Below, in pieces: positions 1 to 64,000 of a DNA stretch of 64,000 nt. Both the position numbers and the translations under genes were made by a program. The DNA is taken from the NCBI GenBank assembly GCA_004796425.1, contig QZLB01000125.1, positions 6,834-70,833 on the forward strand, written 5' to 3'. The notes beneath the pieces were generated by a model. The model did no database searches. It was given only the letters and a program-made list of their open reading frames with translations, and was not told the DNA's origin. Source of the stretch: Desulfobulbaceae bacterium. Its GTDB lineage: Bacteria > Desulfobacterota > Desulfobulbia > Desulfobulbales > Desulfocapsaceae. Positions within the stretch are counted from its first letter, which is position 1; the number at the start of each line of letters is the position of its first letter.

Positions 1-420
1 GCCGATGGAGCCGATATCAGCCAACTGGCTGAGCAGCTTCGAACAATCGTAACGCACCGGGTCGTCAGAAAACCCGCTCGGGAACTGGTAATGTTCCAGG
101 CAGAAGAGAGTGTTGAAAAAATCGATTTCAACGTTGGTGAGATCCTGGTAACGACCGCACACGTTCGTGTTGGTGAGGTGATCGGCTTCAGCATGGTGAT
201 GGATGACAATGAAGCAAAAGCGCTGGATTGTGCACTGCTGATGGGAATATATGAAGCACAACTCCCCGAAGCTGATCAGATTGTGAAACTGGTAAGAATC
301 CTGCAGGACAAACAGATGAGTCGACTACGCGAAGAACGGGAAATTGTTAGTTCAACCCGCGTCAATTTCGAAGTGATGGGCGGCCAGGATCCGAACATCA
401 AACACAATTCAGAACTCTAA
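1..420 (+). CDS. phnG: PhnG, C-P lyase core complex subunit (5' end cut by the window edge)
   Basis: Frame 1 is open from base 1. The C-terminal ...REIVSSTRVNFEVMGG is collinear with E. coli PhnG ...QAEVNASRVDFFTMVRG. phnL and phnM follow directly. Confidence 0.7.
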   Translation, partial: ADGADISQLAEQLRTIVTHRVVRKPARELVMFQAEESVEKIDFNVGEILVTTAHVRVGEVIGFSMVMDDNEAKALDCALLMGIYEAQLPEADQIVKLVRILQDKQMSRLREEREIVSSTRVNFEVMGGQDPNIKHNSEL

Positions 421-424
421 CAGG

Positions 425-1189
425 ATGAATACAATGCAGCCACATCTAGAAGTGATCAACCTCAGTAAAGTCTTTCATATGCATGTCCTTGGCGGCAAGG
501 AGATTGTCGCTTTTGAAAATATCAGTTTCACTTTACCCAAAGGACGCTTCCTCGGCGTTTCCGGGAAAAGCGGATACGGAAAGTCATCTTTGATTAAATG
601 TATTTACCGAAACTACAACGCCACTTCTGGAGAAATATTGTTCTATGACGACAACGGAGGCTCTATCGATCTTACCCAAGCTCCCGATATTGAAATCATC
701 GATATTCGTACCAGAAGAATGGGGTATGTCAGCCAGTTTTTTCAAACGATCCCACGGGTCACCACCATGAATGTGGTGATCGAACCGTTGATAGACCGGG
801 GCTGGAAACGGGATGATGCGATCGACCGGGCTACCGAATTATTTACCATTTTTGATATTCCCAAGAACCTCTGGGATGCGTTTCCCTCAACATTCAGCGG
901 TGGAGAAAAACAGCGTATCAATCTGATGCGCACGCTGATTGACAGTCCGGAATTGTTACTGCTGGATGAGCCCACTGCCAGTCTCGACAGAAAAAACCGC
1001 ACCATCATTCTTGATATCGTTAAAGAATTGAAGAAACAGCATATTTCCATCATTGGTATTTTTCATAACCCCGAAGAACTGGAAATGCTTTCAGATGATA
1101 TTCTGGTGCTCGACCAGGGAGAACCGGAACGGGAGATTGAAGTTCCGGAATACCGAATCACCAATAATACCTTTGCCTTTCAGGTTTAA
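425..1189 (+). CDS. phnL: PhnL, ABC-type ATPase component of the C-P lyase pathway
   Basis: Walker A GKSGYGKS, ABC signature FSGGEKQR and Walker B LLLLDEPT are present. It is collinear with E. coli PhnL (VSQF..IPR, LW..PSTFSGGE.QR, GIFH). Confidence 0.85.
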   Translation: MNTMQPHLEVINLSKVFHMHVLGGKEIVAFENISFTLPKGRFLGVSGKSGYGKSSLIKCIYRNYNATSGEILFYDDNGGSIDLTQAPDIEIIDIRTRRMGYVSQFFQTIPRVTTMNVVIEPLIDRGWKRDDAIDRATELFTIFDIPKNLWDAFPSTFSGGEKQRINLMRTLIDSPELLLLDEPTASLDRKNRTIILDIVKELKKQHISIIGIFHNPEELEMLSDDILVLDQGEPEREIEVPEYRITNNTFAFQV

Positions 1190-1193
1190 TACC

Positions 1194-2342
1194 ATGCACA
1201 ACCAACAGATACTCCATAATGCACGCCTGGTCCTTGCCGATTCGGTTGTTTCAGGATCACTGGTCATGGACGAGGGAAAAATCACCGAAATTGATTCCCA
1301 GAACTATTCCGGTCCTCAAGGCATCGACTGCGAACAAGATTACCTGATTCCCGGACTCATCGAGATGCACACCGATAATCTTGAAAAATATTTTGTACCC
1401 CGTCCAGGAATTTACTGGCCATCGGTCAGCGCCGCTCTGATTGCTCACGACAATCAGATCTTCAACGCCGGTATTACCACGGTTCTTGATGCCGTTGCGC
1501 TGGGTTTCACCGATGAAACAAATTTTCGCAGTAAAATCCTTGATGCATCGGTCAATACGATCAAGTACGCCCAGGAAAACAAGATGGTACGGGCAGATCA
1601 TTACCTGCACTTCAGATGCGAGCTCCCCAGTGAAACCGTTTTTGAATCATTTGCCTCCCATGCCAATAGCCCACTGCTGCGTCTCGTATCAGTGATGGAC
1701 CACACACCGGGACAACGGCAGTGGTCTAACCTGCAAAAATGGCGGCTTTACCATTCAGGCAAAAAATGGACGGATGCCGATGCCCAGGCAGAAATCGATA
1801 AACGGGCACGGCTGCAGGAAAGTCATGGTGACCAGAATCGCCGGGATATTCTGGCACTGTGCCAGGAACTGGAGCTACCGGCTGCCAGCCATGATGACAC
1901 GTTACCTGAACATTGCGTTGTGGCACGGGAAAGCGGCATAACCATCTCCGAATTCCCAACTACTCTGACTGCTGCACGCAAAGCCCGTGAACTCGGTATG
2001 ACGATAATTATGGGAGCGCCCAATATGGTTCGCGGAGAATCGCATTCAGGAAACATTTCCTCTCATGAGCTCGCTGAAAACGATCTGCTGGATGGTTTTT
2101 CATCGGACTATATGCCGATCAGCCTTTTGCATTCAGCCTTTGTACTCCACCAGAAATTCTCCGTACCGCTGCCCAAAGCCCTTTCAACGATCACCTCAAA
2201 TATAGCTGAGATGGTCCATTTAGATGACCGTGGACGTCTTGAGGTTGGCAAGAAAGCAGATATCGTGAGGGTGCGTGTTGAGGATGGCTTGCCCGTTGTT
2301 AAAGCGATCTGGAAAAATGGTGCCATGATGCTCAATAGTTAG
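1194..2342 (+). CDS. phnM: PhnM, ribose 1-methylphosphonate 5-triphosphate diphosphatase (amidohydrolase fold)
   Basis: Collinear with E. coli PhnM: PGLIEMHTDNLEK, VMDHTPGQRQ, ASHDD, EFPTT, MGAPNMVRGESHSGN. I prefer the ATG at 1194 (MHNQQILHNARLVL) to the ORF-track start at 1053, which overlaps phnL. Confidence 0.9.
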   Translation: MHNQQILHNARLVLADSVVSGSLVMDEGKITEIDSQNYSGPQGIDCEQDYLIPGLIEMHTDNLEKYFVPRPGIYWPSVSAALIAHDNQIFNAGITTVLDAVALGFTDETNFRSKILDASVNTIKYAQENKMVRADHYLHFRCELPSETVFESFASHANSPLLRLVSVMDHTPGQRQWSNLQKWRLYHSGKKWTDADAQAEIDKRARLQESHGDQNRRDILALCQELELPAASHDDTLPEHCVVARESGITISEFPTTLTAARKARELGMTIIMGAPNMVRGESHSGNISSHELAENDLLDGFSSDYMPISLLHSAFVLHQKFSVPLPKALSTITSNIAEMVHLDDRGRLEVGKKADIVRVRVEDGLPVVKAIWKNGAMMLNS

Positions 2343-2432
2343 ATCGCAGGTATCACGTACTGGGAATCCCTGGCGCTGTATCTGGGCCCAACACTAATCT
2401 GGCAACCCCGTTCGTAATGAAGGAGATTTGAA

Positions 2433-3242
2433 ATGCTTGCCTCACTTACCCTGGAATATACCATCAATGGCAGTCTGCTTGATCGGTTGGCATCGATGAG
2501 AGCGGCCGGGTTTCACGCGATCAACCTCGGGACTCCACACACCAGACATCTGCTGAGCACGAGCCTGTCGGAAACCAAGCAGATGAAAACACAGATCAGG
2601 CATCACGAGCTGGTTGTCGACTGGGTGCACGCACCATATCGCTCACCAATACTCTATGACCGTGATCATAAACTGTATCACCTGTCGGTGGCAGCTTTAA
2701 AAAGTGCGGTCTTGATCTGTTCTGAACTTGAAGCCCGCTCCCTTATTGTCCATCCCTTCGGCCTTGAATTCCCGCCAGACATTGACCAACTGCCTTCAAT
2801 AGAACAACTGGCTGAAGCCCTTTCTGTTCTGGTCGACTACGGCAAAGTGCTCGGCGTGGAAATCGGCATAGAAAATATCAATGAACCATACTCCTCAGCA
2901 ATTCTTCCAGAACTTCTGACCCGCGTTGAAGGGCTCAAATTCTGTCTGGATACCGGCCATGCCCACCACTACAACGTATGGGATCACTATATTGTCCCGT
3001 TCATTGATAAAATCTGCGCCTTGCATATCCACGACAACCATGGTGACAAGGATGAACACCTGATACCAGGCGATGGAACCATCGATTACCTCCCGTTGCT
3101 CAAAGCGCTGCGGGCCAACGGATATAATGGCTACCTGGGCATTGAGTGTTTGCAGAAAACGAGCAACTACCCCGGCGATCACCCTGAACTGGCAGTGCTT
3201 ATCAAAAAACGGATGGATAGTCTGCTCAGTCAGATTCAATAG
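2433..3242 (+). CDS. Sugar phosphate isomerase/epimerase, xylose-isomerase-like TIM barrel
   Basis: Motifs GIENINEP, LDTGHAHH, HIHDNHGDKDEHLIPGDGTIDY and GYNGYLGIE are typical of the AP-endonuclease-2/xylose isomerase-like family. Confidence 0.8.
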   Translation: MLASLTLEYTINGSLLDRLASMRAAGFHAINLGTPHTRHLLSTSLSETKQMKTQIRHHELVVDWVHAPYRSPILYDRDHKLYHLSVAALKSAVLICSELEARSLIVHPFGLEFPPDIDQLPSIEQLAEALSVLVDYGKVLGVEIGIENINEPYSSAILPELLTRVEGLKFCLDTGHAHHYNVWDHYIVPFIDKICALHIHDNHGDKDEHLIPGDGTIDYLPLLKALRANGYNGYLGIECLQKTSNYPGDHPELAVLIKKRMDSLLSQIQ

Positions 3243-3268
3243 AGCGTTCTCAACCGATACGCCAACAA

Positions 3269-3907
3269 TCAGCCTCGATCATACTTGGCAATAAAGGCCG
3301 CCGCATCAAGGGTACGGAAATCCTCCAATCGCTCCTGCAGCAATTCATGCTGCCAGTCCCACCAGCGAATTCTCAGCAACCCTTTCTGAACCTTCTTTGG
3401 AAACCGCGGACGGATGATTGTGGCGGCGACACCGGCAACAATAGTAAAGGGCGGGACATCCTTGCTCACCACAGCCCCTGCCCCCACAACCGCCCCGTCA
3501 CCAATCACGACACCTGGTAAAATGGTTGCCCCATGGCCGATCCACACATCATTGCCAATAGTAACCGGAGTTGAGCGCCGCCAATCAAAAAAACTATCGT
3601 CATCCTCACCTAAGTTGAACTGCGCACTCCGATAGGTGAAATGATGCAGGGCGGCACGCTCCAACGGGTGATTGCCCGGATTAATTCGAACCTGGGCAGC
3701 AACTGAACAGAATTTGCCCATCGTGGTGTAAATGATATGACAATCATTGACAACATAGGAATAGTCTCCCAGGGTTGTCTCCGATATTTTCGTTCGCGGG
3801 CCGATCTCAGTCCAACGCCCAAGTTTTGAATCGGTCACGACCGCATCTTCATGGATTGAAGGGGCTTCCTGGAGCTTTTTGGTTTGACTCATTATATTTT
3901 TTGTCAT
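3269..3907 (-). CDS. Hexapeptide-repeat (left-handed beta-helix) acetyltransferase, XAT-like, of the type often linked to phn clusters
   Basis: Hexapeptide repeats (IGNDVWIGHGATILPGVVIGDGAVVGAGAVV) and a C-terminal RWWDW tail as in xenobiotic acetyltransferases. Start moved to the ATG at 3907, which is preceded by GGAGGA. Confidence 0.75.
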   Translation of the reverse strand: MTKNIMSQTKKLQEAPSIHEDAVVTDSKLGRWTEIGPRTKISETTLGDYSYVVNDCHIIYTTMGKFCSVAAQVRINPGNHPLERAALHHFTYRSAQFNLGEDDDSFFDWRRSTPVTIGNDVWIGHGATILPGVVIGDGAVVGAGAVVSKDVPPFTIVAGVAATIIRPRFPKKVQKGLLRIRWWDWQHELLQERLEDFRTLDAAAFIAKYDRG

Positions 3908-4301
3908 AGGTATCCTCCGGTCATCAAAGATCGTCGTATTCTCGAAAAGTAACGGATACAAGAAGTGGATAATATTTAGACGGCTTCATTGCGAATTATG
4001 CGGTTTTCCTTACCTGGAAGCTTATAAATAAGAGGTTTGTTAAGCATTACACTTGGGTTACTGTTTCATTAATCAAATTACATTGCGTACGTACAGTTAA
4101 CGGCGACATAACGTTGCAACCTACTCCTTTCTATGCTAGTCAACCTGCATTCTTCACCGCAAAATGCAGGTAGAACTTCCAGGCGCTCCAAGCTAGCCCT
4201 CATTGGCAAAATCACTTTACCAGCACGAATCAATCATGATACCCTTCAATAACTCCGGCCTGTGCCGAAGCTCAATATCTTAATAGCAGAGGAGATGCTT
4301 G

Positions 4302-5438
4302 ATGTTCATGATGATCCTTTTATTCACTTCGCTGCCAAAATACAGTCCTCTTCTTACCCGTCTGATTGGGCCGTTTTCCTTTTTGGTAGCTCTTGTCGGC
4401 GTTACGGTAATTGATAGTGTGGCGGTCGAGCTGAAGTATGGTTCGCTTGAGGGAAGCATCCAGTTGCACCAAGAGCAAAATATGAATAATAGTGAACCTG
4501 ATAGCGGCTTTCTCAATGGGCTGGTCGAGCTGAAATACCAGACTGACCACCTATATAATTTCAGCGCAAATGTGGGTATGCATGGAGGGTTTAATCTGTG
4601 GGCAATGAATGAGGATGATGGGCAGGACGCTCAAGGTGAGCTGCTTTCACAACTCAATGTAGCGTATGAAAATGACACGATACAAGTCATATTAGGTCGG
4701 CAAGAGTTAGAGATGCTTTGGCTCGAAGATTATCATGAGGCACTCAGACTCTCTTATCAACCTTTTGAATCACTAGGTGTACGTGGTGGTTACAGTACCA
4801 GGTTCGCTGAAGCTGATGTCGACGGAATTAACGATTTCGAAAATATTGGTGATCATGGTATCTGGTTTCTCGAACTACATCATTCGAATGATCGATTCCC
4901 CGCCACCTTTAGTCCTTATCTATTGCACATCAGAGATGTCCATACCGCATACGGTGCTACGATGGAGATCAGTCAGGAGGAGCACTTTCGCCTCGTTTTT
5001 GGTTATGGATTCTCGGATTCCAATAATCCTGAATTTGAAGATGGCTTCATAGCCAATACTGAGTTGGGCCTGTATTTCAATGATTTACAGTTTGGAGGAG
5101 GTTATATTCAGACCGATAAAACAGGCGGCTCAGGTTCACTTGATCTGCTTGGTGATCGCATCAATCCGCTTGAAGAAGGGAACCTTATCTTTGAACCAGA
5201 CGCTCGGACGCCTTATGCGATAATAGGATACAGTCAGTGGGGTGTTGACTGCTCAATGGTTTTTGCAAAAACAGAGACAGGGGAATTATCAGAAACGGAG
5301 TTTAATCTTAATCTAGCCTATCAATTTGCTGACTCTTTTGAACCCTTTTCCATTGAATTCCTCTACGCAATTATCGACAGTGGGGCGCGTGAGGAAGACT
5401 ATAATAAATTCTTCATCACACTCATCTATGAATTTTGA
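4302..5438 (+). CDS. Putative outer-membrane beta-barrel protein
   Basis: Hydrophobic N-terminus, alternating amphipathic segments rich in G/Y/F, and a C-terminal ...LIYEF ending in Phe (BAM-type signature). GGAG lies 7 nt before the ATG at 4302. No family recognised. Confidence 0.5.
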   Translation: MFMMILLFTSLPKYSPLLTRLIGPFSFLVALVGVTVIDSVAVELKYGSLEGSIQLHQEQNMNNSEPDSGFLNGLVELKYQTDHLYNFSANVGMHGGFNLWAMNEDDGQDAQGELLSQLNVAYENDTIQVILGRQELEMLWLEDYHEALRLSYQPFESLGVRGGYSTRFAEADVDGINDFENIGDHGIWFLELHHSNDRFPATFSPYLLHIRDVHTAYGATMEISQEEHFRLVFGYGFSDSNNPEFEDGFIANTELGLYFNDLQFGGGYIQTDKTGGSGSLDLLGDRINPLEEGNLIFEPDARTPYAIIGYSQWGVDCSMVFAKTETGELSETEFNLNLAYQFADSFEPFSIEFLYAIIDSGAREEDYNKFFITLIYEF

Positions 5439-5693
5439 CACAGAAGGTCAAGATATCATTCGTCTCAACTGCATGTAAGGATACTCGCGCCGAAAAGGAG
5501 TATTAGGCATGTTTGTTGGACCATCAACCACGCAATCTGAAATTATATGATTACTGTTTTTTCTGAAATGTTTGATTACCACGCACCTGATAAACCTCTG
5601 AGGATACAGCACACGGTAATCTTGGATAATCAGAGACGTTTTTAATTTGTTTCGACACTAACCGCAGACCCTAAATGTGAGTGACCAGGAAAT

Positions 5694-8165
5694 ATGTTAC
5701 ACGTTGGAATCGGTCAGGCTGAAGGTACTGACACCAGAGAGTGCGTTGAAAGGGCAATAAAAGAAGGGACTGCACAGCTTCGCACCACAGAACCGGACGC
5801 GGGAATCGTCTTCGCCGGACCTCATTTTGACCATCTCCTGATGCTTGAGATAATCAATGACTCTTTTACCGATATCCAGCTGGTGGGTTGTTCTACCGCC
5901 GGTAATTTTTCTTCACAACACGGAGCCAGCGATGATGCGATTACGCTTATATTTATGGCTTCAGAGACTATTTGTTTTGCGGCGGGAGCTGGAAATAAAC
6001 TTGCTACAGACTGGCAGGCTGCCGTTGATCAGGCCATCGTTTCTGCTACCGGTTCCCTTGATGAGGCCCCTTCCTTGTGCTTGACGTTTCCGAACGGATA
6101 CGCTGTTGACTTCGAGCCCGTCCTGGAGCGCCTCGACACCAAGCTTGGTCCATGTGAGGTGTTTGGCGGACTCTCGGGAATCCTGTTCAGTGAACCATCT
6201 GAGATGCTGCAATTCTGCGGTCGGGAAGTGATGAGAGATGGCTTGCCGATTCTTCTCTTAGGAGGTCCCGTTTCTTATCGATTTGGCATTGCCAATAGCT
6301 GGCGACCAGTTGGCAAGCGAGCACTGGTGACACGGTCCGATGATCGGATCGTTCATGAGATTGGCGGGTTCAAGGGGGTGGACTATTACCGGCACTACCT
6401 CGGTTATCATGAAGAACCTGCACGGGAATTCAACCTGGCCGTCTATAGCCGTTCCGGTTCAGAATATTACATGAGCTCGCCGATTCAATACAATGAAGAC
6501 GGGTCCATTACTTTTACCGGCCCGGTACCAGAAGGATCAGAAGTGCAACTAACCGAAGCGATCAGGGAGGATCTGATCGCGGACACCCTCCAGACCAGCG
6601 CCAGTCTCAACCACCCCGAATCCGCCTGGAAACCGGCACTGGCACTGAATTTTTCGTGTGGTTACAGAAAAACCATTCTGGGAACCTCAGTTGATAAGGA
6701 ACTTGAAGCATTCAAGCAAGAGTCCGAGGCTGGTTTGCCGATTGGAGGGTTCTTCAGTTTTGGTGAAATCGCCCCCCTCAGCTCAGGTCAACCCAGTGTG
6801 GTCCAGGGAGCAACGCTTATTGCGCTGCTGATTGGACCGCGATCAGCTGAGTTATCCCCATCTGTTGATTTGAAGCTGGAAAAACCTGACCCATCGTTTG
6901 GTACGGAGATACGTGATCCTGAGTTTCTCAAACGCAGATTGATACGATCTGAAGCATATCGACAACGACTTGAATCACTAAACGATTTTACCACCAAACT
7001 CCATCACCAGATGATGGGAGAGCTGGAGAACGCCAGGCTTGAGATTGAACGCAAGGAGATGAAGCTTCGGGAAAGTGAAGAAAAGTTTCGGCGAATTGTC
7101 CAGACAGCTGGTGAGGGCTTTATACTGATGGACGAGTCATTTATCATTATCGATACCAACCAGGCCTTTTCTCTGTTGTCTGGTTATAACCATGATGAAC
7201 TAATGGAACGATCCATAGTTACATTAGCACACCCCGATGACAGATCATTGCTTGAATCTACCTTCGAACAACTCCTGGAGGCCAAATACCAACGCTTTGA
7301 AACACGCTTGGTTAACAGTGAAGGTCGCACGGTTCCGGTTCTGGTCCATTCGAACATTGTCCGAAATGATCAGGGGGGATTGATTGGTGGCATGGCCTTT
7401 TTTGCTGATTTAACAGAACAGAAAAAAGCGCTGATGCTTGCAGGCGAAGTGCAAAAGAGTTTACTTCCCCAGGAAAACCCGAATATTTCCGGACTCGATA
7501 TTGCCGGCCGTTCCATTTCCTGTGATGAGGTTGGGGGCGATTATTACGATTTCTTCTTTCAGCAGGACCAGCCCGGTCAAGCATTTAGTGTCGCGGTTGG
7601 AGATATCACCGGTCATGGAGTGGATGCCGCACTCCTGATGTCATCTGCACGGGCATTTTTACGCATGCACGCCGGCAGGGATGATGCCATTGTTGATATC
7701 GTTAAAAGCATGAACAATCATCTGGCCGCTGACGTGCTTGAGACCCATCGATTTATGACCCTGTTTTATCTCTCGATATCGGCAGATTTGAGCAGCCTTG
7801 AGTGGGTAAGGGCCGGCCACGATCCTGCAATCTTATATGATCCACTCCACGACCGTGTGGAAGAGCTGAAAGGACCCGGTATCGCCCTTGGGGTCAGCCC
7901 CGATTTTGATTATCAGGCGATGCACAAATCAGAGCTTCAAAATGGGAGTATCCTGGCCATTGGTACCGATGGTATCTGGGAGACCTTCAACCAGGATGGT
8001 GAAATGTTCGGTCGTGAGCGGTTTATGGCACTACTCAGAAGACACGCTGAGCTGCCGGCAGCCGATTTGCTCAACCTGGTGTTTACAGAAGTTGAACAGT
8101 TTCGCCAGGGCCGACGATCAGAAGATGATATCACGTTGGTGATTATCAAGATCAAGCAACCATGA
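5694..8165 (+). CDS. FIST - coiled coil - PAS - PP2C/SpoIIE-type serine phosphatase sensor protein
   Basis: N-terminal FIST-like region (IVFAGPHFD, LVGCSTAGNF, FFSFGEI) and a PAS segment (FRRIVQTAGEGFILMD). The C-terminal SpoIIE motifs are GGDYYDFF, VGDITGHGVDAALLMS, GTDGIWE and DDITLVIIK. Confidence 0.85.
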   Translation: MLHVGIGQAEGTDTRECVERAIKEGTAQLRTTEPDAGIVFAGPHFDHLLMLEIINDSFTDIQLVGCSTAGNFSSQHGASDDAITLIFMASETICFAAGAGNKLATDWQAAVDQAIVSATGSLDEAPSLCLTFPNGYAVDFEPVLERLDTKLGPCEVFGGLSGILFSEPSEMLQFCGREVMRDGLPILLLGGPVSYRFGIANSWRPVGKRALVTRSDDRIVHEIGGFKGVDYYRHYLGYHEEPAREFNLAVYSRSGSEYYMSSPIQYNEDGSITFTGPVPEGSEVQLTEAIREDLIADTLQTSASLNHPESAWKPALALNFSCGYRKTILGTSVDKELEAFKQESEAGLPIGGFFSFGEIAPLSSGQPSVVQGATLIALLIGPRSAELSPSVDLKLEKPDPSFGTEIRDPEFLKRRLIRSEAYRQRLESLNDFTTKLHHQMMGELENARLEIERKEMKLRESEEKFRRIVQTAGEGFILMDESFIIIDTNQAFSLLSGYNHDELMERSIVTLAHPDDRSLLESTFEQLLEAKYQRFETRLVNSEGRTVPVLVHSNIVRNDQGGLIGGMAFFADLTEQKKALMLAGEVQKSLLPQENPNISGLDIAGRSISCDEVGGDYYDFFFQQDQPGQAFSVAVGDITGHGVDAALLMSSARAFLRMHAGRDDAIVDIVKSMNNHLAADVLETHRFMTLFYLSISADLSSLEWVRAGHDPAILYDPLHDRVEELKGPGIALGVSPDFDYQAMHKSELQNGSILAIGTDGIWETFNQDGEMFGRERFMALLRRHAELPAADLLNLVFTEVEQFRQGRRSEDDITLVIIKIKQP

Positions 8166-8563
8166 GCACAGTGACCCTCCAATCCCGGTGGTTTTCTTAA
8201 AAACAGGAAAGGGATTTGACCGATTATGCTCTGACCACCATCTAACTTATCCCTTTTTCCGATTTCACCCATCGAAAGATTCGGTAAAATCTGCTCACAC
8301 CATCCTCCATTGCAAAAAAGTTACACCACCTGAGCACTCACTACTCCCTCAATATCACAGCACCATTTCACACCTTATAACAGAATTCGTTGAGTCATCT
8401 CTGTTGACTGTCAAAGCATTGTGCCCCCTCCTTGATTATGCGTGTTCAAGTTGATAGGCTTTAAGTAGAAATGGCACATAGTGGTGATGCCTGAAATCAA
8501 TTGCCCGGGGCAGCGAGAACGGGTCTGCATCCTGGCACAACTCAGTCACAAGGAGGCCAGGCC

Positions 8564-8983
8564 ATGCTGAAGGAACGAACAATCAAGGAAGCAATCATCA
8601 GGAAGTATCCCTCAATCGGTTATCAGGACAGTCTCATCCTCGCGATCCAGAAAATGGCTGAGTACAATGCTTCGGCCCTCGTGGTGTTGAGCAGAGATAC
8701 CCTGGTGGGGTTGGTAACGGTGACAGACATCATTCAATGTCTGGCCCAGGAGCAAGATCCTGAAGAGACATTGGTTTCAAGCTTCATGACTCAATGTGAA
8801 CTCATCTCAGAGCAGGGAACCGTAAATCCGTGCGCCCAACTGGACGAGGAGCAGGACCCGGTGTCTGCCATCAAGGTACTACATGCAGCTGGGGTAAATC
8901 ATCTGGTAGTTTCTAGCAGCAACGGTGATCCGGTTGGCGTTGTTTCAAGTCTTGAGCTCATCAAGCTCTTTGCTGAAATGTAA
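8564..8983 (+). CDS. CBS domain-pair protein
   Basis: Two CBS-like repeats (ALVVLSRDTLVGLVTVTDII; HLVVSSSNGDPVGVVSSLELIK). Start moved to the ATG at 8564, preceded by AAGGAGG. Confidence 0.8.
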   Translation: MLKERTIKEAIIRKYPSIGYQDSLILAIQKMAEYNASALVVLSRDTLVGLVTVTDIIQCLAQEQDPEETLVSSFMTQCELISEQGTVNPCAQLDEEQDPVSAIKVLHAAGVNHLVVSSSNGDPVGVVSSLELIKLFAEM

Positions 8984-9364
8984 CATTTGATTAAATTTTA
9001 CAAAAGAAGGTGGGCTTGCATATACCCCACCCCCTTCAACCCCTGAGGTGTAGAACCAGTTTTCAAAGCCGATTACTACGACTCCGATAATTACAAGACG
9101 GATCCGCAAGCGATGAACACAGGCTTTTCTTCGAGCCTCAAATGTACCAATAAGTTGGGCTTTATCAGCGAATTTATCCATATTCTCTCTCATGCAGAAA
9201 TCTTGGGCCTCCAGGTTCCTATTCGGCTCATCTTCTATTCAGTAATAATAGGTAATAAATTACTGACAAGTCACTGATCTTACAGAGAGGAGAACACGCC
9301 ACCCAGGTTGGGATTAAGGGACCTACCTGATATTTATAATCTCCTATAATCGTCCGACTCTGGA

Positions 9365-10147
9365 TTAAGGCAGCAGGGTATCAACAGCTACGCCAAAATG
9401 ATCAGAAGCATAGCAACCATCTTGATCGGCTCTTGTGAGAACGCGTGTTGCGTCTTTGAAATCAGGTAAGCTACCTGGCGAGCGTTTGAGATAAAGAATA
9501 TAGTCAATTCTTCTTTGCTTCGAAACCTTCGTGACCAGGCTCAAGGTGCCACCTGGCAGGGTTCCCCCACCTGCTCGATAGCAGTCTATTGGCTCAACAT
9601 CTTCACCGTTCAAATTCATGGTTGGTTGCGTGGGATCAAACTCAAAATTCAGATCACCACAACAGAACCAGTGGCTTCCCCGAGCAGCATCGCTGTTTTG
9701 GGCAATAACCGTTTTGAGCTGTTTGAACCGATGTTCATCTTGCCCCACAATATGTGTAAGATGCAGGTTGGTGAGCATTATCAAATCATCACCAGACATC
9801 AGTTGCGCGGAAAGGCCGATTCTATCGGGATCATCGGGATGTTCAACCAGTGTATCAACCCATGATCGATGAATCGGATACACGCTTAATATCGCCAGAC
9901 CAGAGTGACATTGCACCGTTTTCCCCGCTATCTCTCGAGGTTTGTATCGTGACGGACCATACACGTGGTCCATGTCCAAAGCGTCAGCGAGAATGGTGGC
10001 CGTATCATAGGTATGGTCGCTGCTCCTAAGAGCTTCCTGCAAACAGACGATATCTGGACGAACCTGCTGTAGCCCGTCAGTCATCAGCTTGAGTCGCCTG
10101 GCATACTGACCATCTCCTTTCCAGGTATTTATCGTTACAATACGCAT
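9365..10147 (-). CDS. Endonuclease/exonuclease/phosphatase (EEP) family protein, cytoplasmic
   Basis: EEP motifs in order: TINTW, DIVCLQEA, LTNLHL, CCGDLN, IDYIL, SDHFGV. No signal peptide. Confidence 0.85.
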   Translation of the reverse strand: MRIVTINTWKGDGQYARRLKLMTDGLQQVRPDIVCLQEALRSSDHTYDTATILADALDMDHVYGPSRYKPREIAGKTVQCHSGLAILSVYPIHRSWVDTLVEHPDDPDRIGLSAQLMSGDDLIMLTNLHLTHIVGQDEHRFKQLKTVIAQNSDAARGSHWFCCGDLNFEFDPTQPTMNLNGEDVEPIDCYRAGGGTLPGGTLSLVTKVSKQRRIDYILYLKRSPGSLPDFKDATRVLTRADQDGCYASDHFGVAVDTLLP

Positions 10148-11232
10148 CGCTTTGCGGATATCCTCTTTAACGGTTCCCCAACACCAAATTCAAAGACCGC
10201 GATTGGTTTCGTTGCAGAAATAGATCGCAATTCTTCCTTGATATACTCCCAGATTTCGGAGAACAGGTATTGATCGGGATCTCGTTTATTTACGGGGCCA
10301 TAGATACTGACACCGATCCAATCAACGAAGTCATCGCCGGGATAATAGTGGTGCATTTGATTCCATTTCTCGTCAGGGACGCTGACCGCATTTACATGAA
10401 ACGCCCAACTCACATTGGTAGCACCATTGGTCCGAAACAACCTGACTATATGTCTATAGGCATCTTTGAATCGCTCTGGACCGTCATAGAGCAAAGGGTC
10501 TCCATAACCTGTTGTCTCACCACTGCCATTAAAACGACCGTTCCAGGGAAACCAGTCGCCATTAACCTCAACCCCGAATTCAACAATTATTGGTTGATTG
10601 GTTACAGCGGCTGCTTCCGCCCACTGCACCAGATCACGATCATGCTGGCCATCAATGATGGTCTGCATGGAAAAGCGGGGATCCTTTCCTTTTATCTGGT
10701 AATGGGACCAGGCCATTAACCTGATAAAAGGGATTGCCCCATGATCACTGATCGTCCGAACCGCTTCAGCAGGAAAATCAATACCATTGCTCCAATCATC
10801 ACTGAAATAGATCCATGCCAGCTTTTTCCCTGCCAGCGCTTCAAAGTGTGTTATCTTTTGACTGGTGATAACTTCCCGATGATTCTCCACAAAACCGGGG
10901 TACGCACAATGATAGACAGCCCCGGGTTCAGGTTCAATTATTTGGTGTGAACTGACGTATACCTGGTCATGAACCCGTGAATCACTGGCATAAGCCTGAT
11001 ACGCCCTTAGTGAAACGGGGGACGAGTTAATCTTCAAGTCAGCATCCCGTCGATACTGCACCCAGGTTTCGTGCCAATAGCACGCCGCCCTGATATCCGC
11101 TGAGCCCAGGAGCGTGCGCCCGGCATCCGCAAGCCAACTAGCCTTGTCAATAGCTGCCCCGCTAATCTCGGGTAGCAAAGAGAGAAACCCACCCAGAATG
11201 ATAACCACCAGGGGATTGGTAGAGTTCTTCAT
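10135..11232 (-). CDS. Secreted or membrane-anchored GH26-like glycoside hydrolase
   Basis: N-terminal signal/anchor. EFGVEVNGDWFPWNG resembles GH26 HEMNG.WFWWG. HYYPGDDFVDWIGVSIYG resembles GH26 WYPGD.YVD..G.D.Y. KPIAVFEFG is a nucleophile-Glu-like strand. The 3' end overlaps the EEP gene start by 13 nt. Confidence 0.6.
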   Translation of the reverse strand: MKNSTNPLVVIILGGFLSLLPEISGAAIDKASWLADAGRTLLGSADIRAACYWHETWVQYRRDADLKINSSPVSLRAYQAYASDSRVHDQVYVSSHQIIEPEPGAVYHCAYPGFVENHREVITSQKITHFEALAGKKLAWIYFSDDWSNGIDFPAEAVRTISDHGAIPFIRLMAWSHYQIKGKDPRFSMQTIIDGQHDRDLVQWAEAAAVTNQPIIVEFGVEVNGDWFPWNGRFNGSGETTGYGDPLLYDGPERFKDAYRHIVRLFRTNGATNVSWAFHVNAVSVPDEKWNQMHHYYPGDDFVDWIGVSIYGPVNKRDPDQYLFSEIWEYIKEELRSISATKPIAVFEFGVGEPLKRISAKRCVL

Positions 11233-11233
11233 C

Positions 11234-11794
11234 TTAGAGATACCGGTGGACCATGAAATAAATTGCAGACGCTAAAGCAAGAATCATGACTCCCAATGCG
11301 GCAAAAAAATATGATTTTTCCAGGGCTGAATGCTTTTTTCTCAGAATCTCCCCAATCTGGTAGTAATCGTTCAACAGCATGCGCCATGAAGCCCGGTCGT
11401 CGGTGAGCTGGGAAATTACAAAGGTGCTGAAGACATCCCGGGTCACCCTGGTGTAGGATTTGTAGTAAAAGGGATTAGATGATTCTTTCAGCGTTTCTTT
11501 TCGCTTCACTCTCACTCGCGGCATAATTGCCCGTAATGCGAGGAGTAATGCAATGGCTTCAAGAATGATAAAAAACTGAAAACAAATGAGAAAACGATTA
11601 TCCAGGGTGCCGAGTTTATCAATGTTTGAAAAAATGATGGTGAGAGAAACGGCGATGATACCAATCAGGATATTGGCTTTCTGATCAGCCAGTGTGAGCT
11701 GATGCATTTGGCCCTGGTGGGCGGTACGCAGCGTATAAATGATGTCTCTGGAGGTTGATTGTGGGGTGATTTCTTCTGGTATCCTATTGCTCAT
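11234..11794 (-). CDS. Membrane protein resembling the DUF5706 / Pycsar-effector (PycTM) transmembrane domain
   Basis: The LADQKANILIGIIAV motif (ADxKA followed by a TM helix), a second TM, a soluble stretch with NPFYYKSY...YYQIGEILRKKHSAL and a final TM match my memory of that family. The stop lies 1 nt from the GH26-like start. Confidence 0.45.
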   Translation of the reverse strand: MSNRIPEEITPQSTSRDIIYTLRTAHQGQMHQLTLADQKANILIGIIAVSLTIIFSNIDKLGTLDNRFLICFQFFIILEAIALLLALRAIMPRVRVKRKETLKESSNPFYYKSYTRVTRDVFSTFVISQLTDDRASWRMLLNDYYQIGEILRKKHSALEKSYFFAALGVMILALASAIYFMVHRYL

Positions 11795-11940
11795 GATTCT
11801 GTCATCTTGAAGTGGACAAGGAATAATTGTACGAGGTGCTACTGTACCACACTGGTCCGCCTGACAACGTTAGGAAATGATTAAGATCTGAGATTCAATC
11901 CCTCTAGTATCCACACCTTACTCAGATGATGGCGAGCGCT

Positions 11941-12741
11941 TTATTGGGCGGTGTTCTTTTGAATTTTTTCATCCCCATCAACTGCCAGCCGAAATCCCAG
12001 GCCAACCAGACGAAAGGCCGGTTTTCTCCAATTCCGGAACGAACATCGTTGAATCCACCCCTTGTCCGACCAGCTTCCTCCTCTTCTTACCTTTCTGGTT
12101 TTCATTCGGGTTTCCCGCAATACCGGATTATCAACGGGACTGTTGGCGTAATACTCGGGATGGTACCAGTCCTGAACCCACTCCGAAACATTGCCGGACA
12201 TATCATAAAGGCCAAGTGTGTTTGGAGGAAAACTGCCCACTGCGTGCAAGGCTGGTTCTTCGCTATTTTCCTGATGAACGAGTAACTCGACAGAATCGGT
12301 TCCGTCAGCGGTACCAAAACGGAGTTTTTTGCCCCCCGCCCGGCACGCATATTCCCACTCCGCCTCACTGGGAAGTCGATAGTTGACACCGGTTTTAGCA
12401 CGTAATCTTTTCAAGAAAGTTTCCACATCATACCAGCTGACAACTTCAACCGGGTAGTGCGGGTTTTCATTTTGAACCGAAGGATTTGAACCCATTATCT
12501 GGTTCCATTGTTCCTGGGTCACTTCGTACTTTGCAAGATAAAATGAATCGAGGCAGACCTGATGAACCGGGTATTCATCTGCCACGCCCTCATCAAACTG
12601 GTCCCCCATCATAAAGCAGCCGCCTTCAACCCTGATGATAGTCGCGGAAAGATCACCTTCTTGAGCGGATAATGAACCTGCAAGAAAAAGAACAAACAAA
12701 GCGCCAGAAATAATAAAGACAAATCTGATTTGATTCTTCAT
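11941..12741 (-). CDS. Secreted FGE-sulfatase (SUMF1/C-type-lectin-fold) domain protein
   Basis: Signal peptide MKNQIRFVFIISGALFVLFLAGSLSAQE. Motifs YPVHQV, YEVTQEQW, PVEVVSWYD, YRLPSEAEWEYACRAGG, GLYDMSGNVSEWVQDWY, RGGSW and GFRLA. The start could instead be the TTG at 12771. Confidence 0.85.
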   Translation of the reverse strand: MKNQIRFVFIISGALFVLFLAGSLSAQEGDLSATIIRVEGGCFMMGDQFDEGVADEYPVHQVCLDSFYLAKYEVTQEQWNQIMGSNPSVQNENPHYPVEVVSWYDVETFLKRLRAKTGVNYRLPSEAEWEYACRAGGKKLRFGTADGTDSVELLVHQENSEEPALHAVGSFPPNTLGLYDMSGNVSEWVQDWYHPEYYANSPVDNPVLRETRMKTRKVRRGGSWSDKGWIQRCSFRNWRKPAFRLVGLGFRLAVDGDEKIQKNTAQ

Positions 12742-12799
12742 ATGCACCGTTGTGTAAGCGGGAATAGACAAAGAATACCTTTTTTCACTGACCAGTAAC

Positions 12800-13093
12800 T
12801 TATGTGTTATCTGGCTTTTTTTCCAGTTGGGCCAAATGGGTATTTACATAACGAATGAACAGTGGCAAGCCAATACCATAAGGTACCCAAAGCCAGTATC
12901 GATGGGGTGAGGATATCTGTGAGAGCAGAACAAGAAAGATGATAATGACCAGCCAGCAATAAATTGACATCCTGATCATGAATCTTCTGGCTGCCACAGT
13001 GGATGTGTTAACAATTGAGCAATAGGTTCCAATGATGCCGCCCCCGATCCCGATAATCGTTCCTGTGATTGCGCCAATGGTGCCTCCATCCAT
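12800..13093 (-). CDS. Small Gly-rich integral membrane protein (hypothetical)
   Basis: Two or three hydrophobic helices (GAITGTIIGIGGGIIG; IYCWLVIIIFLVLL). A G-rich SD-like sequence precedes the ATG at 13093. It ends 28 nt upstream of the FGE-domain gene. Confidence 0.45.
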   Translation of the reverse strand: MDGGTIGAITGTIIGIGGGIIGTYCSIVNTSTVAARRFMIRMSIYCWLVIIIFLVLLSQISSPHRYWLWVPYGIGLPLFIRYVNTHLAQLEKKPDNT

Positions 13094-13425
13094 TTCAACG
13101 TACCCCCTTAGCCAACCAGGTTTCACTGATGGTTTGCCAAATCATTGATTGCGATATAACTAAGAAACCTACCGCAAACCTATCCGCTTTTGTCTTCCCT
13201 TTCAAGAAGCATGATCGTTCATAGAACCATAATGATATCCATGATCCTGTAATCTTTTCTGGGCACAGCTGCCGGCTTGACAACACACAGCACAACAGGG
13301 TGGTATACCCGTCTGTGGGATTGTTAAGTGGAGATAACCATGTTAAATATTGATCAAAAAATGTAGTACCTCTGTAAGCACATTCATTATTGGCGCCGTT
13401 CAGCGACGCATACAGGAGAAGAGCT

Positions 13426-15135
13426 GTGGCAAAACGAGTACTTATTATTGGTGGAGTGGCCCTCGGGCCAAAAGTTGCCTGCAGACTCAGACGTCTTGAC
13501 CCTGAGGCAGAAATTATTGTACTTGAGCGTGACAACCATATTTCCTATGGCGGCTGCGGGATTCCTTATTATGTGGGCGGAGATGTCGCCGATCTGGAGG
13601 ATCTCTACCGGACGACCGCACACACGATCCGTGATGTGGATTTTTTCCGGGATTGTAAAGGGGTCAAGTTTCTTACCCGAACGGAAGCAATCCATATCGA
13701 TCGAGCCAATAAACGTCTGCAGGTTAAGTACCTTGAAACGGGCAACCTCGAATACCTTAACTATGACAAGCTGGTTCTGGCAACCGGGGCACGTGCAATT
13801 CGGCCGCCATTTCCCGGCGCTGAGCTGCCTGGGGTTCATACCGTTTCAAATCTTCATGATGCAGAGCAGATAAAAAACCTGATGAAAAACGGCAAAGTGT
13901 CGAGTGCCGTGGTCATAGGAGCCGGTGCTATCGGCCTTGAAATAGCCGAAGCTATGACCGATCTCTGGGGTATTAAAACCACTCTGATAGAAATGGAGGA
14001 CCAGGTGCTGCCGATGCTCCTGGGTAAATGTATTGCCCGCATTGCAACTGCCGAGCTCCGAAAACAAGGGGTCCAGGTGCTGCTTGAAGAGCGGGTCATG
14101 CAGGTCCGGCAAAACCAGGAGACGGGCGGACTGCTTGTTCAGACCTCGCAAAACGAAATTGTTGCCGATATCGTGGTGTTGGCAGCCGGTGTCAGGCCAA
14201 ATACAGAACTGGCCCAGAATGCAGGGTTGGCTACCGGGCGCTCCGGCGGGATCCTGGTGGACCGGCGATTGAGAACCGAGGACCCCCATATCTATGCCGG
14301 AGGTGACTGCATTGAACTGCGCAATCTGGTCAGCGGCGAGAACACGCTGATGGCCCTGGGTTCTCTGGCCAACCGACAGGGCAGGATTATCGCCACCAAC
14401 ATCAGCGGCGGTAGCTCCCACTTCAGAGGCACCGTTGGTACGTTCTGTGTAAAAATCTTTGACATCGGAGTCTGCAAGGCGGGCTTGACCTTCAGACAGG
14501 CGAGAGAGACCGGCTTTGATCCTGTATACGCAGCGGTTGCTCAACCCGATCATGCGCATTTCTACCCCCAGGCTGAGCTGATGTATCTCTCCCTGGTTGC
14601 AGATCGCAAAAGCAGGAAAGTGTTGGGAATCGAAGCGGCCGGTCTGCATGGTGATGCGGTCAAAGCGCGGGTCGATACGGTTGCTGTACTGATCCGTGAT
14701 GGACTCGATGTTGATGATGTCTGTAGCCTGGAGACCGGTTATGCGCCACCATTCGCCTCGGCGATGGATATTATTAATAACGCCGGAAATGCGCTGGATA
14801 ATATCCTCGCAGGTCTTAATAAGCCGATCGATGCCGCCGATTTCTTAAGTCGGTTCCAGCATGAATCCACCCGTGTTCTGGATGTCCGTGGGTCACGCGA
14901 AGCTGAACCGTTCATCCAGAAGTACCAGGAACGATGGCTCAACATCCCGCAAAATGAACTGCGCTTACGATATCATGAGATCCCTGCAGATGAACCATTC
15001 TTTCTGTTATGCGATACCGGGGCACGTTCATATGAAACGCAGGTTATGCTTGACTCCTGCGGCATCACCAACACCCTGCATATCCAGGGTGGTTATGCCA
15101 TGTTAAAAGCAACCGACCCGACCTTTGGTGTTTGA
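13426..15135 (+). CDS. CoA-disulfide reductase-family FAD/NAD(P)H oxidoreductase fused to a C-terminal rhodanese domain
   Basis: GxGxxG (VLIIGGVALG), redox Cys motif SYGGCGIPYY, and a second dinucleotide fold VVIGAGAIGLE. The C-terminal rhodanese has active-site CDTGARS. The GTG at 13426 is preceded by AGGAGA. Confidence 0.85.
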   Translation: MAKRVLIIGGVALGPKVACRLRRLDPEAEIIVLERDNHISYGGCGIPYYVGGDVADLEDLYRTTAHTIRDVDFFRDCKGVKFLTRTEAIHIDRANKRLQVKYLETGNLEYLNYDKLVLATGARAIRPPFPGAELPGVHTVSNLHDAEQIKNLMKNGKVSSAVVIGAGAIGLEIAEAMTDLWGIKTTLIEMEDQVLPMLLGKCIARIATAELRKQGVQVLLEERVMQVRQNQETGGLLVQTSQNEIVADIVVLAAGVRPNTELAQNAGLATGRSGGILVDRRLRTEDPHIYAGGDCIELRNLVSGENTLMALGSLANRQGRIIATNISGGSSHFRGTVGTFCVKIFDIGVCKAGLTFRQARETGFDPVYAAVAQPDHAHFYPQAELMYLSLVADRKSRKVLGIEAAGLHGDAVKARVDTVAVLIRDGLDVDDVCSLETGYAPPFASAMDIINNAGNALDNILAGLNKPIDAADFLSRFQHESTRVLDVRGSREAEPFIQKYQERWLNIPQNELRLRYHEIPADEPFFLLCDTGARSYETQVMLDSCGITNTLHIQGGYAMLKATDPTFGV

Positions 15136-15202
15136 ATTGCACTCATCTGCTCTATTGAACCACTACGCAGATTTCCTCAAAACAGGACGGTGGTGAATAG
15201 TC

Positions 15203-15433
15203 CTACCTGTTTCTCGCTGGTGGTTCAGGCTGCGGGTTAAAACCGACCTTTGTCCCGGGTGATAGTGATTTGGCCCATTTGTCAGGTGGCTCCGGTTGAG
15301 GTCCAAGCATTACCAGTCCGTTCTTTTTCGCCACCTTTTGCTGGACAAGTTTACCCGCATCTGCTGCCCCTGCTACAGATGTGCCACCGATTGCGATCAG
15401 CGCCCCTAACATACTGAGTTTCAACCATTTCAT
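15203..15433 (-). CDS. Small secreted protein with a duplicated PQPEPP motif
   Basis: Signal peptide MKWLKLSMLGALIAIGGTSVAGAADA. The mature ~50-aa part contains LGPQPEPPD and FNPQPEPPA. GGAGGAGG lies just upstream of the ATG at 15433. Confidence 0.55.
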   Translation of the reverse strand: MKWLKLSMLGALIAIGGTSVAGAADAGKLVQQKVAKKNGLVMLGPQPEPPDKWAKSLSPGTKVGFNPQPEPPARNR

Positions 15434-15578
15434 AACTTCCTCCTCCATCTCTAGTAAATTCCTAGCACCAGCTCTTTGCCATTAGGTTGCTTGAGAGAAG
15501 CAAAAGGTTCAAACTATCTCGCTGCCTTTGTTATTTCTCTGCTGATGCATGAATGAACTGAGCCAGTCGGCAGCTCTG

Positions 15579-15592
15579 TACATTTCGTTACA
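15579..15592 (+). promoter_or_regulatory. RstA-box-like site TACATTTCGTTACA (TACATTT repeated with 10-bp periodicity)
   Basis: Exact fit to the E. coli RstA box consensus as I recall it (TACATNTNGTTACA). It lies 63-90 nt upstream of the efflux operon, which ends in an RstA/RstB-like pair. Confidence 0.5.
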
Positions 15593-15681
15593 TTTGGTCA
15601 CAGAAACCAAACAGACCTCCAGTCCAATCTCAGGTAGCCTCTGTCCCTAACTCAATGCACCTCAGTAGAAAGGTTGAACCG

Positions 15682-17070
15682 ATGAAACTAATCTTAAAAC
15701 AGACAATTCCGCTGCTCATTGCAGCTACCCTTTGTCTTACGGGATGTGTACCCGCGCTGGATAATAGTGGCCTGCAATCACTCACGATCCCTGACCAGTT
15801 CAGCAATGCTGAAAAAAGCGTATTAGATCAGGAAACAATCCTTTTTGAACCGGAGCTTCAACAATTTATCCACGAGGCCCTGACGAGAAATTATTCCTTG
15901 AAAGCAATGGTAAAGAACCTGGATCAGGTAAAAGCTCTCCATCGGATAACTAAGAGTGATCGTTATCCTCATGTCCAGGCTGATCTCAGCTATAATCGAA
16001 CGAAATCACAACTCGGACTCGTTGATAATTCTTATATCAGCTCTGAATTTAAAGCGGGGGCACAAGTCAGTTGGGAAATTGACCTGTGGGGAAAAATACG
16101 CGACAGGACCAATAGCAGCATACTTGAAGTAGAGGGAAGTATGATGGACTTGCACGCGGCCCGACTTTCACTCGCCTGCCAGATTGGCCAGGCTTGGTAT
16201 CAGGCAATTACTGCCCAACTACTTCATGATCAGGCAGAAGAAGTTTCAGAGAGTTTTTTCGCAACCTTTAAAGCGGTAAATGAGCGATATAGTAACGGAC
16301 TGGCCAGCGGACTTGATCTCTCAATGGCAAAAACCGCCTATGCCGACTCCAAAACCACCCTCCAGCAAACCCAACTCGATAAGCAGCGATCCCTACTGGA
16401 GCTTCAGGTTCTTGCAGGGCTGTACCCGGACAGCGTTATTGATTTACCAGAATCTTTTCCACCCCGTATCCCCCGGGTACCGTTAAAAGTTCCTGCTGAT
16501 TTGATCACCAAACGACCCGATATTATGGCGCTGTCAAGACGGCTCGAAGCAGCCGGTTATTCCTGGCGGGCTGTGTCTAAAGAACGGTTGCCTTCAATAA
16601 CACTCTCAGCCTCAGCTGGATTGAGTGGTGACCGGACAGACACCATCTTTAAGGGTTCCAATATCCTCTGGCAGCTTATTGGAGGAATCACTCAACCAGT
16701 TTTTGAAGGTGGGAAACTGCTTGCAGCAGCAGATGCAAAAGAAGCAGCATATCAGCAGCTTCATTTCGAGTTTCAACACCTCCTCTTAAACAGTTTTCGC
16801 GAAGTTGAGGAGGCGCTCTATAGCACAAGCGTTTTACAGGAGCAGTATAAAAGTGCCGAAGAAACGGCACGACTGGCAGAGAGTTCATGGACACTTGCCA
16901 AAGAATCCTACCAACTGGGGGGTACAGATGTTCTGACCATTCTTCTCAACCAGCGTCAGCATCTCCAAAGTCAAACCGCCCTGATTACGACTCAGAATCT
17001 TGTTTTCCAAAATAGTATCAAACTCATCCTGGCCCTCGGCCAGGGCTTACCCACTGGGAATGTGTTATGA
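15682..17070 (+). CDS. RND efflux outer-membrane factor lipoprotein (NodT/TolC family)
   Basis: Lipobox LTGC. Two TolC-type repeats, with the typical SYNRTK, WEIDLWGKIR and PDI..L...EAA motifs. Start at MKLILK; the ORF-track start 15655 is also possible. Confidence 0.9.
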   Translation: MKLILKQTIPLLIAATLCLTGCVPALDNSGLQSLTIPDQFSNAEKSVLDQETILFEPELQQFIHEALTRNYSLKAMVKNLDQVKALHRITKSDRYPHVQADLSYNRTKSQLGLVDNSYISSEFKAGAQVSWEIDLWGKIRDRTNSSILEVEGSMMDLHAARLSLACQIGQAWYQAITAQLLHDQAEEVSESFFATFKAVNERYSNGLASGLDLSMAKTAYADSKTTLQQTQLDKQRSLLELQVLAGLYPDSVIDLPESFPPRIPRVPLKVPADLITKRPDIMALSRRLEAAGYSWRAVSKERLPSITLSASAGLSGDRTDTIFKGSNILWQLIGGITQPVFEGGKLLAAADAKEAAYQQLHFEFQHLLLNSFREVEEALYSTSVLQEQYKSAEETARLAESSWTLAKESYQLGGTDVLTILLNQRQHLQSQTALITTQNLVFQNSIKLILALGQGLPTGNVL

Positions 17071-18260
17071 AAATTCATACAGTACTCAGACCAAAATCGT
17101 TGAAGATCCTATCCCCAATTCTCGTCATCTTTGCAGCACTCCTGATTGGGGGATGGTTGTGGACTAGAGAGACACCAGACCCTTTACCCAAACCGCCACC
17201 ACGTCTTCCGACGGTTCGGGTTGATCAGGCCAGGTTTTCCACTCATACGATGAGTATTTCCAGCCAGGGTTTTGTTGAACCGGTCATGAGCAATCATATC
17301 AGAGCCCCCTTTTCAGGAAAAATCACCGCCATCAACCCAAAATTGAAAAGCGGTGCGCAATTCAGGAAGGGTGAATGGTTATTCAAGCTTGATGACATCT
17401 ACTATCAAACCAATCTGGCAAGAGCACGGTCAGGACTTGCCCATGCCGGACTTCAACTAAAACAGGTTCAAGCTGCGGCCAGCCAGGCACGCAATGATTG
17501 GCAAAGACTTGGTGAAGGGAAGCCGAATGAACTGGTCCTTTATACCCCTCAATTGCAAGAGGCGAAAGCATTGGTTGAAGCTGCCGAAGCCGAGCTTAAA
17601 CTTGCAACTCAAACCCTCAAGGATACCACGGTGGTAGCTCCATATGATTGTCTAATCACCGCACTTGAGATCAGTTTCGATCAACAGGTTGAACCAAGTG
17701 AGCCGCTGGGAACACTCTGTGCAATCGCCACCGCCCGGATCAGATTACCAATCAGAGAAGAAGAGGCCATGAGATTGAAGGAGAATATCTGGAATGGACC
17801 ACTTTCATATTCGATACCGGTGGTTCTCGAGGCAGAACTGAATGGTGTTCGCCAATTATGGCAGGCTCAAATCGTCCGATCCGAAATGGTTATCGATCGA
17901 ACAAGCCGCAGGGTCTACCTGGTTGCTGAACTTGAGAGACCCTATGACCGTAAAGAAGGGGCACCCCTGCCGTTTGGCCTGCATGTCCAGGCGCAAATTG
18001 CGGGGAAGAAACTCGACAAACTCGTTCAAATACCCGCCAACGCCCTCCTTGAAAACAATATGATCGCCGTCCTCGACATGCAGAACAGGGTTCGCCTGAA
18101 AACTGTCCAGATTATAGAAGTCTCCGATCGTTTTGCTTTGATATCCAACGGGCTCAAACCTGGTGAAATGGTTTGTATTTCGCAGGTACCGCGGGTCCTG
18201 GTGGGTAAAGAGGTTCAGGTCGTAACCCCTTCAGAGGTTGCGGAGGTAATCCATGAGTAA
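17067..18260 (+). CDS. RND efflux periplasmic adaptor (MFP/HlyD family)
   Basis: N-terminal TM anchor, coiled-coil hairpin region (LQLKQVQAAASQ...AEAELKLATQTL), and barrel-sandwich motif VVAPYDCLIT. ATGA overlap with the OMF gene. Confidence 0.85.
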   Translation: MKIHTVLRPKSLKILSPILVIFAALLIGGWLWTRETPDPLPKPPPRLPTVRVDQARFSTHTMSISSQGFVEPVMSNHIRAPFSGKITAINPKLKSGAQFRKGEWLFKLDDIYYQTNLARARSGLAHAGLQLKQVQAAASQARNDWQRLGEGKPNELVLYTPQLQEAKALVEAAEAELKLATQTLKDTTVVAPYDCLITALEISFDQQVEPSEPLGTLCAIATARIRLPIREEEAMRLKENIWNGPLSYSIPVVLEAELNGVRQLWQAQIVRSEMVIDRTSRRVYLVAELERPYDRKEGAPLPFGLHVQAQIAGKKLDKLVQIPANALLENNMIAVLDMQNRVRLKTVQIIEVSDRFALISNGLKPGEMVCISQVPRVLVGKEVQVVTPSEVAEVIHE

Positions 18261-21200
18261 AAAAAGATCAGATCTTATTTCCTGGTTTACGGCAAACCCG
18301 GTAGCGGCAAACCTGCTCATGCTGTTGATTTTGATTGGCGGTACCCTGACACTCTCTACCATCCGTCAGGAATTTCTGCCTGAGATGAAAATCGAGCAGA
18401 TCTCGATTACCATTCCGTATCCTCAGGCCCTGCCCGAGCAGGTTGAGAAACAGGTTGTTGAACGAGCTGAAGCAGCCCTGGCAGGTATCGATGGAATCAA
18501 GAATATCCGTTCCTTTTCCTATGAAGGGGGCGCCACCATCATTGCCCGAACGAAAGCAAGAGCAAACCAAGCAAAGATAAGGGAGGAAATCGGTCACGCC
18601 ATCAACTCCATTGAGAATTTGCCGGAAAAAACCCAAAAACCAATCATCAAGGTGGATACCTATAAAGAAGGAGTACTTTGGGTGATTGTCTCCGGAGCAA
18701 TGAGCGAACGAGCTCTTAAGGATGTTTCCTCGTCAATCCATCGTGATTTATTATCTCTTTCCGGGGTCAGCCGAGCCGATTTGGAGGGTGTTCGAGATAA
18801 CGAAATAAGTATTGAACTCAAAGACGAACTCCTCCTAGAGTATGGTCTCAACATTGAAGCGGTGTCAAGCGCGATCAGGATGTCCGTGCAAGATGAACCC
18901 TTAGGAATTTTGAAAGGAAAAAGTGGCGAAATCCTGCTTCGGGCTGCCACCCAGTCGACTACAGCCAAAGCCTTTGAAGACATGATCCTGACTACTGATG
19001 CAACCGGCACGGCTGTGCGGTTGCGTGATGTCGCAGAGATTAAGGATGGCTTTGAGGAAGGTAACTGGTTTCTTCGCTTTAATGGGGAACGTGCAGCCGG
19101 TATCCAGGTGTTCCGCGTCGGGCGACAATCGATACAGGACGTAGCTGAAAGTGTCAAAACATATGTTGCAGAAAAGCAGCTGCAGATTCCCGAGAATGTT
19201 CGTGTTTCTGTTATTGCAGACACTTCTATTCCCCTTGAGGAACAGCTCGATACCATGGTCAGCAACGTCGTTACCGGTGCAATCCTTGTTTTTCTCGCGT
19301 TGTCACTTTTTTTACGAATCAAGCTTGCATTCTGGGTTGTCGCGGGAATCCCGGTCTGTTTCCTTGGTACCATCTGGATCATGGATACCAGTCCACTTGG
19401 CCTTTCAATTAACATGCTGACCTTGTTTGGCTTTATTCTAGTCATCGGTATTGTGGTGGATGATGCCATCGTTATCGGTGAGCATGTCCACACCTCTACC
19501 ACGCGCGATGGTTATGGTCTGGAACAGGTAATTCAGGGAACCAAAGCGGTCGCACTGCCAGCCACCTTTGGGGTACTCACGACCATTGCAGCCTTCATCC
19601 CTGTTTTAATGTTGCCGGGTGTCAATGGGCAGCTCTGGGGGAATATCGGTTGGGTGGTTGTAATCTGTTTAATATTTTCCTTAATTGAATCCAAACTCAT
19701 CCTGCCCGCACACCTGGCCTCCATGAAGAAGGAGCGCTGGACCAGATTCAACTACTGGTATCGCACACTGAGGTCTACGGTCGATCAGTTGCTCTCCTTC
19801 TCTATCAAGCACCTTTACCGACCGAGTCTGAAATGGGCGATTAAATGGCGCTATACGGTCATCGCCTTATTTTTGGCATCTGCCCTTATCACTGCGGCGA
19901 TGGTTAAGACCGGGGTGGTCAGGTTGGTGTTCTTTCCCGATTTTGAATCCGATGCCATTGAGGTTGAGCTCTCCATGCCCGGCGGCACCCCCTTTGGAGT
20001 AACCAGCCAGGCAGCCCAGGCCATAGAAGATGCGGTCATTACCGTAAACGAGCAGATCAAAAACGAATATCAAACCAACCATGACAGTATTAAGAATGTC
20101 ATTTCCTTTTCCGCCTCGGAAACAAGCGTTTGGTTTTACGCAGAACTGGCTCCGGTTGATCAAAGACCGCTTTCTTCAAAAGAGATCATCAGCGCGTGGC
20201 GAACAGCGGTTGGTTCGATACCGGGTGCAACCCGACTGAAATTTAACGGTGTTGAAGACGAACCCACGCCAGCAATTGATATCCAACTGAGTGGAACCAA
20301 TCACACCTACTTGCAGCAGGCATCTCAAGATCTCTATGGTTACCTTTCTGAACGAGAGGGTGTACACGACCTTGAGCACAGTTTGAAACCGGGTAAAAAG
20401 GAGTTACGACTCTCTCCTGTGCCTTTCAGCCAGTCGCTTGGTTTGACGATTTCTGATATTGCCAGCCAGGTAAGACAGGCGGTCTATGGCGAGAAAGTAC
20501 ATACATTCCAGCGCAATGGTGAAGAGACAGAGGTGTTTGTCCGTTATACCAACTCCCAACGCAACTCACTTGCTGATCTTAACCAGATTCATCTGAACAG
20601 TGCTGAAGGGAGTCTTCGCTTTGCTGATGCGGTGAATACCGAGTACCACCCATCCTCGATGGAAATCATGCACTTGAACAGAAAACGAATCTCCTGGATT
20701 ACGGGTGATATCGACAGTCGAATTACCAATGGTGGCGAAATCGTCGACTATATCAACCAATTCAAACCAGAACTGGAACACCGTTACCCGGGGATATCAA
20801 TACGTTTTGCAGGCCAGCAGGAAGAGCAGGGTGATTCCATCAAGGCGATGAAGAAATGGAGTCTGATCGCCTTGTTCCTCATCTATTCGCTGATGGCAAT
20901 TCCGTTGCGATCGTATGTGCAGCCATTTCTTATTATGAGCTGTATTCCGTTTGGTATCATCGGTGCGGTCTGGGGACATTATCTTTTCAATCTCCCGCTC
21001 AGTGTATTATCGCTTTGTGGGATCATCGCCTTATCAGGTGTGGTGGTGAACGACAGTCTGGTAATGGTAGATTTTGTGAACAGCAGAAAACGAAGCGGCA
21101 AAAATTCCATCCGGTCCATAACCGAAGCCGGTCCTGCCCGGTTCAGGGCCATTTTACTCACCTCGTTGACCACCTTTTTGGGTTTGTTACCTATGATGCT

Positions 21201-21399
21201 CGAGCAAAGCCTGCAAGCCCAATTCCTTATTCCCATGGCCGTTTCCCTGGGATTCGGAATTCTCTTTGCAACGCTTATTACCCTGTATCTCATTCCATTA
21301 TTATATCTGACAATGGAAGACGTTCTTCTATTTGTTAAGAAATTCAAACAACAGTTGTTCATGGAGCCGTTGGAAATTCCCGGGAGGATTGGAAAATGA
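18253..21399 (+). CDS. RND inner-membrane permease (AcrB/AcrD/AcrF, HAE1-like)
   Basis: 1048 aa with 12-TM architecture and two large periplasmic loops. Conserved GIVVDDAIV and GVVVNDSLV TM4/TM10 motifs. Confidence 0.9.
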   Translation: MSKKRSDLISWFTANPVAANLLMLLILIGGTLTLSTIRQEFLPEMKIEQISITIPYPQALPEQVEKQVVERAEAALAGIDGIKNIRSFSYEGGATIIARTKARANQAKIREEIGHAINSIENLPEKTQKPIIKVDTYKEGVLWVIVSGAMSERALKDVSSSIHRDLLSLSGVSRADLEGVRDNEISIELKDELLLEYGLNIEAVSSAIRMSVQDEPLGILKGKSGEILLRAATQSTTAKAFEDMILTTDATGTAVRLRDVAEIKDGFEEGNWFLRFNGERAAGIQVFRVGRQSIQDVAESVKTYVAEKQLQIPENVRVSVIADTSIPLEEQLDTMVSNVVTGAILVFLALSLFLRIKLAFWVVAGIPVCFLGTIWIMDTSPLGLSINMLTLFGFILVIGIVVDDAIVIGEHVHTSTTRDGYGLEQVIQGTKAVALPATFGVLTTIAAFIPVLMLPGVNGQLWGNIGWVVVICLIFSLIESKLILPAHLASMKKERWTRFNYWYRTLRSTVDQLLSFSIKHLYRPSLKWAIKWRYTVIALFLASALITAAMVKTGVVRLVFFPDFESDAIEVELSMPGGTPFGVTSQAAQAIEDAVITVNEQIKNEYQTNHDSIKNVISFSASETSVWFYAELAPVDQRPLSSKEIISAWRTAVGSIPGATRLKFNGVEDEPTPAIDIQLSGTNHTYLQQASQDLYGYLSEREGVHDLEHSLKPGKKELRLSPVPFSQSLGLTISDIASQVRQAVYGEKVHTFQRNGEETEVFVRYTNSQRNSLADLNQIHLNSAEGSLRFADAVNTEYHPSSMEIMHLNRKRISWITGDIDSRITNGGEIVDYINQFKPELEHRYPGISIRFAGQQEEQGDSIKAMKKWSLIALFLIYSLMAIPLRSYVQPFLIMSCIPFGIIGAVWGHYLFNLPLSVLSLCGIIALSGVVVNDSLVMVDFVNSRKRSGKNSIRSITEAGPARFRAILLTSLTTFLGLLPMMLEQSLQAQFLIPMAVSLGFGILFATLITLYLIPLLYLTMEDVLLFVKKFKQQLFMEPLEIPGRIGK

Positions 21400-22142
21400 T
21401 CAAAGCTATCGTTCTTGTTCCTCTCTCTCTTCTTCTTTGTTCGCCGGTTTTGGGTGGCACGAATCTTGAGCGTTGGCGGATTGCCCACACACATTTTGTC
21501 AATTCAAAAAAATTACCGCAGGAAGTACATATCATATCCCGCGCTATTGACGATGAAGGCAACCTGCTTGAATCGTCAAAACTATACTGCTCCCTGCATC
21601 GAACAAAATCAAACCGGCTTTACCTGGTGGTGGAAAGTGGTTTTAGTGACGGGAAAAAACTTACCGCATCTGAATGTGCTGAGATGAGTGAAGAAGTAAA
21701 TGAAGAAGAGCTCCAACCCCCGTTTCCTTTTGACCTGACGGACCCGGGCAGTATCATTCACAACCCGTCACCACTCCCTGAAACCGCGGGCGCAGAAACA
21801 TGCCCAAGCGCTTTCTCCGCAACAATTGATAAGCACCCGGTAACCGGTGTCATTACCTATGATTGCCAAACCTCTCTGCCACTTGAGGTAAACTGGACTA
21901 TCACCGAACCTTTTGAAGAAGATTCACTGGCGGTCAGTTCCCTCAACCAGCATGACACGTATCAGATCACCAGTGGGGGGAATTGTCTGCAAGCGGTTTC
22001 TAAAACAGTCATTGAGGCAGAATATGGTATACTCTTTTTGCAGAAGCGGATTACAATCATCACCGAAGAAACGTACCTGAAGTATGTGGACTATACAAAG
22101 CTCCCGCTTTACTTACCGTCCGCAAGGAATAATGGCTTATAA
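21396..22142 (+). CDS. Secreted hypothetical protein translationally coupled to the RND permease
   Basis: The ATG overlaps the permease stop (ATGA). Signal peptide MIKAIVLVPLSLLLCSPVLGG. No family recognised. Confidence 0.6.
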   Translation: MIKAIVLVPLSLLLCSPVLGGTNLERWRIAHTHFVNSKKLPQEVHIISRAIDDEGNLLESSKLYCSLHRTKSNRLYLVVESGFSDGKKLTASECAEMSEEVNEEELQPPFPFDLTDPGSIIHNPSPLPETAGAETCPSAFSATIDKHPVTGVITYDCQTSLPLEVNWTITEPFEEDSLAVSSLNQHDTYQITSGGNCLQAVSKTVIEAEYGILFLQKRITIITEETYLKYVDYTKLPLYLPSARNNGL

Positions 22143-22146
22143 CACC

Positions 22147-22854
22147 ATGACTCAACAAACCCATATACTGTTGGTGGAAGATGACCGCAGACTTATTCAG
22201 CTTATTCGGGACTATCTGGAGAAGCAGGATTTTCAGGTTACAACAGCGGAACGGGGTGATATCGCGGTTACCCTGATAACTCAAACCCAGCCAGATCTGG
22301 TTATCCTGGATCTTATGCTGCCCGGTAAAGATGGCTTAAGCGTCTGCCGGGAAGTCCGTCACCGCTATCCCGGGCCAATACTCATTCTTACCGCCCGGGA
22401 AGAGGATAGTGATCAAGTCGCCGGCCTCGAGCTCGGGGCTGACGATTACGTTAAGAAACCGGTCGAGCCGCGGGTACTTCTTGCCAGAATACGAGCACTG
22501 CTTCGCCGCTTATCTCAACCACATCCGGAAGCGCAGAAAGAAGCTACCCTGGTTTTTGATAAACTTGTGATTTGCCCTGAATCCAGAAAGGTAACCTTTG
22601 AGGATCAGGAGGTTGATCTCACTTCAAGTGAATTTGACTTGATCCACCTGCTGGCAGAAGCTGCTGGAACGATTGTGGACCGCGACAGTCTTTTCAGGTC
22701 ACTGCGAGGTATCGAGTATGATGGTCTTGATCGGAGTGTCGATGTCTCCATCTCCCGGCTCAGAAAAAAGCTGGGTGACTCGTCTACCAAACCATTCAAA
22801 ATAAAAACGGTCTGGGGCCAAGGCTACCTCTTTGTCCCGGACGCCTGGTATTAA
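22147..22854 (+). CDS. rstA: OmpR-family response regulator, RstA-like
   Basis: The REC domain carries VEDD...DLVILDLMLPGKDG. The C-terminal winged helix (DRDSLFRSLRGIEYDGLDRSVDVSISRLRKKL....PFKIKTVWGQGYLFVPDAW) is nearly collinear with E. coli RstA. Confidence 0.8.
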   Translation: MTQQTHILLVEDDRRLIQLIRDYLEKQDFQVTTAERGDIAVTLITQTQPDLVILDLMLPGKDGLSVCREVRHRYPGPILILTAREEDSDQVAGLELGADDYVKKPVEPRVLLARIRALLRRLSQPHPEAQKEATLVFDKLVICPESRKVTFEDQEVDLTSSEFDLIHLLAEAAGTIVDRDSLFRSLRGIEYDGLDRSVDVSISRLRKKLGDSSTKPFKIKTVWGQGYLFVPDAWY

Positions 22855-22879
22855 CCAGTCAACGCTCTTATTACCACCA

Positions 22880-24178
22880 ATGAAACGATTCTTTCTCTCA
22901 ACGTATTTTTTCCTCTTACTGGCATTCTGTATCACCATCTTCGGGGTTGATCTGGCTGCAACCTACTATCTGGAAAAAAAATATAATGAAATTGTGCTTG
23001 AACTGAATGAAGAGTTGAGTCGTGGTACCTTTTATCTGCTTGAAAAAGAATTTCAGCAACGCGGGAACCAAAGCTACCAGGAAATAATTGATCAATTGCA
23101 GCCAGAATTTGGCTATCCACTCAAACTCCAAAGACTCAGCGATCTGGAATTTACCAGCAAAGAGGAAAAAATCCTGCAGAGAAAAGGGGTTATAATCCGT
23201 GAGGATGGTGATCTTCACCTGAGGCAGATTGGAGAGAGCGATTACGTGGTCTCCATGGGACCATTCAAGGATATCGATCTCAAACCGCTTGAGACAACCA
23301 GCTTATTCATCTTGGGAGCGATCATTTTTGGTTTACTTATCTTTCTCTGGACCGTCTTTTTCTGGCAGAAGCTGCTCAAGATCAGTAAAGCTGTTGATGC
23401 ATTCGGACAAGGAGATTTCTCCGCCAGGGCAGTGGTTTCAAAATTCTCTTCCATCTCCGCCATTGCCCGTAATTTTAACGAGATGGCAGAGCAAATAGAA
23501 CGGCTTATCTCTTCGCACAAGCAGCTTGTGAACTCGGTATCGCATGAATTACGAACACCTATTTCCCGCATTCGTTTCGGACTTGAAAGCGTGCGTACCG
23601 CCCCAGAAATTGATAGGGACAAACATCTCAAAGGGATCCGCCACGATGTTGATGAATTGGACGAGTTGGTCAATGAATTGCTGAGTTACAGCCGTTTTGA
23701 GCGTATGGAAAATAGTTTTGAGGTTTCTCCCAAACCGTTGCTACCCTGGCTTCATGAATACCTGACGCTGGTACATGAATCAATCGACACAGAAATTGAA
23801 TTCATTGGCAGGGATATTGATCTAGATACCTTGGTCTGTTTTGATCCCAGGCAACTTGAGAGAGCACTTCATAATCTACTGCAAAACGGAAGTCGCTATA
23901 GCAACGGAAAGATGCAGATCGTGTTAAAAAAAGAAGCTCAGTGTATTGCCATCTCAGTAGGTGATGACGGCCCAGGTATCCCGGAAGAAGATAGAGTGCG
24001 GATTTTTGAACCTTTTGTCAGGCTGGATTCCAGCAGGAACCGGGAACGCGGTGGATATGGCCTCGGCCTGGCCATTGTCCGTGAGATCGTGCGCAATCAT
24101 AACGGGCATCTTAAGGTTGGTAGATCTTCGTTAGGCGGAGCACTCATAACCCTGGAAATACCGCTTGCCTTAAGCTGA
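22880..24178 (+). CDS. rstB: Sensor histidine kinase, RstB-like (2 TM, HAMP, HisKA, HATPase_c)
   Basis: Same architecture as RstB. H-box SHELRTPISRIRF, N-box LLQNGSRY, G-boxes DDGPGIP and GGYGLGLAIV. Confidence 0.75.
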   Translation: MKRFFLSTYFFLLLAFCITIFGVDLAATYYLEKKYNEIVLELNEELSRGTFYLLEKEFQQRGNQSYQEIIDQLQPEFGYPLKLQRLSDLEFTSKEEKILQRKGVIIREDGDLHLRQIGESDYVVSMGPFKDIDLKPLETTSLFILGAIIFGLLIFLWTVFFWQKLLKISKAVDAFGQGDFSARAVVSKFSSISAIARNFNEMAEQIERLISSHKQLVNSVSHELRTPISRIRFGLESVRTAPEIDRDKHLKGIRHDVDELDELVNELLSYSRFERMENSFEVSPKPLLPWLHEYLTLVHESIDTEIEFIGRDIDLDTLVCFDPRQLERALHNLLQNGSRYSNGKMQIVLKKEAQCIAISVGDDGPGIPEEDRVRIFEPFVRLDSSRNRERGGYGLGLAIVREIVRNHNGHLKVGRSSLGGALITLEIPLALS

Positions 24179-24271
24179 TTTCTGCCTGTTTGATATCACC
24201 TAAACAATTTTCCATACAGAGATTCATAAATATAGATTCATTCTTTTCCACCTGATCTCTTAATAAGAGTA

Positions 24272-24299
24272 TTGACATTTCATGACGTCCTGGTATCAT
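24272..24299 (+). promoter_or_regulatory. Sigma70-like promoter: TTGACA - 16 nt - TATCAT
   Basis: Consensus -35 at 24272-24277 and a near-consensus -10 at 24294-24299. It lies 34 nt upstream of the RHH ATG, and AAGGGA sits 5 nt before that ATG. Confidence 0.45.
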
Positions 24300-24312
24300 G
24301 ACGTCATGAAAT
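24277..24312. promoter_or_regulatory. Perfect 13-bp inverted repeat (ATTTCATGACGTC / GACGTCATGAAAT) spanning the promoter; likely operator
   Basis: Arms at 24277-24289 and 24300-24312 with a 10-bp spacer that contains the -10 box. CATGACGTC also occurs as a direct repeat (24281-24289 and 24297-24305). Confidence 0.6.
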
Positions 24313-24332
24313 AACAACATCAAGGGAATCCT

Positions 24333-24506
24333 ATGCCAAAAGAAAATAAAAAAAACACCTCTTTGCGGCTTGAAAACAAAGTGCTGAAAGAACTCAAAAT
24401 AGTTGCCATTGAAGAGGATACGAGTGTCCAGGCAATTGTTGAGACCTTGATCCAAAATTTCCTGAAAAACCACAAGAAAAAGAAAAGAAAAGACAGCGAT
24501 TCATGA
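24333..24506 (+). CDS. 57-aa ribbon-helix-helix protein, ParG/CopG-like (absent from the ORF track, below its size cut-off)
   Basis: My translation is MPKENKKNTSLRLENKVLKELKIVAIEEDTSVQAIVETLIQNFLKNHKKKKRKDSDS. The strand-helix-helix pattern is collinear with TP228 ParG (...VNVNFDEEKHTRFKAACARKGTSITDVVNQLVDNWLKEN). Confidence 0.7.
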   Translation: MPKENKKNTSLRLENKVLKELKIVAIEEDTSVQAIVETLIQNFLKNHKKKKRKDSDS

Positions 24507-24525
24507 ATCGGCATTGTTTATTACT

Positions 24526-26019
24526 ATGATACCTACTGCCTATACCTTACCATCACGATTTCCCCACAAGTCCATTAGTAAAGCGTTATCCCCTGATCTC
24601 TTTCTTTCACAAAAACCTGCGGATGAGGAAACGGTTGTTCTTCTGGACACTTTTGATGAAGAACTGAGAAGCAGTGGAAGATTGCTTCTTGAATCAGCTA
24701 CAGGATTGATTCTTATCAACCCCAAGTCTGGTACTTTCTTCCAGCAATCCGGTCATGCCAAATTTCTCTGTCATACAGAGATTACCGAGGGTGCCGTCAA
24801 ACAAGCGTTGAAAAGTGTTTCAGATTTACGCGCTTTTTTGCCGGTCGTTACTCTGGTTCTTGAAAAAAATATCCGGTTGGTACTTGATGATGAAGGAAAA
24901 ACGGTCGTTCGGCTGCATTGCTTCAGCTTCAAGAGGAAAAAAAATAATGGTACACAACTGGCTCTCAGTCAGCCACTTCGAGGATATGTAAAGGAATATG
25001 CCCAACTGACTCATGCGATGCAGAGTATTAGCCGTGAAGATCACTCCATCTACGAAGCACTCTCCATTAAGTCAACCGGTTTCAACCCAAAACCGATTAT
25101 TACGTTGAAAAAATCGGATCCAATAAAGCATACGACAAACATGATCATCTCCACGTTCATCGGAGTTGCACGCCAAAATGAAACAGGGATCGAGCGTGAT
25201 TATGATACCGAGTTTCTTCATGATTACCGGGTCAGCTTTAGAAAGGTTCGGTCTGTGCTCAGTCTATTTAAAGGAGTATATAGCCCCACTGACACCGCAC
25301 ACCTCAAAACTGAATTTGCAGATATTATGAAGGTGACCGGTCGGCTTCGGGACCTGGATGTCTACCTACTTGATAAATCAAACTATTTCTCACTCGTGCC
25401 CGAATCAACCCACGAGGGTCTTACGTTGCTATTCAAAGCGTTTGAGAAGGAACGAAGTGTAAAACATAAGCTTCTCTGCAAATCCATCAAAAGCACATCC
25501 TACAAAAAGCGAGTCGAGAAGTTGGCCAATAATTTCAGCCAGGACAATTATCACGCCGGTTCACAAGCGAACATCAAATCGCTTGAATATGCCTGTAGAG
25601 TTATACTTAAGCGATATCAGAAAGTCTGTACCATCGCCCGATCAATCAATGAACATACTGAAGATGAGGTGGTGCATGATTTGCGAATTCACTGCAAGAA
25701 ACTTCGATATTTAATGGAGTTCTTCACCCCACTTTTTGAGAAAAAGAGCATAAGATCGCTGATTAAATCACTTAAATTACTGCAGGACAATCTTGGCAGA
25801 TTTAACGATTGCTCCGTGCAGCAGGAATCACTCCGTGACTTTCTAACTGTAAACCCCTACACAGGAGCCCAAAAGATCAACGTTGCTCAGAGTATCGGCG
25901 CGCTTACTGCCATGCTGAACCTCCAGCAACAAAAAGAGAGAAGTCTGGTGATGAAAAACTTCGCCCAATTTGACAGCAGGACTACCAGGGAACTGTTTCA
26001 CCAACTTTTCAGCACCTAA
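24526..26019 (+). CDS. CHAD domain protein with an N-terminal ~190-aa region of uncertain (possibly degenerate CYTH-like) fold
   Basis: CHAD signatures: HDYRVSFRKVRSVLSLF, GRLRDLDVYL, VHDLRIHCKKLRYLMEFF, LQDNLGRFND. The N-terminus lacks the ExExK motif of active CYTH enzymes. Confidence 0.85.
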   Translation: MIPTAYTLPSRFPHKSISKALSPDLFLSQKPADEETVVLLDTFDEELRSSGRLLLESATGLILINPKSGTFFQQSGHAKFLCHTEITEGAVKQALKSVSDLRAFLPVVTLVLEKNIRLVLDDEGKTVVRLHCFSFKRKKNNGTQLALSQPLRGYVKEYAQLTHAMQSISREDHSIYEALSIKSTGFNPKPIITLKKSDPIKHTTNMIISTFIGVARQNETGIERDYDTEFLHDYRVSFRKVRSVLSLFKGVYSPTDTAHLKTEFADIMKVTGRLRDLDVYLLDKSNYFSLVPESTHEGLTLLFKAFEKERSVKHKLLCKSIKSTSYKKRVEKLANNFSQDNYHAGSQANIKSLEYACRVILKRYQKVCTIARSINEHTEDEVVHDLRIHCKKLRYLMEFFTPLFEKKSIRSLIKSLKLLQDNLGRFNDCSVQQESLRDFLTVNPYTGAQKINVAQSIGALTAMLNLQQQKERSLVMKNFAQFDSRTTRELFHQLFST

Positions 26020-26030
26020 GGATCGTGATT

Positions 26031-26771
26031 ATGAAAATTCTCGCATGTTACAGCAACAAAGGCGGTGTTGGAAAAACCGCAACCTCGGTAAACCTTGCAT
26101 ATGCCTCGGCCATCAATGGCAAAAGAACTCTGCTCTGTGATCTCGACCCCCAGGGTGCTTCCGGTTTCTATTTCCGAATAAAACCCTCCCGCAAGCTCAA
26201 GGAACAGGCTTTTTTCAAAGATGTGGACAAATTCACCGGGGCAATCAGGGCAAGTGATTATGATAACCTCGATTTATTGCCGGCAAATTTAAGTTATCGA
26301 GACTTTGATATTTTCCTCTCCCGAATGAAAAACAGCCGCTCGCGACTCAAAAAAGCCCTCAAAGCGGTTAACAACGATTATGACCTCGTACTGCTTGATT
26401 GTCCGCCGAACATCTCACGGCTTTCAGAGAATGTTTTTCGGGTCGCCGACAGAATTGTAGTTCCCGTGATTCCTACCACACTTTCTGAAAGAACCCTTGG
26501 ACAGCTTTACGATTTTTTTAAGGATAACAAGTTCCAGAAAAAGAAAATTCTGCCGTTTTTTTCAATGGTGCAGCGTCAGAAAAAACTCCACAAACAGACA
26601 ATGGAGGAGTTAAGAAATCAATATCCGGGCTTTTTGAAGCCAGCGATTCCCTCCTCAACAGATATCGAACGGATGGGAGTTCATCGGGCGCCTGTGCTCA
26701 CCTATGCAAAGAAAAATTCAGCGGCCATAGCTTACAACGATATCTGGAAAAGTATAGACAAGCATCTGTAG
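26031..26771 (+). CDS. ParA/MinD-family P-loop ATPase
   Basis: Deviant Walker A YSNKGGVGKTAT, then DLDPQG, and Walker B DLVLLDCPP. About 246 aa with no N-terminal HTH, i.e. ParF/small-ParA type. Confidence 0.9.
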   Translation: MKILACYSNKGGVGKTATSVNLAYASAINGKRTLLCDLDPQGASGFYFRIKPSRKLKEQAFFKDVDKFTGAIRASDYDNLDLLPANLSYRDFDIFLSRMKNSRSRLKKALKAVNNDYDLVLLDCPPNISRLSENVFRVADRIVVPVIPTTLSERTLGQLYDFFKDNKFQKKKILPFFSMVQRQKKLHKQTMEELRNQYPGFLKPAIPSSTDIERMGVHRAPVLTYAKKNSAAIAYNDIWKSIDKHL

Positions 26772-26798
26772 TCTTCATCTTCAATCACCAGACAAATA

Positions 26799-27215
26799 AT
26801 GGCAGCAAAAATTCAATACGGTGTCATACCCTACATCTGCGGCAAAGGGGCGAAAAGGGGATCCAAAATAATACTGGTCACCAGCAAAACCAATGGCTAC
26901 TGGATTTTTCCCAAGGGAAACCCTGTAAAAAACAAAACATCTATCCAGTCCGCCAAACAGGAAGCGTATGAAGAAGCAGGGCTCACCGGGAGCATAACGG
27001 GTCCCAATAATTATTCCTTCTCAATACACGATAAAGGAGGCACCTACACCATCGTACTTTTCCCCATGAAAGTGAAAAATGTTCTCGAGGAATGGCCGGA
27101 AATGAGTGAACGAAACAGAACGGTAACCTCAGTGGGTGAGGCTCTGCAACTTATCCGGTACAGCGAACTGCAATACTGCCTGAAACAGTGGCACCAGGAC
27201 AACTACTGCTCATGA
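26799..27215 (+). CDS. Small Nudix hydrolase, DIPP/Ddp1-like
   Basis: WIFPKGNPVKNKTSIQSAKQEAYEEAGL resembles the DIPP box (WIVPGGG...AVREVYEEAGV). Nudix box positions E7 and R15 are K and Q here. Confidence 0.75.
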   Translation: MAAKIQYGVIPYICGKGAKRGSKIILVTSKTNGYWIFPKGNPVKNKTSIQSAKQEAYEEAGLTGSITGPNNYSFSIHDKGGTYTIVLFPMKVKNVLEEWPEMSERNRTVTSVGEALQLIRYSELQYCLKQWHQDNYCS

Positions 27216-27239
27216 TTTCAAGTGAAGTGAGCAGACCGA

Positions 27240-29864
27240 TTAGTTATCCAGTGTCTGGCGTATACAGGTTGCCAGACTGGTCATCGAAACAGGCTTCACC
27301 AAGAATTTTTTGATCCCTAAATCCAACGCATCACTCTCTTGGAAAGACTCTGAGTAACCTGAGCAGATAATAATGGGCTGCGCTGGCGTGCATTCAAGCA
27401 GACGGCGAGCCACCTCATCTCCTTGAATTTTGGGCATGTTCATGTCCGTGATAACCAGATCAAACGCTTCGGGAGCCTGCGTGTATGCGGCCACGGCTTG
27501 CTGTCCGTCTGTGAAGCCATGGACTTCATAACCAAGACCGGAAAGGGTGTGATTCATGATGTCGATCAGATCATCTTCATCATCAATCACCATGATTGAC
27601 TCTGTTCCGTGTGGCAGTAACTCATCCTGAGCCACCTCCATGGCCATCGGACAGTGCACCTTGGGCAGAAAAACCTTGAAATGCGACCCGCTTCCCTCTT
27701 TACTCTCGACCTCAATGAAGCCCCTGCTTTCCTGGACAATTCCATGTACCACTGAGAGACCCAACCCTGTTCCGCTCTGATCTTCTTCAGTGGTATAGAA
27801 CGGGTCAAAAATTTTATCCAGTGCTTCGGCTGGGATTCCTCTGCCCGAATCAACAACGCTCAAACAGAGAAAAACGCCACCGGTGACCCCTGAGTGGGAT
27901 TGTGCCATTTCCGTCGACACGGGTTTCTCATGCAGGCCAATACGGATGATTCCTCCCGTGGGCATCGCCTTTCCCGCATTGGTGCAAAGGTTCATGACCA
28001 GCTGGTGCATTTTCGTGGTATCTCCTTGAACACAGCCTTCCGAGCCAATATCTCCGACAATTTCAATGGTCGCAGGGAGCGTCGCCCGGAGGAGCTTCTC
28101 AACCTCACGAACCACGTGACTCATTTGCACCTGTTCAGTTTTCTCCTCGCTCTTCCTGGCAAAGGTCAGAATTTGCTGAACTAGGAGCCTGGCCCGATTG
28201 CCCGCCTGTAATATCTGCTCTAACCTCTCAGAATCCTGTTCATCCCTGGTTTTCTTTAATAAAAGGATCTCCGCATAACCGATGATGGCTGAAAGAATAT
28301 TATTGAAATCATGAGCAATCCCGCCCGCAAGGGTACCAATGGCCTCAAGTTTACGAGACTGGGACAGTTGCTCTTCCATATTCTTTCGTTCCGTCAGGTC
28401 CCGGATCGCTGCCACTCGTACCTCTTTTCCTTCATACTCCATATGACGGATTCGGACCTCAATGGGAAATTCGGTGCCATCTTTGTGCAGTGCAAGCGCT
28501 TCATACTTGTCTACATCCTTGCGTTTGAGCTTCTCATTAACAATCTTCTGGTACTTCTCTGAAAAGAGGATCGGCACAATCTGTTTTCCCCGTACCTCTT
28601 CCACCTGATAACCGAAGAGCTGGGTAAACATCTGATTTGCTTCTAACAGAACACCACCATCATGGAAGATCAGCGCTTCCCAGGTCGATTCGGCAAGCTG
28701 ACGGAACCGTTTGCCGCTTTTGATCAGGGCCAGCTCTGCACGTTTTCTGCGCTGTACATTTGCAACCAGCAGGATAATGACCAGAAGCAGCACACAAATA
28801 AATGAACTGACAACCCATATCTGATAGCGATAGTGCTCATAAAAAGAGTAGGGCCGCAGCACGACCAGCGCTTCCGGCGGCAACCTGTGCTCCTGTAAGC
28901 CAAAACGCTGGAGTTGCTGATAATTATAAATTGGTTGATTGCTGCCTTTCTTGAGAACCGGTAATTGCGAAATGTCTGTACCCTGCAGAAACTGTTGGAC
29001 CAGACCGGCCATGGCGCGTCCCTGATAATAGCCACTGATTACCTGCCCACCAACCATACCCTCATCAATAATAAATTCCACCAGACTGAAGACCGGAACA
29101 CTACTCGCCTCTGAAAATCGGGTCGCGACATCCTCATATGAAAAAAACTGATTGTGCCGGTCTGAGAAATAGGCTCCCAGAAGAACAATGGTGTCTGCAG
29201 GCAGAGTCCCTAATTTTTGCAACAATTCATCCATCGAGAGGTTCTCTGCATACTCAAAGACGACCTCATCTGCAATCTGAGCAACCTGCTTTTTAATATC
29301 AGTTTCCCAAAACCTGCCGGTTTTTAGATAATCGTTAACGACATACACGCGTTTGACACCGGGGACGAGCTGCAAGGCCTGTCGAATTGTTTGATCGGCA
29401 GAGAACACCTCGGTCGCTCCGGTAACTTGAGATAGTCCAGCAAGCTGTTCATCGGCAAAATTGTTTACCCCACAAAAAAAGATCGGTACTCCGGGGAACA
29501 ATTCATCGCGATGCTTGCGCAAAAAATCATACGCATTGTTGTCAGAGCAAAGGAGGAGCTTGAGATGCTGATCTTTATATTTTATGGCAAGATATGTCTT
29601 GAATGCTGCAAAATACTGCTCTGAATGAAATTCCTTTGAATCCATATTTTCAATATGGAAAACCAAATCATTATCGTCAGGTTGCAAGACATCCTCTACC
29701 CCGCGTACGATATCCTGCACCCACGGCATCCGCTGATGATAGGAGTTGATCATCAGGATATGACGCTTTTCACTGACATCGGCGGAGACACCACAGCTAC
29801 CTCCCCATAAAACGATGAAATGCACAAAGATGACACAAAGAATTTTCTGGTCGCAGAGGCTCAC
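27240..29864 (-). CDS. Hybrid sensor histidine kinase (periplasmic SBP-like domain, TM, PAS, HisKA, HATPase_c, C-terminal REC)
   Basis: N-terminal signal plus an ABC-substrate-binding-like domain (ILMINSYHQ). H-box GGIAHDFNNIL, G-boxes DSGRGIP and GTGLGLSVVHGIV. The REC domain has IMVIDDEDD...VITDMNMP...KP. Confidence 0.9.
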   Translation of the reverse strand: MSLCDQKILCVIFVHFIVLWGGSCGVSADVSEKRHILMINSYHQRMPWVQDIVRGVEDVLQPDDNDLVFHIENMDSKEFHSEQYFAAFKTYLAIKYKDQHLKLLLCSDNNAYDFLRKHRDELFPGVPIFFCGVNNFADEQLAGLSQVTGATEVFSADQTIRQALQLVPGVKRVYVVNDYLKTGRFWETDIKKQVAQIADEVVFEYAENLSMDELLQKLGTLPADTIVLLGAYFSDRHNQFFSYEDVATRFSEASSVPVFSLVEFIIDEGMVGGQVISGYYQGRAMAGLVQQFLQGTDISQLPVLKKGSNQPIYNYQQLQRFGLQEHRLPPEALVVLRPYSFYEHYRYQIWVVSSFICVLLLVIILLVANVQRRKRAELALIKSGKRFRQLAESTWEALIFHDGGVLLEANQMFTQLFGYQVEEVRGKQIVPILFSEKYQKIVNEKLKRKDVDKYEALALHKDGTEFPIEVRIRHMEYEGKEVRVAAIRDLTERKNMEEQLSQSRKLEAIGTLAGGIAHDFNNILSAIIGYAEILLLKKTRDEQDSERLEQILQAGNRARLLVQQILTFARKSEEKTEQVQMSHVVREVEKLLRATLPATIEIVGDIGSEGCVQGDTTKMHQLVMNLCTNAGKAMPTGGIIRIGLHEKPVSTEMAQSHSGVTGGVFLCLSVVDSGRGIPAEALDKIFDPFYTTEEDQSGTGLGLSVVHGIVQESRGFIEVESKEGSGSHFKVFLPKVHCPMAMEVAQDELLPHGTESIMVIDDEDDLIDIMNHTLSGLGYEVHGFTDGQQAVAAYTQAPEAFDLVITDMNMPKIQGDEVARRLLECTPAQPIIICSGYSESFQESDALDLGIKKFLVKPVSMTSLATCIRQTLDN

Positions 29865-30249
29865 GTTTGTATCCTTGAAATCGAAAGATTCTCAGAAACG
29901 ATGTCGCTACGTTTCCCATATCCGCTCAATGTGATTTTAGCCAACGATCTAATCACATCAACCAATTATGCCATAATCGGAGCGGTATCTCCAACGTGAA
30001 GCGGTCTTTTGTTAGTTTCTTGACCTCTGAAAACCCTATTGGCAGCATTGCGCACAGCCCCCCAAAGGAACACCTCAGGATAAACAGTAACAATTTCTAT
30101 TGGTTAAGAAATGGCCTGTCACAAACTGGTCAAACTTAGGTTCCTTTTTTGCCAATGAATGGGATATCGATTATTTTCATCGAAATTATACTGCTCATTA
30201 ATCGAACTCAACACAGAATCAAACTATCTTGTTTGTGCCAGGTAGAACA

Positions 30250-30450
30250 TCATGATTGCCAGCCAACCAGTTTTACTATAACGAAGATGGCCGGAATCAA
30301 CAGCAGCGTGATAATATCATCGAGAATCAACTTCTTCCGAATGCTTTGCCGATTTGTGACCAATGTTTCAAGAAGCAACAACACGTAAATACCCGAATTC
30401 AAAAAATAATTACAACACATGCCAATGATTGTCGAAAGTTTGCTTTTCAT
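30250..30450 (-). CDS. Hypothetical 66-aa two-TM membrane protein
   Basis: GGAGGA lies 7 nt upstream of the ATG. Two hydrophobic helices. A shared 20-nt motif sits 60 nt upstream. No family recognised. Confidence 0.4.
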   Translation of the reverse strand: MKSKLSTIIGMCCNYFLNSGIYVLLLLETLVTNRQSIRKKLILDDIITLLLIPAIFVIVKLVGWQS

Positions 30451-30510
30451 CAGCTTTCCTCCATCAATGAAAGTGTGAATGAAAATTCAATGACTTCAAA
30501 TTAGCACGTA

Positions 30511-30530
30511 AAAATGAATAAATGATGAAG
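30511..30530 (+). repeat. Copy A of the 20-nt motif AAAATGAATAAATGATGAAG
   Basis: 19/20 identical to 33971-33990. It contains ATGAA twice at 11-bp spacing. Confidence 0.75.
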
Positions 30531-30554
30531 AACGGGGCTGGGGTTCTTCATCAT
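30522..30554. other. Perfect 12-bp stem / 9-nt loop hairpin (ATGATGAAGAAC ggggctggg GTTCTTCATCAT)
   Basis: Read directly from the sequence. The left arm overlaps motif copy A. The flanks are T-rich on both strands (minus-strand read-out continues TTATTCATTTTT). Confidence 0.7.
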
Positions 30555-30642
30555 TTCTTCATCGAATTCTGGTATATTGCAAACAGGTGAAAGAGACTGA
30601 GAACGATGATATGCAAACCTTATATTCACATTAGGATTGAAA

Positions 30643-31323
30643 ATGAGGATACTGATTGTAGATGACGAAAGTGAACTGCTCACGCAGATTACCCATGCAT
30701 TGAGCCAACAGCAATATACGGTTGATACTGCAGAAGATGGCGAGGCTGCTTTGGACCGGGTATTTGGTGATGAATATGATCTGATCATTCTTGATGTCAT
30801 GTTACCAGGAAAAGATGGTTTTGAAATTCTGCGGCTGCTCAGACAGGAAAAAATAGATTCACCGGTGTTAATGCTAACGGCAAAAGGTGATATTGATGAT
30901 CGGGTAAGAGGGCTTGATTTGGGGGCTGATGATTATTTGAATAAACCCTTTTCCATGGCAGAGCTGCTTGCACGGGTTCGCGCACTGCTCAGAAGAAAAA
31001 ATGAACATATCTCGCCATTACTAAAAATCGGTGACATCGAACTAAATACAATTTCTCGGAATGTTGTTAAAAATGGCATCGATATTACCCTCACACCGCG
31101 GGAATTCTCATTGCTGGAGTTTCTTCTTTATAACAAGAATCGGGCGATTTCCCGGTTCAGCCTGGCAGAGCATGTCTGGGGGGACGAATTTGATCCATTC
31201 ACAATGTCCAATAACATTGATGTTCACATACGCAATCTGCGAAAAAAGCTTGACGACACTACCGGTTCATGTATCTCCACGGTACGGGGGATCGGCTACA
31301 TGATACGGGATGAAAACCAATGA
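30643..31323 (+). CDS. OmpR-family response regulator (CusR/QseB-like subgroup)
   Basis: The REC domain has ILIVDDE...DLIILDVMLPGKDG...LTAKG...GADDYLNKPF. The winged helix has LTPREFSLLEFLL, VWGDEFDPFTMSNNIDVHIRNLRKKL and TVRGIGYM. Confidence 0.85.
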   Translation: MRILIVDDESELLTQITHALSQQQYTVDTAEDGEAALDRVFGDEYDLIILDVMLPGKDGFEILRLLRQEKIDSPVLMLTAKGDIDDRVRGLDLGADDYLNKPFSMAELLARVRALLRRKNEHISPLLKIGDIELNTISRNVVKNGIDITLTPREFSLLEFLLYNKNRAISRFSLAEHVWGDEFDPFTMSNNIDVHIRNLRKKLDDTTGSCISTVRGIGYMIRDENQ

Positions 31324-32702
31324 GCATCAGGTATAAAATCGGCCTTTGGGTTGCTGCAGCCGGGCTCGCTTCTACACTCCTGCTCTCTCTGATTATCCTT
31401 TTCGACAAAATTGAGAAGCCCTATGAATTGTTGGACGAAGAATTAAAGTCACAAGCACATTCAGTCGCTTCAATCTTGATGCACAATGTTCCACAACACT
31501 TTTCCCAAGCCCTCACACCTATTGGTGATCATTACTGGATACGTCTTCTCTCCGATGAAAACGAAATTCTATTCGAATCACCAATGGTCGCATTGATCGA
31601 ACTCCCCCTACTTTCTAAAACAAAACCCTACAACATAGAAACCGAAATGATGTTGGGTGATTTAATACCCACGGGTGATGAAGATGACCTTGCTGCTTTC
31701 AGGATGCGATATTTCCCGCTCTATGTCGGCAATGACAGATATTTCCTTCATATTGGTCGCCCCCAGGAAAACTTAGTAAAAGAAATTCGCGAGCAGGTAC
31801 ATATGCTGGTTTTCGGGTTATTGATATCTTTTTTCAGCTTGATTGTCATGAGCTATTTTGTGGCAGGAAAAATCCTCAAACCTGTCCGCGAAATCAACAA
31901 AAAAATACATGAAATCAATGACCAAACCCTTGATCAAAGACTGACTCTACCAAGATCACGAGATGAATTGTATGAATTATCTGTTTCATTGAATACCATG
32001 TTTGACCGCCTGCAGTATTCCTTTGACAGGCAGAAAGAGTTTGTCGCAAACGCTTCACATGAATTAAAAACGCCACTCGCAATCCTCAGACTTTCCATGG
32101 AAGAAAACCTGCAATATGACGATGTGCCTGAAGCATTGCAACGTAACCTAGTTGCCCATTGCCACACTCTTCTAAGGCTGAGCAGACTGGTTGAAAAATT
32201 ACTGAGCCTGTCCGCCCTTGAGTATGGTGATAAGAAGGGTCACCATACCTTCTCGTTACAGAAACTTACTCAAGAGGTGGTAGATGAATTTGAATTGCTC
32301 GTAGTTGAAAAAGATATCACCATTACGAAAAAGTTGGAGCAGGACGTCAGGGTGACCGGTTCAAAAGAACAGATTCAACAGGTTCTGATCAACCTGCTTG
32401 ATAATGGGATTAAATACAATAATGAGGGTGGTTTCATTAAGCTCGATCTCTATCATGATAACGAGATGGCTCATCTCAAGATTTACAACACAGGCCCTGG
32501 TATTCCGGAACATGATCAACTACGGGTTTTTGAACAATTTTATCGGGTAGAGAAATCTCGTTCAATCGCTCTGGGTGGTGCAGGGCTTGGCTTAACTATC
32601 GTTAAAAAAATCATAGATTTACATTCTGGAAAAATACACCTCTCCAGCCAAAAAGGCCAATGGACAGAGGTAATTGTAAGCCTGCCACGTGCAAAAGATT
32701 GA
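31320..32702 (+). CDS. Sensor histidine kinase (2 TM, HAMP, HisKA, HATPase_c)
   Basis: ATGA overlap with the regulator gene. H-box FVANASHELKTPLA, N-box LLDNGIKYN, G-boxes NTGPGIP and GGAGLGLTIVKKI. Confidence 0.85.
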   Translation: MSIRYKIGLWVAAAGLASTLLLSLIILFDKIEKPYELLDEELKSQAHSVASILMHNVPQHFSQALTPIGDHYWIRLLSDENEILFESPMVALIELPLLSKTKPYNIETEMMLGDLIPTGDEDDLAAFRMRYFPLYVGNDRYFLHIGRPQENLVKEIREQVHMLVFGLLISFFSLIVMSYFVAGKILKPVREINKKIHEINDQTLDQRLTLPRSRDELYELSVSLNTMFDRLQYSFDRQKEFVANASHELKTPLAILRLSMEENLQYDDVPEALQRNLVAHCHTLLRLSRLVEKLLSLSALEYGDKKGHHTFSLQKLTQEVVDEFELLVVEKDITITKKLEQDVRVTGSKEQIQQVLINLLDNGIKYNNEGGFIKLDLYHDNEMAHLKIYNTGPGIPEHDQLRVFEQFYRVEKSRSIALGGAGLGLTIVKKIIDLHSGKIHLSSQKGQWTEVIVSLPRAKD

Positions 32703-32755
32703 GCCAATAAGTAATTCCATTCACCGATGGCACCAAGATAACCTTTTACTTCATT

Positions 32756-33595
32756 CTATGCGGCAAGGAGCACTTGCTGCTGCATTCGGTTGTTTGCAAA
32801 ACGATCGGCGATTTGCCGGAAATGATCCCGGATGTGCAAAAAAGCATCAACCAGAGTTGGATCAAAGTGCACGCTGGCACCTTGTTCAATAATTTCAACA
32901 CTGTCTCGGTGAGAAAAAGCTTCTTTGTAACTTCGTTTGCTTATCAAAGCATCATAAACATCAGCAATTGCCATTAAACGAGCGGAAAGCGGTATTTTCG
33001 TTTCACTCAACCCTAGGGGATACCCTGAGCCATCCCATTTCTCGTGATGCGAGTAGGCTATTTCACGCGTTGTTTGTAAAAATGAGTTTGTTCCAAGTAT
33101 CTCTTCTACCTCCTGGATTATGCTTCTGCCTTTCTCAGTGTGAGTTTCCATGATCGCTCGTTCACAGCTATTCAGTAAGCCAGATTTGCGAAGTATTTCA
33201 TCAGGAATTGCCACTTTCCCAATATCATGAAGTGGTGCTGAATGATAAAGTAATGCTCGCATGTTTTTTCCAATTTTATAATGCTTCTTATCCAGTCGTT
33301 GGGTTTCCTCCGCAAGAACGTTCATATAACTCTGAGTTCTTTCGATATGATAGCCTGTCTCAAGGTCCCTCATTCTCATCATTGAAGCCATTCCAAGCAG
33401 TGCAGCCTCCTGAGTTTTTATCAACTGTGCTGGTTTTTTCAGCAGTCGTTCTTCCAGCACAAAAGAGTCGATTATTCCCAAAGGCTTTTTCATACTCTTT
33501 ACCCGGTTCGAGAAAAATTTCGAAACACTCGGTAGTCCAAAGGAAAACTGATTTAATTCTACCCGCTCCATTTGTCTCTCCTGTTTTAAATACAT
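32756..33595 (-). CDS. HD-GYP domain protein (putative c-di-GMP phosphodiesterase)
   Basis: Motifs H..R, LHDIGKVAIPDEIL, HHEKWDGSGYPLGL and IADVYDAL. There is no REC domain. Confidence 0.85.
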   Translation of the reverse strand: MYLKQERQMERVELNQFSFGLPSVSKFFSNRVKSMKKPLGIIDSFVLEERLLKKPAQLIKTQEAALLGMASMMRMRDLETGYHIERTQSYMNVLAEETQRLDKKHYKIGKNMRALLYHSAPLHDIGKVAIPDEILRKSGLLNSCERAIMETHTEKGRSIIQEVEEILGTNSFLQTTREIAYSHHEKWDGSGYPLGLSETKIPLSARLMAIADVYDALISKRSYKEAFSHRDSVEIIEQGASVHFDPTLVDAFLHIRDHFRQIADRFANNRMQQQVLLAA

Positions 33596-33900
33596 GCCAT
33601 ATTCATCAGTGTGTATGCAGGAACTGGTTCAATGTTGCCATCCACGGTTATTTCTACAATTGGCTGGTCGTCCATAATTCCATTCAGGTAAAGAAGGATA
33701 TCCCGTTCTGACAACATTTCTGGCTCAGAAAAGTTTTTCGCGCAGAGTTTCTTCTCAAATCGATTCTCTAAAAAAGAAACCCAATGATCATTATCTTCGC
33801 GTCCATGTTGCCGAAGATAATCTCGAATTGCCAATTGCTGCTCTTCTATCGTAGAATTACTCCATAAATTACTGATTTCTTCAGGAACTGCCGGTCTCAT
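33586..33900 (-). CDS. Hypothetical 104-aa protein, overlapping the HD-GYP gene start by 10 nt
   Basis: GGAGGA lies 5 nt upstream of the ATG. A shared 20-nt motif sits 70 nt upstream. No family recognised. Confidence 0.5.
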   Translation of the reverse strand: MRPAVPEEISNLWSNSTIEEQQLAIRDYLRQHGREDNDHWVSFLENRFEKKLCAKNFSEPEMLSERDILLYLNGIMDDQPIVEITVDGNIEPVPAYTLMNMACI

Positions 33901-33970
33901 ATATTCCTCCGTAGTTTAATTATGCGTAAGGCTGCTATTTGCCTGGAATTACGGTAGAGAATAACAAAGC

Positions 33971-33990
33971 AAAATGAATATATGATGAAG
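33971..33990 (+). repeat. Copy B of the 20-nt motif AAAATGAATATATGATGAAG
   Basis: 19/20 identical to 30511-30530, in the same orientation and at a similar distance from a minus-strand start codon. Confidence 0.75.
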
Positions 33991-34125
33991 GCCAGAGAAA
34001 AATCGCCGTAAAATTTGTCGGATGCTCTTTCTGTCAGCTAATCTGCATAGCTGGAAAGCGATACACACAGCGATTTACGAATAATTACAGAAATGGTTGT
34101 TTGTCCGTCACACACAAGGTTCCGC

Positions 34126-35466
34126 TTATGGATCTGGCACTAGTATTATACGAAGATCCATCACATTGGTATTGGTGGGCCCGGTAATCAATAAATCGTC
34201 TAATTTCTGGAAAAAATGGTAGGAATCGTTGTCAGCCAGATATACTTTGTAATCCAGCCTATCGTTTTCTGCCCGCTCAAGCGTCGTGTTATCAGCAAAG
34301 GCGCCTGCTGCATCTGTTGGCCCATCATTGCCATCTGTTCCACCCGATAACATCACAATACGCTGCTCACCTGCGATATCGGGAGCCGCACAGAGCGCAA
34401 AGTGCTGATTACGCCCTCCTTTACCCGTACCCCTCAGAGTAACCGTTGTTTCACCTCCAGAGAGGATACAGGCGGGAGGTGCCAACGGATTTCCGCTTAC
34501 CGCAACCTCTTTGGCAATCGCTGTATGGACGCGAGCAATGTCTGCTGTTTCTCCTTCGATCATAGAGGAGAGGATAATGGTCTGATAACCTCGCTTTTCA
34601 GCCTCCTTTCTTGCTGCCTGCAATGCTTCGATATTGCTTCCGATAATTACATTTCTGGTCTTTTTAAAAACCGTGTTATCAGCCTTTGGCGTCTCCAGCT
34701 CGGCGGCTTGTTTTCCTTTGATGAAATGGTTCACAACCGATTCTGGAAGCTTTTCACCAATATCGTATTTCTTGATAATTTCCTCACAGTCACTAAAGGT
34801 GGTGCGATCCGGCACGGTCGGTCCTGAGGCAATGACGTCAAGATCATCACCGACCACATCAGAGAGTATAAGTGATACCAGAGTGGCCGGATAGGCTGCA
34901 ACGGCCAATTGGCCTCCTTTTATCTGGGACAAATGCTTCCGCATTGTATTGACTTCATGAATTGTTGCCCCGCAAGCCAACAGCACTCTCGTTGTCTCCT
35001 GCTTATCCGCAAGACTCACCCCTGCCACTGATAAGGGCAGCAATGCAGAGCCACCACCCGAGAGTAAACAGATGCATAAATCCTTCTCGGTCGCCATGCG
35101 GGCGATTTCCAGGATTTTCTCAGAACCGTACTCGCCGTTTTTATCCGGGACCGGATGAGCAGCCTCAACAACACATACTTTGGATAATGGTACCGTATGA
35201 TCATACTTCACACTGATAAACCCCGCGTGAAGATTGTCACCCAATAAAGACTCAAACGCCTGAGCCATTGGTGCGGTAGCCTTGCCCGCTCCGATAATAT
35301 AAACCCGCTCATATGAATCAAGATGGTATGTCTCCGAACCTATGGTCAAAAGATTCCCCTGGCGACGGCAATACCGATTGATTGCCTCTTTGGGAGCGAC
35401 CGCTCTACAACCCGCATTAAAAATTGCTACACTATCATTTCTTGCTTTTTTGAGTAATGAAGTCAT
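34126..35466 (-). CDS. Glycerate 2-kinase (DUF4147 + MOFRL family, TtuD-like)
   Basis: Motifs IIGAGKATAPMA, LLSGGGSALL, GGETTV...GKGGRNQ, LSGGTDGNDGPTDAAGA and TGPTNTNVMDL. Confidence 0.85.
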   Translation of the reverse strand: MTSLLKKARNDSVAIFNAGCRAVAPKEAINRYCRRQGNLLTIGSETYHLDSYERVYIIGAGKATAPMAQAFESLLGDNLHAGFISVKYDHTVPLSKVCVVEAAHPVPDKNGEYGSEKILEIARMATEKDLCICLLSGGGSALLPLSVAGVSLADKQETTRVLLACGATIHEVNTMRKHLSQIKGGQLAVAAYPATLVSLILSDVVGDDLDVIASGPTVPDRTTFSDCEEIIKKYDIGEKLPESVVNHFIKGKQAAELETPKADNTVFKKTRNVIIGSNIEALQAARKEAEKRGYQTIILSSMIEGETADIARVHTAIAKEVAVSGNPLAPPACILSGGETTVTLRGTGKGGRNQHFALCAAPDIAGEQRIVMLSGGTDGNDGPTDAAGAFADNTTLERAENDRLDYKVYLADNDSYHFFQKLDDLLITGPTNTNVMDLRIILVPDP

Positions 35467-35602
35467 TTCGCTCTACGCTCCTTTGATGACCGAACCTAAC
35501 GGGCAACGAGACCATGAAAATCAAAAATCGATTCAATGTCGATTGAAACCTGTCTTCTAATCTTCAAATGCTACTGCTTATTTCCAGAAAAGAACAAAAC
35601 TG

Positions 35603-36685
35603 CTATCCATACTCGTTTTGGGGCTTGGTTCCGCCCATTTTATAGGATTCGTAAGTATTAGTCAGTCCACTTTTCAAATTAATACTAGGTTTCCAGCCTA
35701 ATAATGCTGACTTTGATGAATCAAGAAGCTTGTGAGATGCGCCATCAGGTTTTGTGTCATCATAGATAACATCTCCTCGGAAGCCAACAACATTCGATAT
35801 AAGATCTGCCACTTCCTTGATCGTAATATCAGAACCATAACCGATATTTATATATGACAGATGATCATTAGAAAAATAAAATGGATCAACATGCATCATA
35901 TGAAGGCAAGCTTGAGCCATGTCATCCACGTGAAGAAATTCCCTACGAGGCGCACCTGTTCCCCATAAGATAACTTTTGGTGTGAAAGTTCGGTCAAGCA
36001 CACCTGTACCTGCCACGTAGCCAATAGCACGGCACGTATCTTCTGGGATTGGGCCATACAACGCTTGATCTCTCTGAATACCTTTTAAGTCTCCCTCATA
36101 TGCCAATTTCGCCAAATGGAATTTTCGAATCATCGCAGGAATCACGTGACAGTTTTCCAATTGATAATTATCTCCTGGACCATAAAGATTTGTCGGCATG
36201 ACTGAAAAATAACAGGTACCATATTGGCGATTGTACGATTCGCACATTATCAACCCTGCGATTTTGGCAACAGCATATGGTGCATTCGTCGGTTCAAGCT
36301 TGCCGGTAAGAAGATGAGTCTCTTGTATGGGCTGGGGACAAAATTTTGGATAAATGCATGAGCTTCCCAAAAAAAGTAAGTTATTAACTCCCGCTTTCCA
36401 TGCCTGATGAATAACATTTGATTGGATCGACAAATTACTATAAATGAATTCAGCAGGATACGCACTATTGGCATATATTCCGCCTACCTTTGCCGCAGCA
36501 AGAATTACTCGATCTATTCGATTATTGGAAAAAAAATTCTGGACCGCCTGTTGATCGGTAAGATCTAATTCCGCTCTAGAAGGAGCGAGGATATTTTGAT
36601 ACTTTCGTTTTTTGAGAAGTCGTATAATGGCTGAACCTACCATCCCTCGATTTCCAGCAACAAATATATATTCTTGTTTATTCAT
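35603..36685 (-). CDS. fcl: GDP-L-fucose synthase (GDP-4-keto-6-deoxymannose 3,5-epimerase/4-reductase)
   Basis: VAGNRGMVGSAI, ELDLTDQQAV, AAKVGGI.AN..YPAEFIY.N, GSSCIYPK and PYAVAKIAG are collinear with Fcl/WcaG. Start at MNKQ with a GGTGA SD. Confidence 0.85.
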   Translation of the reverse strand: MNKQEYIFVAGNRGMVGSAIIRLLKKRKYQNILAPSRAELDLTDQQAVQNFFSNNRIDRVILAAAKVGGIYANSAYPAEFIYSNLSIQSNVIHQAWKAGVNNLLFLGSSCIYPKFCPQPIQETHLLTGKLEPTNAPYAVAKIAGLIMCESYNRQYGTCYFSVMPTNLYGPGDNYQLENCHVIPAMIRKFHLAKLAYEGDLKGIQRDQALYGPIPEDTCRAIGYVAGTGVLDRTFTPKVILWGTGAPRREFLHVDDMAQACLHMMHVDPFYFSNDHLSYINIGYGSDITIKEVADLISNVVGFRGDVIYDDTKPDGASHKLLDSSKSALLGWKPSINLKSGLTNTYESYKMGGTKPQNEYG

Positions 36686-37022
36686 AAGAACTGTCACCTA
36701 TTTATGACTGGTATTGATAAAGAGATCTCATGCCACCCTGCCTTCCTTTGTCTCTTCAGAACTCTGGCCCGGAAATGAGTCCACTCATGAATATTTCAAA
36801 ATATGAGTAAATTAAGTTTGAAATTGATGCTTCAACACCCAATTTTTGATCAATGAGCGTGCCTAACCCTATCCAACACATATGATTTTAGCTACCAGGT
36901 AATCCTCGTTAGATTGGCACAACTTCCCGCCAATATGATATACCTGAAACAGAAAGAAAGATAAGGTACACCTGTCTAATATAAACAAAAAGACCATACA
37001 ACATTTCTAAACGTTCTCTCTT

Positions 37023-38231
37023 TCACTCTTCAATTTCGGGAACCATCCCCAAAAGCAAATGCAAAAACCAACTGGTATGGGGATGCAGCAGTCCGTCAAA
37101 TACCTGCAGGTGTAATAGTCCACCGGTAAGTGGAATCCACAAGGCAAGTGGCATATAAGAATCACACTGCTGCCCCCGTACAACAAATTTCGACAAACGT
37201 AGGTAGAGCAGAATCACTGAACAGCTGTAAATGATCGTAAACGGGAATCCCAGGTCACAAAGAAACGTGAAGAACTGATTTTCAGAAGATCTGTTTTCTT
37301 CGGGAATGACTGCTGCAAAGGTCTCTTTTTCTAGATACGGGTACACAATAGTGTAATCTTCAAGATACTCAGATCGGGGAGCAACAAGCCCGATCCCCAG
37401 CAACGGATTTTTCTGTGCAATATGGTAGGAGAAGAAGACATTCTCGACACGAACCCAGATAGAGATGCTTTCTTTTTTGAAAAAATAGTCAGGCAGTTTG
37501 TATGTTTGAAACAGACCGGTGAGCAAAACCGCTGCGGCAACCAAAATCAGCAAAACCCGCCGCCTCATCCTGAACTGGAACCATAATCCCAGAAACAACA
37601 ATAATGGCGGAAACCAGATCATCGGATCAAAACTCAGTGAGATGACCATAGTGGACAAAACAAGATAGCATGCCCCAAGTATTACAGAACTTTTTTTCTC
37701 TTCAAACAAGAGCTGCATGGGTCCATAGGAGAGCAGCAAAATCAGCCCATTTAAGACATGCTTGTGCATGCCGGTCATGACCCGCACATCGTCATGCAAA
37801 ATATATCCAACAAAACTCATTACCAATAAATACGATAACAGCAACAAACAGAGTCGTCCGAATAATTGGCGGGAAAACCGTTCTGCAAGAAGCCATCGGC
37901 CACACCAGAAACCGCCCAGGCCGGAAGAGATGAGACTGAACCCACGCCACAAAGAAGAGGACGGGGTTGTGCTGCCAAAACCGCTCAAAATGCACAGGGC
38001 CGACAGGACCATACAGATTATCCAGGGTGTGGTAAGAGAAAGTCTGTCTCTTTTAATGATCAGCAGACTAAGCAGCACCGCCCCGCAGACCAGAGATGAA
38101 AATATTTTTGTTCGCTCACCGATTATGATACTGATGTGCGGAATTTGAGTTGCCAGATGAATGCATGCCACGCTGAAGAAGAGCAGTAACCATCTATCGC
38201 TCACCTCATGCTTGAAAAATGTACTCAGCAT
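37023..38231 (-). CDS. Wzy_C-type membrane protein (O-antigen ligase/polymerase or O-oligosaccharyltransferase-like)
   Basis: About 10 TM helices. The periplasmic loop with IWVRVENVFFSYHIAQKNPLLGIGL resembles the Wzy_C signature (..W......hPllGvGl). Confidence 0.6.
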   Translation of the reverse strand: MLSTFFKHEVSDRWLLLFFSVACIHLATQIPHISIIIGERTKIFSSLVCGAVLLSLLIIKRDRLSLTTPWIICMVLSALCILSGFGSTTPSSSLWRGFSLISSGLGGFWCGRWLLAERFSRQLFGRLCLLLLSYLLVMSFVGYILHDDVRVMTGMHKHVLNGLILLLSYGPMQLLFEEKKSSVILGACYLVLSTMVISLSFDPMIWFPPLLLFLGLWFQFRMRRRVLLILVAAAVLLTGLFQTYKLPDYFFKKESISIWVRVENVFFSYHIAQKNPLLGIGLVAPRSEYLEDYTIVYPYLEKETFAAVIPEENRSSENQFFTFLCDLGFPFTIIYSCSVILLYLRLSKFVVRGQQCDSYMPLALWIPLTGGLLHLQVFDGLLHPHTSWFLHLLLGMVPEIEE

Positions 38232-38322
38232 ACCATCCTCCGCTTCTCTTCTCCCTGGACCTCGATTCTTAGTTCACCAACCCGTCATTTTTCCATCCAG
38301 ATAGCCCCTCTGGTATTCAGGA

Positions 38323-39996
38323 TCACTGATCCGTGCGAAAGCTGATGATTCGATATTCACCATACCTGAATACCGGTTTAAATATATCGGTATCCAGGAG
38401 GGCAAATGATCGGTGGTTTTGATAGAGCGTTTGTATCAGGGAGTTGAATGGCTCAAAATATACCCCTTGTCTATATACCGATTCTTCCGCAAAATCACTC
38501 TCTCTGACCACCAGGTATGAAATACCGTTATTCCTGCAAAACGAGATGATTTTATCGGGATTATCTCCATAATAAGCTGCAAAAAAATCATTTGTTCTCT
38601 GTTTGATTGTCGACCAGTATTGTAGGTACCATGGATGCGACAACTCGTAACTCAAAAACACCTTTCGCCTGGCAAATGTCATCACATTGTCCATCACTTC
38701 AGGATGTCCTGCGATAAGCGTATCAGTTGGAGACTGCTCAAAAAATTCATACAGCGATTGCTGATCCTGATAATCAGAGATTGCGATGGAGTGAAGACGC
38801 CCAGCACCGCACAACAGGAGCACACCAAGCACCAGACAAAAGAATATCCTGGGTATTCGAGCTAACACAGCGCCGCCGATGAGCCCCAGAAAAATGCAGT
38901 AAACGATCGTCAGCGGGTACTCAAGATATCGTTCAGGTAAAAAAAGCTGGAGCAGGAAAATTCGGGCGAGCATATACAAAACAAGCGATGCTGCCAACAG
39001 GTAGTGCAGGGTATTCATCCTTCTCAAGGCAGCGGGGATCATGCTTCTGTTTGCTCCCCTGATAACAAGAGCGCAATAAAGCACCACTCCGATAATCGTG
39101 GCCAGAACACTGAAAAAACCAAACGGCGGATATTTGAGAAACGGTCGAACAAATTCGTATGGTAGTGGCCGGAGGGGAAGAATCTCATATCTCCCCAGTG
39201 CTGTAAATTCAGGCTGTCCCTCCATATCAGCCAGTGACGCGACTGGGCCGATCTCAAGTGATTGTGCCACTGTATAACGAAAGATGAGTAGACATAAGCC
39301 GATTGCAGCGGGAATCAGTGATAACACATAGTTCCCATACGGGCGGGAAAAAAAAGCAGTCCCTGTATAGTGTACCGTAGGATTTCTATTTTTTATCGTC
39401 GGAAACCCTGCCAGAATATGCGTAAAAAAACCGATCAGAAAAAGATACGGGTTAACAAGTGATTGAGCCAGCAGTACCAGCCCCGCCTCCGAGTATTTTT
39501 TGCGCAGCAGAAGATAAAGATAGGCGAGCAACAGTGGGAAGACAAATCCTCGTGAAAGGCCACCGGAGATAGAGCCAAGCGAGTTGCCAAAATAGAAAAA
39601 AATCGCCAGTGTCATCAAGCCAGAACGTCGATCTGCGACCTCATGTACAATAGCATACATCAATGATGATGCTGCGATAAATAGAATTGCCGTTAACACT
39701 TTGCTGAACAGTATCGGCTCCATGATAGAAGCCGCGACCCAATAAAGAAATTGTACTCCCCAAGGAACATAGCTTTTGGCATAATCAGAGAGCAGATGAT
39801 CCTGAAAAAGGGAGGAATCCCGGTATTGTTGCATCCAGTAGATCTGCTGTCTTACATCATCATTTATCGTATAGGTCGAGGTAAGCGACCCGATATGTGC
39901 CAGACAATAGATCGCCAGCGGGATGATCGCAACCAACAACAGGGCACGGTCTGAATGCATCGAATCTGTTTTCAAATGAACCCCAGGAGAAGCCAT
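38323..39996 (-). CDS. Polytopic membrane protein, GT-C-fold glycosyltransferase-like, with a C-terminal soluble domain
   Basis: More than 10 TM helices, an acidic first-loop motif (TINDDVRQQIYW), and a ~150-aa hydrophilic C-terminus. No precise family recognised. Confidence 0.5.
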   Translation of the reverse strand: MASPGVHLKTDSMHSDRALLLVAIIPLAIYCLAHIGSLTSTYTINDDVRQQIYWMQQYRDSSLFQDHLLSDYAKSYVPWGVQFLYWVAASIMEPILFSKVLTAILFIAASSLMYAIVHEVADRRSGLMTLAIFFYFGNSLGSISGGLSRGFVFPLLLAYLYLLLRKKYSEAGLVLLAQSLVNPYLFLIGFFTHILAGFPTIKNRNPTVHYTGTAFFSRPYGNYVLSLIPAAIGLCLLIFRYTVAQSLEIGPVASLADMEGQPEFTALGRYEILPLRPLPYEFVRPFLKYPPFGFFSVLATIIGVVLYCALVIRGANRSMIPAALRRMNTLHYLLAASLVLYMLARIFLLQLFLPERYLEYPLTIVYCIFLGLIGGAVLARIPRIFFCLVLGVLLLCGAGRLHSIAISDYQDQQSLYEFFEQSPTDTLIAGHPEVMDNVMTFARRKVFLSYELSHPWYLQYWSTIKQRTNDFFAAYYGDNPDKIISFCRNNGISYLVVRESDFAEESVYRQGVYFEPFNSLIQTLYQNHRSFALLDTDIFKPVFRYGEYRIISFRTDQ

Positions 39997-40122
39997 GGAG
40001 CAATTCCTTTACTCATAAGATTTTCTGCCGAATTCACTGATATTTATCATATGGTTTTGTAAAATGTTATAGTTTCCTTTAAAAAGTAGGTTCGACGGAA
40101 AAATACAGACCTTCATAACCCC

Positions 40123-41799
40123 ATGACCTCTGGCCGGCTCTCCACATTATTGCCCCTTACCCTGCTCCTGCTGCTGTGGTCAGTTATCATTGTCGTTATT
40201 AATCCGATTGGTGAATTCATGATTAATGATGACTGGTCATTCACTCTGGTGGTGGAGGATCTGCTTACCAATAAAACGTTCACAACTACCGGCTGGGCAG
40301 GGGGGCCAGCTGCACTGGTTCATATACTCTGGGGAACACTCTGGTCGTTAATCTTCGGCTTTTCGGTTTCAGCACTGCGGTGCGCGACACTTTTTCTGGC
40401 AATTTGCACATCCATTGCACTTCTCATTCTGCTTAAAGATCGTTTTCGATCAAGTTGGATTGTGCTGCTTTATACCCTGACCCTCACCGTGAATCCGCTG
40501 TTTCTTTCCCAAAGTTTCACTTTTATGACTGACATCACTTTTGTTGCCATGGTAGTGGTGGCACTGTTATTCATTTCATGGGGAATTGAGAAAAACCATT
40601 ACCCCCTGCTTATTACCGGCTTTTTTTTCTCATTGCTGGCAACGCTTACCCGTCAATTGGGCCTGGCCATTCCGCTGGCTTTTCTGGTAACAGTATTTCT
40701 CCATCCCCCGCTTAAAACCATGAGCAGAAGGCACCTTTCACTGGTTGCGGTGCTTGTTGGAATCGTACCATGGTTGAGTTGTGAGCTCTGGCTTGCAACG
40801 CTGGAAACCTCTGTGGCAAACCATCCGGTTGTGCAAAGAATCTTCGCCTATCCAGTGGAGAAGGGAGTCTTTGATTATGGTATCTTTCTGTTGTCCCAAG
40901 CAGGGGTCATCTGGTTGTATTGCGGATTTTTTCTTTCCCCCCTGCTCATCATCCACCAAAACAAATTACGCTCAATTCACCCTCTTCGAAAACTCATAAT
41001 CCTGATCACGTTCTTCTTTTGCCTGTTTGAACTTGCCATAATCCTGGGATACATCAGCCCGCCAACAGGGTTCTATAAAAATATCATCTACAATTTCGGC
41101 ATTGGTCCCATTCTGTTAAAGGACAACTACCTGCTTGGTATCACCCGAAACGTCTCTCTTCCACCCCCGATTTTCTATATGGTTATCTGGTATGCAACCA
41201 TCTCGGCCCTGGCTTTGGGATACTTGCTGGTTCGCTCAATTCGTCAACTGATTGTCACGGTTCCCCCTAATCATGCCACCGGATTGTCATTTCGCGGGCT
41301 TCTCTGTTTGATCTGTTTGATAATCTATAGTGGAACCATCCTGCTCACCGGTTTTCATGACCGATACCTGATCCCCCTGATGGTATTCCTAATTGTCTGG
41401 CTGGCCGATCACCAGACCCCGTCCTTTGAAGCGCAAAAGAGCATGCTGATCGCGACCTCAATAGTTTTATTTATCGGATTGTTGAGTACGCTCAGTATCA
41501 GGGACTTTATGACGATCAAGCATAGTCAGTATCAGGCAACCCACGATATCTTAAACGAGCGGGATCTCTCCCCCTGTGAGATAGACGGTGGTTTTGAACA
41601 TAATGGGTATCACTGCTCAAACCAGAAAAAACCTACCGTGACTGGGACCTACAGCTGGTGGTGGGTGACGCAGGAAAAATATCTGGTAAGCCTTGGACCC
41701 ATGGCCGATTACCACGTTGTTCATCAGGTTCCCTACCGCCTGATCCTTGGATATGATGGGGCCATACACATTCTTCAACCAATCAATCCGGGTAAATAG
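40123..41799 (+). CDS. GT-C glycosyltransferase, ArnT/PMT (GT39/GT83)-like
   Basis: The first periplasmic loop motif (GEFMINDDWSF) follows TM1. About 12 TM helices with the typical FSLLATLTRQ loop and a C-terminal soluble domain. Confidence 0.6.
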   Translation: MTSGRLSTLLPLTLLLLLWSVIIVVINPIGEFMINDDWSFTLVVEDLLTNKTFTTTGWAGGPAALVHILWGTLWSLIFGFSVSALRCATLFLAICTSIALLILLKDRFRSSWIVLLYTLTLTVNPLFLSQSFTFMTDITFVAMVVVALLFISWGIEKNHYPLLITGFFFSLLATLTRQLGLAIPLAFLVTVFLHPPLKTMSRRHLSLVAVLVGIVPWLSCELWLATLETSVANHPVVQRIFAYPVEKGVFDYGIFLLSQAGVIWLYCGFFLSPLLIIHQNKLRSIHPLRKLIILITFFFCLFELAIILGYISPPTGFYKNIIYNFGIGPILLKDNYLLGITRNVSLPPPIFYMVIWYATISALALGYLLVRSIRQLIVTVPPNHATGLSFRGLLCLICLIIYSGTILLTGFHDRYLIPLMVFLIVWLADHQTPSFEAQKSMLIATSIVLFIGLLSTLSIRDFMTIKHSQYQATHDILNERDLSPCEIDGGFEHNGYHCSNQKKPTVTGTYSWWWVTQEKYLVSLGPMADYHVVHQVPYRLILGYDGAIHILQPINPGK

Positions 41800-41810
41800 A
41801 GACGATTCCA

Positions 41811-41854
41811 CCATCAGTATTTTCACCTTTTGCAAAAGTCTGCCCATCAGTATT
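41811..41854. repeat. Symmetric element: CCATCAGTATT - 5 nt - CTTTTGCAAAAG (palindrome) - 5 nt - CCATCAGTATT
   Basis: 11-nt direct repeats at 41811-41821 and 41844-41854 flank a perfect 12-bp palindrome at 41827-41838. It lies in the 294-nt gap between the GT-C and GT2 genes. Confidence 0.7.
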
Positions 41855-42093
41855 CAATTGTCTCACACTTACAGAGGATGAATGATCAACCCGGATATGT
41901 CTGCAACAAAAGAGGCCCATCATAGTTATTTTACTTGCCCTGAACGCTTTTATTAAATAGCATGGCCCTTTCGAGTTGAAGTGGTGAAACTTCCAAAAAA
42001 GCAATAAGATGCGTTCATCCCGGAGCGGAATTCCATCTGCTGAGATTGCTATGGTCCTCGCCAAACTGTGATGCAAACGCTGCAGAATCACCC

Positions 42094-42831
42094 ATGAAAC
42101 ACCACGACCAAAACTGGGCTGTAATTATCCCAATGGCCAATGAAGAAGCCGAGCTCACAACCCTGTGCACACTTCTGGCACAGGTTTTTACCGAACTGCA
42201 GTCCGGTAAGGCGTTTCTGGTCATCGATACCGTATCCACAGATAATACATTAGCCCTGGCGAAAACGTTTTCAGCGTCCGATTCACGATTTGAAGTGATC
42301 TGGGCACCTCAGAATAGATCAGTCGTTGATGCCTACACCAGGGGATACCGGGCCGCTTATGAAAATGGCTATGATTTGATTATTGAAATGGATGCGAATT
42401 TATCCCACGATCCTTTCACAATTCCGCTGTTTTTAGAAGCCCTTGATAAAGGCAATGAGTGTGTGTTCGGAAGCCGTTTTATCGAAGGTGGCAGCATGAA
42501 CGACAGCCCCCCGCTGAGAAAATTTCTGTCCTATTACGGTACCGTGATTGCAAATCGACTACTGGCAACGAAACTAACTGACATGACATCGGGATACCAG
42601 GGATTCCAACGTGAGGTTGTTGCGCGCATCCTTGAATACCGGTTGAAATCAACCGGTCACTTCTTTCAGACTGAAATTCGTTATTTATTGCGCAACAGGA
42701 CTTACAAAGAAGTCCCTATTCACTATCAGGCACCTTCTCCACGGATTTCTTTTTCATCACTTAAAAATGCCTGGTCGTGCCTCTGGTACTATTCCTGGCA
42801 ACAACTGAAAGGAAACAGGCCGGCTCTATGA
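42094..42831 (+). CDS. GT2 polyprenyl-phosphate glycosyltransferase (Dpm1/ArnC/GtrB-like)
   Basis: AVIIPMANEE, VIDTVSTDNT, IIEMDANLSHDP, FGSRF and the GYQGF motif are typical of dolichyl/undecaprenyl-phosphate sugar synthases. Start at MKHHDQNW. Confidence 0.8.
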   Translation: MKHHDQNWAVIIPMANEEAELTTLCTLLAQVFTELQSGKAFLVIDTVSTDNTLALAKTFSASDSRFEVIWAPQNRSVVDAYTRGYRAAYENGYDLIIEMDANLSHDPFTIPLFLEALDKGNECVFGSRFIEGGSMNDSPPLRKFLSYYGTVIANRLLATKLTDMTSGYQGFQREVVARILEYRLKSTGHFFQTEIRYLLRNRTYKEVPIHYQAPSPRISFSSLKNAWSCLWYYSWQQLKGNRPAL

Positions 42832-43865
42832 AAAAGTCAGCACTTGTCATAACTTCGATAAATTCTCCCGAATCATCGGCCCTTTGGGCCTATGGTTTTG
42901 AGTGCCGGCAACGAAATATCCCCTTTTATGTTATTGGTGACAGGAAAAGTCCGAACGATTTTCATTTGGCGGGCTGTGAGTACTGGCCACTTGAAAAACA
43001 GAGGGCGCTGAAATGCAGACTGGCTTCTCTGCTTCCGGAATCTCACTATGCAAGAAAAAACCTCGGCTATCTCATCGCTCTGAGAAATGGGGCCGAACTC
43101 ATCATCGAGACTGATGATGATAACTTCCCAAATGATAATTTTTGGGACACTTTTAACAAATCAGAAACCCTCAAAACCTGTACTATTTCTACGTCCGGCT
43201 GGACTAACGTCTATCAGTTTTTTTCCGATCGAGAGGTTTGGCCCCGGGGCTACCCTCTGGAAATGCTTAAGCAAAACGGGCTGAGCTTTCCTGAATGCGA
43301 TGAACAGACTGTTACCTGCCCGATACAACAGGGGCTCGCAGATAACAACCCAGATGTTGATGCGATTTTTAGACTCACCAGGCAACTACCACTTAATTTT
43401 CAAAAAAATATCAGCATCGCGCTCGGTCGTGGGGCATGGTCTCCATTTAACAGTCAAAACACCATCTGGTTTAAGTCAGTGGCACCGTTGATGTACCTTC
43501 CGTCGTACTGCAACTTCAGACTTAGTGACATCTGGAGAAGCTTCATTGCACAGAGAATCCTCTGGGTCAATGACTGGCATACGCTCTTTTTCTCACCAAC
43601 CGTTTACCAGCAAAGGAATCACCACGATCTTCTCGAAGATTTCAATGATGAGATACCCGGATATCTTCACAATCGAACCATTGCCAAAGAACTTGAGGAG
43701 CTGGAACTCAAACCGGGAACCCAAGCGTTATGTGCTAACCTGATTGCCTGTTATGAGCTGTTTATTGAGCATGGCTGGGTCGATCATCGAGAACGACAAC
43801 TGGTCGAAGCCTGGATCGAGGACATTGCCGATGACCCACCAACAGAGGGATCAGTAACGATATGA
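42828..43865 (+). CDS. DUF288/STELLO-like putative glycosyltransferase
   Basis: VITSINSP....(37 aa)....YVIGDRKSP and ARKNLGYLIALRNGAELIIETDDDNFP match my memory of the DUF288 signature (TTIN.PT; GD.KTP; RKNIGYLYAI..GA..I.D.DDDN). ATGA overlap with the GT2 gene. Confidence 0.55.
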   Translation: MKKSALVITSINSPESSALWAYGFECRQRNIPFYVIGDRKSPNDFHLAGCEYWPLEKQRALKCRLASLLPESHYARKNLGYLIALRNGAELIIETDDDNFPNDNFWDTFNKSETLKTCTISTSGWTNVYQFFSDREVWPRGYPLEMLKQNGLSFPECDEQTVTCPIQQGLADNNPDVDAIFRLTRQLPLNFQKNISIALGRGAWSPFNSQNTIWFKSVAPLMYLPSYCNFRLSDIWRSFIAQRILWVNDWHTLFFSPTVYQQRNHHDLLEDFNDEIPGYLHNRTIAKELEELELKPGTQALCANLIACYELFIEHGWVDHRERQLVEAWIEDIADDPPTEGSVTI

Positions 43866-44917
43866 ATTTGTTACGGATGAGCAAAAAAACGATTGGTGGA
43901 TTGAAGCGTGTGCTGATCTGGTCGGTTGTGATTCTTTTTTCAATTGAGGCTGTCAGTTTTATCATCCTACATGGTGCCCATGTGGTCGTTTATGGCAGGC
44001 TTCGGGATTACAACTATGTTTTCTATGATCCCTACACGGTTTTTCAAAGCCGAGGTGGACTGCGCAATACAATCAATCCCGGACCTGGCCCAGTTCAAAA
44101 AAAGCAAACGCATGTCTGGCTCTTTGGTGGGTCTACCATGCATGGTTACACGAAGCACGATGAACGAACCATCCCCTCTTATCTCTCGGCGCAGCTGAAT
44201 TCCCGCACCAACGGTACGCACTATGTACTAAAAAATTTTGGTGAACCGGCATTTAATTCGCTTCTTGAGGTTAAGTATTTTCAAAAAGCGATGATTGAAG
44301 AGGAACCCAAGCCTGATCTGGTCATTTTTTATGACGGTGCCAACGACTCGATCTTCCTCTCACAATACCGAGAGCCAAATGGTCACTATGGGATGAGGAG
44401 GATGAAAGCCCTTATCGAAAATTATCGAGACAGTTTCCTTGGTTTACTCAAACCCATAAATGCCTATTATCGCTCTTCTTTTACAAAAGAATTGTGGGAT
44501 AAAATAAACCAGGTGCTGGTACCCATTCGCCCGGATGACACGCTTCTTGGTGATTATCTATCGGAGTTGAAAATGCGTTATGGTTACCTGGCCCGAACCT
44601 GCCATGCCCACAACATCGATTTCGTTGTTGTCTGGCAACCAATAAAATGGTCACAACAGTGCAACAAGGAACACCGTGTTAAAGACTCTGTGCTTGAAGA
44701 TATTGGTAAATTTACGGCCATGAGTCATAATTACAGTCTGATATATGACCGGGTTACTGCTGATTTGGCCCCGCTACCATATTTCCATGACCTGTCCCAA
44801 GCAGGTTGTGATGGTCCTGATGAATTCTATCAAGCTGATGGTGTCCACCTTACCGATGAGGGCCGCGCCGCGATGGCGGACCACCTCGAGACGAAACTCA
44901 AAGATTATTTTTATTAG
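43862..44917 (+). CDS. SGNH/GDSL-type hydrolase or O-acyl esterase/transferase, N-terminally anchored
   Basis: SGNH blocks: I (LFGGSTMHG), III (FYDGANDS) and V (DGVHLTDEG). N-terminal TM helix. ATGA overlap with the upstream gene. Confidence 0.65.
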   Translation: MNLLRMSKKTIGGLKRVLIWSVVILFSIEAVSFIILHGAHVVVYGRLRDYNYVFYDPYTVFQSRGGLRNTINPGPGPVQKKQTHVWLFGGSTMHGYTKHDERTIPSYLSAQLNSRTNGTHYVLKNFGEPAFNSLLEVKYFQKAMIEEEPKPDLVIFYDGANDSIFLSQYREPNGHYGMRRMKALIENYRDSFLGLLKPINAYYRSSFTKELWDKINQVLVPIRPDDTLLGDYLSELKMRYGYLARTCHAHNIDFVVVWQPIKWSQQCNKEHRVKDSVLEDIGKFTAMSHNYSLIYDRVTADLAPLPYFHDLSQAGCDGPDEFYQADGVHLTDEGRAAMADHLETKLKDYFY

Positions 44918-45013
44918 CAACCGGCCTGTTCTGACCAGTCCCCTCTCGTTATTACATTGTAAATTATTTATTTTTTTTGATTTCTGGCCGATATTTCGAT
45001 AGGCTCAAAAGAG

Positions 45014-45853
45014 ATGGCATTTTCGATGAGACACGCATGTACAGAGGACTTCATGCCGGCCAGAAAAACACAAAACCACCTGCTAACATTCTTATCGATC
45101 GATTTTCGACACATTGGTGCCTTGTTCTGTATTTTGGTCCTTTCGTCCCTGTTTGCTGGTCCCGCTCCTGGCTCGGCCGAAATGACAATAACACTCACCA
45201 TTTCGGGAATCGAGGGGGAGCAAACCCACCAGATTGCCAGAGAAATAATTGAAGAAGCATATGCCAGGATCGGTATTAGCGTTACCTTTCTGTTTGTCCC
45301 GGGTAAACGTTCACTTATGATGGCAAACAACGGCAGGGTTGATGGAGATTTGGCACGAATTCTCGGAACAGAAACCGTTTACGAGAATCTGTTACCGGTT
45401 CCCACCAGAGTTTTGGATTTTTCCGCCGTAGCATTTACAAAAAGGGCGGATATCACCGTCAACAACTGGCAAGAGCTGCAAGGATACCGGGTTGGTATTA
45501 TTAGAGGAATTCGTTATTCGGAGATCGGTACCCGGGGCATGAACCCTCGATATGCCGACAATATGCAACATTTGTTTCAGCTTCTTGATCAAGGAAGAGT
45601 CGATGTGGCAATTGCGACTATCCGAGCCGGTATGTCTGAGATTGCCGTTCATTATCCCCAGGGAGAAATTCACCAAGCAGGAGACGTGCTCCACACTGAA
45701 CCCCTGCACCACTTTTTGCACCGGAAACATAAGGAAATCATTCCGTTGCTGGACAATGCGCTCAATGAAATGACCCAAACGGGCATAATCAGGAAAATAG
45801 CAGAGGAAACGTTTCAGACCAGACTCGCGCCAAAGGAGGCTGATAACCCATGA
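45014..45853 (+). CDS. Periplasmic substrate-binding protein, family 3 (SBP_bac_3-like)
   Basis: Signal-like N-terminus. RVDGDLARI, GYRVGIIRGIRY and RVDVAIAT are typical of this fold. The start is uncertain (45053 also possible). Confidence 0.7.
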   Translation: MAFSMRHACTEDFMPARKTQNHLLTFLSIDFRHIGALFCILVLSSLFAGPAPGSAEMTITLTISGIEGEQTHQIAREIIEEAYARIGISVTFLFVPGKRSLMMANNGRVDGDLARILGTETVYENLLPVPTRVLDFSAVAFTKRADITVNNWQELQGYRVGIIRGIRYSEIGTRGMNPRYADNMQHLFQLLDQGRVDVAIATIRAGMSEIAVHYPQGEIHQAGDVLHTEPLHHFLHRKHKEIIPLLDNALNEMTQTGIIRKIAEETFQTRLAPKEADNP

Positions 45854-46245
45854 AATTAACGTATTCCTCATTGGTAGCCATGCTATTGCTCCTGGGTACT
45901 TTGACATTCTATCCATCAATCAGTTCCGCTGAAACGCTGAAGGTTGCGTTTGCCCATTGGTCACCATGGAAAATGATCACCGAAGATCATATAGATGGAA
46001 TTGATGCCTTATCAGGTATGAAATTGTCGTTAACTGTCATCTCAGCTTACTGGTTTCAACCAAAATTTCAGTCAGTCGTCCGATTACGCTGGAGGCACAG
46101 GCTCATGCATCGAAATGTCAAAAAACTCAACCAATATTCATTGACAATCCAGAGTCGAATCGTACTGGGACAAATGATAACCAATAAAGTAATCAATCAA
46201 ATCATTGACGATTTTTTATCGGACTGGAGTCTTGAGGCAGATTAG
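45850..46245 (+). pseudogene. Probable truncated or degenerate SBP_bac_3 paralog
   Basis: A good signal peptide plus the first ~35 mature residues (AETLKVAFAHWSPWKMITEDHIDGIDA) look like an SBP N-terminus. The remaining ~70 aa are basic, low-complexity-like, and far too short for the fold. Confidence 0.4.
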
Positions 46246-46273
46246 AGTAGCCAGGGACCGCACTCAATAATTG

Positions 46274-48595
46274 ATGGATATGGCACAAAACACACAATCC
46301 ATACGCACCAGATTTACCAGTGGTCTGATCGGGGCGATATCAATTTTGATCTTCCTTTTCTCCTGCGTATTTATCGGTTATGGAATTAAGGCCGTCGAAA
46401 CCCAGCTCCAAAAACAGCTCAACACCATCAACTCCTTTTCGCAAAAATCCCTTTCAATCGCACTGTGGCAGTATAATTACGACTATATCGAAAACTACCT
46501 GGAATCACTTTTCCTCTATGAAGATGTAGTCTACGCCGGAGTTCTTGACGGTGTGCTTTCCAGCAGCACACTGATTACTCAGAAAACCGTGCCAGATTTT
46601 CATGGTAAAACATTGGAATTCTTTTTGAACTCGGACCGATATATCACTTCAGAAATTTCGCTGGGATACAACGATGAGGAAATCGGCGTCCTCCAGGTGG
46701 TGCTTTCCAGGTCTCGTGTGATGAAGCTGGTTCTGGTGGTTGCAGTTGCCTCCATTTTCGTTTTGATCCTGGTGAACCTTGCAATATTTGGTATTACCTA
46801 TTCCCTTTCCTCGAGATATCTGTTTCGGCCTTTGCGCAAGCTGGAAAATTCCGTAAAAAGTATCGCTGCAGGCAACATGCACCACCCGATTGATGCCAGT
46901 GATAAAGGAGAGATTGGACAGCTGGCCATCTCCTTTCAGCATATGATGGAAAACCTGCAAAAGATGACGGCTTCCAGGGATGAACTTAACCAGGAGGTGA
47001 GTGCCCGGAAAAAATCGGAACAGAGAATTTCACGTCTTAACGACCTCAACGAGCGACTTCTGGGAAAAGAATCGTTTGGTAATAAGGCGGTGATGATCAC
47101 TCAAAGTGTCGTGGAATTGCTTTATGCTGATTTCTGCCGCATCTGGCTGCTCCAGGAAGGTGACCTTTGCACCTCCAGTTGCCTGTTCAAACAGACCTGT
47201 TACGGAGACATGCCCGTCACCAAGAAAACACGATGTCTGCAACTGGTAGCCAGTAGTGGTCGTTATACACATGTTGATGGGGTGCATGCCCGGGTGCCAC
47301 TGGGCAGCTATAAAATCGGCCAAATTGGATCCGGGGATTTAAAAAGTTTTATCACCAATGACGTTACCAGTGATGAGCGGATTCATGATCGGAAATGGGC
47401 AGAAGAACTCGGGCTTGTTTCATTCTGTGGAGTCAGGCTGCAAGGGCTCGAGGCCGAGACGGTCGGTGTCATCGCGATGTTCAGTCAGCACGCACTACCA
47501 GCCAATGATCAGGAACTTTTCCATAACCTGGCGGCAACAGCCTCTGATGTCATCCAAACGAAACTTGCCGAAGAGGAGCTGCTGGTAAGTGAAAAGAAGT
47601 TCAGGAACTTTTTTATCAATGCCGAAGTCGGAATGTTTCGGGCCAACCTCTCAGATGGCCTGATGATTGAAGCAAATGAGCAAATGGCGACGATTTTCGG
47701 TTACGACACCATTGCAGCATGCGTTGAGCTGTGCAGCCTTACCCGTCATTTTGTTGAACTTGCAGATTCGCCTGATATTTTCACCAAATCTCTTACCCAG
47801 AAGGGCAGCTTCAGCGGTCAGAACTTTGAGATAAAGACTCATAATGGTGAAAAAAAGTGGATTGACTTTTCAGCAGTTATTGCACAATCGCAGGTTCACT
47901 TTGAGGGCGTCGTCATTGATGTGACTGAAAAAAAACTGGCCGAAGAGCAATTGAAAGAATCCCTCGCAGAGAAAGAAATCTTATTCAAAGAAGTCCACCA
48001 TCGAGTGAAAAACAATATGCAGATAATTCAAAGCCTGCTCAGTCTCCAGTCAAGTCAGGTTAAGGATGACTATTATGCAAAATTGTTGGTTGATTCGAAC
48101 AATCGAATCAAATCGATGGCCCTGATACATGAAATACTGTATCAGGCTGATGACATCGCCAACTTTGATTTAAAAAGCTATTTTGAGCGTATTATTGCCA
48201 ATCTTGATCGTATTTACCGCTTGCCCGACACCATCATTTCTACCAAGATAACGGTACTCTCAGTCAATTTGGACATCGATCTTGCCATTGCCTGCGGACT
48301 GATCCTCAACGAACTGGTAACCAATTCATTTAAATATGGCTTTGCAAACCGGTCAACCGGGCAGTTAAGTGTTACGTTAACAAAGCAGGGCAGCCAGTTT
48401 TGTTTTATAATCTCGGACGATGGACCCGGATTATCGGATAAGCAGGATCTGCTCACCAGTGATAGCCTGGGTCTGAAAATTGTCAGACTTCTGGTTCAAG
48501 GCCAGCTCAAAGGATCTATTTCCGTAAAGCAATCGCCCGGCATGACTATTGAGATTAGTTTTGGAGATCGCTCGTCAGCCTTAGACTACCAATAA
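46274..48595 (+). CDS. Sensor histidine kinase (TM sensor region, HAMP, GAF, PAS, HisKA_2, HATPase_c)
   Basis: HAMP has IAAGNMHHPID...FQHMMENL. A GAF-like region is present. PAS has FRNFFINAEVGMFR. The HisKA_2 H-box is EVHHRVKNNMQII. The ATPase domain has LNELVTNSFKYGF and DDGPGL. Confidence 0.85.
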   Translation: MDMAQNTQSIRTRFTSGLIGAISILIFLFSCVFIGYGIKAVETQLQKQLNTINSFSQKSLSIALWQYNYDYIENYLESLFLYEDVVYAGVLDGVLSSSTLITQKTVPDFHGKTLEFFLNSDRYITSEISLGYNDEEIGVLQVVLSRSRVMKLVLVVAVASIFVLILVNLAIFGITYSLSSRYLFRPLRKLENSVKSIAAGNMHHPIDASDKGEIGQLAISFQHMMENLQKMTASRDELNQEVSARKKSEQRISRLNDLNERLLGKESFGNKAVMITQSVVELLYADFCRIWLLQEGDLCTSSCLFKQTCYGDMPVTKKTRCLQLVASSGRYTHVDGVHARVPLGSYKIGQIGSGDLKSFITNDVTSDERIHDRKWAEELGLVSFCGVRLQGLEAETVGVIAMFSQHALPANDQELFHNLAATASDVIQTKLAEEELLVSEKKFRNFFINAEVGMFRANLSDGLMIEANEQMATIFGYDTIAACVELCSLTRHFVELADSPDIFTKSLTQKGSFSGQNFEIKTHNGEKKWIDFSAVIAQSQVHFEGVVIDVTEKKLAEEQLKESLAEKEILFKEVHHRVKNNMQIIQSLLSLQSSQVKDDYYAKLLVDSNNRIKSMALIHEILYQADDIANFDLKSYFERIIANLDRIYRLPDTIISTKITVLSVNLDIDLAIACGLILNELVTNSFKYGFANRSTGQLSVTLTKQGSQFCFIISDDGPGLSDKQDLLTSDSLGLKIVRLLVQGQLKGSISVKQSPGMTIEISFGDRSSALDYQ

Positions 48596-48597
48596 CT

Positions 48598-50910
48598 ATG
48601 AGAAAACCACGCATACTCATTGTTGAAGACAATCCAATTGTCGCCGAAGATCTCAAAATAAAACTGTTGAATTTCGGTTACAGCATTTCGGGCGTTGCCA
48701 TGAGCGGCGAGGAAGCCCTCAACTCCACGGAAGCGCAAAGACCGGACCTCGCCCTGATGGACATTAATCTTGGCCAGGGCATCAGCGGCCTTGAAACTGC
48801 CATTTTGCTCAAGGAAAAATATGGGGTCTCTGTCATTTACCTGACAGCCCACGCAGACGAGCAGACCCTTGACAAAGCCAAGGAAAGTGAACCCTATGGT
48901 TTTATCGTCAAACCTTTTGATGACAACGATCTAAAATCGGTTCTAGAAGTAGCCATTCATAAAATGAAAGCTGATCTTCGATTGCGTGAAAGTCATCAAT
49001 GGTTGCAAACAACCCTGCTGAGTATCGCTGATGGCGTCATTGCCACCGATAATCAAGGTAATATTCGCTTTCTCAATAGTAAAGCAGAAGCCCTCACCGG
49101 CTGGGAAAGTGATGAGGCCGCCGGTCAGGCAATAGAAACCGTTTTCTGCAGTATTGATGAACAGAGCGGAAAAGTGCAGGAAAATCCGGTGAGAATGGTT
49201 TTACAAAGTGGTGGAGACCCGACACAGGAAAGTGAGTCAATTCTTTTGTCACGGCAAAATGTCCGCATACCAATAAAAACGACCAGCTCGCCAATCGTAC
49301 TGTCGACGGGGGAAACGATAGGTACGGTGCTGGTTATTAAGGACGATACAAGAGCGAGAGAGGCAAAAAAGGAACTCCTGCACCAAAAGCAACGCGCGGA
49401 AATGTATCTCAATTTAGCGGGGGTGATGTTTGTCGCCCTTGATACTCAGGGGTGCATTACGTTAGCTAATCAGAAGGCACGGGAAGTACTGGAAACTGAG
49501 GATGAAACTATCATCGGTCTGAACTGGTTTGAACATTTCATTCCCGAATATGAACAACGACAGTTTAAAGAGGCGTTTGTGAAAATAATCTCGGGTGAAA
49601 AGGCAGTAAACAGGTACTTTGAGAACCGGATTGTCTCCGCAAAAAAACGAGTGCGCCATATAGCCTGGAATAATACCATCCTGGAAGACGAGTCGGGAAA
49701 CAGCGTTGGCATGCTGAGCTCAGGTGAGGACATCACTGAAAAAATGCATTTACAAACCAGGCTCTACCAAGCGGAAAAAATGGAAGCTATCGGCACCCTT
49801 GCGGGTGGAATTGCACATGATTTCAACAATCTTCTCTCGTCAATACTGGGTTTTACCGAACTTTCCCTTGATATTGCAGAAACAGGGTCGGTGATGGAGG
49901 ATAATCTTGGAGAAGTAAAATCCGCTGGCCTTCGGGCAAAGGAAATCGTCTCACAGATCCTCAATTTCGCCAGACAGTCTGATACCTCCATACAGCCGGT
50001 TAATGTGGGTGAGATCGCCCAGGAGGCAATCAGGCTGATTCGCTCGACCCTACCCGCTAATATCAAACTGATCCAACATTTTAACAGCAATAGCATGGTG
50101 ATGGGGGTAGCCAGTCAGGTTCATCAGATTTTCATGAATCTGTGCTCCAACGCCATACACGCTTTGGAGAAAACAGGCGGGACACTGCAGGTTTCGGTCT
50201 CTGACCTGTACTTAACCAAAAACAATCTGCCTCCAGACACCTCACTGCTGGAAGGTCCTCATGTTTTCATTCGCATATCAGATAGCGGCTCCGGTATTGC
50301 TCAGGAAAATCTCCATACAATCTTTGAGCCCTATTTTACCACCAAGGGTGTGGGCAAAGGTACCGGACTCGGACTGTCAGTTGTCCATGGCATTATCCAG
50401 GAATACGGTGGAGCGATTCTTGTGGACAGCAAAGAGGATCGTGGCACCTCATTTTTGCTTTACTTACCCGCCAGGATCGAAGAGAACCAGGAGCTTCATA
50501 ACCAGCGTGATTCGATAGAGCCCGTTAAAGGAGGCAATGAGAAAATACTCTTCGTTGACGATGAGCGGGCTATCTGCAAGATGTCGGAAAATATACTTAC
50601 CAAAGCCGGATACTCGGTAACCTGCTGTTTAAACGGCGCTGAGGCAATTAAACTTGTACAGGCCAATCCCCATCACTATAACCTGCTCATCTCAGATATG
50701 ACAATGCCGGGTACCACGGGCGACAAACTTGCCGCAGAGCTGCTGAGAGTAGCACCTGATCTCAAGATTATCCTTTGCACGGGATATAGCTCACTTTTTG
50801 ACAGTGAAGCGCTGAAGAAGCTGGGTGTCAGCAAATGCATCTACAAACCGATTGAGCGCAAACTGCTGCTCAGCAGTGTTCGAGACGTATTGGATGAAAG
50901 TCGCGTGTGA
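48598..50910 (+). CDS. Hybrid histidine kinase: N-terminal REC, 2 PAS, HisKA, HATPase_c, C-terminal REC
   Basis: REC1 has ILIVEDN...LALMDINL...KP. H-box GGIAHDFNNLL, G-boxes DSGSGIA and GTGLGLSVVHGII. REC2 has ILFVDDE...LISDMTMP...KP. It starts 2 nt after the preceding kinase stop. Confidence 0.9.
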   Translation: MRKPRILIVEDNPIVAEDLKIKLLNFGYSISGVAMSGEEALNSTEAQRPDLALMDINLGQGISGLETAILLKEKYGVSVIYLTAHADEQTLDKAKESEPYGFIVKPFDDNDLKSVLEVAIHKMKADLRLRESHQWLQTTLLSIADGVIATDNQGNIRFLNSKAEALTGWESDEAAGQAIETVFCSIDEQSGKVQENPVRMVLQSGGDPTQESESILLSRQNVRIPIKTTSSPIVLSTGETIGTVLVIKDDTRAREAKKELLHQKQRAEMYLNLAGVMFVALDTQGCITLANQKAREVLETEDETIIGLNWFEHFIPEYEQRQFKEAFVKIISGEKAVNRYFENRIVSAKKRVRHIAWNNTILEDESGNSVGMLSSGEDITEKMHLQTRLYQAEKMEAIGTLAGGIAHDFNNLLSSILGFTELSLDIAETGSVMEDNLGEVKSAGLRAKEIVSQILNFARQSDTSIQPVNVGEIAQEAIRLIRSTLPANIKLIQHFNSNSMVMGVASQVHQIFMNLCSNAIHALEKTGGTLQVSVSDLYLTKNNLPPDTSLLEGPHVFIRISDSGSGIAQENLHTIFEPYFTTKGVGKGTGLGLSVVHGIIQEYGGAILVDSKEDRGTSFLLYLPARIEENQELHNQRDSIEPVKGGNEKILFVDDERAICKMSENILTKAGYSVTCCLNGAEAIKLVQANPHHYNLLISDMTMPGTTGDKLAAELLRVAPDLKIILCTGYSSLFDSEALKKLGVSKCIYKPIERKLLLSSVRDVLDESRV

Positions 50911-50926
50911 TCACAAACCTTCACGA

Positions 50927-51688
50927 ATGGGACCCAGGATGACCTATCGTTTACCGTTGATGATACTACTTGTTATAATCTTTTACGCCACGAGTACCAC
51001 GGGCCAGACGATTACGGCAAGTGGTCCTGTTTCAATCTGGCTGCACCAGAAAGACAATGTATTGGTTGGGCCAGTGGTTGACATGATACAAGGGATCACG
51101 GCTGAAGAAGGGTTTGCTATTAAAACCATGGTGTTACCGTGGGCACGGGCGATTGAGCAACTTAAAACGGGTGAGCTCGATATGATGATGGTAATTTTCA
51201 AAACAGCGGAACGGGAAAATTTTATGTATTTCTCAGACCCTTATATCTCTGTTCCGACCGTGGTTGCGGTACCCCGAGGTGCTTCTTTTTCCTTTTCATC
51301 ACTGGCTGATCTTAAGGGTAGAAAGGGGCTGAAAGTCCGCAATGACAGTATTTCTGATGAGTTTGCGGCCCTGGAATCGCAGCTCGATATCACCAAGGTT
51401 GTGTCCTTTGAGCAAATTGTAAAAATGTTGGCTAACAAACGCGGAGAGTATGCAGTCGTTCCCAAGTACGGTTTTCTTGTTGAGGCAAAAAGACTCGGAC
51501 TTGAGCATGAACTGGAGTTTTTACCGAAAACCATTGCTGAACGGACCATTCATATCGCATTATCAAAGAAATCCCCCCATTCTCATCTGGTGCCGATTAT
51601 CAATAAGAAAATCAGAGAAATGAAACAGAATGGTGAGATTGCTCAGATGATTAAAATCACCCTCGGCACAATCGAGAACCGTCAGTAG
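50927..51688 (+). CDS. Periplasmic substrate-binding protein, family 3 (SBP_bac_3-like)
   Basis: Signal peptide (MTYRLPLMILLVIIFYATSTTGQ), then PWARAIEQLKTGELDMM, FSDPY and GLKVRNDSISDEF. Start chosen downstream of the kinase stop. Confidence 0.75.
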   Translation: MGPRMTYRLPLMILLVIIFYATSTTGQTITASGPVSIWLHQKDNVLVGPVVDMIQGITAEEGFAIKTMVLPWARAIEQLKTGELDMMMVIFKTAERENFMYFSDPYISVPTVVAVPRGASFSFSSLADLKGRKGLKVRNDSISDEFAALESQLDITKVVSFEQIVKMLANKRGEYAVVPKYGFLVEAKRLGLEHELEFLPKTIAERTIHIALSKKSPHSHLVPIINKKIREMKQNGEIAQMIKITLGTIENRQ

Positions 51689-51710
51689 CACTGACCTATC
51701 CCTATCCTTT

Positions 51711-52562
51711 TTAGAGCACTGTAATCTCAATCTGGTGACCAAGTTGTGAATGTGCACCGGTTCCCCGAAAGGTACCGGTAACCGGTGCACAATTCTCCGG
51801 CCGGGCAGCAGCGACATACACAATATGCCGATCCGCCACAGCCAAACCATGGGTGGGATCAAATCCTTTCCAGCCGAAACCGGGCAGATAGACCTCCGCC
51901 CAGGCGTGAAGTTCCGCCTCCACCAGATCCGGGTCTCCCTCCTGACAACCCGAAACAAACCGGGCAGGAATACCCGCCTGCCTACAGAGAGCGATAAAGA
52001 CCAGGGTAGTGTCGCGACAGGCTCCCTGGCCAGAAGAAAGGGTATGGGCAACACTTTGAATTCCCGGCTCGTGCCGAATCACCCGGGCAATCTTCTCGTA
52101 TAAAAACGTATTCAGCTGGTTAAGAAAGATAAGAATTTTGTTTTCAGATTCTTTTTTCAGGTTTTCGGTAAGCTCAGAAACCAGAGTCTCATCAGCTCTT
52201 GATAATGAAAGCTCTGCCAGATAGGGGGTGAGCATTGCTATCTCCTGTGGAGGTAGCAAAACGGGGAACTGGTCACCGCAGGTCAGAAGTGAACCAAATG
52301 GATTACTATTCGTTGTGGTAATGGTGAATTCTGAGGCAATTTCAAGCGAATCGGTCAGGTTATCAAACCAGACCAGATGAAAGGGGTTGTTTTCCGCATC
52401 AAGCCCCATTGACAGACCTGCCGGCTCAGGCATTACTTTAAGCCCATAATCGGAGAGGAGCTGGTACGGGTCATTTCGGGGATAAAGCCGAATTACATGG
52501 GGTTCGAGAAAAACCGGTTGGGAGTACTTGTACCAGGTCCGTTGCCTAATCGTATATCTCAT
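51711..52562 (-). CDS. Transglutaminase-like cysteine protease-fold protein (Anbu operon member)
   Basis: N-terminal Bact_transglu_N-like region. Cys-His-Asp triad context: GACRDT, HAWAEVYLPGFGW.GFDPT. Confidence 0.85.
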   Translation of the reverse strand: MRYTIRQRTWYKYSQPVFLEPHVIRLYPRNDPYQLLSDYGLKVMPEPAGLSMGLDAENNPFHLVWFDNLTDSLEIASEFTITTTNSNPFGSLLTCGDQFPVLLPPQEIAMLTPYLAELSLSRADETLVSELTENLKKESENKILIFLNQLNTFLYEKIARVIRHEPGIQSVAHTLSSGQGACRDTTLVFIALCRQAGIPARFVSGCQEGDPDLVEAELHAWAEVYLPGFGWKGFDPTHGLAVADRHIVYVAAARPENCAPVTGTFRGTGAHSQLGHQIEITVL

Positions 52563-52565
52563 GCG

Positions 52566-53315
52566 TTACGGTCCATGTTTGCTGACTTTTTCGAGTTTAG
52601 AAGCAACATTTTCAATCCATTCGGAAGGCAGATCATGTACCAGCGTGCGAAGCCGCTCCTGCCACCACGCTGAAATATCCAGTAGATCTTCATACTCGTA
52701 TCGATGTTCCACCAACTCACCCGTATGCTGATTATAGAGCACAACATCAATGGGAAAATCAACATCGGAGGCACTGATTCGGGTGGAGTCGAAGGCCAGG
52801 CATCCGACTTTCAGAGCAAACAGCAGTGAATCGGAATGGACCAGTGTCCGATCAAGTACCGGTTTTCCGTAACCTCGTTCGCCAATGATGTAATAGGGAG
52901 TGTTTTTGGAAATCTCCACCCAGTTTCCTTCGGGGTAAACCAGATAGAGTTTATGGCTTTTATCCCTGGTCAGTTTGCCTCCGACCAGGGCATGAATATC
53001 GAAACCCAGCCCGCTATCGACCAGCGCCTGTTTATCTTCGCGCTTCACTTTACGGATTTGATCGGAGAGGTCGTTGACCACTTTATAAAGCCGGTCACAT
53101 TCATCGAGCAACCCGGCTTCAATATCTTCCTCAAAATAGGTCAGGGTTTTGTCCCTGACCGAGCGCAGCCCCGAGGTCATTATGAAAAACTCACCATTGG
53201 CTACCGACAGTGTTCTTATTTTACGGGCGGTAATTACCTCGTTACCCGAAGTAATCCGGGTATCCCCGATTCCAACCAACCCTTCTTCCACTGTAATTCC
53301 AAGACAGAAAGTCAT
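52566..53315 (-). CDS. Anbu (ancestral beta-subunit) proteasome-homolog Ntn hydrolase
   Basis: It starts MTFCLGI..GLVGIGDTRITSG with Thr directly after the initiator Met. GAGGAG SD. The operon context is canonical. Confidence 0.8.
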   Translation of the reverse strand: MTFCLGITVEEGLVGIGDTRITSGNEVITARKIRTLSVANGEFFIMTSGLRSVRDKTLTYFEEDIEAGLLDECDRLYKVVNDLSDQIRKVKREDKQALVDSGLGFDIHALVGGKLTRDKSHKLYLVYPEGNWVEISKNTPYYIIGERGYGKPVLDRTLVHSDSLLFALKVGCLAFDSTRISASDVDFPIDVVLYNQHTGELVEHRYEYEDLLDISAWWQERLRTLVHDLPSEWIENVASKLEKVSKHGP

Positions 53316-53326
53316 CGGCCTACTCC

Positions 53327-54307
53327 TCATTCTTCTATAAAATCGTTCTGGTGTGGCTCGGAAACCGCAAAAAAGGTTTTAAAAACCGCCTCATCGACCC
53401 GATTCATCTGTAATTGCAGGTGGTCGGTAAATTCATGCAAACCCAAAACAAAAATATCCTCGATACTCTGATAAGACAACTCCGCACACAATTGACCGAT
53501 CATTTTTTCCGCATCATTACCAAAGTAGCCGATCCGGGTTCCTGAAATTTCATGCAGAAACGACTGTGCCTCGGTCAAACAATATAGAACAGAACGGGGA
53601 AAATAATGATCCATCAACATGAACTCAGCCACACTAGTTGGATTGATGATACCAACCCGGTGCCGATAGGCTTGAAAACTTGACGTTGCTTTTAACATCG
53701 CTGCCCACTGCACCACATCAATAATGGTTCCAACATCCTGAAGGTGGGGTAACAGGACGAAATACTTCACATCGATGATCCGAGAGGTTTTATCAGCCCG
53801 CTCAAGCATTTTGCCCAGGTTGAAAAATAACCAAGCTTCATCATGGTCCATGGTATCCTGGGCCAGTCCACTGAGTGTGAGGTTACGTTTTTTTACCTCT
53901 TCACAAAACATGTATGGGTTCTCGAAAACAATACCCGGTTTTTTCGCCTCGCGTTCAATCTGATGGAAAAACACATTGATCATTTCCCACATTTCAATCG
54001 GGATCAGATCCCTTACGGCACGGGCATTTTCTCTTGCACTTTGCAAGCAGCAATAGATGGAATTGGGATAATCGGGGTCAATGGTCAAAAACCTGATCAC
54101 ATTATCTTTCGTATCATCATCATAACGCTGTTCAAACAGTTTCCGCTCTCCGGTCACAGAAACCAGTGCCGACCAATGGTTTTGCTGCATCATTGCGAGG
54201 TCGAGGGTCAAGTGCCAGTTGACATCGAGAAAGCGGGCAATGTTTTCCGCACGTTCAAGATAACGACTCATCCAGTAAAGCGAATCAGCAACACGACTCA
54301 GCATCAT
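53327..54307 (-). CDS. Alpha-E domain protein (DUF403)
   Basis: The N-terminal MLSRVADSLYWMSRYLERAENIARFLDVN is the typical alpha-E signature. Confidence 0.85.
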   Translation of the reverse strand: MMLSRVADSLYWMSRYLERAENIARFLDVNWHLTLDLAMMQQNHWSALVSVTGERKLFEQRYDDDTKDNVIRFLTIDPDYPNSIYCCLQSARENARAVRDLIPIEMWEMINVFFHQIEREAKKPGIVFENPYMFCEEVKKRNLTLSGLAQDTMDHDEAWLFFNLGKMLERADKTSRIIDVKYFVLLPHLQDVGTIIDVVQWAAMLKATSSFQAYRHRVGIINPTSVAEFMLMDHYFPRSVLYCLTEAQSFLHEISGTRIGYFGNDAEKMIGQLCAELSYQSIEDIFVLGLHEFTDHLQLQMNRVDEAVFKTFFAVSEPHQNDFIEE

Positions 54308-54319
54308 AAAACCCTTGCG

Positions 54320-55765
54320 TTATGTTTGGTCCGGCTCTGCAAGCACCCAGGTATCCTTGCTTCCCCCACCCTGCGAAGAATTCACCACCAGTGAATCCTT
54401 TTTCAATGCGACTCGGGTCAACCCCCCGGGTAGAATCTTGATCTCTTCTCCATATAAGATGTATGGTCTGAGATCAACATGACGCCCTTCAAAATGATCT
54501 CCTACAATCACCGGTGCCCGGGAAAGGTTGAGTGTTGGCTGGGCTATATAGTTTCGTGGGTTGGCTTTGATTTTCTCACCAAATGCTGCCTGTTCCTGCT
54601 TTGAAGAGGCGGGGCCAACCAACATTCCGTACCCGCCACTCTCATTGGCAGCCTTGACCACCAGCTGATCAAGATTCTCCAGGACATAACTGAGTTCTTT
54701 TTCTTTCCAGCACAAATAGGTCGGAACATTTTTTAGAATCGGCTCTTCATCGAGATAATATTTTATGATTTCAGGTATATAGGAATAAATCACCTTGTCG
54801 TCGGCAACACCTGTTCCCGGTGCATTGGCCAGGGTTACCTTTCCTGCCCGGTAAACCTCCATCAGTCCCGGCAAACCCAGAAGCGAGTCCGGTCGAAAAG
54901 TTTGAGGGTCAAGGTAATCCTCCCCAACCCGCCGATAAATCACATCGACCCGCTTGAGTCCGCGTGTCGTCCGCATCATCACATAGCCATCGTGAACCAC
55001 CAGATCCCTACCTTCCACCAGTTCAACGCCGGTCTGCATGGCCAGGTATGAGTGCTCATAATAAGCGGAATTAAACATCCCGGGTGTCAAGATAGCCGCA
55101 GTTACCGGTCCACCAGTTGACGGTGCGACCTGATGCATCATGTCAAGCAGCATAGTTGGGTAATCATCCACCGGCCGGATATTGATCTGTTCAAACACCA
55201 CAGGAAGGGTGCGCTTCAATATTCTGCGGTTTGCCAACACATAGGAGACGCCTGAAGGTGATCGCAGGTTATCTTCGAGCACAAAAAACTCCCCTTTTTC
55301 GTCGCGAACCAGGTCCGTACCGGTAATATGTGACCAGACACCATGGGGAGGATTTATACCCACACATTGGGGAAAAAAGCCTTCGGCAGAATGAATTAAT
55401 TCCGCAGGGACCAAACCGTCTTTGATGATCTTCTGGTTATGGTATATGTCATCGATGAAAAGATTCAGGGCGTAGATTCTCTGGGTGAGTCCTTTTTCAA
55501 GAAAATTCCAATCCTGGCTGGAAATAATCCGTGGCACAATGTCGAATGGGAAAATTTTCTCGGTCCCCTCTGAGTGGCCATATACGGTGAATGTAATACC
55601 AAGATCATAGAAGAATTGCTCAGCTGCCGCCTGCCGCGCTGCTATCTCGCCTGCCGGTAAAGATTCCAGTCGCTTCTGTAGCACCTGATAGCTGGGCCTG
55701 GTCTGCCCCTGTGAGGTGAACATTTCATCGTAAAATGCACCGGTGTCATATGCTGAGAAATCCAT
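54320..55765 (-). CDS. Circularly permuted type-2 ATP-grasp protein (DUF404/DUF407)
   Basis: YDEMF...G..RP.Y, TF.VYG......IFPFD..PRII, VLEDNLR.PSGVSY, and a C-terminal [17 protein letters not shown]. Start at MDFSAYD with a GAGG SD. Confidence 0.85.
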
Positions 55766-55877
55766 ACAAGCCTCACTGCAATCTGTTTTCACTTTTTTGG
55801 CGATCCCCCGCGAGCGGGAAAACGGCCAGCGACCTCACCGGTTGATCAGAAAACGCACACTACGTAAGTTAGGGGTA

Positions 55878-56450
55878 TTACATCTCATCAATCCAGTTTC
55901 TAATTTGAGGCAAAAATTGGCAACATTCCTGCTCAAACTGGCGATAATATTTCTGAAGATCCTCACATGCGCTGCCCATTTGCGAGGGAAATCGTGCTCT
56001 TTGAGCCATTCCTGCAAAAACTATCTCCAAACCCTCGATCGTTTCATACCGCATAAGCCAGTCATGATCGATTATCTTCATCAGAGCCGTTCTTGCTTTA
56101 TCCGGTAATAGTGACTCATAATCTTGGAGCGTCGCGTAACAATCCTGAACGAAATCTGTCAATGATTGCTCACTATAATTATGCCAGTTGCGGGCCAAAA
56201 AGTGATCATAAAATATATCGATAATTACCGCTGAATAGTGCCGATGGCGTGACCACAGATGTGCTTTGCTTTTTTTAAATTGTGGATGCGCATTGGTGTA
56301 GCGGTCAATCGCCCGGTGCAGTTCTATGCCGCGATGAATATCTCCATGGTACCTTTGCGCCTGCTCACCGTCTACAAAGTCACCGAGAAAATTGCCGACC
56401 AATAGTTGGCTTGATGGACCTGAAAGATAGAGGTGTCCCAGAATATTCAT
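55878..56450 (-). CDS. acpH: Acyl carrier protein phosphodiesterase
   Basis: MNILGHLYLSG......GNFLGDFV is collinear with E. coli AcpH MNFLAHLHLA.....GNLLADFV. HR.ID, DHFL and W...Y are also conserved. Confidence 0.8.
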   Translation of the reverse strand: MNILGHLYLSGPSSQLLVGNFLGDFVDGEQAQRYHGDIHRGIELHRAIDRYTNAHPQFKKSKAHLWSRHRHYSAVIIDIFYDHFLARNWHNYSEQSLTDFVQDCYATLQDYESLLPDKARTALMKIIDHDWLMRYETIEGLEIVFAGMAQRARFPSQMGSACEDLQKYYRQFEQECCQFLPQIRNWIDEM

Positions 56451-56707
56451 CGGGCTACCAATCAATACTCAGGCAAACGTGCGCGACAACACGACAAATA
56501 TGTAACTCTTTGACGAGTTCGTCGTCTTTGTCGATATTGTTAAAGGTTTTTTTATGCTCCATCGTAGCACTATAAGCTCTTTTTCCTGGATAACGAGCGA
56601 TAATCTTTCCAGATAGCAATCTCCACGGGATCCATGGAACGAGCCTTGCAAAACCAGTGTTGAAATACCCTATTATTACCTGACAACAACTATGTAAGAG
56701 GAAACCA

Positions 56708-56950
56708 ATGAGAGAAACATGGGAAAAGATTTTTGAATACGCATCAATGCCGGTTCATGGAACATTATCGCGAAAATTAAGAAAAGATGTCACCCTCCAG
56801 GTCAACGAGAGCAGTGTTTTTGAAAAGGCCGTCATATTTCTCGGTGATAAATTTGTCAGAATCACGGCTGAAGAAGGCAACAAAGTAACCAATTCATATT
56901 ATGACTGGTCAGCGATTAACTCGATGAAAACATCCAGCCCCAAGGAGTAG
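56708..56950 (+). CDS. Hypothetical 80-aa protein
   Basis: ORF with AGAGGA 5 nt upstream of the ATG. No recognisable family. Confidence 0.35.
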   Translation: MRETWEKIFEYASMPVHGTLSRKLRKDVTLQVNESSVFEKAVIFLGDKFVRITAEEGNKVTNSYYDWSAINSMKTSSPKE

Positions 56951-56978
56951 TACTCTCTACTCTCCAAGCTAATCTGCG

Positions 56979-57989
56979 TTATCTCCCATGCCAGACATAT
57001 TCTTGAGATAACGGTAGACCAAGGGTCGATTCAACCACATACTGGGTGACCTTTTCTGATGAAAACTCCTGGTGATAATACTTACGACCCGCACCGCTTA
57101 CCTTTATTCTCAGCGCGTCATCCTCGTGGTACGCGCTGATTTTTTGGACAAGATCATCCTGATCCCGAAAAAACACGGCTTTCCCCTCCAGCATCTCCTG
57201 AAGCCCGGTCTTTTCATTGATAAACGTTAAAATCCCATTCCCCATAAGCTGAGCCAGGCGGGTCGAGGATGAGAGGTACTCTCCTTCTTTTCGGTTCAGG
57301 CTTAAACCCATTTTGGTCCCCGCCAGAACTGCATCGTATTGGGTCCCCCAGACTGCAGGACGGCCCAGGGCGCCGTACGTTTCAAAAACGATATGGGGCA
57401 CCCGTTTTTTCACTTGAGTTACCAATTCAAAGCGCGGATCACCAGCGCTGCCATTGCCGCAGAAAAGCAGATCCCGATCAAAGGTCGTTTTTTCGGAGTT
57501 GTCCATGGATTCAATGGCCCGGTCAACAGGATTGGGAATATAAGAAACTCTTGTTTTTGGCGTCTCAAATTGCTTGATCTGCTCCCCGGCAAGCGAGAGA
57601 AAAATATGGTCGACAACATTCTGTCTTTGATGAATTTTGGGCAGCGTCTTTGGCATATAGAGCGCATCGAAATTACGATACGCAATCCTGATAGATGGTA
57701 GAAGGCGGCGAATTTCAAGAAGTGTACTGTTTTCGATATTGTCACAGTGGGCGACCATGAGCATATCAGGTTTGAATTTCTCACACCCTTCGATCAGTTT
57801 ACGATTCAGCCGTTTTCGACCGAAGTACCTGATACCCAGTGGAGAATAAAAGACCCTGAGATCCCGGTCGCTGACATGCAACGTATCGTGACCATTACGG
57901 ATAAAACCATAATGAAATTTATGCTCGTTTCTTACCCGAGCCTCACCAATCCTGCGCAATTGATAATGCCCGATCTGGATAATTTTCAT
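56979..57989 (-). CDS. Glycosyltransferase, CgeB/DUF3880-like (GT1-fold)
   Basis: The N-terminus has MKIIQIG....KPDMLMVAH. The C-terminus has LLFCGNG, GLSLNRKE.....STRLAQLMGNG and the FF pattern of the Glyco_trans_1_2 type. Confidence 0.55.
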   Translation of the reverse strand: MKIIQIGHYQLRRIGEARVRNEHKFHYGFIRNGHDTLHVSDRDLRVFYSPLGIRYFGRKRLNRKLIEGCEKFKPDMLMVAHCDNIENSTLLEIRRLLPSIRIAYRNFDALYMPKTLPKIHQRQNVVDHIFLSLAGEQIKQFETPKTRVSYIPNPVDRAIESMDNSEKTTFDRDLLFCGNGSAGDPRFELVTQVKKRVPHIVFETYGALGRPAVWGTQYDAVLAGTKMGLSLNRKEGEYLSSSTRLAQLMGNGILTFINEKTGLQEMLEGKAVFFRDQDDLVQKISAYHEDDALRIKVSGAGRKYYHQEFSSEKVTQYVVESTLGLPLSQEYVWHGR

Positions 57990-58382
57990 ATCTTTCTCGC
58001 GTTCTCTCTCAGGTAGTTGCATCACTGGTAAGCCAGTTTATAGTGTGTCTGCTGCTCAGAAAAACTAGTCGCTTTAAGACCTGCTTTCAAGCAGTTTTGG
58101 CGAATTACTCACCGTTACGGAAACACCGCTACTCCCTTACCCGAAGGAAAAGAAATGGGGCGCTCATAATGTTGGTATGGATAGATTGAAAATATCACCG
58201 GAGCAAAACTTTGGTTGTTGTGCTGCTGAAATGCAGTATGCTCTGAGGAATTTTCTGATCTGAGATTGTAAGAGCCTCACCACCGCAACCGTCTTCTCAG
58301 ACTCGTTTGAAAGAAATCAGCAGATGAAAGTAAAATGTGTGTACATGAAGAAATAAATCCCGGAACTAGTCACAATCGCAAA

Positions 58383-59144
58383 ATGAATCAGTGGTTTGGT
58401 TTTGCCGGAGAACTTGTGGCCATGATGCCAGGTTCGAGCCATCCTGTACCGTTGCTTACCAATGCACCAGAACCACCACCGGGATTTAGGAATATACAAT
58501 TACTGGGAACCAATGGCCCCATCACCAGTTACGCTGCCGAAATCATAGAAAAAGCAGAACTTTCTGATGATCTGGAGCTTTATAATCCTCGTGCGCTCCT
58601 GCCCATAGTCGACCCAGAGCTCTTTTCTCTGCTCGGTCGAGCCAAGCAGATTATCCATTTTTACCGTACTCACCGTTTTTGCGGAAGCTGTGGGAAGGAA
58701 ATGACAAATATGCCAAGGGAAATTGCCCGAACGTGTGAAGTGTGTGGTTTGACCAATTACCCGAGACTATCACCGGTGGTGATCATGAGCGTAAAGAAGG
58801 ACGATACAATTCTGCTCGCCCGGTCCCCCCATTTTCCGAAATCGATGTTTTCATGTCTGGCTGGCTTTGTCGAACCTGGTGAAACAGTGGAACAGGCAGT
58901 TGCTCGAGAAGTATATGAAGAATGTGGGATTGGTGTTAAGGATATCCGTTACGTTCAGAGTCAGCCCTGGCCTTTTCCCCATTCACTCATGCTTGGCTTC
59001 ACGTCCAACTACCATGACGGTGAGATCAAAGTTGATCAGGTTGAAATCGAACAAGCCGCATGGTACTCCAAACACAACCTTCCTGTAATCCCCCATGGAA
59101 ATGCCATCGCCGGTCAATTGATTCGAATGGCACTTGATTTGTAG
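58383..59144 (+). CDS. nudC: NAD+ diphosphatase / NADH pyrophosphatase
   Basis: Zinc ribbon FCGSCG......CEVCG..YPR. Nudix box GFVEPGETVEQAVAREVYEECGI. The NudC-specific SQPWPFPHSLMLGF is present. The start codon is uncertain. Confidence 0.85.
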   Translation: MNQWFGFAGELVAMMPGSSHPVPLLTNAPEPPPGFRNIQLLGTNGPITSYAAEIIEKAELSDDLELYNPRALLPIVDPELFSLLGRAKQIIHFYRTHRFCGSCGKEMTNMPREIARTCEVCGLTNYPRLSPVVIMSVKKDDTILLARSPHFPKSMFSCLAGFVEPGETVEQAVAREVYEECGIGVKDIRYVQSQPWPFPHSLMLGFTSNYHDGEIKVDQVEIEQAAWYSKHNLPVIPHGNAIAGQLIRMALDL

Positions 59145-59254
59145 CAATCTGTCTGAAATCCCAATGAACTCTGCAGGACTCTTCTTGTTTATCCACTTCC
59201 GCATTTGTATTTGGCGATATTTTTATGCTTTAATGAGGGTGTGATTACCTCATT

Positions 59255-60325
59255 GTGATTTCAATTGGCACGGAGGATGAGCTGGTTGTGAATAGCGCGA
59301 ATGAAACAATTTTAATAACCGACGACGACCCGCAGATTAGAAAAGTAATTGCCTCCATTGTAGAAATGGAGGGCTACGCGTTCGAACTGGCAGCCAGCGG
59401 CGAAGAAGCTGCAGAAAAACTCACCCGGAATCAGTTTTCTCTGTTGATCAGCGATATTCAGATGGAAGGAATGAGCGGGGTGGAACTATTGCAGCATTGC
59501 CGGACTCATTACTCCGATATGGCAGTGATTATGGTAACCGGTGTAGACGACCGTACAACGGCAATCCGGACCCTTGAGCTTGGAGCTTATGGCTACGTAA
59601 CCAAACCATTCCATACCAATGAGCTGATTATCAATATAGCCAACGCTTTGAAAAGACGTGCCCTGGAGATGCAGAACCGGCGCCACAACGAAGAGCTTGA
59701 AACCCTGGTCAATGAACGAACTGAGGAACTGGTCCGCTCCCGAGAAGAGTCAATTCAAATATTATCCAAAGCAGCAGAGTTCAGAGACGATGAAACGGCA
59801 AGACACAACATCCGGATTGGTCTCTATTGCGATCATCTGGCTCGACTGGCAGGGTTCGCTGAACCATACTGCCAGCAATTAAAAACGGCCGCACCACTTC
59901 ATGATGTGGGAAAAATCGGGGTTCCCGACTCAATCCTCTTGAAACCGGGACATTTGACAGAAGAAGAATTTCGGATTGTCAAAACCCACCCTCGGATTGG
60001 TCACCGAATTTTATCCGGCTCTACTTCTGAAATTCTTCAGCTTGGGGCGGAAATTGCCCTGCACCACCATGAGCGATTTGATGGATCGGGCTACCCCGAT
60101 GGTCTGGCTGGTAACGATATTTCACTACCGGGCAGAATTACCGCAATTTGTGATGTATTTGATGCCCTGACGACGGAGCGGGTCTATAAAAGTGCCATTA
60201 AAACAGAGAAGGCGAAAACAATATTACTCAATGGCCGGGCAACCCATTTTGATCCACATTTGTTGGATCTGTTCATCGAAAACTTACATGACATCCTGGC
60301 CATTCGACAAACAATACTCGATTAA
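59255..60325 (+). CDS. Response regulator with an HD-GYP output domain (RpfG-like)
   Basis: The REC domain has ILITDDD...LLISDIQMEGMSG...KPF. HD-GYP motifs are HDVGKIGVPDSIL and HHHERFDGSGYPDGL. GTG start. Confidence 0.85.
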   Translation: MISIGTEDELVVNSANETILITDDDPQIRKVIASIVEMEGYAFELAASGEEAAEKLTRNQFSLLISDIQMEGMSGVELLQHCRTHYSDMAVIMVTGVDDRTTAIRTLELGAYGYVTKPFHTNELIINIANALKRRALEMQNRRHNEELETLVNERTEELVRSREESIQILSKAAEFRDDETARHNIRIGLYCDHLARLAGFAEPYCQQLKTAAPLHDVGKIGVPDSILLKPGHLTEEEFRIVKTHPRIGHRILSGSTSEILQLGAEIALHHHERFDGSGYPDGLAGNDISLPGRITAICDVFDALTTERVYKSAIKTEKAKTILLNGRATHFDPHLLDLFIENLHDILAIRQTILD

Positions 60326-60349
60326 GCACACACCCAGAGGAGCACTTCA

Positions 60350-60724
60350 GTGTCAGCCAATAAGCGAAGATTTACCCGTGTGGTTATAGAGATTCCAGCA
60401 ACCCTGGTTCTGCCAGGAGAGACCAGACTGACAACACAGAAATTAACCAATCTCAGCATGAGCGGTTGTCTCTTTCCTCATGAAAACGAGCCCATTGCCC
60501 AGGGAGCCGCGTGCCGCCTGGAAATCTATCTTGTTGAACCGGATCAGGGACCATCAATCGTTGTCGATGGGACGATTGCCAGATCTGAGCAGGGTTTTGC
60601 AGCGGTGAACTTTTCCTCAATTGAGCCCCAGAGCCTCTATCACCTGAAAAACCTGATTCGATACAACTCAAAAGATGTTGAAACGATTGAACAGGAATTT
60701 AACTCGCGTCCCGGAATTATTTAA
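60350..60724 (+). CDS. PilZ domain protein (c-di-GMP receptor)
   Basis: RRFTR (RxxxR) near the N-terminus and NLSMSGC (D/NxSxxG). Confidence 0.75.
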   Translation: MSANKRRFTRVVIEIPATLVLPGETRLTTQKLTNLSMSGCLFPHENEPIAQGAACRLEIYLVEPDQGPSIVVDGTIARSEQGFAAVNFSSIEPQSLYHLKNLIRYNSKDVETIEQEFNSRPGII

Positions 60725-62205
60725 TCCGTCGAAATATTGCTGATGTGCACCGTATTGCCGCCATTATTCTTCGCCTGATACATTGCCTTGTCGGCACGTC
60801 CCAGCATTGAATCAAGACTGTCTCCAGGATTGAACTCCGTAATTCCGCAGCTCACACTAATCCGCTGTAACTGCTCGTCTGTATCAGTGGAGGGAATCAT
60901 GGTATTTTCTGCCACATTTTTCCTGATTCGTTCGGCAACCATGCTGCTTTCTGCGGCAGTTAGCTGCGTCAGGATGACAAACTCATCTCCGCCCCAGCGA
61001 GACACAATATCTGTAGGTCTCACGGTCCTGCGAATCATCTCCGCTATCTGTTTCAAGACCAGATCACCGGTAAGATGACCAGACCGGTCATTGACCGCTT
61101 TGAACCCGTCAAGATCGATCAGCATCACGGAAAAGATAATACCGGTTCTACTATTGAGGTAGAGGGCCCGTTCAAATTCCTGTTGCAGAAGCCTTCGATT
61201 AGCAACTCCTGTTAATGAATCCCGGGTGGCCATTTCCTCAATTTTCTGCTGGTATCGCTTCGTGGTAAGGAGCGTAAGGACGAGCACGAGAACAGAAACT
61301 GCCAAACCGATCAGGATCGTTCTCAACAAATTCATGCGTGCCTGGGCAAGTGCTTTGGTTTCATTTTGCTCAACAAAGAGTACCCAGTCGATTTCTTTGA
61401 TAAAACGGGCCGTGAGTAAAATTTGTTGATTGTTTCGTCGAAATTCAAAGTCTTCGGGTTTTTCCCCCAGGGCCAGAAGCTCTGGAGCCAATTCTGCAAT
61501 ACCAGCCATCTGTGAGAGTTTTTGCGTTTCGATCAATTGTTTATCCTGGTGGACCTGTATCGTCCCACTACGGTCTGTCAGGTAGATCAGTCGGTCATAT
61601 CGCTTCTGGTAGTCGCTGATCAACCCTGCCAAGGTATCAACTTTTACCCCGACACCGGTTACGCCGAGCAACCTACCGGCCTGATTGTGCACTTTATAGT
61701 TGATAAAAACGGTCAACGTATTGTGGGAAGCCTCATCGTTATCGACATCAAGATCATAATCCCGATTATCCTTTTTAAAGCGGTAATACCAGACATCATG
61801 ATCATCATTGGGACTGATCACCTTGTGAATCCCTTTATAGTGATAGTAATTACCGCTTTTCTCAGAGACAAAAAAAGTGGTGAAAAATTGATACCGTTGC
61901 CTGATCTGCTCAAGATAGCGAACAATTCTCGATACATCGTGCTCGCCCTCCTCCGCCCACTCCTTAAGAAAGGTGTCCGTGGCCATACTCGAAGCCACCA
62001 GGACGGGTTTCATGATTTCAGCAATGATATCAGAATAGATATTATCCCGGGTGAGTGGCAGGTCTTTTTCTATAATTTCCTGATGAATCGCCTTGCGGGT
62101 GAGTGAATAGTTGATCAGGCTGGTCCCGACAAAGGCACTGATGAGAACCAGTGCCAGTACAAACAGCAACTTATTGCGGAGAAGATATAAAGTTTTGTGC
62201 CTCAT
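60721..62205 (-). CDS. Diguanylate cyclase with a periplasmic Cache-type sensor domain
   Basis: TM - Cache-like periplasmic domain - TM. The GGDEF domain has RDSLTGVANRR and an intact GGDEF. The I-site RPTD lies 5 residues upstream. Confidence 0.85.
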   Translation of the reverse strand: MRHKTLYLLRNKLLFVLALVLISAFVGTSLINYSLTRKAIHQEIIEKDLPLTRDNIYSDIIAEIMKPVLVASSMATDTFLKEWAEEGEHDVSRIVRYLEQIRQRYQFFTTFFVSEKSGNYYHYKGIHKVISPNDDHDVWYYRFKKDNRDYDLDVDNDEASHNTLTVFINYKVHNQAGRLLGVTGVGVKVDTLAGLISDYQKRYDRLIYLTDRSGTIQVHQDKQLIETQKLSQMAGIAELAPELLALGEKPEDFEFRRNNQQILLTARFIKEIDWVLFVEQNETKALAQARMNLLRTILIGLAVSVLVLVLTLLTTKRYQQKIEEMATRDSLTGVANRRLLQQEFERALYLNSRTGIIFSVMLIDLDGFKAVNDRSGHLTGDLVLKQIAEMIRRTVRPTDIVSRWGGDEFVILTQLTAAESSMVAERIRKNVAENTMIPSTDTDEQLQRISVSCGITEFNPGDSLDSMLGRADKAMYQAKNNGGNTVHISNISTD

Positions 62206-62223
62206 GCCCGGTGATTCCCGCCT

Positions 62224-62622
62224 CTATAACCTGCGACTCAAACAGAGATGTTCTAGTTGGGGCCCAACGATTTTCCAATCGACACAGGGCCGCGTAAATC
62301 CCTTCGGTTTAATCAGTGGACAACCGAAGGCCGAATCATCAACATAGATATCACCATAGACTTTGGGGCTGGTAGTCCAGTCTTTCTGGCTGGGATTGTT
62401 GTTAACACTGAACAAGCTCACTCCTTCGTTTTCCAGATAACGAACAGCGTCACTGAGTACATTGCCCATTTGCTCTGAATCTGATCTCATGGTGTACAGA
62501 ATCAGCCGGGCACCGCACTCATTAAGTCTCTTCAGCCATTTGATGGCGTGGGGAACCGGCTTTCCTATTTCAGGAAAACGGTGATCAACAACGGTCCCAT
62601 CAAAATCAACACAAATATACAT
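62224..62622 (-). CDS. Small HAD-superfamily phosphatase-like protein
   Basis: The N-terminal DFDGTV (DxDxT) motif, ILYTMRS and YVDD are consistent with a capless HAD fold. It ends 18 nt upstream of the GGDEF gene. Confidence 0.55.
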   Translation of the reverse strand: MYICVDFDGTVVDHRFPEIGKPVPHAIKWLKRLNECGARLILYTMRSDSEQMGNVLSDAVRYLENEGVSLFSVNNNPSQKDWTTSPKVYGDIYVDDSAFGCPLIKPKGFTRPCVDWKIVGPQLEHLCLSRRL

Positions 62623-62810
62623 AGTAATCCTTTGGTTTTAATTCCTGCGTGAGTCACCATCACTCAAATAGTATCAGGTTCAGGATATGAAAGTCTAGGA
62701 ATACAAAGGGGATTGGGGGAAATTGCTGCATTTGCAAATGATGGCAGACCACCGTGAATCACCCCTCTGGCAGTAGAGGTAAAAGGTGTAACAGCGAGCC
62801 GTACCAGTCC

Positions 62811-62844
62811 GCTGCATACCGTCGGTACCAACACGGTATGCAGC
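62811..62844 (-). terminator. 12-bp perfect-stem hairpin 20 nt downstream of ilvC (GCTGCATACCGT - 10 nt - ACGGTATGCAGC)
   Basis: Read from the sequence. There is no U-tract after the stem on the minus strand, so it is only a weak terminator candidate. Confidence 0.3.
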
Positions 62845-62864
62845 AGGGATTATCGAGTGACCGA

Positions 62865-64000
62865 TTACAGTATCGGCTTCATGGCACTCATGTAAGAGCG
62901 AAGCTCTTCGCCTATGGCCTCTACCTCGGTATAACGAATTGATTCGTTAACGTCAATTAAGTCAAGGTTATCGACGCTGGTGTCTTTGAGCTCCAATCCC
63001 TTTCCGATCACATCGACATCAACCGCTTTCATGAATCCTTCCAACAGGGGGACTGCCGCATTGGCAAAAAGATAGCAGCCATATTCCGCTGTATCGGAGA
63101 TTACCACGTTCATCTCATAGAGTTTTTTACGAGCGATCAGATTGGCAATCAGGGGTACCTCATGCAAGGACTCATAATATGCGGACTCTTCCTTGATGCC
63201 TGCCGAGACCATGGTATCAAAGGCCAGCTCAACGCCGGCTTTGACCATCGCCACCATCAGAATACCATGATCAAAATACTCCTGCTCAGGTATGTCGTCT
63301 GACATTGATTCAGCCTGCTCAAATGGCGTCTCCCCTGATTCTTTTCGCCAGTTCAAGAGATTCGCGTCATCCTGGGCCCAGTCCTCCATCATGGTCATTG
63401 AGAAATGGCCGGACATAATATCATCCATGTGCTTTTCAAATAGCGGCGTCAGAATGTTTTTCAACTCTTCGGCAAGCACATACGCTTTAATTTTAGCAGG
63501 GTTGGAAAGCCGGTCCATCATATTGGTAATGCCGCCATGTTTAAGCGCCTCGGTAACCACCTCCCAACCATACTGAACCAGCCTAGAAGCGTATCCCGAG
63601 TCGATTCCGTTGGCCACCATCTTGTCATAGCAAAGCAGTGACCCCGCCTGCAGCATGCCACAGAGAATCGTCTGCTCTCCCATTAAATCAGATTTTACCT
63701 CGGCGATAAAAGATGACTGCAAAACTCCGGCCCGGTCACCTCCGGTGCCGCATGCATAGGCCTTGGCAAGATCCCATCCCTCACCTTTGGGGTCATTCTC
63801 ACGATGAACAGCGATCAGTGTTGGAATACCAAAACCGCGAACGTACTCTTCCCGCAATTCGGTTCCCGGTCCTTTGGGTGCAACCATAATAACGGTGAGA
63901 TCCTTTCTGATCTGCATCCCTTCTTCAACAATGTTGAATCCGTGGGAGTATGAAATACAGGCTCCCTCTTTCATCAGTGGCATAAAGGTTGAGACAGCAT
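62865..64000 (-). CDS. ilvC: Ketol-acid reductoisomerase, long (class II) form; 5' end beyond the window
   Basis: Nearly collinear with E. coli IlvC from ...MPLMK.GA...YSHGFNIVE through [22 protein letters not shown] to YESLHE.PLIAN.IARK.LYEMN. The frame stays open to base 64000. Confidence 0.9.

What the first reader, a model, noticed from the sequence alone, without database searches (positions are those of the whole stretch)
24272..27215. ParG-like RHH + CHAD + ParA-type ATPase + DIPP-like Nudix operon: candidate polyphosphate-granule positioning/turnover system
Seen in sequence:
- Four co-directional genes with 19-, 11- and 27-nt gaps sit behind a single operator-bearing promoter.
- The first is a 57-aa ribbon-helix-helix protein collinear with plasmid TP228 ParG, carrying Lys-rich tails at both ends (MPKENKKN..., ...HKKKKRKDSDS).
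- The second is a 497-aa protein with a CHAD domain.
- The third is a small ParA/MinD ATPase with the deviant Walker A SNKGGVGKT.
- The fourth is a small Nudix with a DIPP-like box.

Established knowledge:
- CHAD domains bind polyphosphate and decorate polyP granules.
- ParA/MinD ATPases, with a small partner protein, position plasmids, carboxysomes and other cargos over the nucleoid.
- ParF/ParG is the RHH-partnered version of such a system.
- DIPP/Ddp1-type Nudix enzymes cleave polyP and diphosphoinositol or diadenosine polyphosphates.

Inference: a partition-type motor appears to be wired to a polyP-binding cargo or adaptor protein and a polyP-active hydrolase. That would be a dedicated polyP-granule spacing and inheritance module. 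I do not know of a described ParA system for polyP granules, but I cannot search the literature here.
Basis: partly seen in the sequence, partly recalled or inferred. Interest (0 to 1): 0.72.

Follow-up and report, generated by a model that had tools for sequence, protein, structure and literature searches.

The report
ParA ATPase operon tied to polyphosphate
A small operon pairs a ParA-type "positioning" ATPase with a polyphosphate-binding protein and a polyphosphate-type hydrolase, and the same pairing recurs across several bacterial phyla, so it is a strong and testable candidate for the still-unknown machinery that organises polyphosphate storage granules.

Summary

The link to polyphosphate (polyP) is strongly supported.
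- In 82 loci holding this ParA clade (61-80% identical across Desulfobulbales, Desulfobacter, Gamma- and Alphaproteobacteria and Pontiella), a CHAD protein sits directly upstream in 74 of 76 informative loci.
- The two exceptions carry a polyphosphate kinase (PPK1) there instead.
- PPK1, a CYTH triphosphatase-type gene and the Nudix gene recur as neighbours.
- More distant relatives are fused to CYTH domains.
- The CHAD domain keeps every polyP-binding residue tested in the C. tepidum CHAD domain (CtCHAD). The Nudix protein's closest solved relatives are Ddp1/DIPP.

- The ribbon-helix-helix (RHH) protein is a generic RHH and is not demonstrably ParG. It co-occurs with a TGACGTCA operator (23 of 25 loci against 1 of 48), so it is most likely an autorepressor.
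- The ParA is closer to Soj than to ParF. It is very basic (pI 9.8) and lacks two of the four Soj DNA-contact residues.

Granule positioning remains an inference from comparative genomics. I found no described ParA system for polyP granules; two Acidithiobacillus papers drew a ppk-parA-CHAD cluster without interpreting ParA.

Verdict: partly supported, a new variant of a known kind, high interest.

The parts
24272..24299 (+). Sigma-70-type promoter, TTGACA-16 nt-TATCAT, with TG before the -10
   Evidence: 11 of 12 matches, and the only strong + strand promoter-like site in 24100-27400.
24280..24289 (.). Operator copy 1 (TCATGACGTC; imperfect palindrome TGACGTCC) in the promoter spacer
   Evidence: direct repeat D1 and inverted repeats I1-I3.
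24296..24308 (.). Operator copy 2 (TCATGACGTCATG; perfect palindrome ATGACGTCAT) overlapping the -10 hexamer
   Evidence: TGACGTCA lies upstream of the CHAD gene in 23 of 25 loci with the RHH and in 1 of 48 loci without it.
24333..24506 (+). 57-aa ribbon-helix-helix protein with Lys-rich N and C tails; probable autorepressor and possible accessory partner of ParA
   Evidence: Pfam RHH hits at E about 1e-4, below cut-off. Conserved orthologues sit directly upstream of CHAD in 25 of 74 loci. Best solved match is the RHH protein E73 (E 0.006); ParG scores E 0.54.
24526..25125 (+). N-terminal domain of the CHAD protein (aa 1-200): TTM/CYTH-like beta-barrel without the ExExK motif; candidate ParA-docking or polyP-end-binding module
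   Evidence: AF2 pLDDT 92-93. In Foldseek, all 24 hits at E<=1e-3 are CYTH/TTM proteins or Med18/20, TM 0.44-0.53 apart from three lower hits among them. There is no sequence-profile homology to the operon-linked CYTH. Invariant residues are D41, F43, R102, D121, K125, T126, R129, R152, G153 and Y154.
25126..26019 (+). CHAD (polyP-binding) domain of the same protein
   Evidence: PF05235 E 6.5e-55. TM 0.94 and 34% identity to the C. tepidum CHAD-polyP complex 6qva. H232, R235, R239, R275, R394 and Y395 correspond to the CtCHAD polyP-binding residues H253, R256, R260, R296, R418 and Y419, and they are invariant in A2.
26031..26771 (+). ParA/MinD-family ATPase with a deviant Walker A (K10, K15); pI 9.8; no C-terminal membrane helix
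   Evidence: Clade members are 61-80% identical across phyla.
26799..27215 (+). Small Nudix hydrolase of Ddp1/DIPP/ApnA-hydrolase type; the Nudix box is G40-x5-K-x7-QEAYEEAGL
   Evidence: Homologues lie near the ParA in 18 of 82 loci.

Best explanation
This is a chromosomal, self-regulated operon for the spatial organisation of polyP granules.

Proposed mechanism:
1. The 497-aa protein binds polyP through its CHAD domain and decorates the granule surface. This step is shown at the level of conserved residues and fold.
2. Its degenerate TTM-like N-domain, possibly helped by the Lys-rich tail of the RHH, contacts the ParA-type ATPase and stimulates its ATP hydrolysis. This step is inferred.
3. 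ParA-ATP dimers bind a polyanionic matrix, most likely the nucleoid. Local ATPase stimulation on the granule then creates a depletion zone. That zone keeps granules apart, prevents their fusion and distributes them to daughter cells, as ParA/MinD systems do for plasmids and carboxysomes. This step is inferred by analogy.
4. The Ddp1/DIPP-like Nudix enzyme, joined in other lineages by a catalytically intact CYTH enzyme, trims or mobilises polyP at the same site. This step is inferred.
5. The RHH represses the operon's promoter through the two TGACGTC(A) palindromes. This step is inferred from strict co-occurrence.
For: Gene linkage:
- CHAD lies directly upstream on the same strand in 74 of 76 informative loci of this ParA clade. 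The clade spans Desulfobulbales, Desulfobacter/Desulfospira, Gammaproteobacteria, Rhodobacteraceae and Paracoccus, and Pontiella.
- The two exceptions read Nudix-PilZ-PPK1-ParA.
- PPK1 lies within 5 kb in 33 of 62 loci. CYTH or Nudix lies downstream in 27 of 76.
- PGAP independently annotates hypothetical(RHH)-CHAD-AAA ATPase-CYTH-NUDIX, with overlapping stop and start codons, in Paracoccus aestuarii.
- ParA::CYTH fusions occur in six separate 50%-identity clusters. One sits next to a CHAD gene, and another locus reads PPK1-CHAD::ParA-CYTH.

Evolutionary pattern typical of a motor and its adaptor:
- ParA averages 71% pairwise identity against 44% for the CHAD protein, and the two distance sets are correlated (r = 0.88).

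Competence of the parts:
- The CHAD domain is polyP-competent by residues and by fold.
- ParA has the complete deviant Walker A, A' and B motifs, all invariant. It has no extra C-terminal helix, because the alignment to Soj runs to the end of the protein.
- All four proteins are basic, and the ParA clade has pI 9.4-9.8.
- The Nudix protein's closest solved relatives are Ddp1 and DIPP.

Context and literature:
- The setting is chromosomal, with RND efflux and two-component genes and no mobile-element genes.
- The mechanism that positions polyP granules is described as undiscovered (PMC13081873, PMC11894788).
Against: - There is no experimental or localisation evidence of any kind.
- Of the four HpSoj DNA-contact lysines, only two are basic here (K188 and K228). 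The conserved IPRxxR is IPSSTD in the window (S208, D211), and no member of the wider family has it. Nucleoid binding in the canonical mode is therefore doubtful.
- Fusion of relatives to enzymes (CYTH, and a sucrose-6F-phosphate phosphohydrolase/HAD-type phosphatase, S6PP/HAD) is unusual for a ratchet motor, which must cycle on and off its partner.
- A 51%-identical relative pairs with CYTH alone, without CHAD.
- No ATPase-stimulating peptide could be identified. The RHH is absent from two thirds of the loci.
- The TTM-like assignment of the N-domain rests on structure only (TM about 0.45-0.53), and hhalign against the operon-linked CYTH gives 0.6% probability.
- Model organisms with well-spaced granules manage without this system: Synechococcus elongatus has no other ParA, and Pseudomonas aeruginosa uses AlgP.
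Confidence: 0.5

Rival explanations
1. PolyP-turnover switch or scaffold. In this reading the ParA-like ATPase is not a positioning motor. It is an ATP-dependent dimerisation switch that assembles or regulates polyP and triphosphate phosphohydrolases (CYTH, Nudix) and PPK1 on the CHAD-decorated granule. That would couple polyP synthesis or mobilisation to the cell's ATP level.
For: - ParA::CYTH fusions occur in six clusters, and there is a ParA::S6PP phosphatase fusion.
- A ParA-CYTH pair exists without CHAD.
- A hydrolase gene (CYTH or Nudix) lies downstream in 27 of 76 loci, and PPK1 directly precedes ParA in L066 and L068.
- The Soj-type DNA-contact motif is missing.
Against: - Most Desulfobulbales loci have only CHAD-ParA, with no hydrolase in the operon. 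The conserved core is therefore a polyP binder plus the ATPase.
- The window's TTM-like domain lacks ExExK.
- ParA/MinD proteins with a signature lysine are overwhelmingly spatial regulators (established knowledge).
- The contrast in conservation between motor and adaptor fits cargo systems.
Confidence: 0.25
2. PolyP, not DNA, is the matrix. The very basic ParA-ATP dimer would bind the polyP granule surface itself. Together with the CHAD protein it would form an ATP-dependent coat that sets granule number and size, or blocks coalescence, without any nucleoid ratchet.
For: - The clade has pI 9.4-9.8, and the wider family has a median pI of 9.4.
- The canonical DNA-contact residues are replaced (D211), while the alpha-8 region is unusually basic (R182, K184, K185, H187, K188).
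Against: - No ParA/MinD protein is known to use polyP as its surface (own knowledge).
- Basic patches bind DNA equally well.
- PolyP granules in several bacteria are nucleoid-embedded, so the two readings overlap.
Confidence: 0.15
3. Nucleotide-signalling module. In Acidithiobacillus the CYTH-CHAD protein was read as a polyP-regulated class IV adenylate cyclase. On that reading, ParA and Nudix would be accessory to cAMP or ApnA signalling.
For: PMC6416229 draws an RND-folD-ppk-parA-(CYTH-CHAD) cluster in Acidithiobacillus and proposes cyclase activity. The Nudix relatives include ApnA hydrolases.
Against: - The window's N-domain has no ExExK and no Pfam or hhalign CYTH signal, so catalysis is unlikely.
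- The reading does not explain a ParA-type ATPase.
Confidence: 0.05
4. A relic plasmid or ICE ParF/ParG-type DNA partition cassette that happens to lie among polyP genes.
For: The locus has a small RHH upstream plus a ParA, and the clade occurs on Paracoccus megaplasmids.
Against: - ParF scores only E 1e-6, against 1e-22 to 1e-25 for Soj-type ParAs.
- ParG similarity is not significant.
- On the Paracoccus replicons the ParA again sits inside RHH-CHAD-ParA-CYTH-Nudix, far from the replicon origin functions.
- In the plasmid collection there is a gap from 62% to 46% identity, and the next three hits (39-46% identity) showed no annotated CHAD neighbour, although the Halomonas stretch had no annotated features at all.
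- No mobile-element genes lie nearby.
- The palindromes occur only at the promoter.
Confidence: 0.02

Closest known systems
McdA/McdB carboxysome positioning system (ParA/MinD family cargo system)
   Same: A ParA-type ATPase is encoded next to a fast-evolving, cargo-binding partner for a non-DNA cytoplasmic inclusion. The setting is chromosomal. The motor is much more conserved than the adaptor.
   Different: - Sequence similarity to McdA is weak (6non/6noo, E about 6e-7).
- The window ParA keeps the signature lysine.
- The partner is a TTM-like plus CHAD polyP binder encoded upstream, not an McdB-like disordered protein.
- The cargo would be an inorganic polymer granule.
- Hydrolases and a kinase are co-encoded.
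Chromosomal Soj/ParA (HpSoj 6iub, TtSoj 1wcv; also ParA-family structures 8ray and 4pfs)
   Same: These are the closest solved relatives (profile E 1e-17 to 3e-25). They share the fold length, the deviant Walker A, and the Walker A' and B motifs.
   Different: - There is no parB or parS.
- IPRxxR is replaced by IP[FS]STD.
- pI is about 9.8.
- The clade forms a discrete CHAD-linked group.
ParF/ParG of plasmid TP228 (type Ib partition with an RHH partner)
   Same: A small RHH with a basic N-terminal tail is encoded with a small ParA-type ATPase. The RHH probably also represses its own promoter, as ParG does (established knowledge for ParG).
   Different: - ParF similarity is marginal (E 1e-6), and ParG similarity is not significant.
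- The RHH lies upstream and is separated from ParA by the CHAD gene.
- The RHH is dispensable in two thirds of loci.
- There is no centromere array and no plasmid context.
YgiF-type TTM-CHAD proteins and phosins (PptA, CtCHAD)
   Same: The domain order is the same (TTM-like N-domain followed by CHAD). The CHAD fold and the polyP-binding residues are conserved.
   Different: The N-domain lacks ExExK and has no sequence-level CYTH signal. This subfamily is specifically coupled to a ParA ATPase.
AlgP (P. aeruginosa) and PhaM/PhaF-type granule-nucleoid tethers
   Same: The proposed biological outcome is the same: even spacing and inheritance of storage granules (PMC9239181; PMC11894788).
   Different: Those are passive histone-like tethers without an ATPase. 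Here an ATP-driven ParA-type component is encoded.
ppk-parA-(CYTH-CHAD) cluster drawn in Acidithiobacillus (PMC6416229; PMC10892726)
   Same: The same three gene families are clustered. This is the only prior mention of the linkage that I found.
   Different: - The gene order differs.
- ParA was only labelled as a partition protein.
- No role for ParA in polyP biology was proposed or tested.
- I could not test whether that ParA belongs to the same clade.

Membership tests
ParA/MinD (deviant Walker A) ATPases | Deviant Walker A KGGxxGK[ST] with an N-terminal signature lysine | tested here: met
   The motif is SNKGGVGKT (K10, K15) and is invariant in the clade.
ParA/MinD (deviant Walker A) ATPases | Family profile match above the curated cut-off, plus Walker A' and Walker B aspartates | tested here: met
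   AAA_31 scores 130 bits (cut-off 27) and CbiA 50 bits. D37, D39 and D123 are invariant.
ParA/MinD (deviant Walker A) ATPases | ATP-dependent dimerisation and partner-stimulated ATPase activity | not testable with these tools
   This needs biochemistry.
Nucleoid-binding ParA (Soj-type) | Basic nsDNA-contact residues (HpSoj K199, K227, K230, K247; the IPRxxR motif) | tested here: inconclusive
   These map to K188, S208, D211 and K228, so two of four are basic. An acidic residue sits at the position of K230 (= R218 in B. subtilis Soj), but the alpha-8 patch is extra basic.
MinD | C-terminal amphipathic membrane-targeting helix beyond the ATPase fold | tested here: not met
   The protein ends with the last helix of the Soj fold. 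MinD structures score only E about 1e-6.
ParF/ParG type Ib plasmid partition | ATPase belonging to the ParF lineage | tested here: not met
   ParF 4dzz scores E 1.4e-6 with no matched stretch passing on its own, whereas Soj-type proteins score 1e-16 to 1e-25.
ParF/ParG type Ib plasmid partition | RHH partner homologous to ParG | tested here: inconclusive
   1p94 scores E 0.54. hhalign gives 59% probability over helix 2 only.
ParF/ParG type Ib plasmid partition | Plasmid or mobile-element context with centromere repeats | tested here: not met
   The neighbours are chromosomal-type genes. The palindromes occur only at the promoter.
CHAD / phosin | CHAD profile and four-helix-bundle fold | tested here: met
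   PF05235 scores 187 bits. TM is 0.94 to 6qva.
CHAD / phosin | Basic residues that bind polyP in CtCHAD (H253, R256, R260, R296, R418, Y419) | tested here: met
   The equivalents H232, R235, R239, R275, R394 and Y395 are all invariant.
CHAD / phosin | Localisation to polyP granules in vivo | not testable with these tools
   This needs imaging.
CYTH / triphosphate tunnel metalloenzyme (N-domain of the CHAD protein) | Eight-stranded tunnel fold | tested here: inconclusive
   All top Foldseek hits are TTM/CYTH proteins or Med18/20 (E down to 1.9e-6), but TM is only 0.44-0.53 for most of them.
CYTH / triphosphate tunnel metalloenzyme (N-domain of the CHAD protein) | N-terminal ExExK catalytic motif and a CYTH sequence profile | tested here: not met
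   Strand 1 reads AYTLP. There is no Pfam CYTH hit. hhalign against the operon-linked CYTH gives 0.6%.
Nudix, Ddp1/DIPP/ApnA-hydrolase group | Nudix profile, and a Nudix box with the catalytic glutamates of REUXEE | tested here: met
   PF00293 scores 23.4 bits against a 21.1-bit cut-off. The box is G40-x5-K-x7-QEAYEEAGL: E55, E58 and E59 are kept, while R is replaced by Q and the Glu at box position 7 by K (sequence).
Nudix, Ddp1/DIPP/ApnA-hydrolase group | Closest relatives are DIPP/Ddp1-type enzymes | tested here: met
   Ddp1 7auu scores E 1.4e-7 over residues 23-119, followed by Ndx1, Ap4A hydrolase and DIPP1-3.
Nudix, Ddp1/DIPP/ApnA-hydrolase group | Endopolyphosphatase or PP-InsP/ApnA hydrolase activity | not testable with these tools
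   This needs enzymology.

The most novel reading that the evidence does not exclude
This operon encodes the first dedicated, ATP-driven positioning and inheritance system for polyP granules. The motor is a distinct, highly basic ParA subfamily. Its cargo adaptor is a TTM-like/CHAD protein, or in variant operons PPK1 or a CYTH protein. The system has spread as a module across Desulfobacterota, Proteobacteria and Kiritimatiellota. A bolder version holds that this ParA uses polyP itself, rather than DNA, as its binding surface.
Probability: 0.45. Interest if true: 0.88.

Novelty: new variant of a known kind. Interest (0 to 1): 0.76.

Why it matters
How bacteria space and inherit polyP granules is an acknowledged open question. 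A 2025 review and a 2026 preprint both say the mechanism is undefined outside the AlgP tether of Pseudomonas.

This module would add a new cargo class, an inorganic polymer granule, to the ParA/MinD repertoire, together with a new adaptor architecture (TTM-like plus CHAD).

It would also give CHAD 'phosins' a first concrete function, since their role beyond polyP binding is unknown.

It names tractable organisms and genes for direct tests: Paracoccus and Phaeobacter, and Desulfotalea psychrophila (ParA gene DP1251, flanked by the CHAD and Nudix genes).

Even if ParA proves to be a regulator rather than a motor, a conserved ATPase-CHAD-CYTH-Nudix-PPK1 gene set would define a previously unrecognised polyP-handling complex. 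That is relevant to phosphorus-removal and sediment bacteria.

Tried and rejected
- **RHH as ParG.** ParG scores E 0.54 against the RHH profile, hhalign gives 59% probability, and the best solved hit is the viral RHH protein E73. I rejected membership and kept only the analogy.
- **N-domain as CYTH at the sequence level.** There is no Pfam hit, and hhalign against the 16 operon-linked CYTH proteins gives 0.6% probability. Only the fold-level similarity stands.
- **Anti-phage defence system.** PADLOC gave nothing beyond a P-loop fragment.
- **Riboswitch or other structured RNA in the leader.** Rfam gave no match in 23500-27800 at E<=0.1.
- **Other polyP genes in the window.** tblastn with PPK1 and a standalone CYTH found none in the 64 kb.
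- **CHAD::ParA fusions as Rosetta-stone evidence.** P0270 has a truncated CHAD domain on a single-run assembly. L045 is a frameshift-ridden MAG assembly, which I take to be long-read. I treat both as weak evidence. The ParA::CYTH fusions, in six clusters, are the robust ones.
- **First neighbourhood clustering.** Clustering stop-to-stop ORFs was polluted by shadow ORFs. I redid it with greedy non-overlapping calls, which still mislabel a few loci. The final counts use HMM hits instead.
- **Iyer & Aravind 2002, the original CHAD/CYTH paper.** It is not held in the library, so I could not check whether it already mentions a ParA neighbour.
- **AlphaFold-Multimer of ParA with its candidate partners.** This was not possible with the tools.
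- **Clade boundary.** Relatives at 39-46% identity in the plasmid collection and in metagenomes mostly lack polyP neighbours or sit on short contigs.

Full report
**Observation**

The window carries four co-directional ORFs at the stated place:
- RHH, 24333-24506 (57 aa).
- A 497-aa CHAD protein, 24526-26019.
- ParA, 26031-26771 (246 aa).
- Nudix, 26799-27215 (138 aa).

With start codons chosen to match the orthologues' N-termini, the gaps are 19, 11 and 27 nt.

Pfam confirms three of the four: CHAD (E 6.5e-55, residues 212-437), a ParA/MinD ATPase (AAA_31, E 1e-37; Walker A SNKGGVGKT) and a marginal but above-threshold Nudix domain. The RHH assignments are sub-threshold (E about 1e-4). NCBIfam has no specific family for any of the four.

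Upstream lies an 11-of-12 sigma-70 promoter, TTGACA-16-TATCAT at 24272-24299. Two TCATGACGTC copies sit 16 nt apart, and the second is a perfect ATGACGTCAT palindrome over the -10. The scan found no + strand terminator-like site anywhere in 24100-27400, so none inside or just after the operon, and the next gene is convergent. Rfam finds no structured RNA.

The sequence is 100% identical to proteins of a Desulfobulbaceae MAG. The neighbours are an RND efflux pump, two-component systems, a hybrid kinase and an HD-GYP protein. No mobile-element genes lie within about 8 kb.

**Is the linkage conserved?**

I scanned one genome per GTDB species with a ParA alignment. This returned the 80 best of at least 303 confirmed loci. 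I added the window and the Desulfotalea psychrophila locus.

These ParAs are 66-80% identical to the window's. They come from:
- Desulfobulbales;
- Desulfobacter and Desulfospira;
- Gammaproteobacteria (Neiella, Cellvibrionales, Oleiphilaceae);
- Rhodobacteraceae (Seohaeicola, Sedimentitalea, Phaeobacter);
- Pontiella (Kiritimatiellota).

HMM searches of six-frame ORFs gave these counts:
- A CHAD protein lies directly upstream on the same strand in 74 of 76 loci with enough upstream sequence.
- The two exceptions (L066, L068) read Nudix-PilZ-PPK1-ParA, so a polyphosphate kinase paralogue takes the CHAD position.
- ppk1 lies within 5 kb upstream in 33 of 62 loci. It is divergent from the CHAD gene in most Desulfobulbales.
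- A 160-aa CYTH protein with an intact EIERKF motif follows ParA in 21 of 76 loci.
- The Nudix gene follows ParA in 13 of 76 loci, and CYTH or Nudix follows in 27 of 76.
- The RHH precedes CHAD in 25 of 74 loci.
- Every one of the 82 loci has at least one polyP-linked neighbour.

In the plasmid collection only six records exceed 60% identity, all of them Paracoccus megaplasmids. In the one whose annotation I opened (P. aestuarii), PGAP annotates hypothetical(RHH)-CHAD-AAA ATPase-CYTH-NUDIX with overlapping stop and start codons. The next best plasmid hits drop to 46% or less, and the three I opened (39-46% identity) showed no annotated CHAD neighbour, although the Halomonas stretch carried no annotation at all.

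However, the exact four-gene order is rare (the window and L002). The conserved core is CHAD-ParA.

**Wider family and fusions**

An exhaustive HMMER search of 1.84 billion cluster representatives shows a continuum of 36-62% identical relatives, with 344 at E<=1e-30.
- Among the best 150, six separate 50%-identity clusters are ParA(N)::CYTH(C) fusions (P0259, P0268, P0279, P0303, P0319, P0358).
- One is a ParA::S6PP/HAD phosphatase fusion.
- One is a CHAD::ParA fusion.

Contexts of these relatives:
- The CHAD::ParA fusion sits in PFK-PPK1-CHAD::ParA-CYTH (L086).
- A ParA::CYTH fusion follows a 524-aa CHAD gene (L087).
- A 51%-identical ParA pairs with CYTH alone.
- A 39%-identical relative has no polyP context.

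I treat the CHAD::ParA fusions with caution, because one has a truncated CHAD domain and the other comes from an error-prone assembly. The ParA::CYTH fusions are robust. They argue that this ParA subfamily physically works with TTM-type domains.

**The parts**

*CHAD protein.*
- AlphaFold2 gives pLDDT 92.
- The C-terminal two thirds superpose on the C. tepidum CHAD-polyP complex (TM 0.94, 34% identity).
- The residues whose mutation lowers polyP binding in CtCHAD (H253, R256, R260, R296, R418, Y419; PMC6537752) align to H232, R235, R239, R275, R394 and Y395. These are invariant in 46 homologues.
- The N-terminal 190 residues form a beta-barrel. Modelled alone (pLDDT 93), all of its significant PDB matches are CYTH/TTM enzymes or the TTM-like Med18/20 (E down to 1.9e-6, TM 0.44-0.53 apart from three lower hits among them).
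- This domain lacks the ExExK motif, has no Pfam CYTH hit and shows no profile similarity to the operon-linked CYTH proteins.
- Across phyla it keeps D41, R102, D121, K125, R129 and R152.
- The protein therefore has the YgiF-like TTM-CHAD order, with a probably non-catalytic TTM-like module.

*ParA.*
- The Walker A, A' and B residues are invariant.
- The nearest solved structures are ParA-family and Soj proteins (8ray, 4pfs, HpSoj, TtSoj; E 1e-17 to 3e-25).
- ParF, McdA and MinD score only about 1e-6. The second refutation condition, nesting in ParF/ParG, is therefore not met.
- The protein ends with the last Soj helix, so there is no MinD-type membrane helix.
- The clade is unusually basic (pI 9.4-9.8), as is the wider family (median 9.4).
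- Of the four HpSoj DNA-contact lysines (PMC6393308), K199 and K247 correspond to K188 and K228. K227 and K230 (the IPRxxR motif) correspond to S208 and D211. No member of the wider family has the basic pair. The alpha-8 region is extra basic.
- What polyanion this ParA binds is therefore open.

*Nudix.* The best solved relative is yeast Ddp1 (E 1.4e-7 over residues 23-119), followed by Thermus Ndx1, Aquifex Ap4A hydrolase and human DIPP1-3. The box keeps the three catalytic glutamates (QEAYEEAGL).

*RHH.*
- Orthologues share a Lys-rich N-tail, the strand KKNTSLRL and a basic C-tail.
- Similarity to ParG is not significant.
- The palindrome TGACGTCA lies within 400 nt upstream of the CHAD start in 23 of 25 loci with the RHH and in 1 of 48 without it. 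It usually appears as ATGACGTCAT next to related half-sites.
- The protein and the site are thus inherited together. In the window the sites overlap the promoter. The economical reading is an autorepressor.

**Evolutionary pattern**

Over 73 loci, ParA averages 71% pairwise identity (minimum 61%). The CHAD protein averages 44%, with 32% in the N-domain and 51% in the CHAD domain. The two distance sets are correlated (r = 0.88). So the pair is inherited as a unit, with a strongly constrained ATPase and a fast-evolving partner, as in ParA-adaptor pairs.

**Mechanism**

*Shown:*
- a polyP-competent CHAD protein;
- an intact ParA-type ATPase;
- a Ddp1-like Nudix enzyme;
- an operator-bearing promoter;
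- gene linkage and domain fusions tying the ATPase to CHAD, CYTH, PPK1 and Nudix across phyla.

*Inferred:*
- the CHAD protein marks the granule;
- its TTM-like domain (and possibly the RHH tail) engages ParA;
- ParA-ATP on a polyanionic matrix spaces and segregates granules;
- the hydrolases act locally.

I put this at about 0.5.

*Rivals:*
- An ATP-dependent regulator or scaffold of polyP turnover (about 0.25). It is favoured by the enzyme fusions and by the missing DNA-contact motif.
- A coat that binds polyP directly (about 0.15).
- A cyclase-signalling reading (about 0.05), weakened by the degenerate N-domain.
- A plasmid-relic reading (about 0.02), contradicted by the phylogenetic and context data.

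**Prior knowledge**

Full-text searches found no described ParA system for polyP granules.
- A 2026 preprint states that polyP positioning in S. elongatus is independent of its only ParA, and that the mechanism is 'yet to be discovered'.
- A 2025 review lists ParA/MinD only for other cargos.
- AlgP is the one known spacing factor.
- Two Acidithiobacillus papers drew a ppk-parA-(CYTH-)CHAD cluster without assigning ParA a role.
- The original CHAD/CYTH paper could not be read.

**Verdict**

This is a new variant of a known kind, a ParA/MinD cargo system with a new cargo and a new adaptor. Interest is about 0.76.

Noticed in passing
window 24280-24308; loci L002-L079 upstream of the RHH genes: The palindrome ATGACGTCAT (core TGACGTCA, CRE-like), often flanked by related half-sites (tgatgtca, atgacat), is conserved upstream of the RHH gene across Desulfobulbales, Desulfobacter, Gamma- and Alphaproteobacteria. 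It is absent when the RHH is absent (23 of 25 against 1 of 48). L067 has the site, but no RHH was detected there.
   Followed up: yes
L066 1-3641 and L068 4913-8750: A variant operon, Nudix-PilZ-like(100 aa)-PPK1 paralogue-ParA with no CHAD gene, occurs in Desulfobulbaceae MAGs. L066 comes from the same MAG as a standard PPK1/CHAD-ParA locus (L037), so one genome can hold two such ParA systems. The PilZ hit (E 0.001) hints at c-di-GMP input.
   Followed up: partly
P0259, P0268, P0279, P0303, P0319, P0358, P0248, P0270; loci L086 and L087: Relatives of this ParA at 40-49% identity are fused to CYTH domains (six clusters). One is fused to a sucrose-6F-phosphate-phosphatase/HAD domain and one to a CHAD domain. 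P0300, P0347 and P0359 carry C-terminal extensions of about 280 aa with no Pfam match.
   Followed up: partly
window 24220-24241: The direct repeat AGATTCAT-6 nt-AGATTCAT lies about 30 nt upstream of the -35 hexamer. It may be an activator site, perhaps for the OmpR-type regulator encoded just upstream at 22123-22854. I did not check its conservation.
   Followed up: no
window 15655-21399, compared with the Acidithiobacillus cluster in PMC6416229: An RND efflux system (OEP, HlyD, AcrB) lies a few kb upstream of the operon. The published Acidithiobacillus figure also shows RND genes next to folD-ppk-parA-(CYTH-CHAD). This may be coincidence.
   Followed up: no
L009 2287-2700 and 17 other Desulfobulbales loci: A conserved gene of about 137 aa, convergent with the operon, lies just downstream of ParA in 18 loci. 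It has Cys-x2-Cys pairs and only a weak Zn-ribbon Pfam hit. Its function is unknown.
   Followed up: partly
L001 6001-7641 (D. psychrophila LSv54): The annotated 546-aa CHAD protein probably starts about 48 codons too early, since orthologues begin at MKPYIL... The locus has no RHH gene and no TGACGTCA operator.
   Followed up: partly
L021, L023, L045: PPK1 and CHAD genes are broken into several frame-shifted pieces, or merged with ParA, in MFD-series MAG assemblies. I took these breaks to be sequencing errors rather than pseudogenes, on the assumption that the assemblies are long-read.
   Followed up: no
window 21396-22142: A 248-aa ORF between the RND pump and the two-component system has no Pfam match. 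It has a signal-peptide-like N-terminus.
   Followed up: no
window 32756-33595 (- strand): An HD-GYP-type (HD_5) protein and three further two-component or hybrid kinase genes flank the operon, so the neighbourhood is rich in signalling genes.
   Followed up: no
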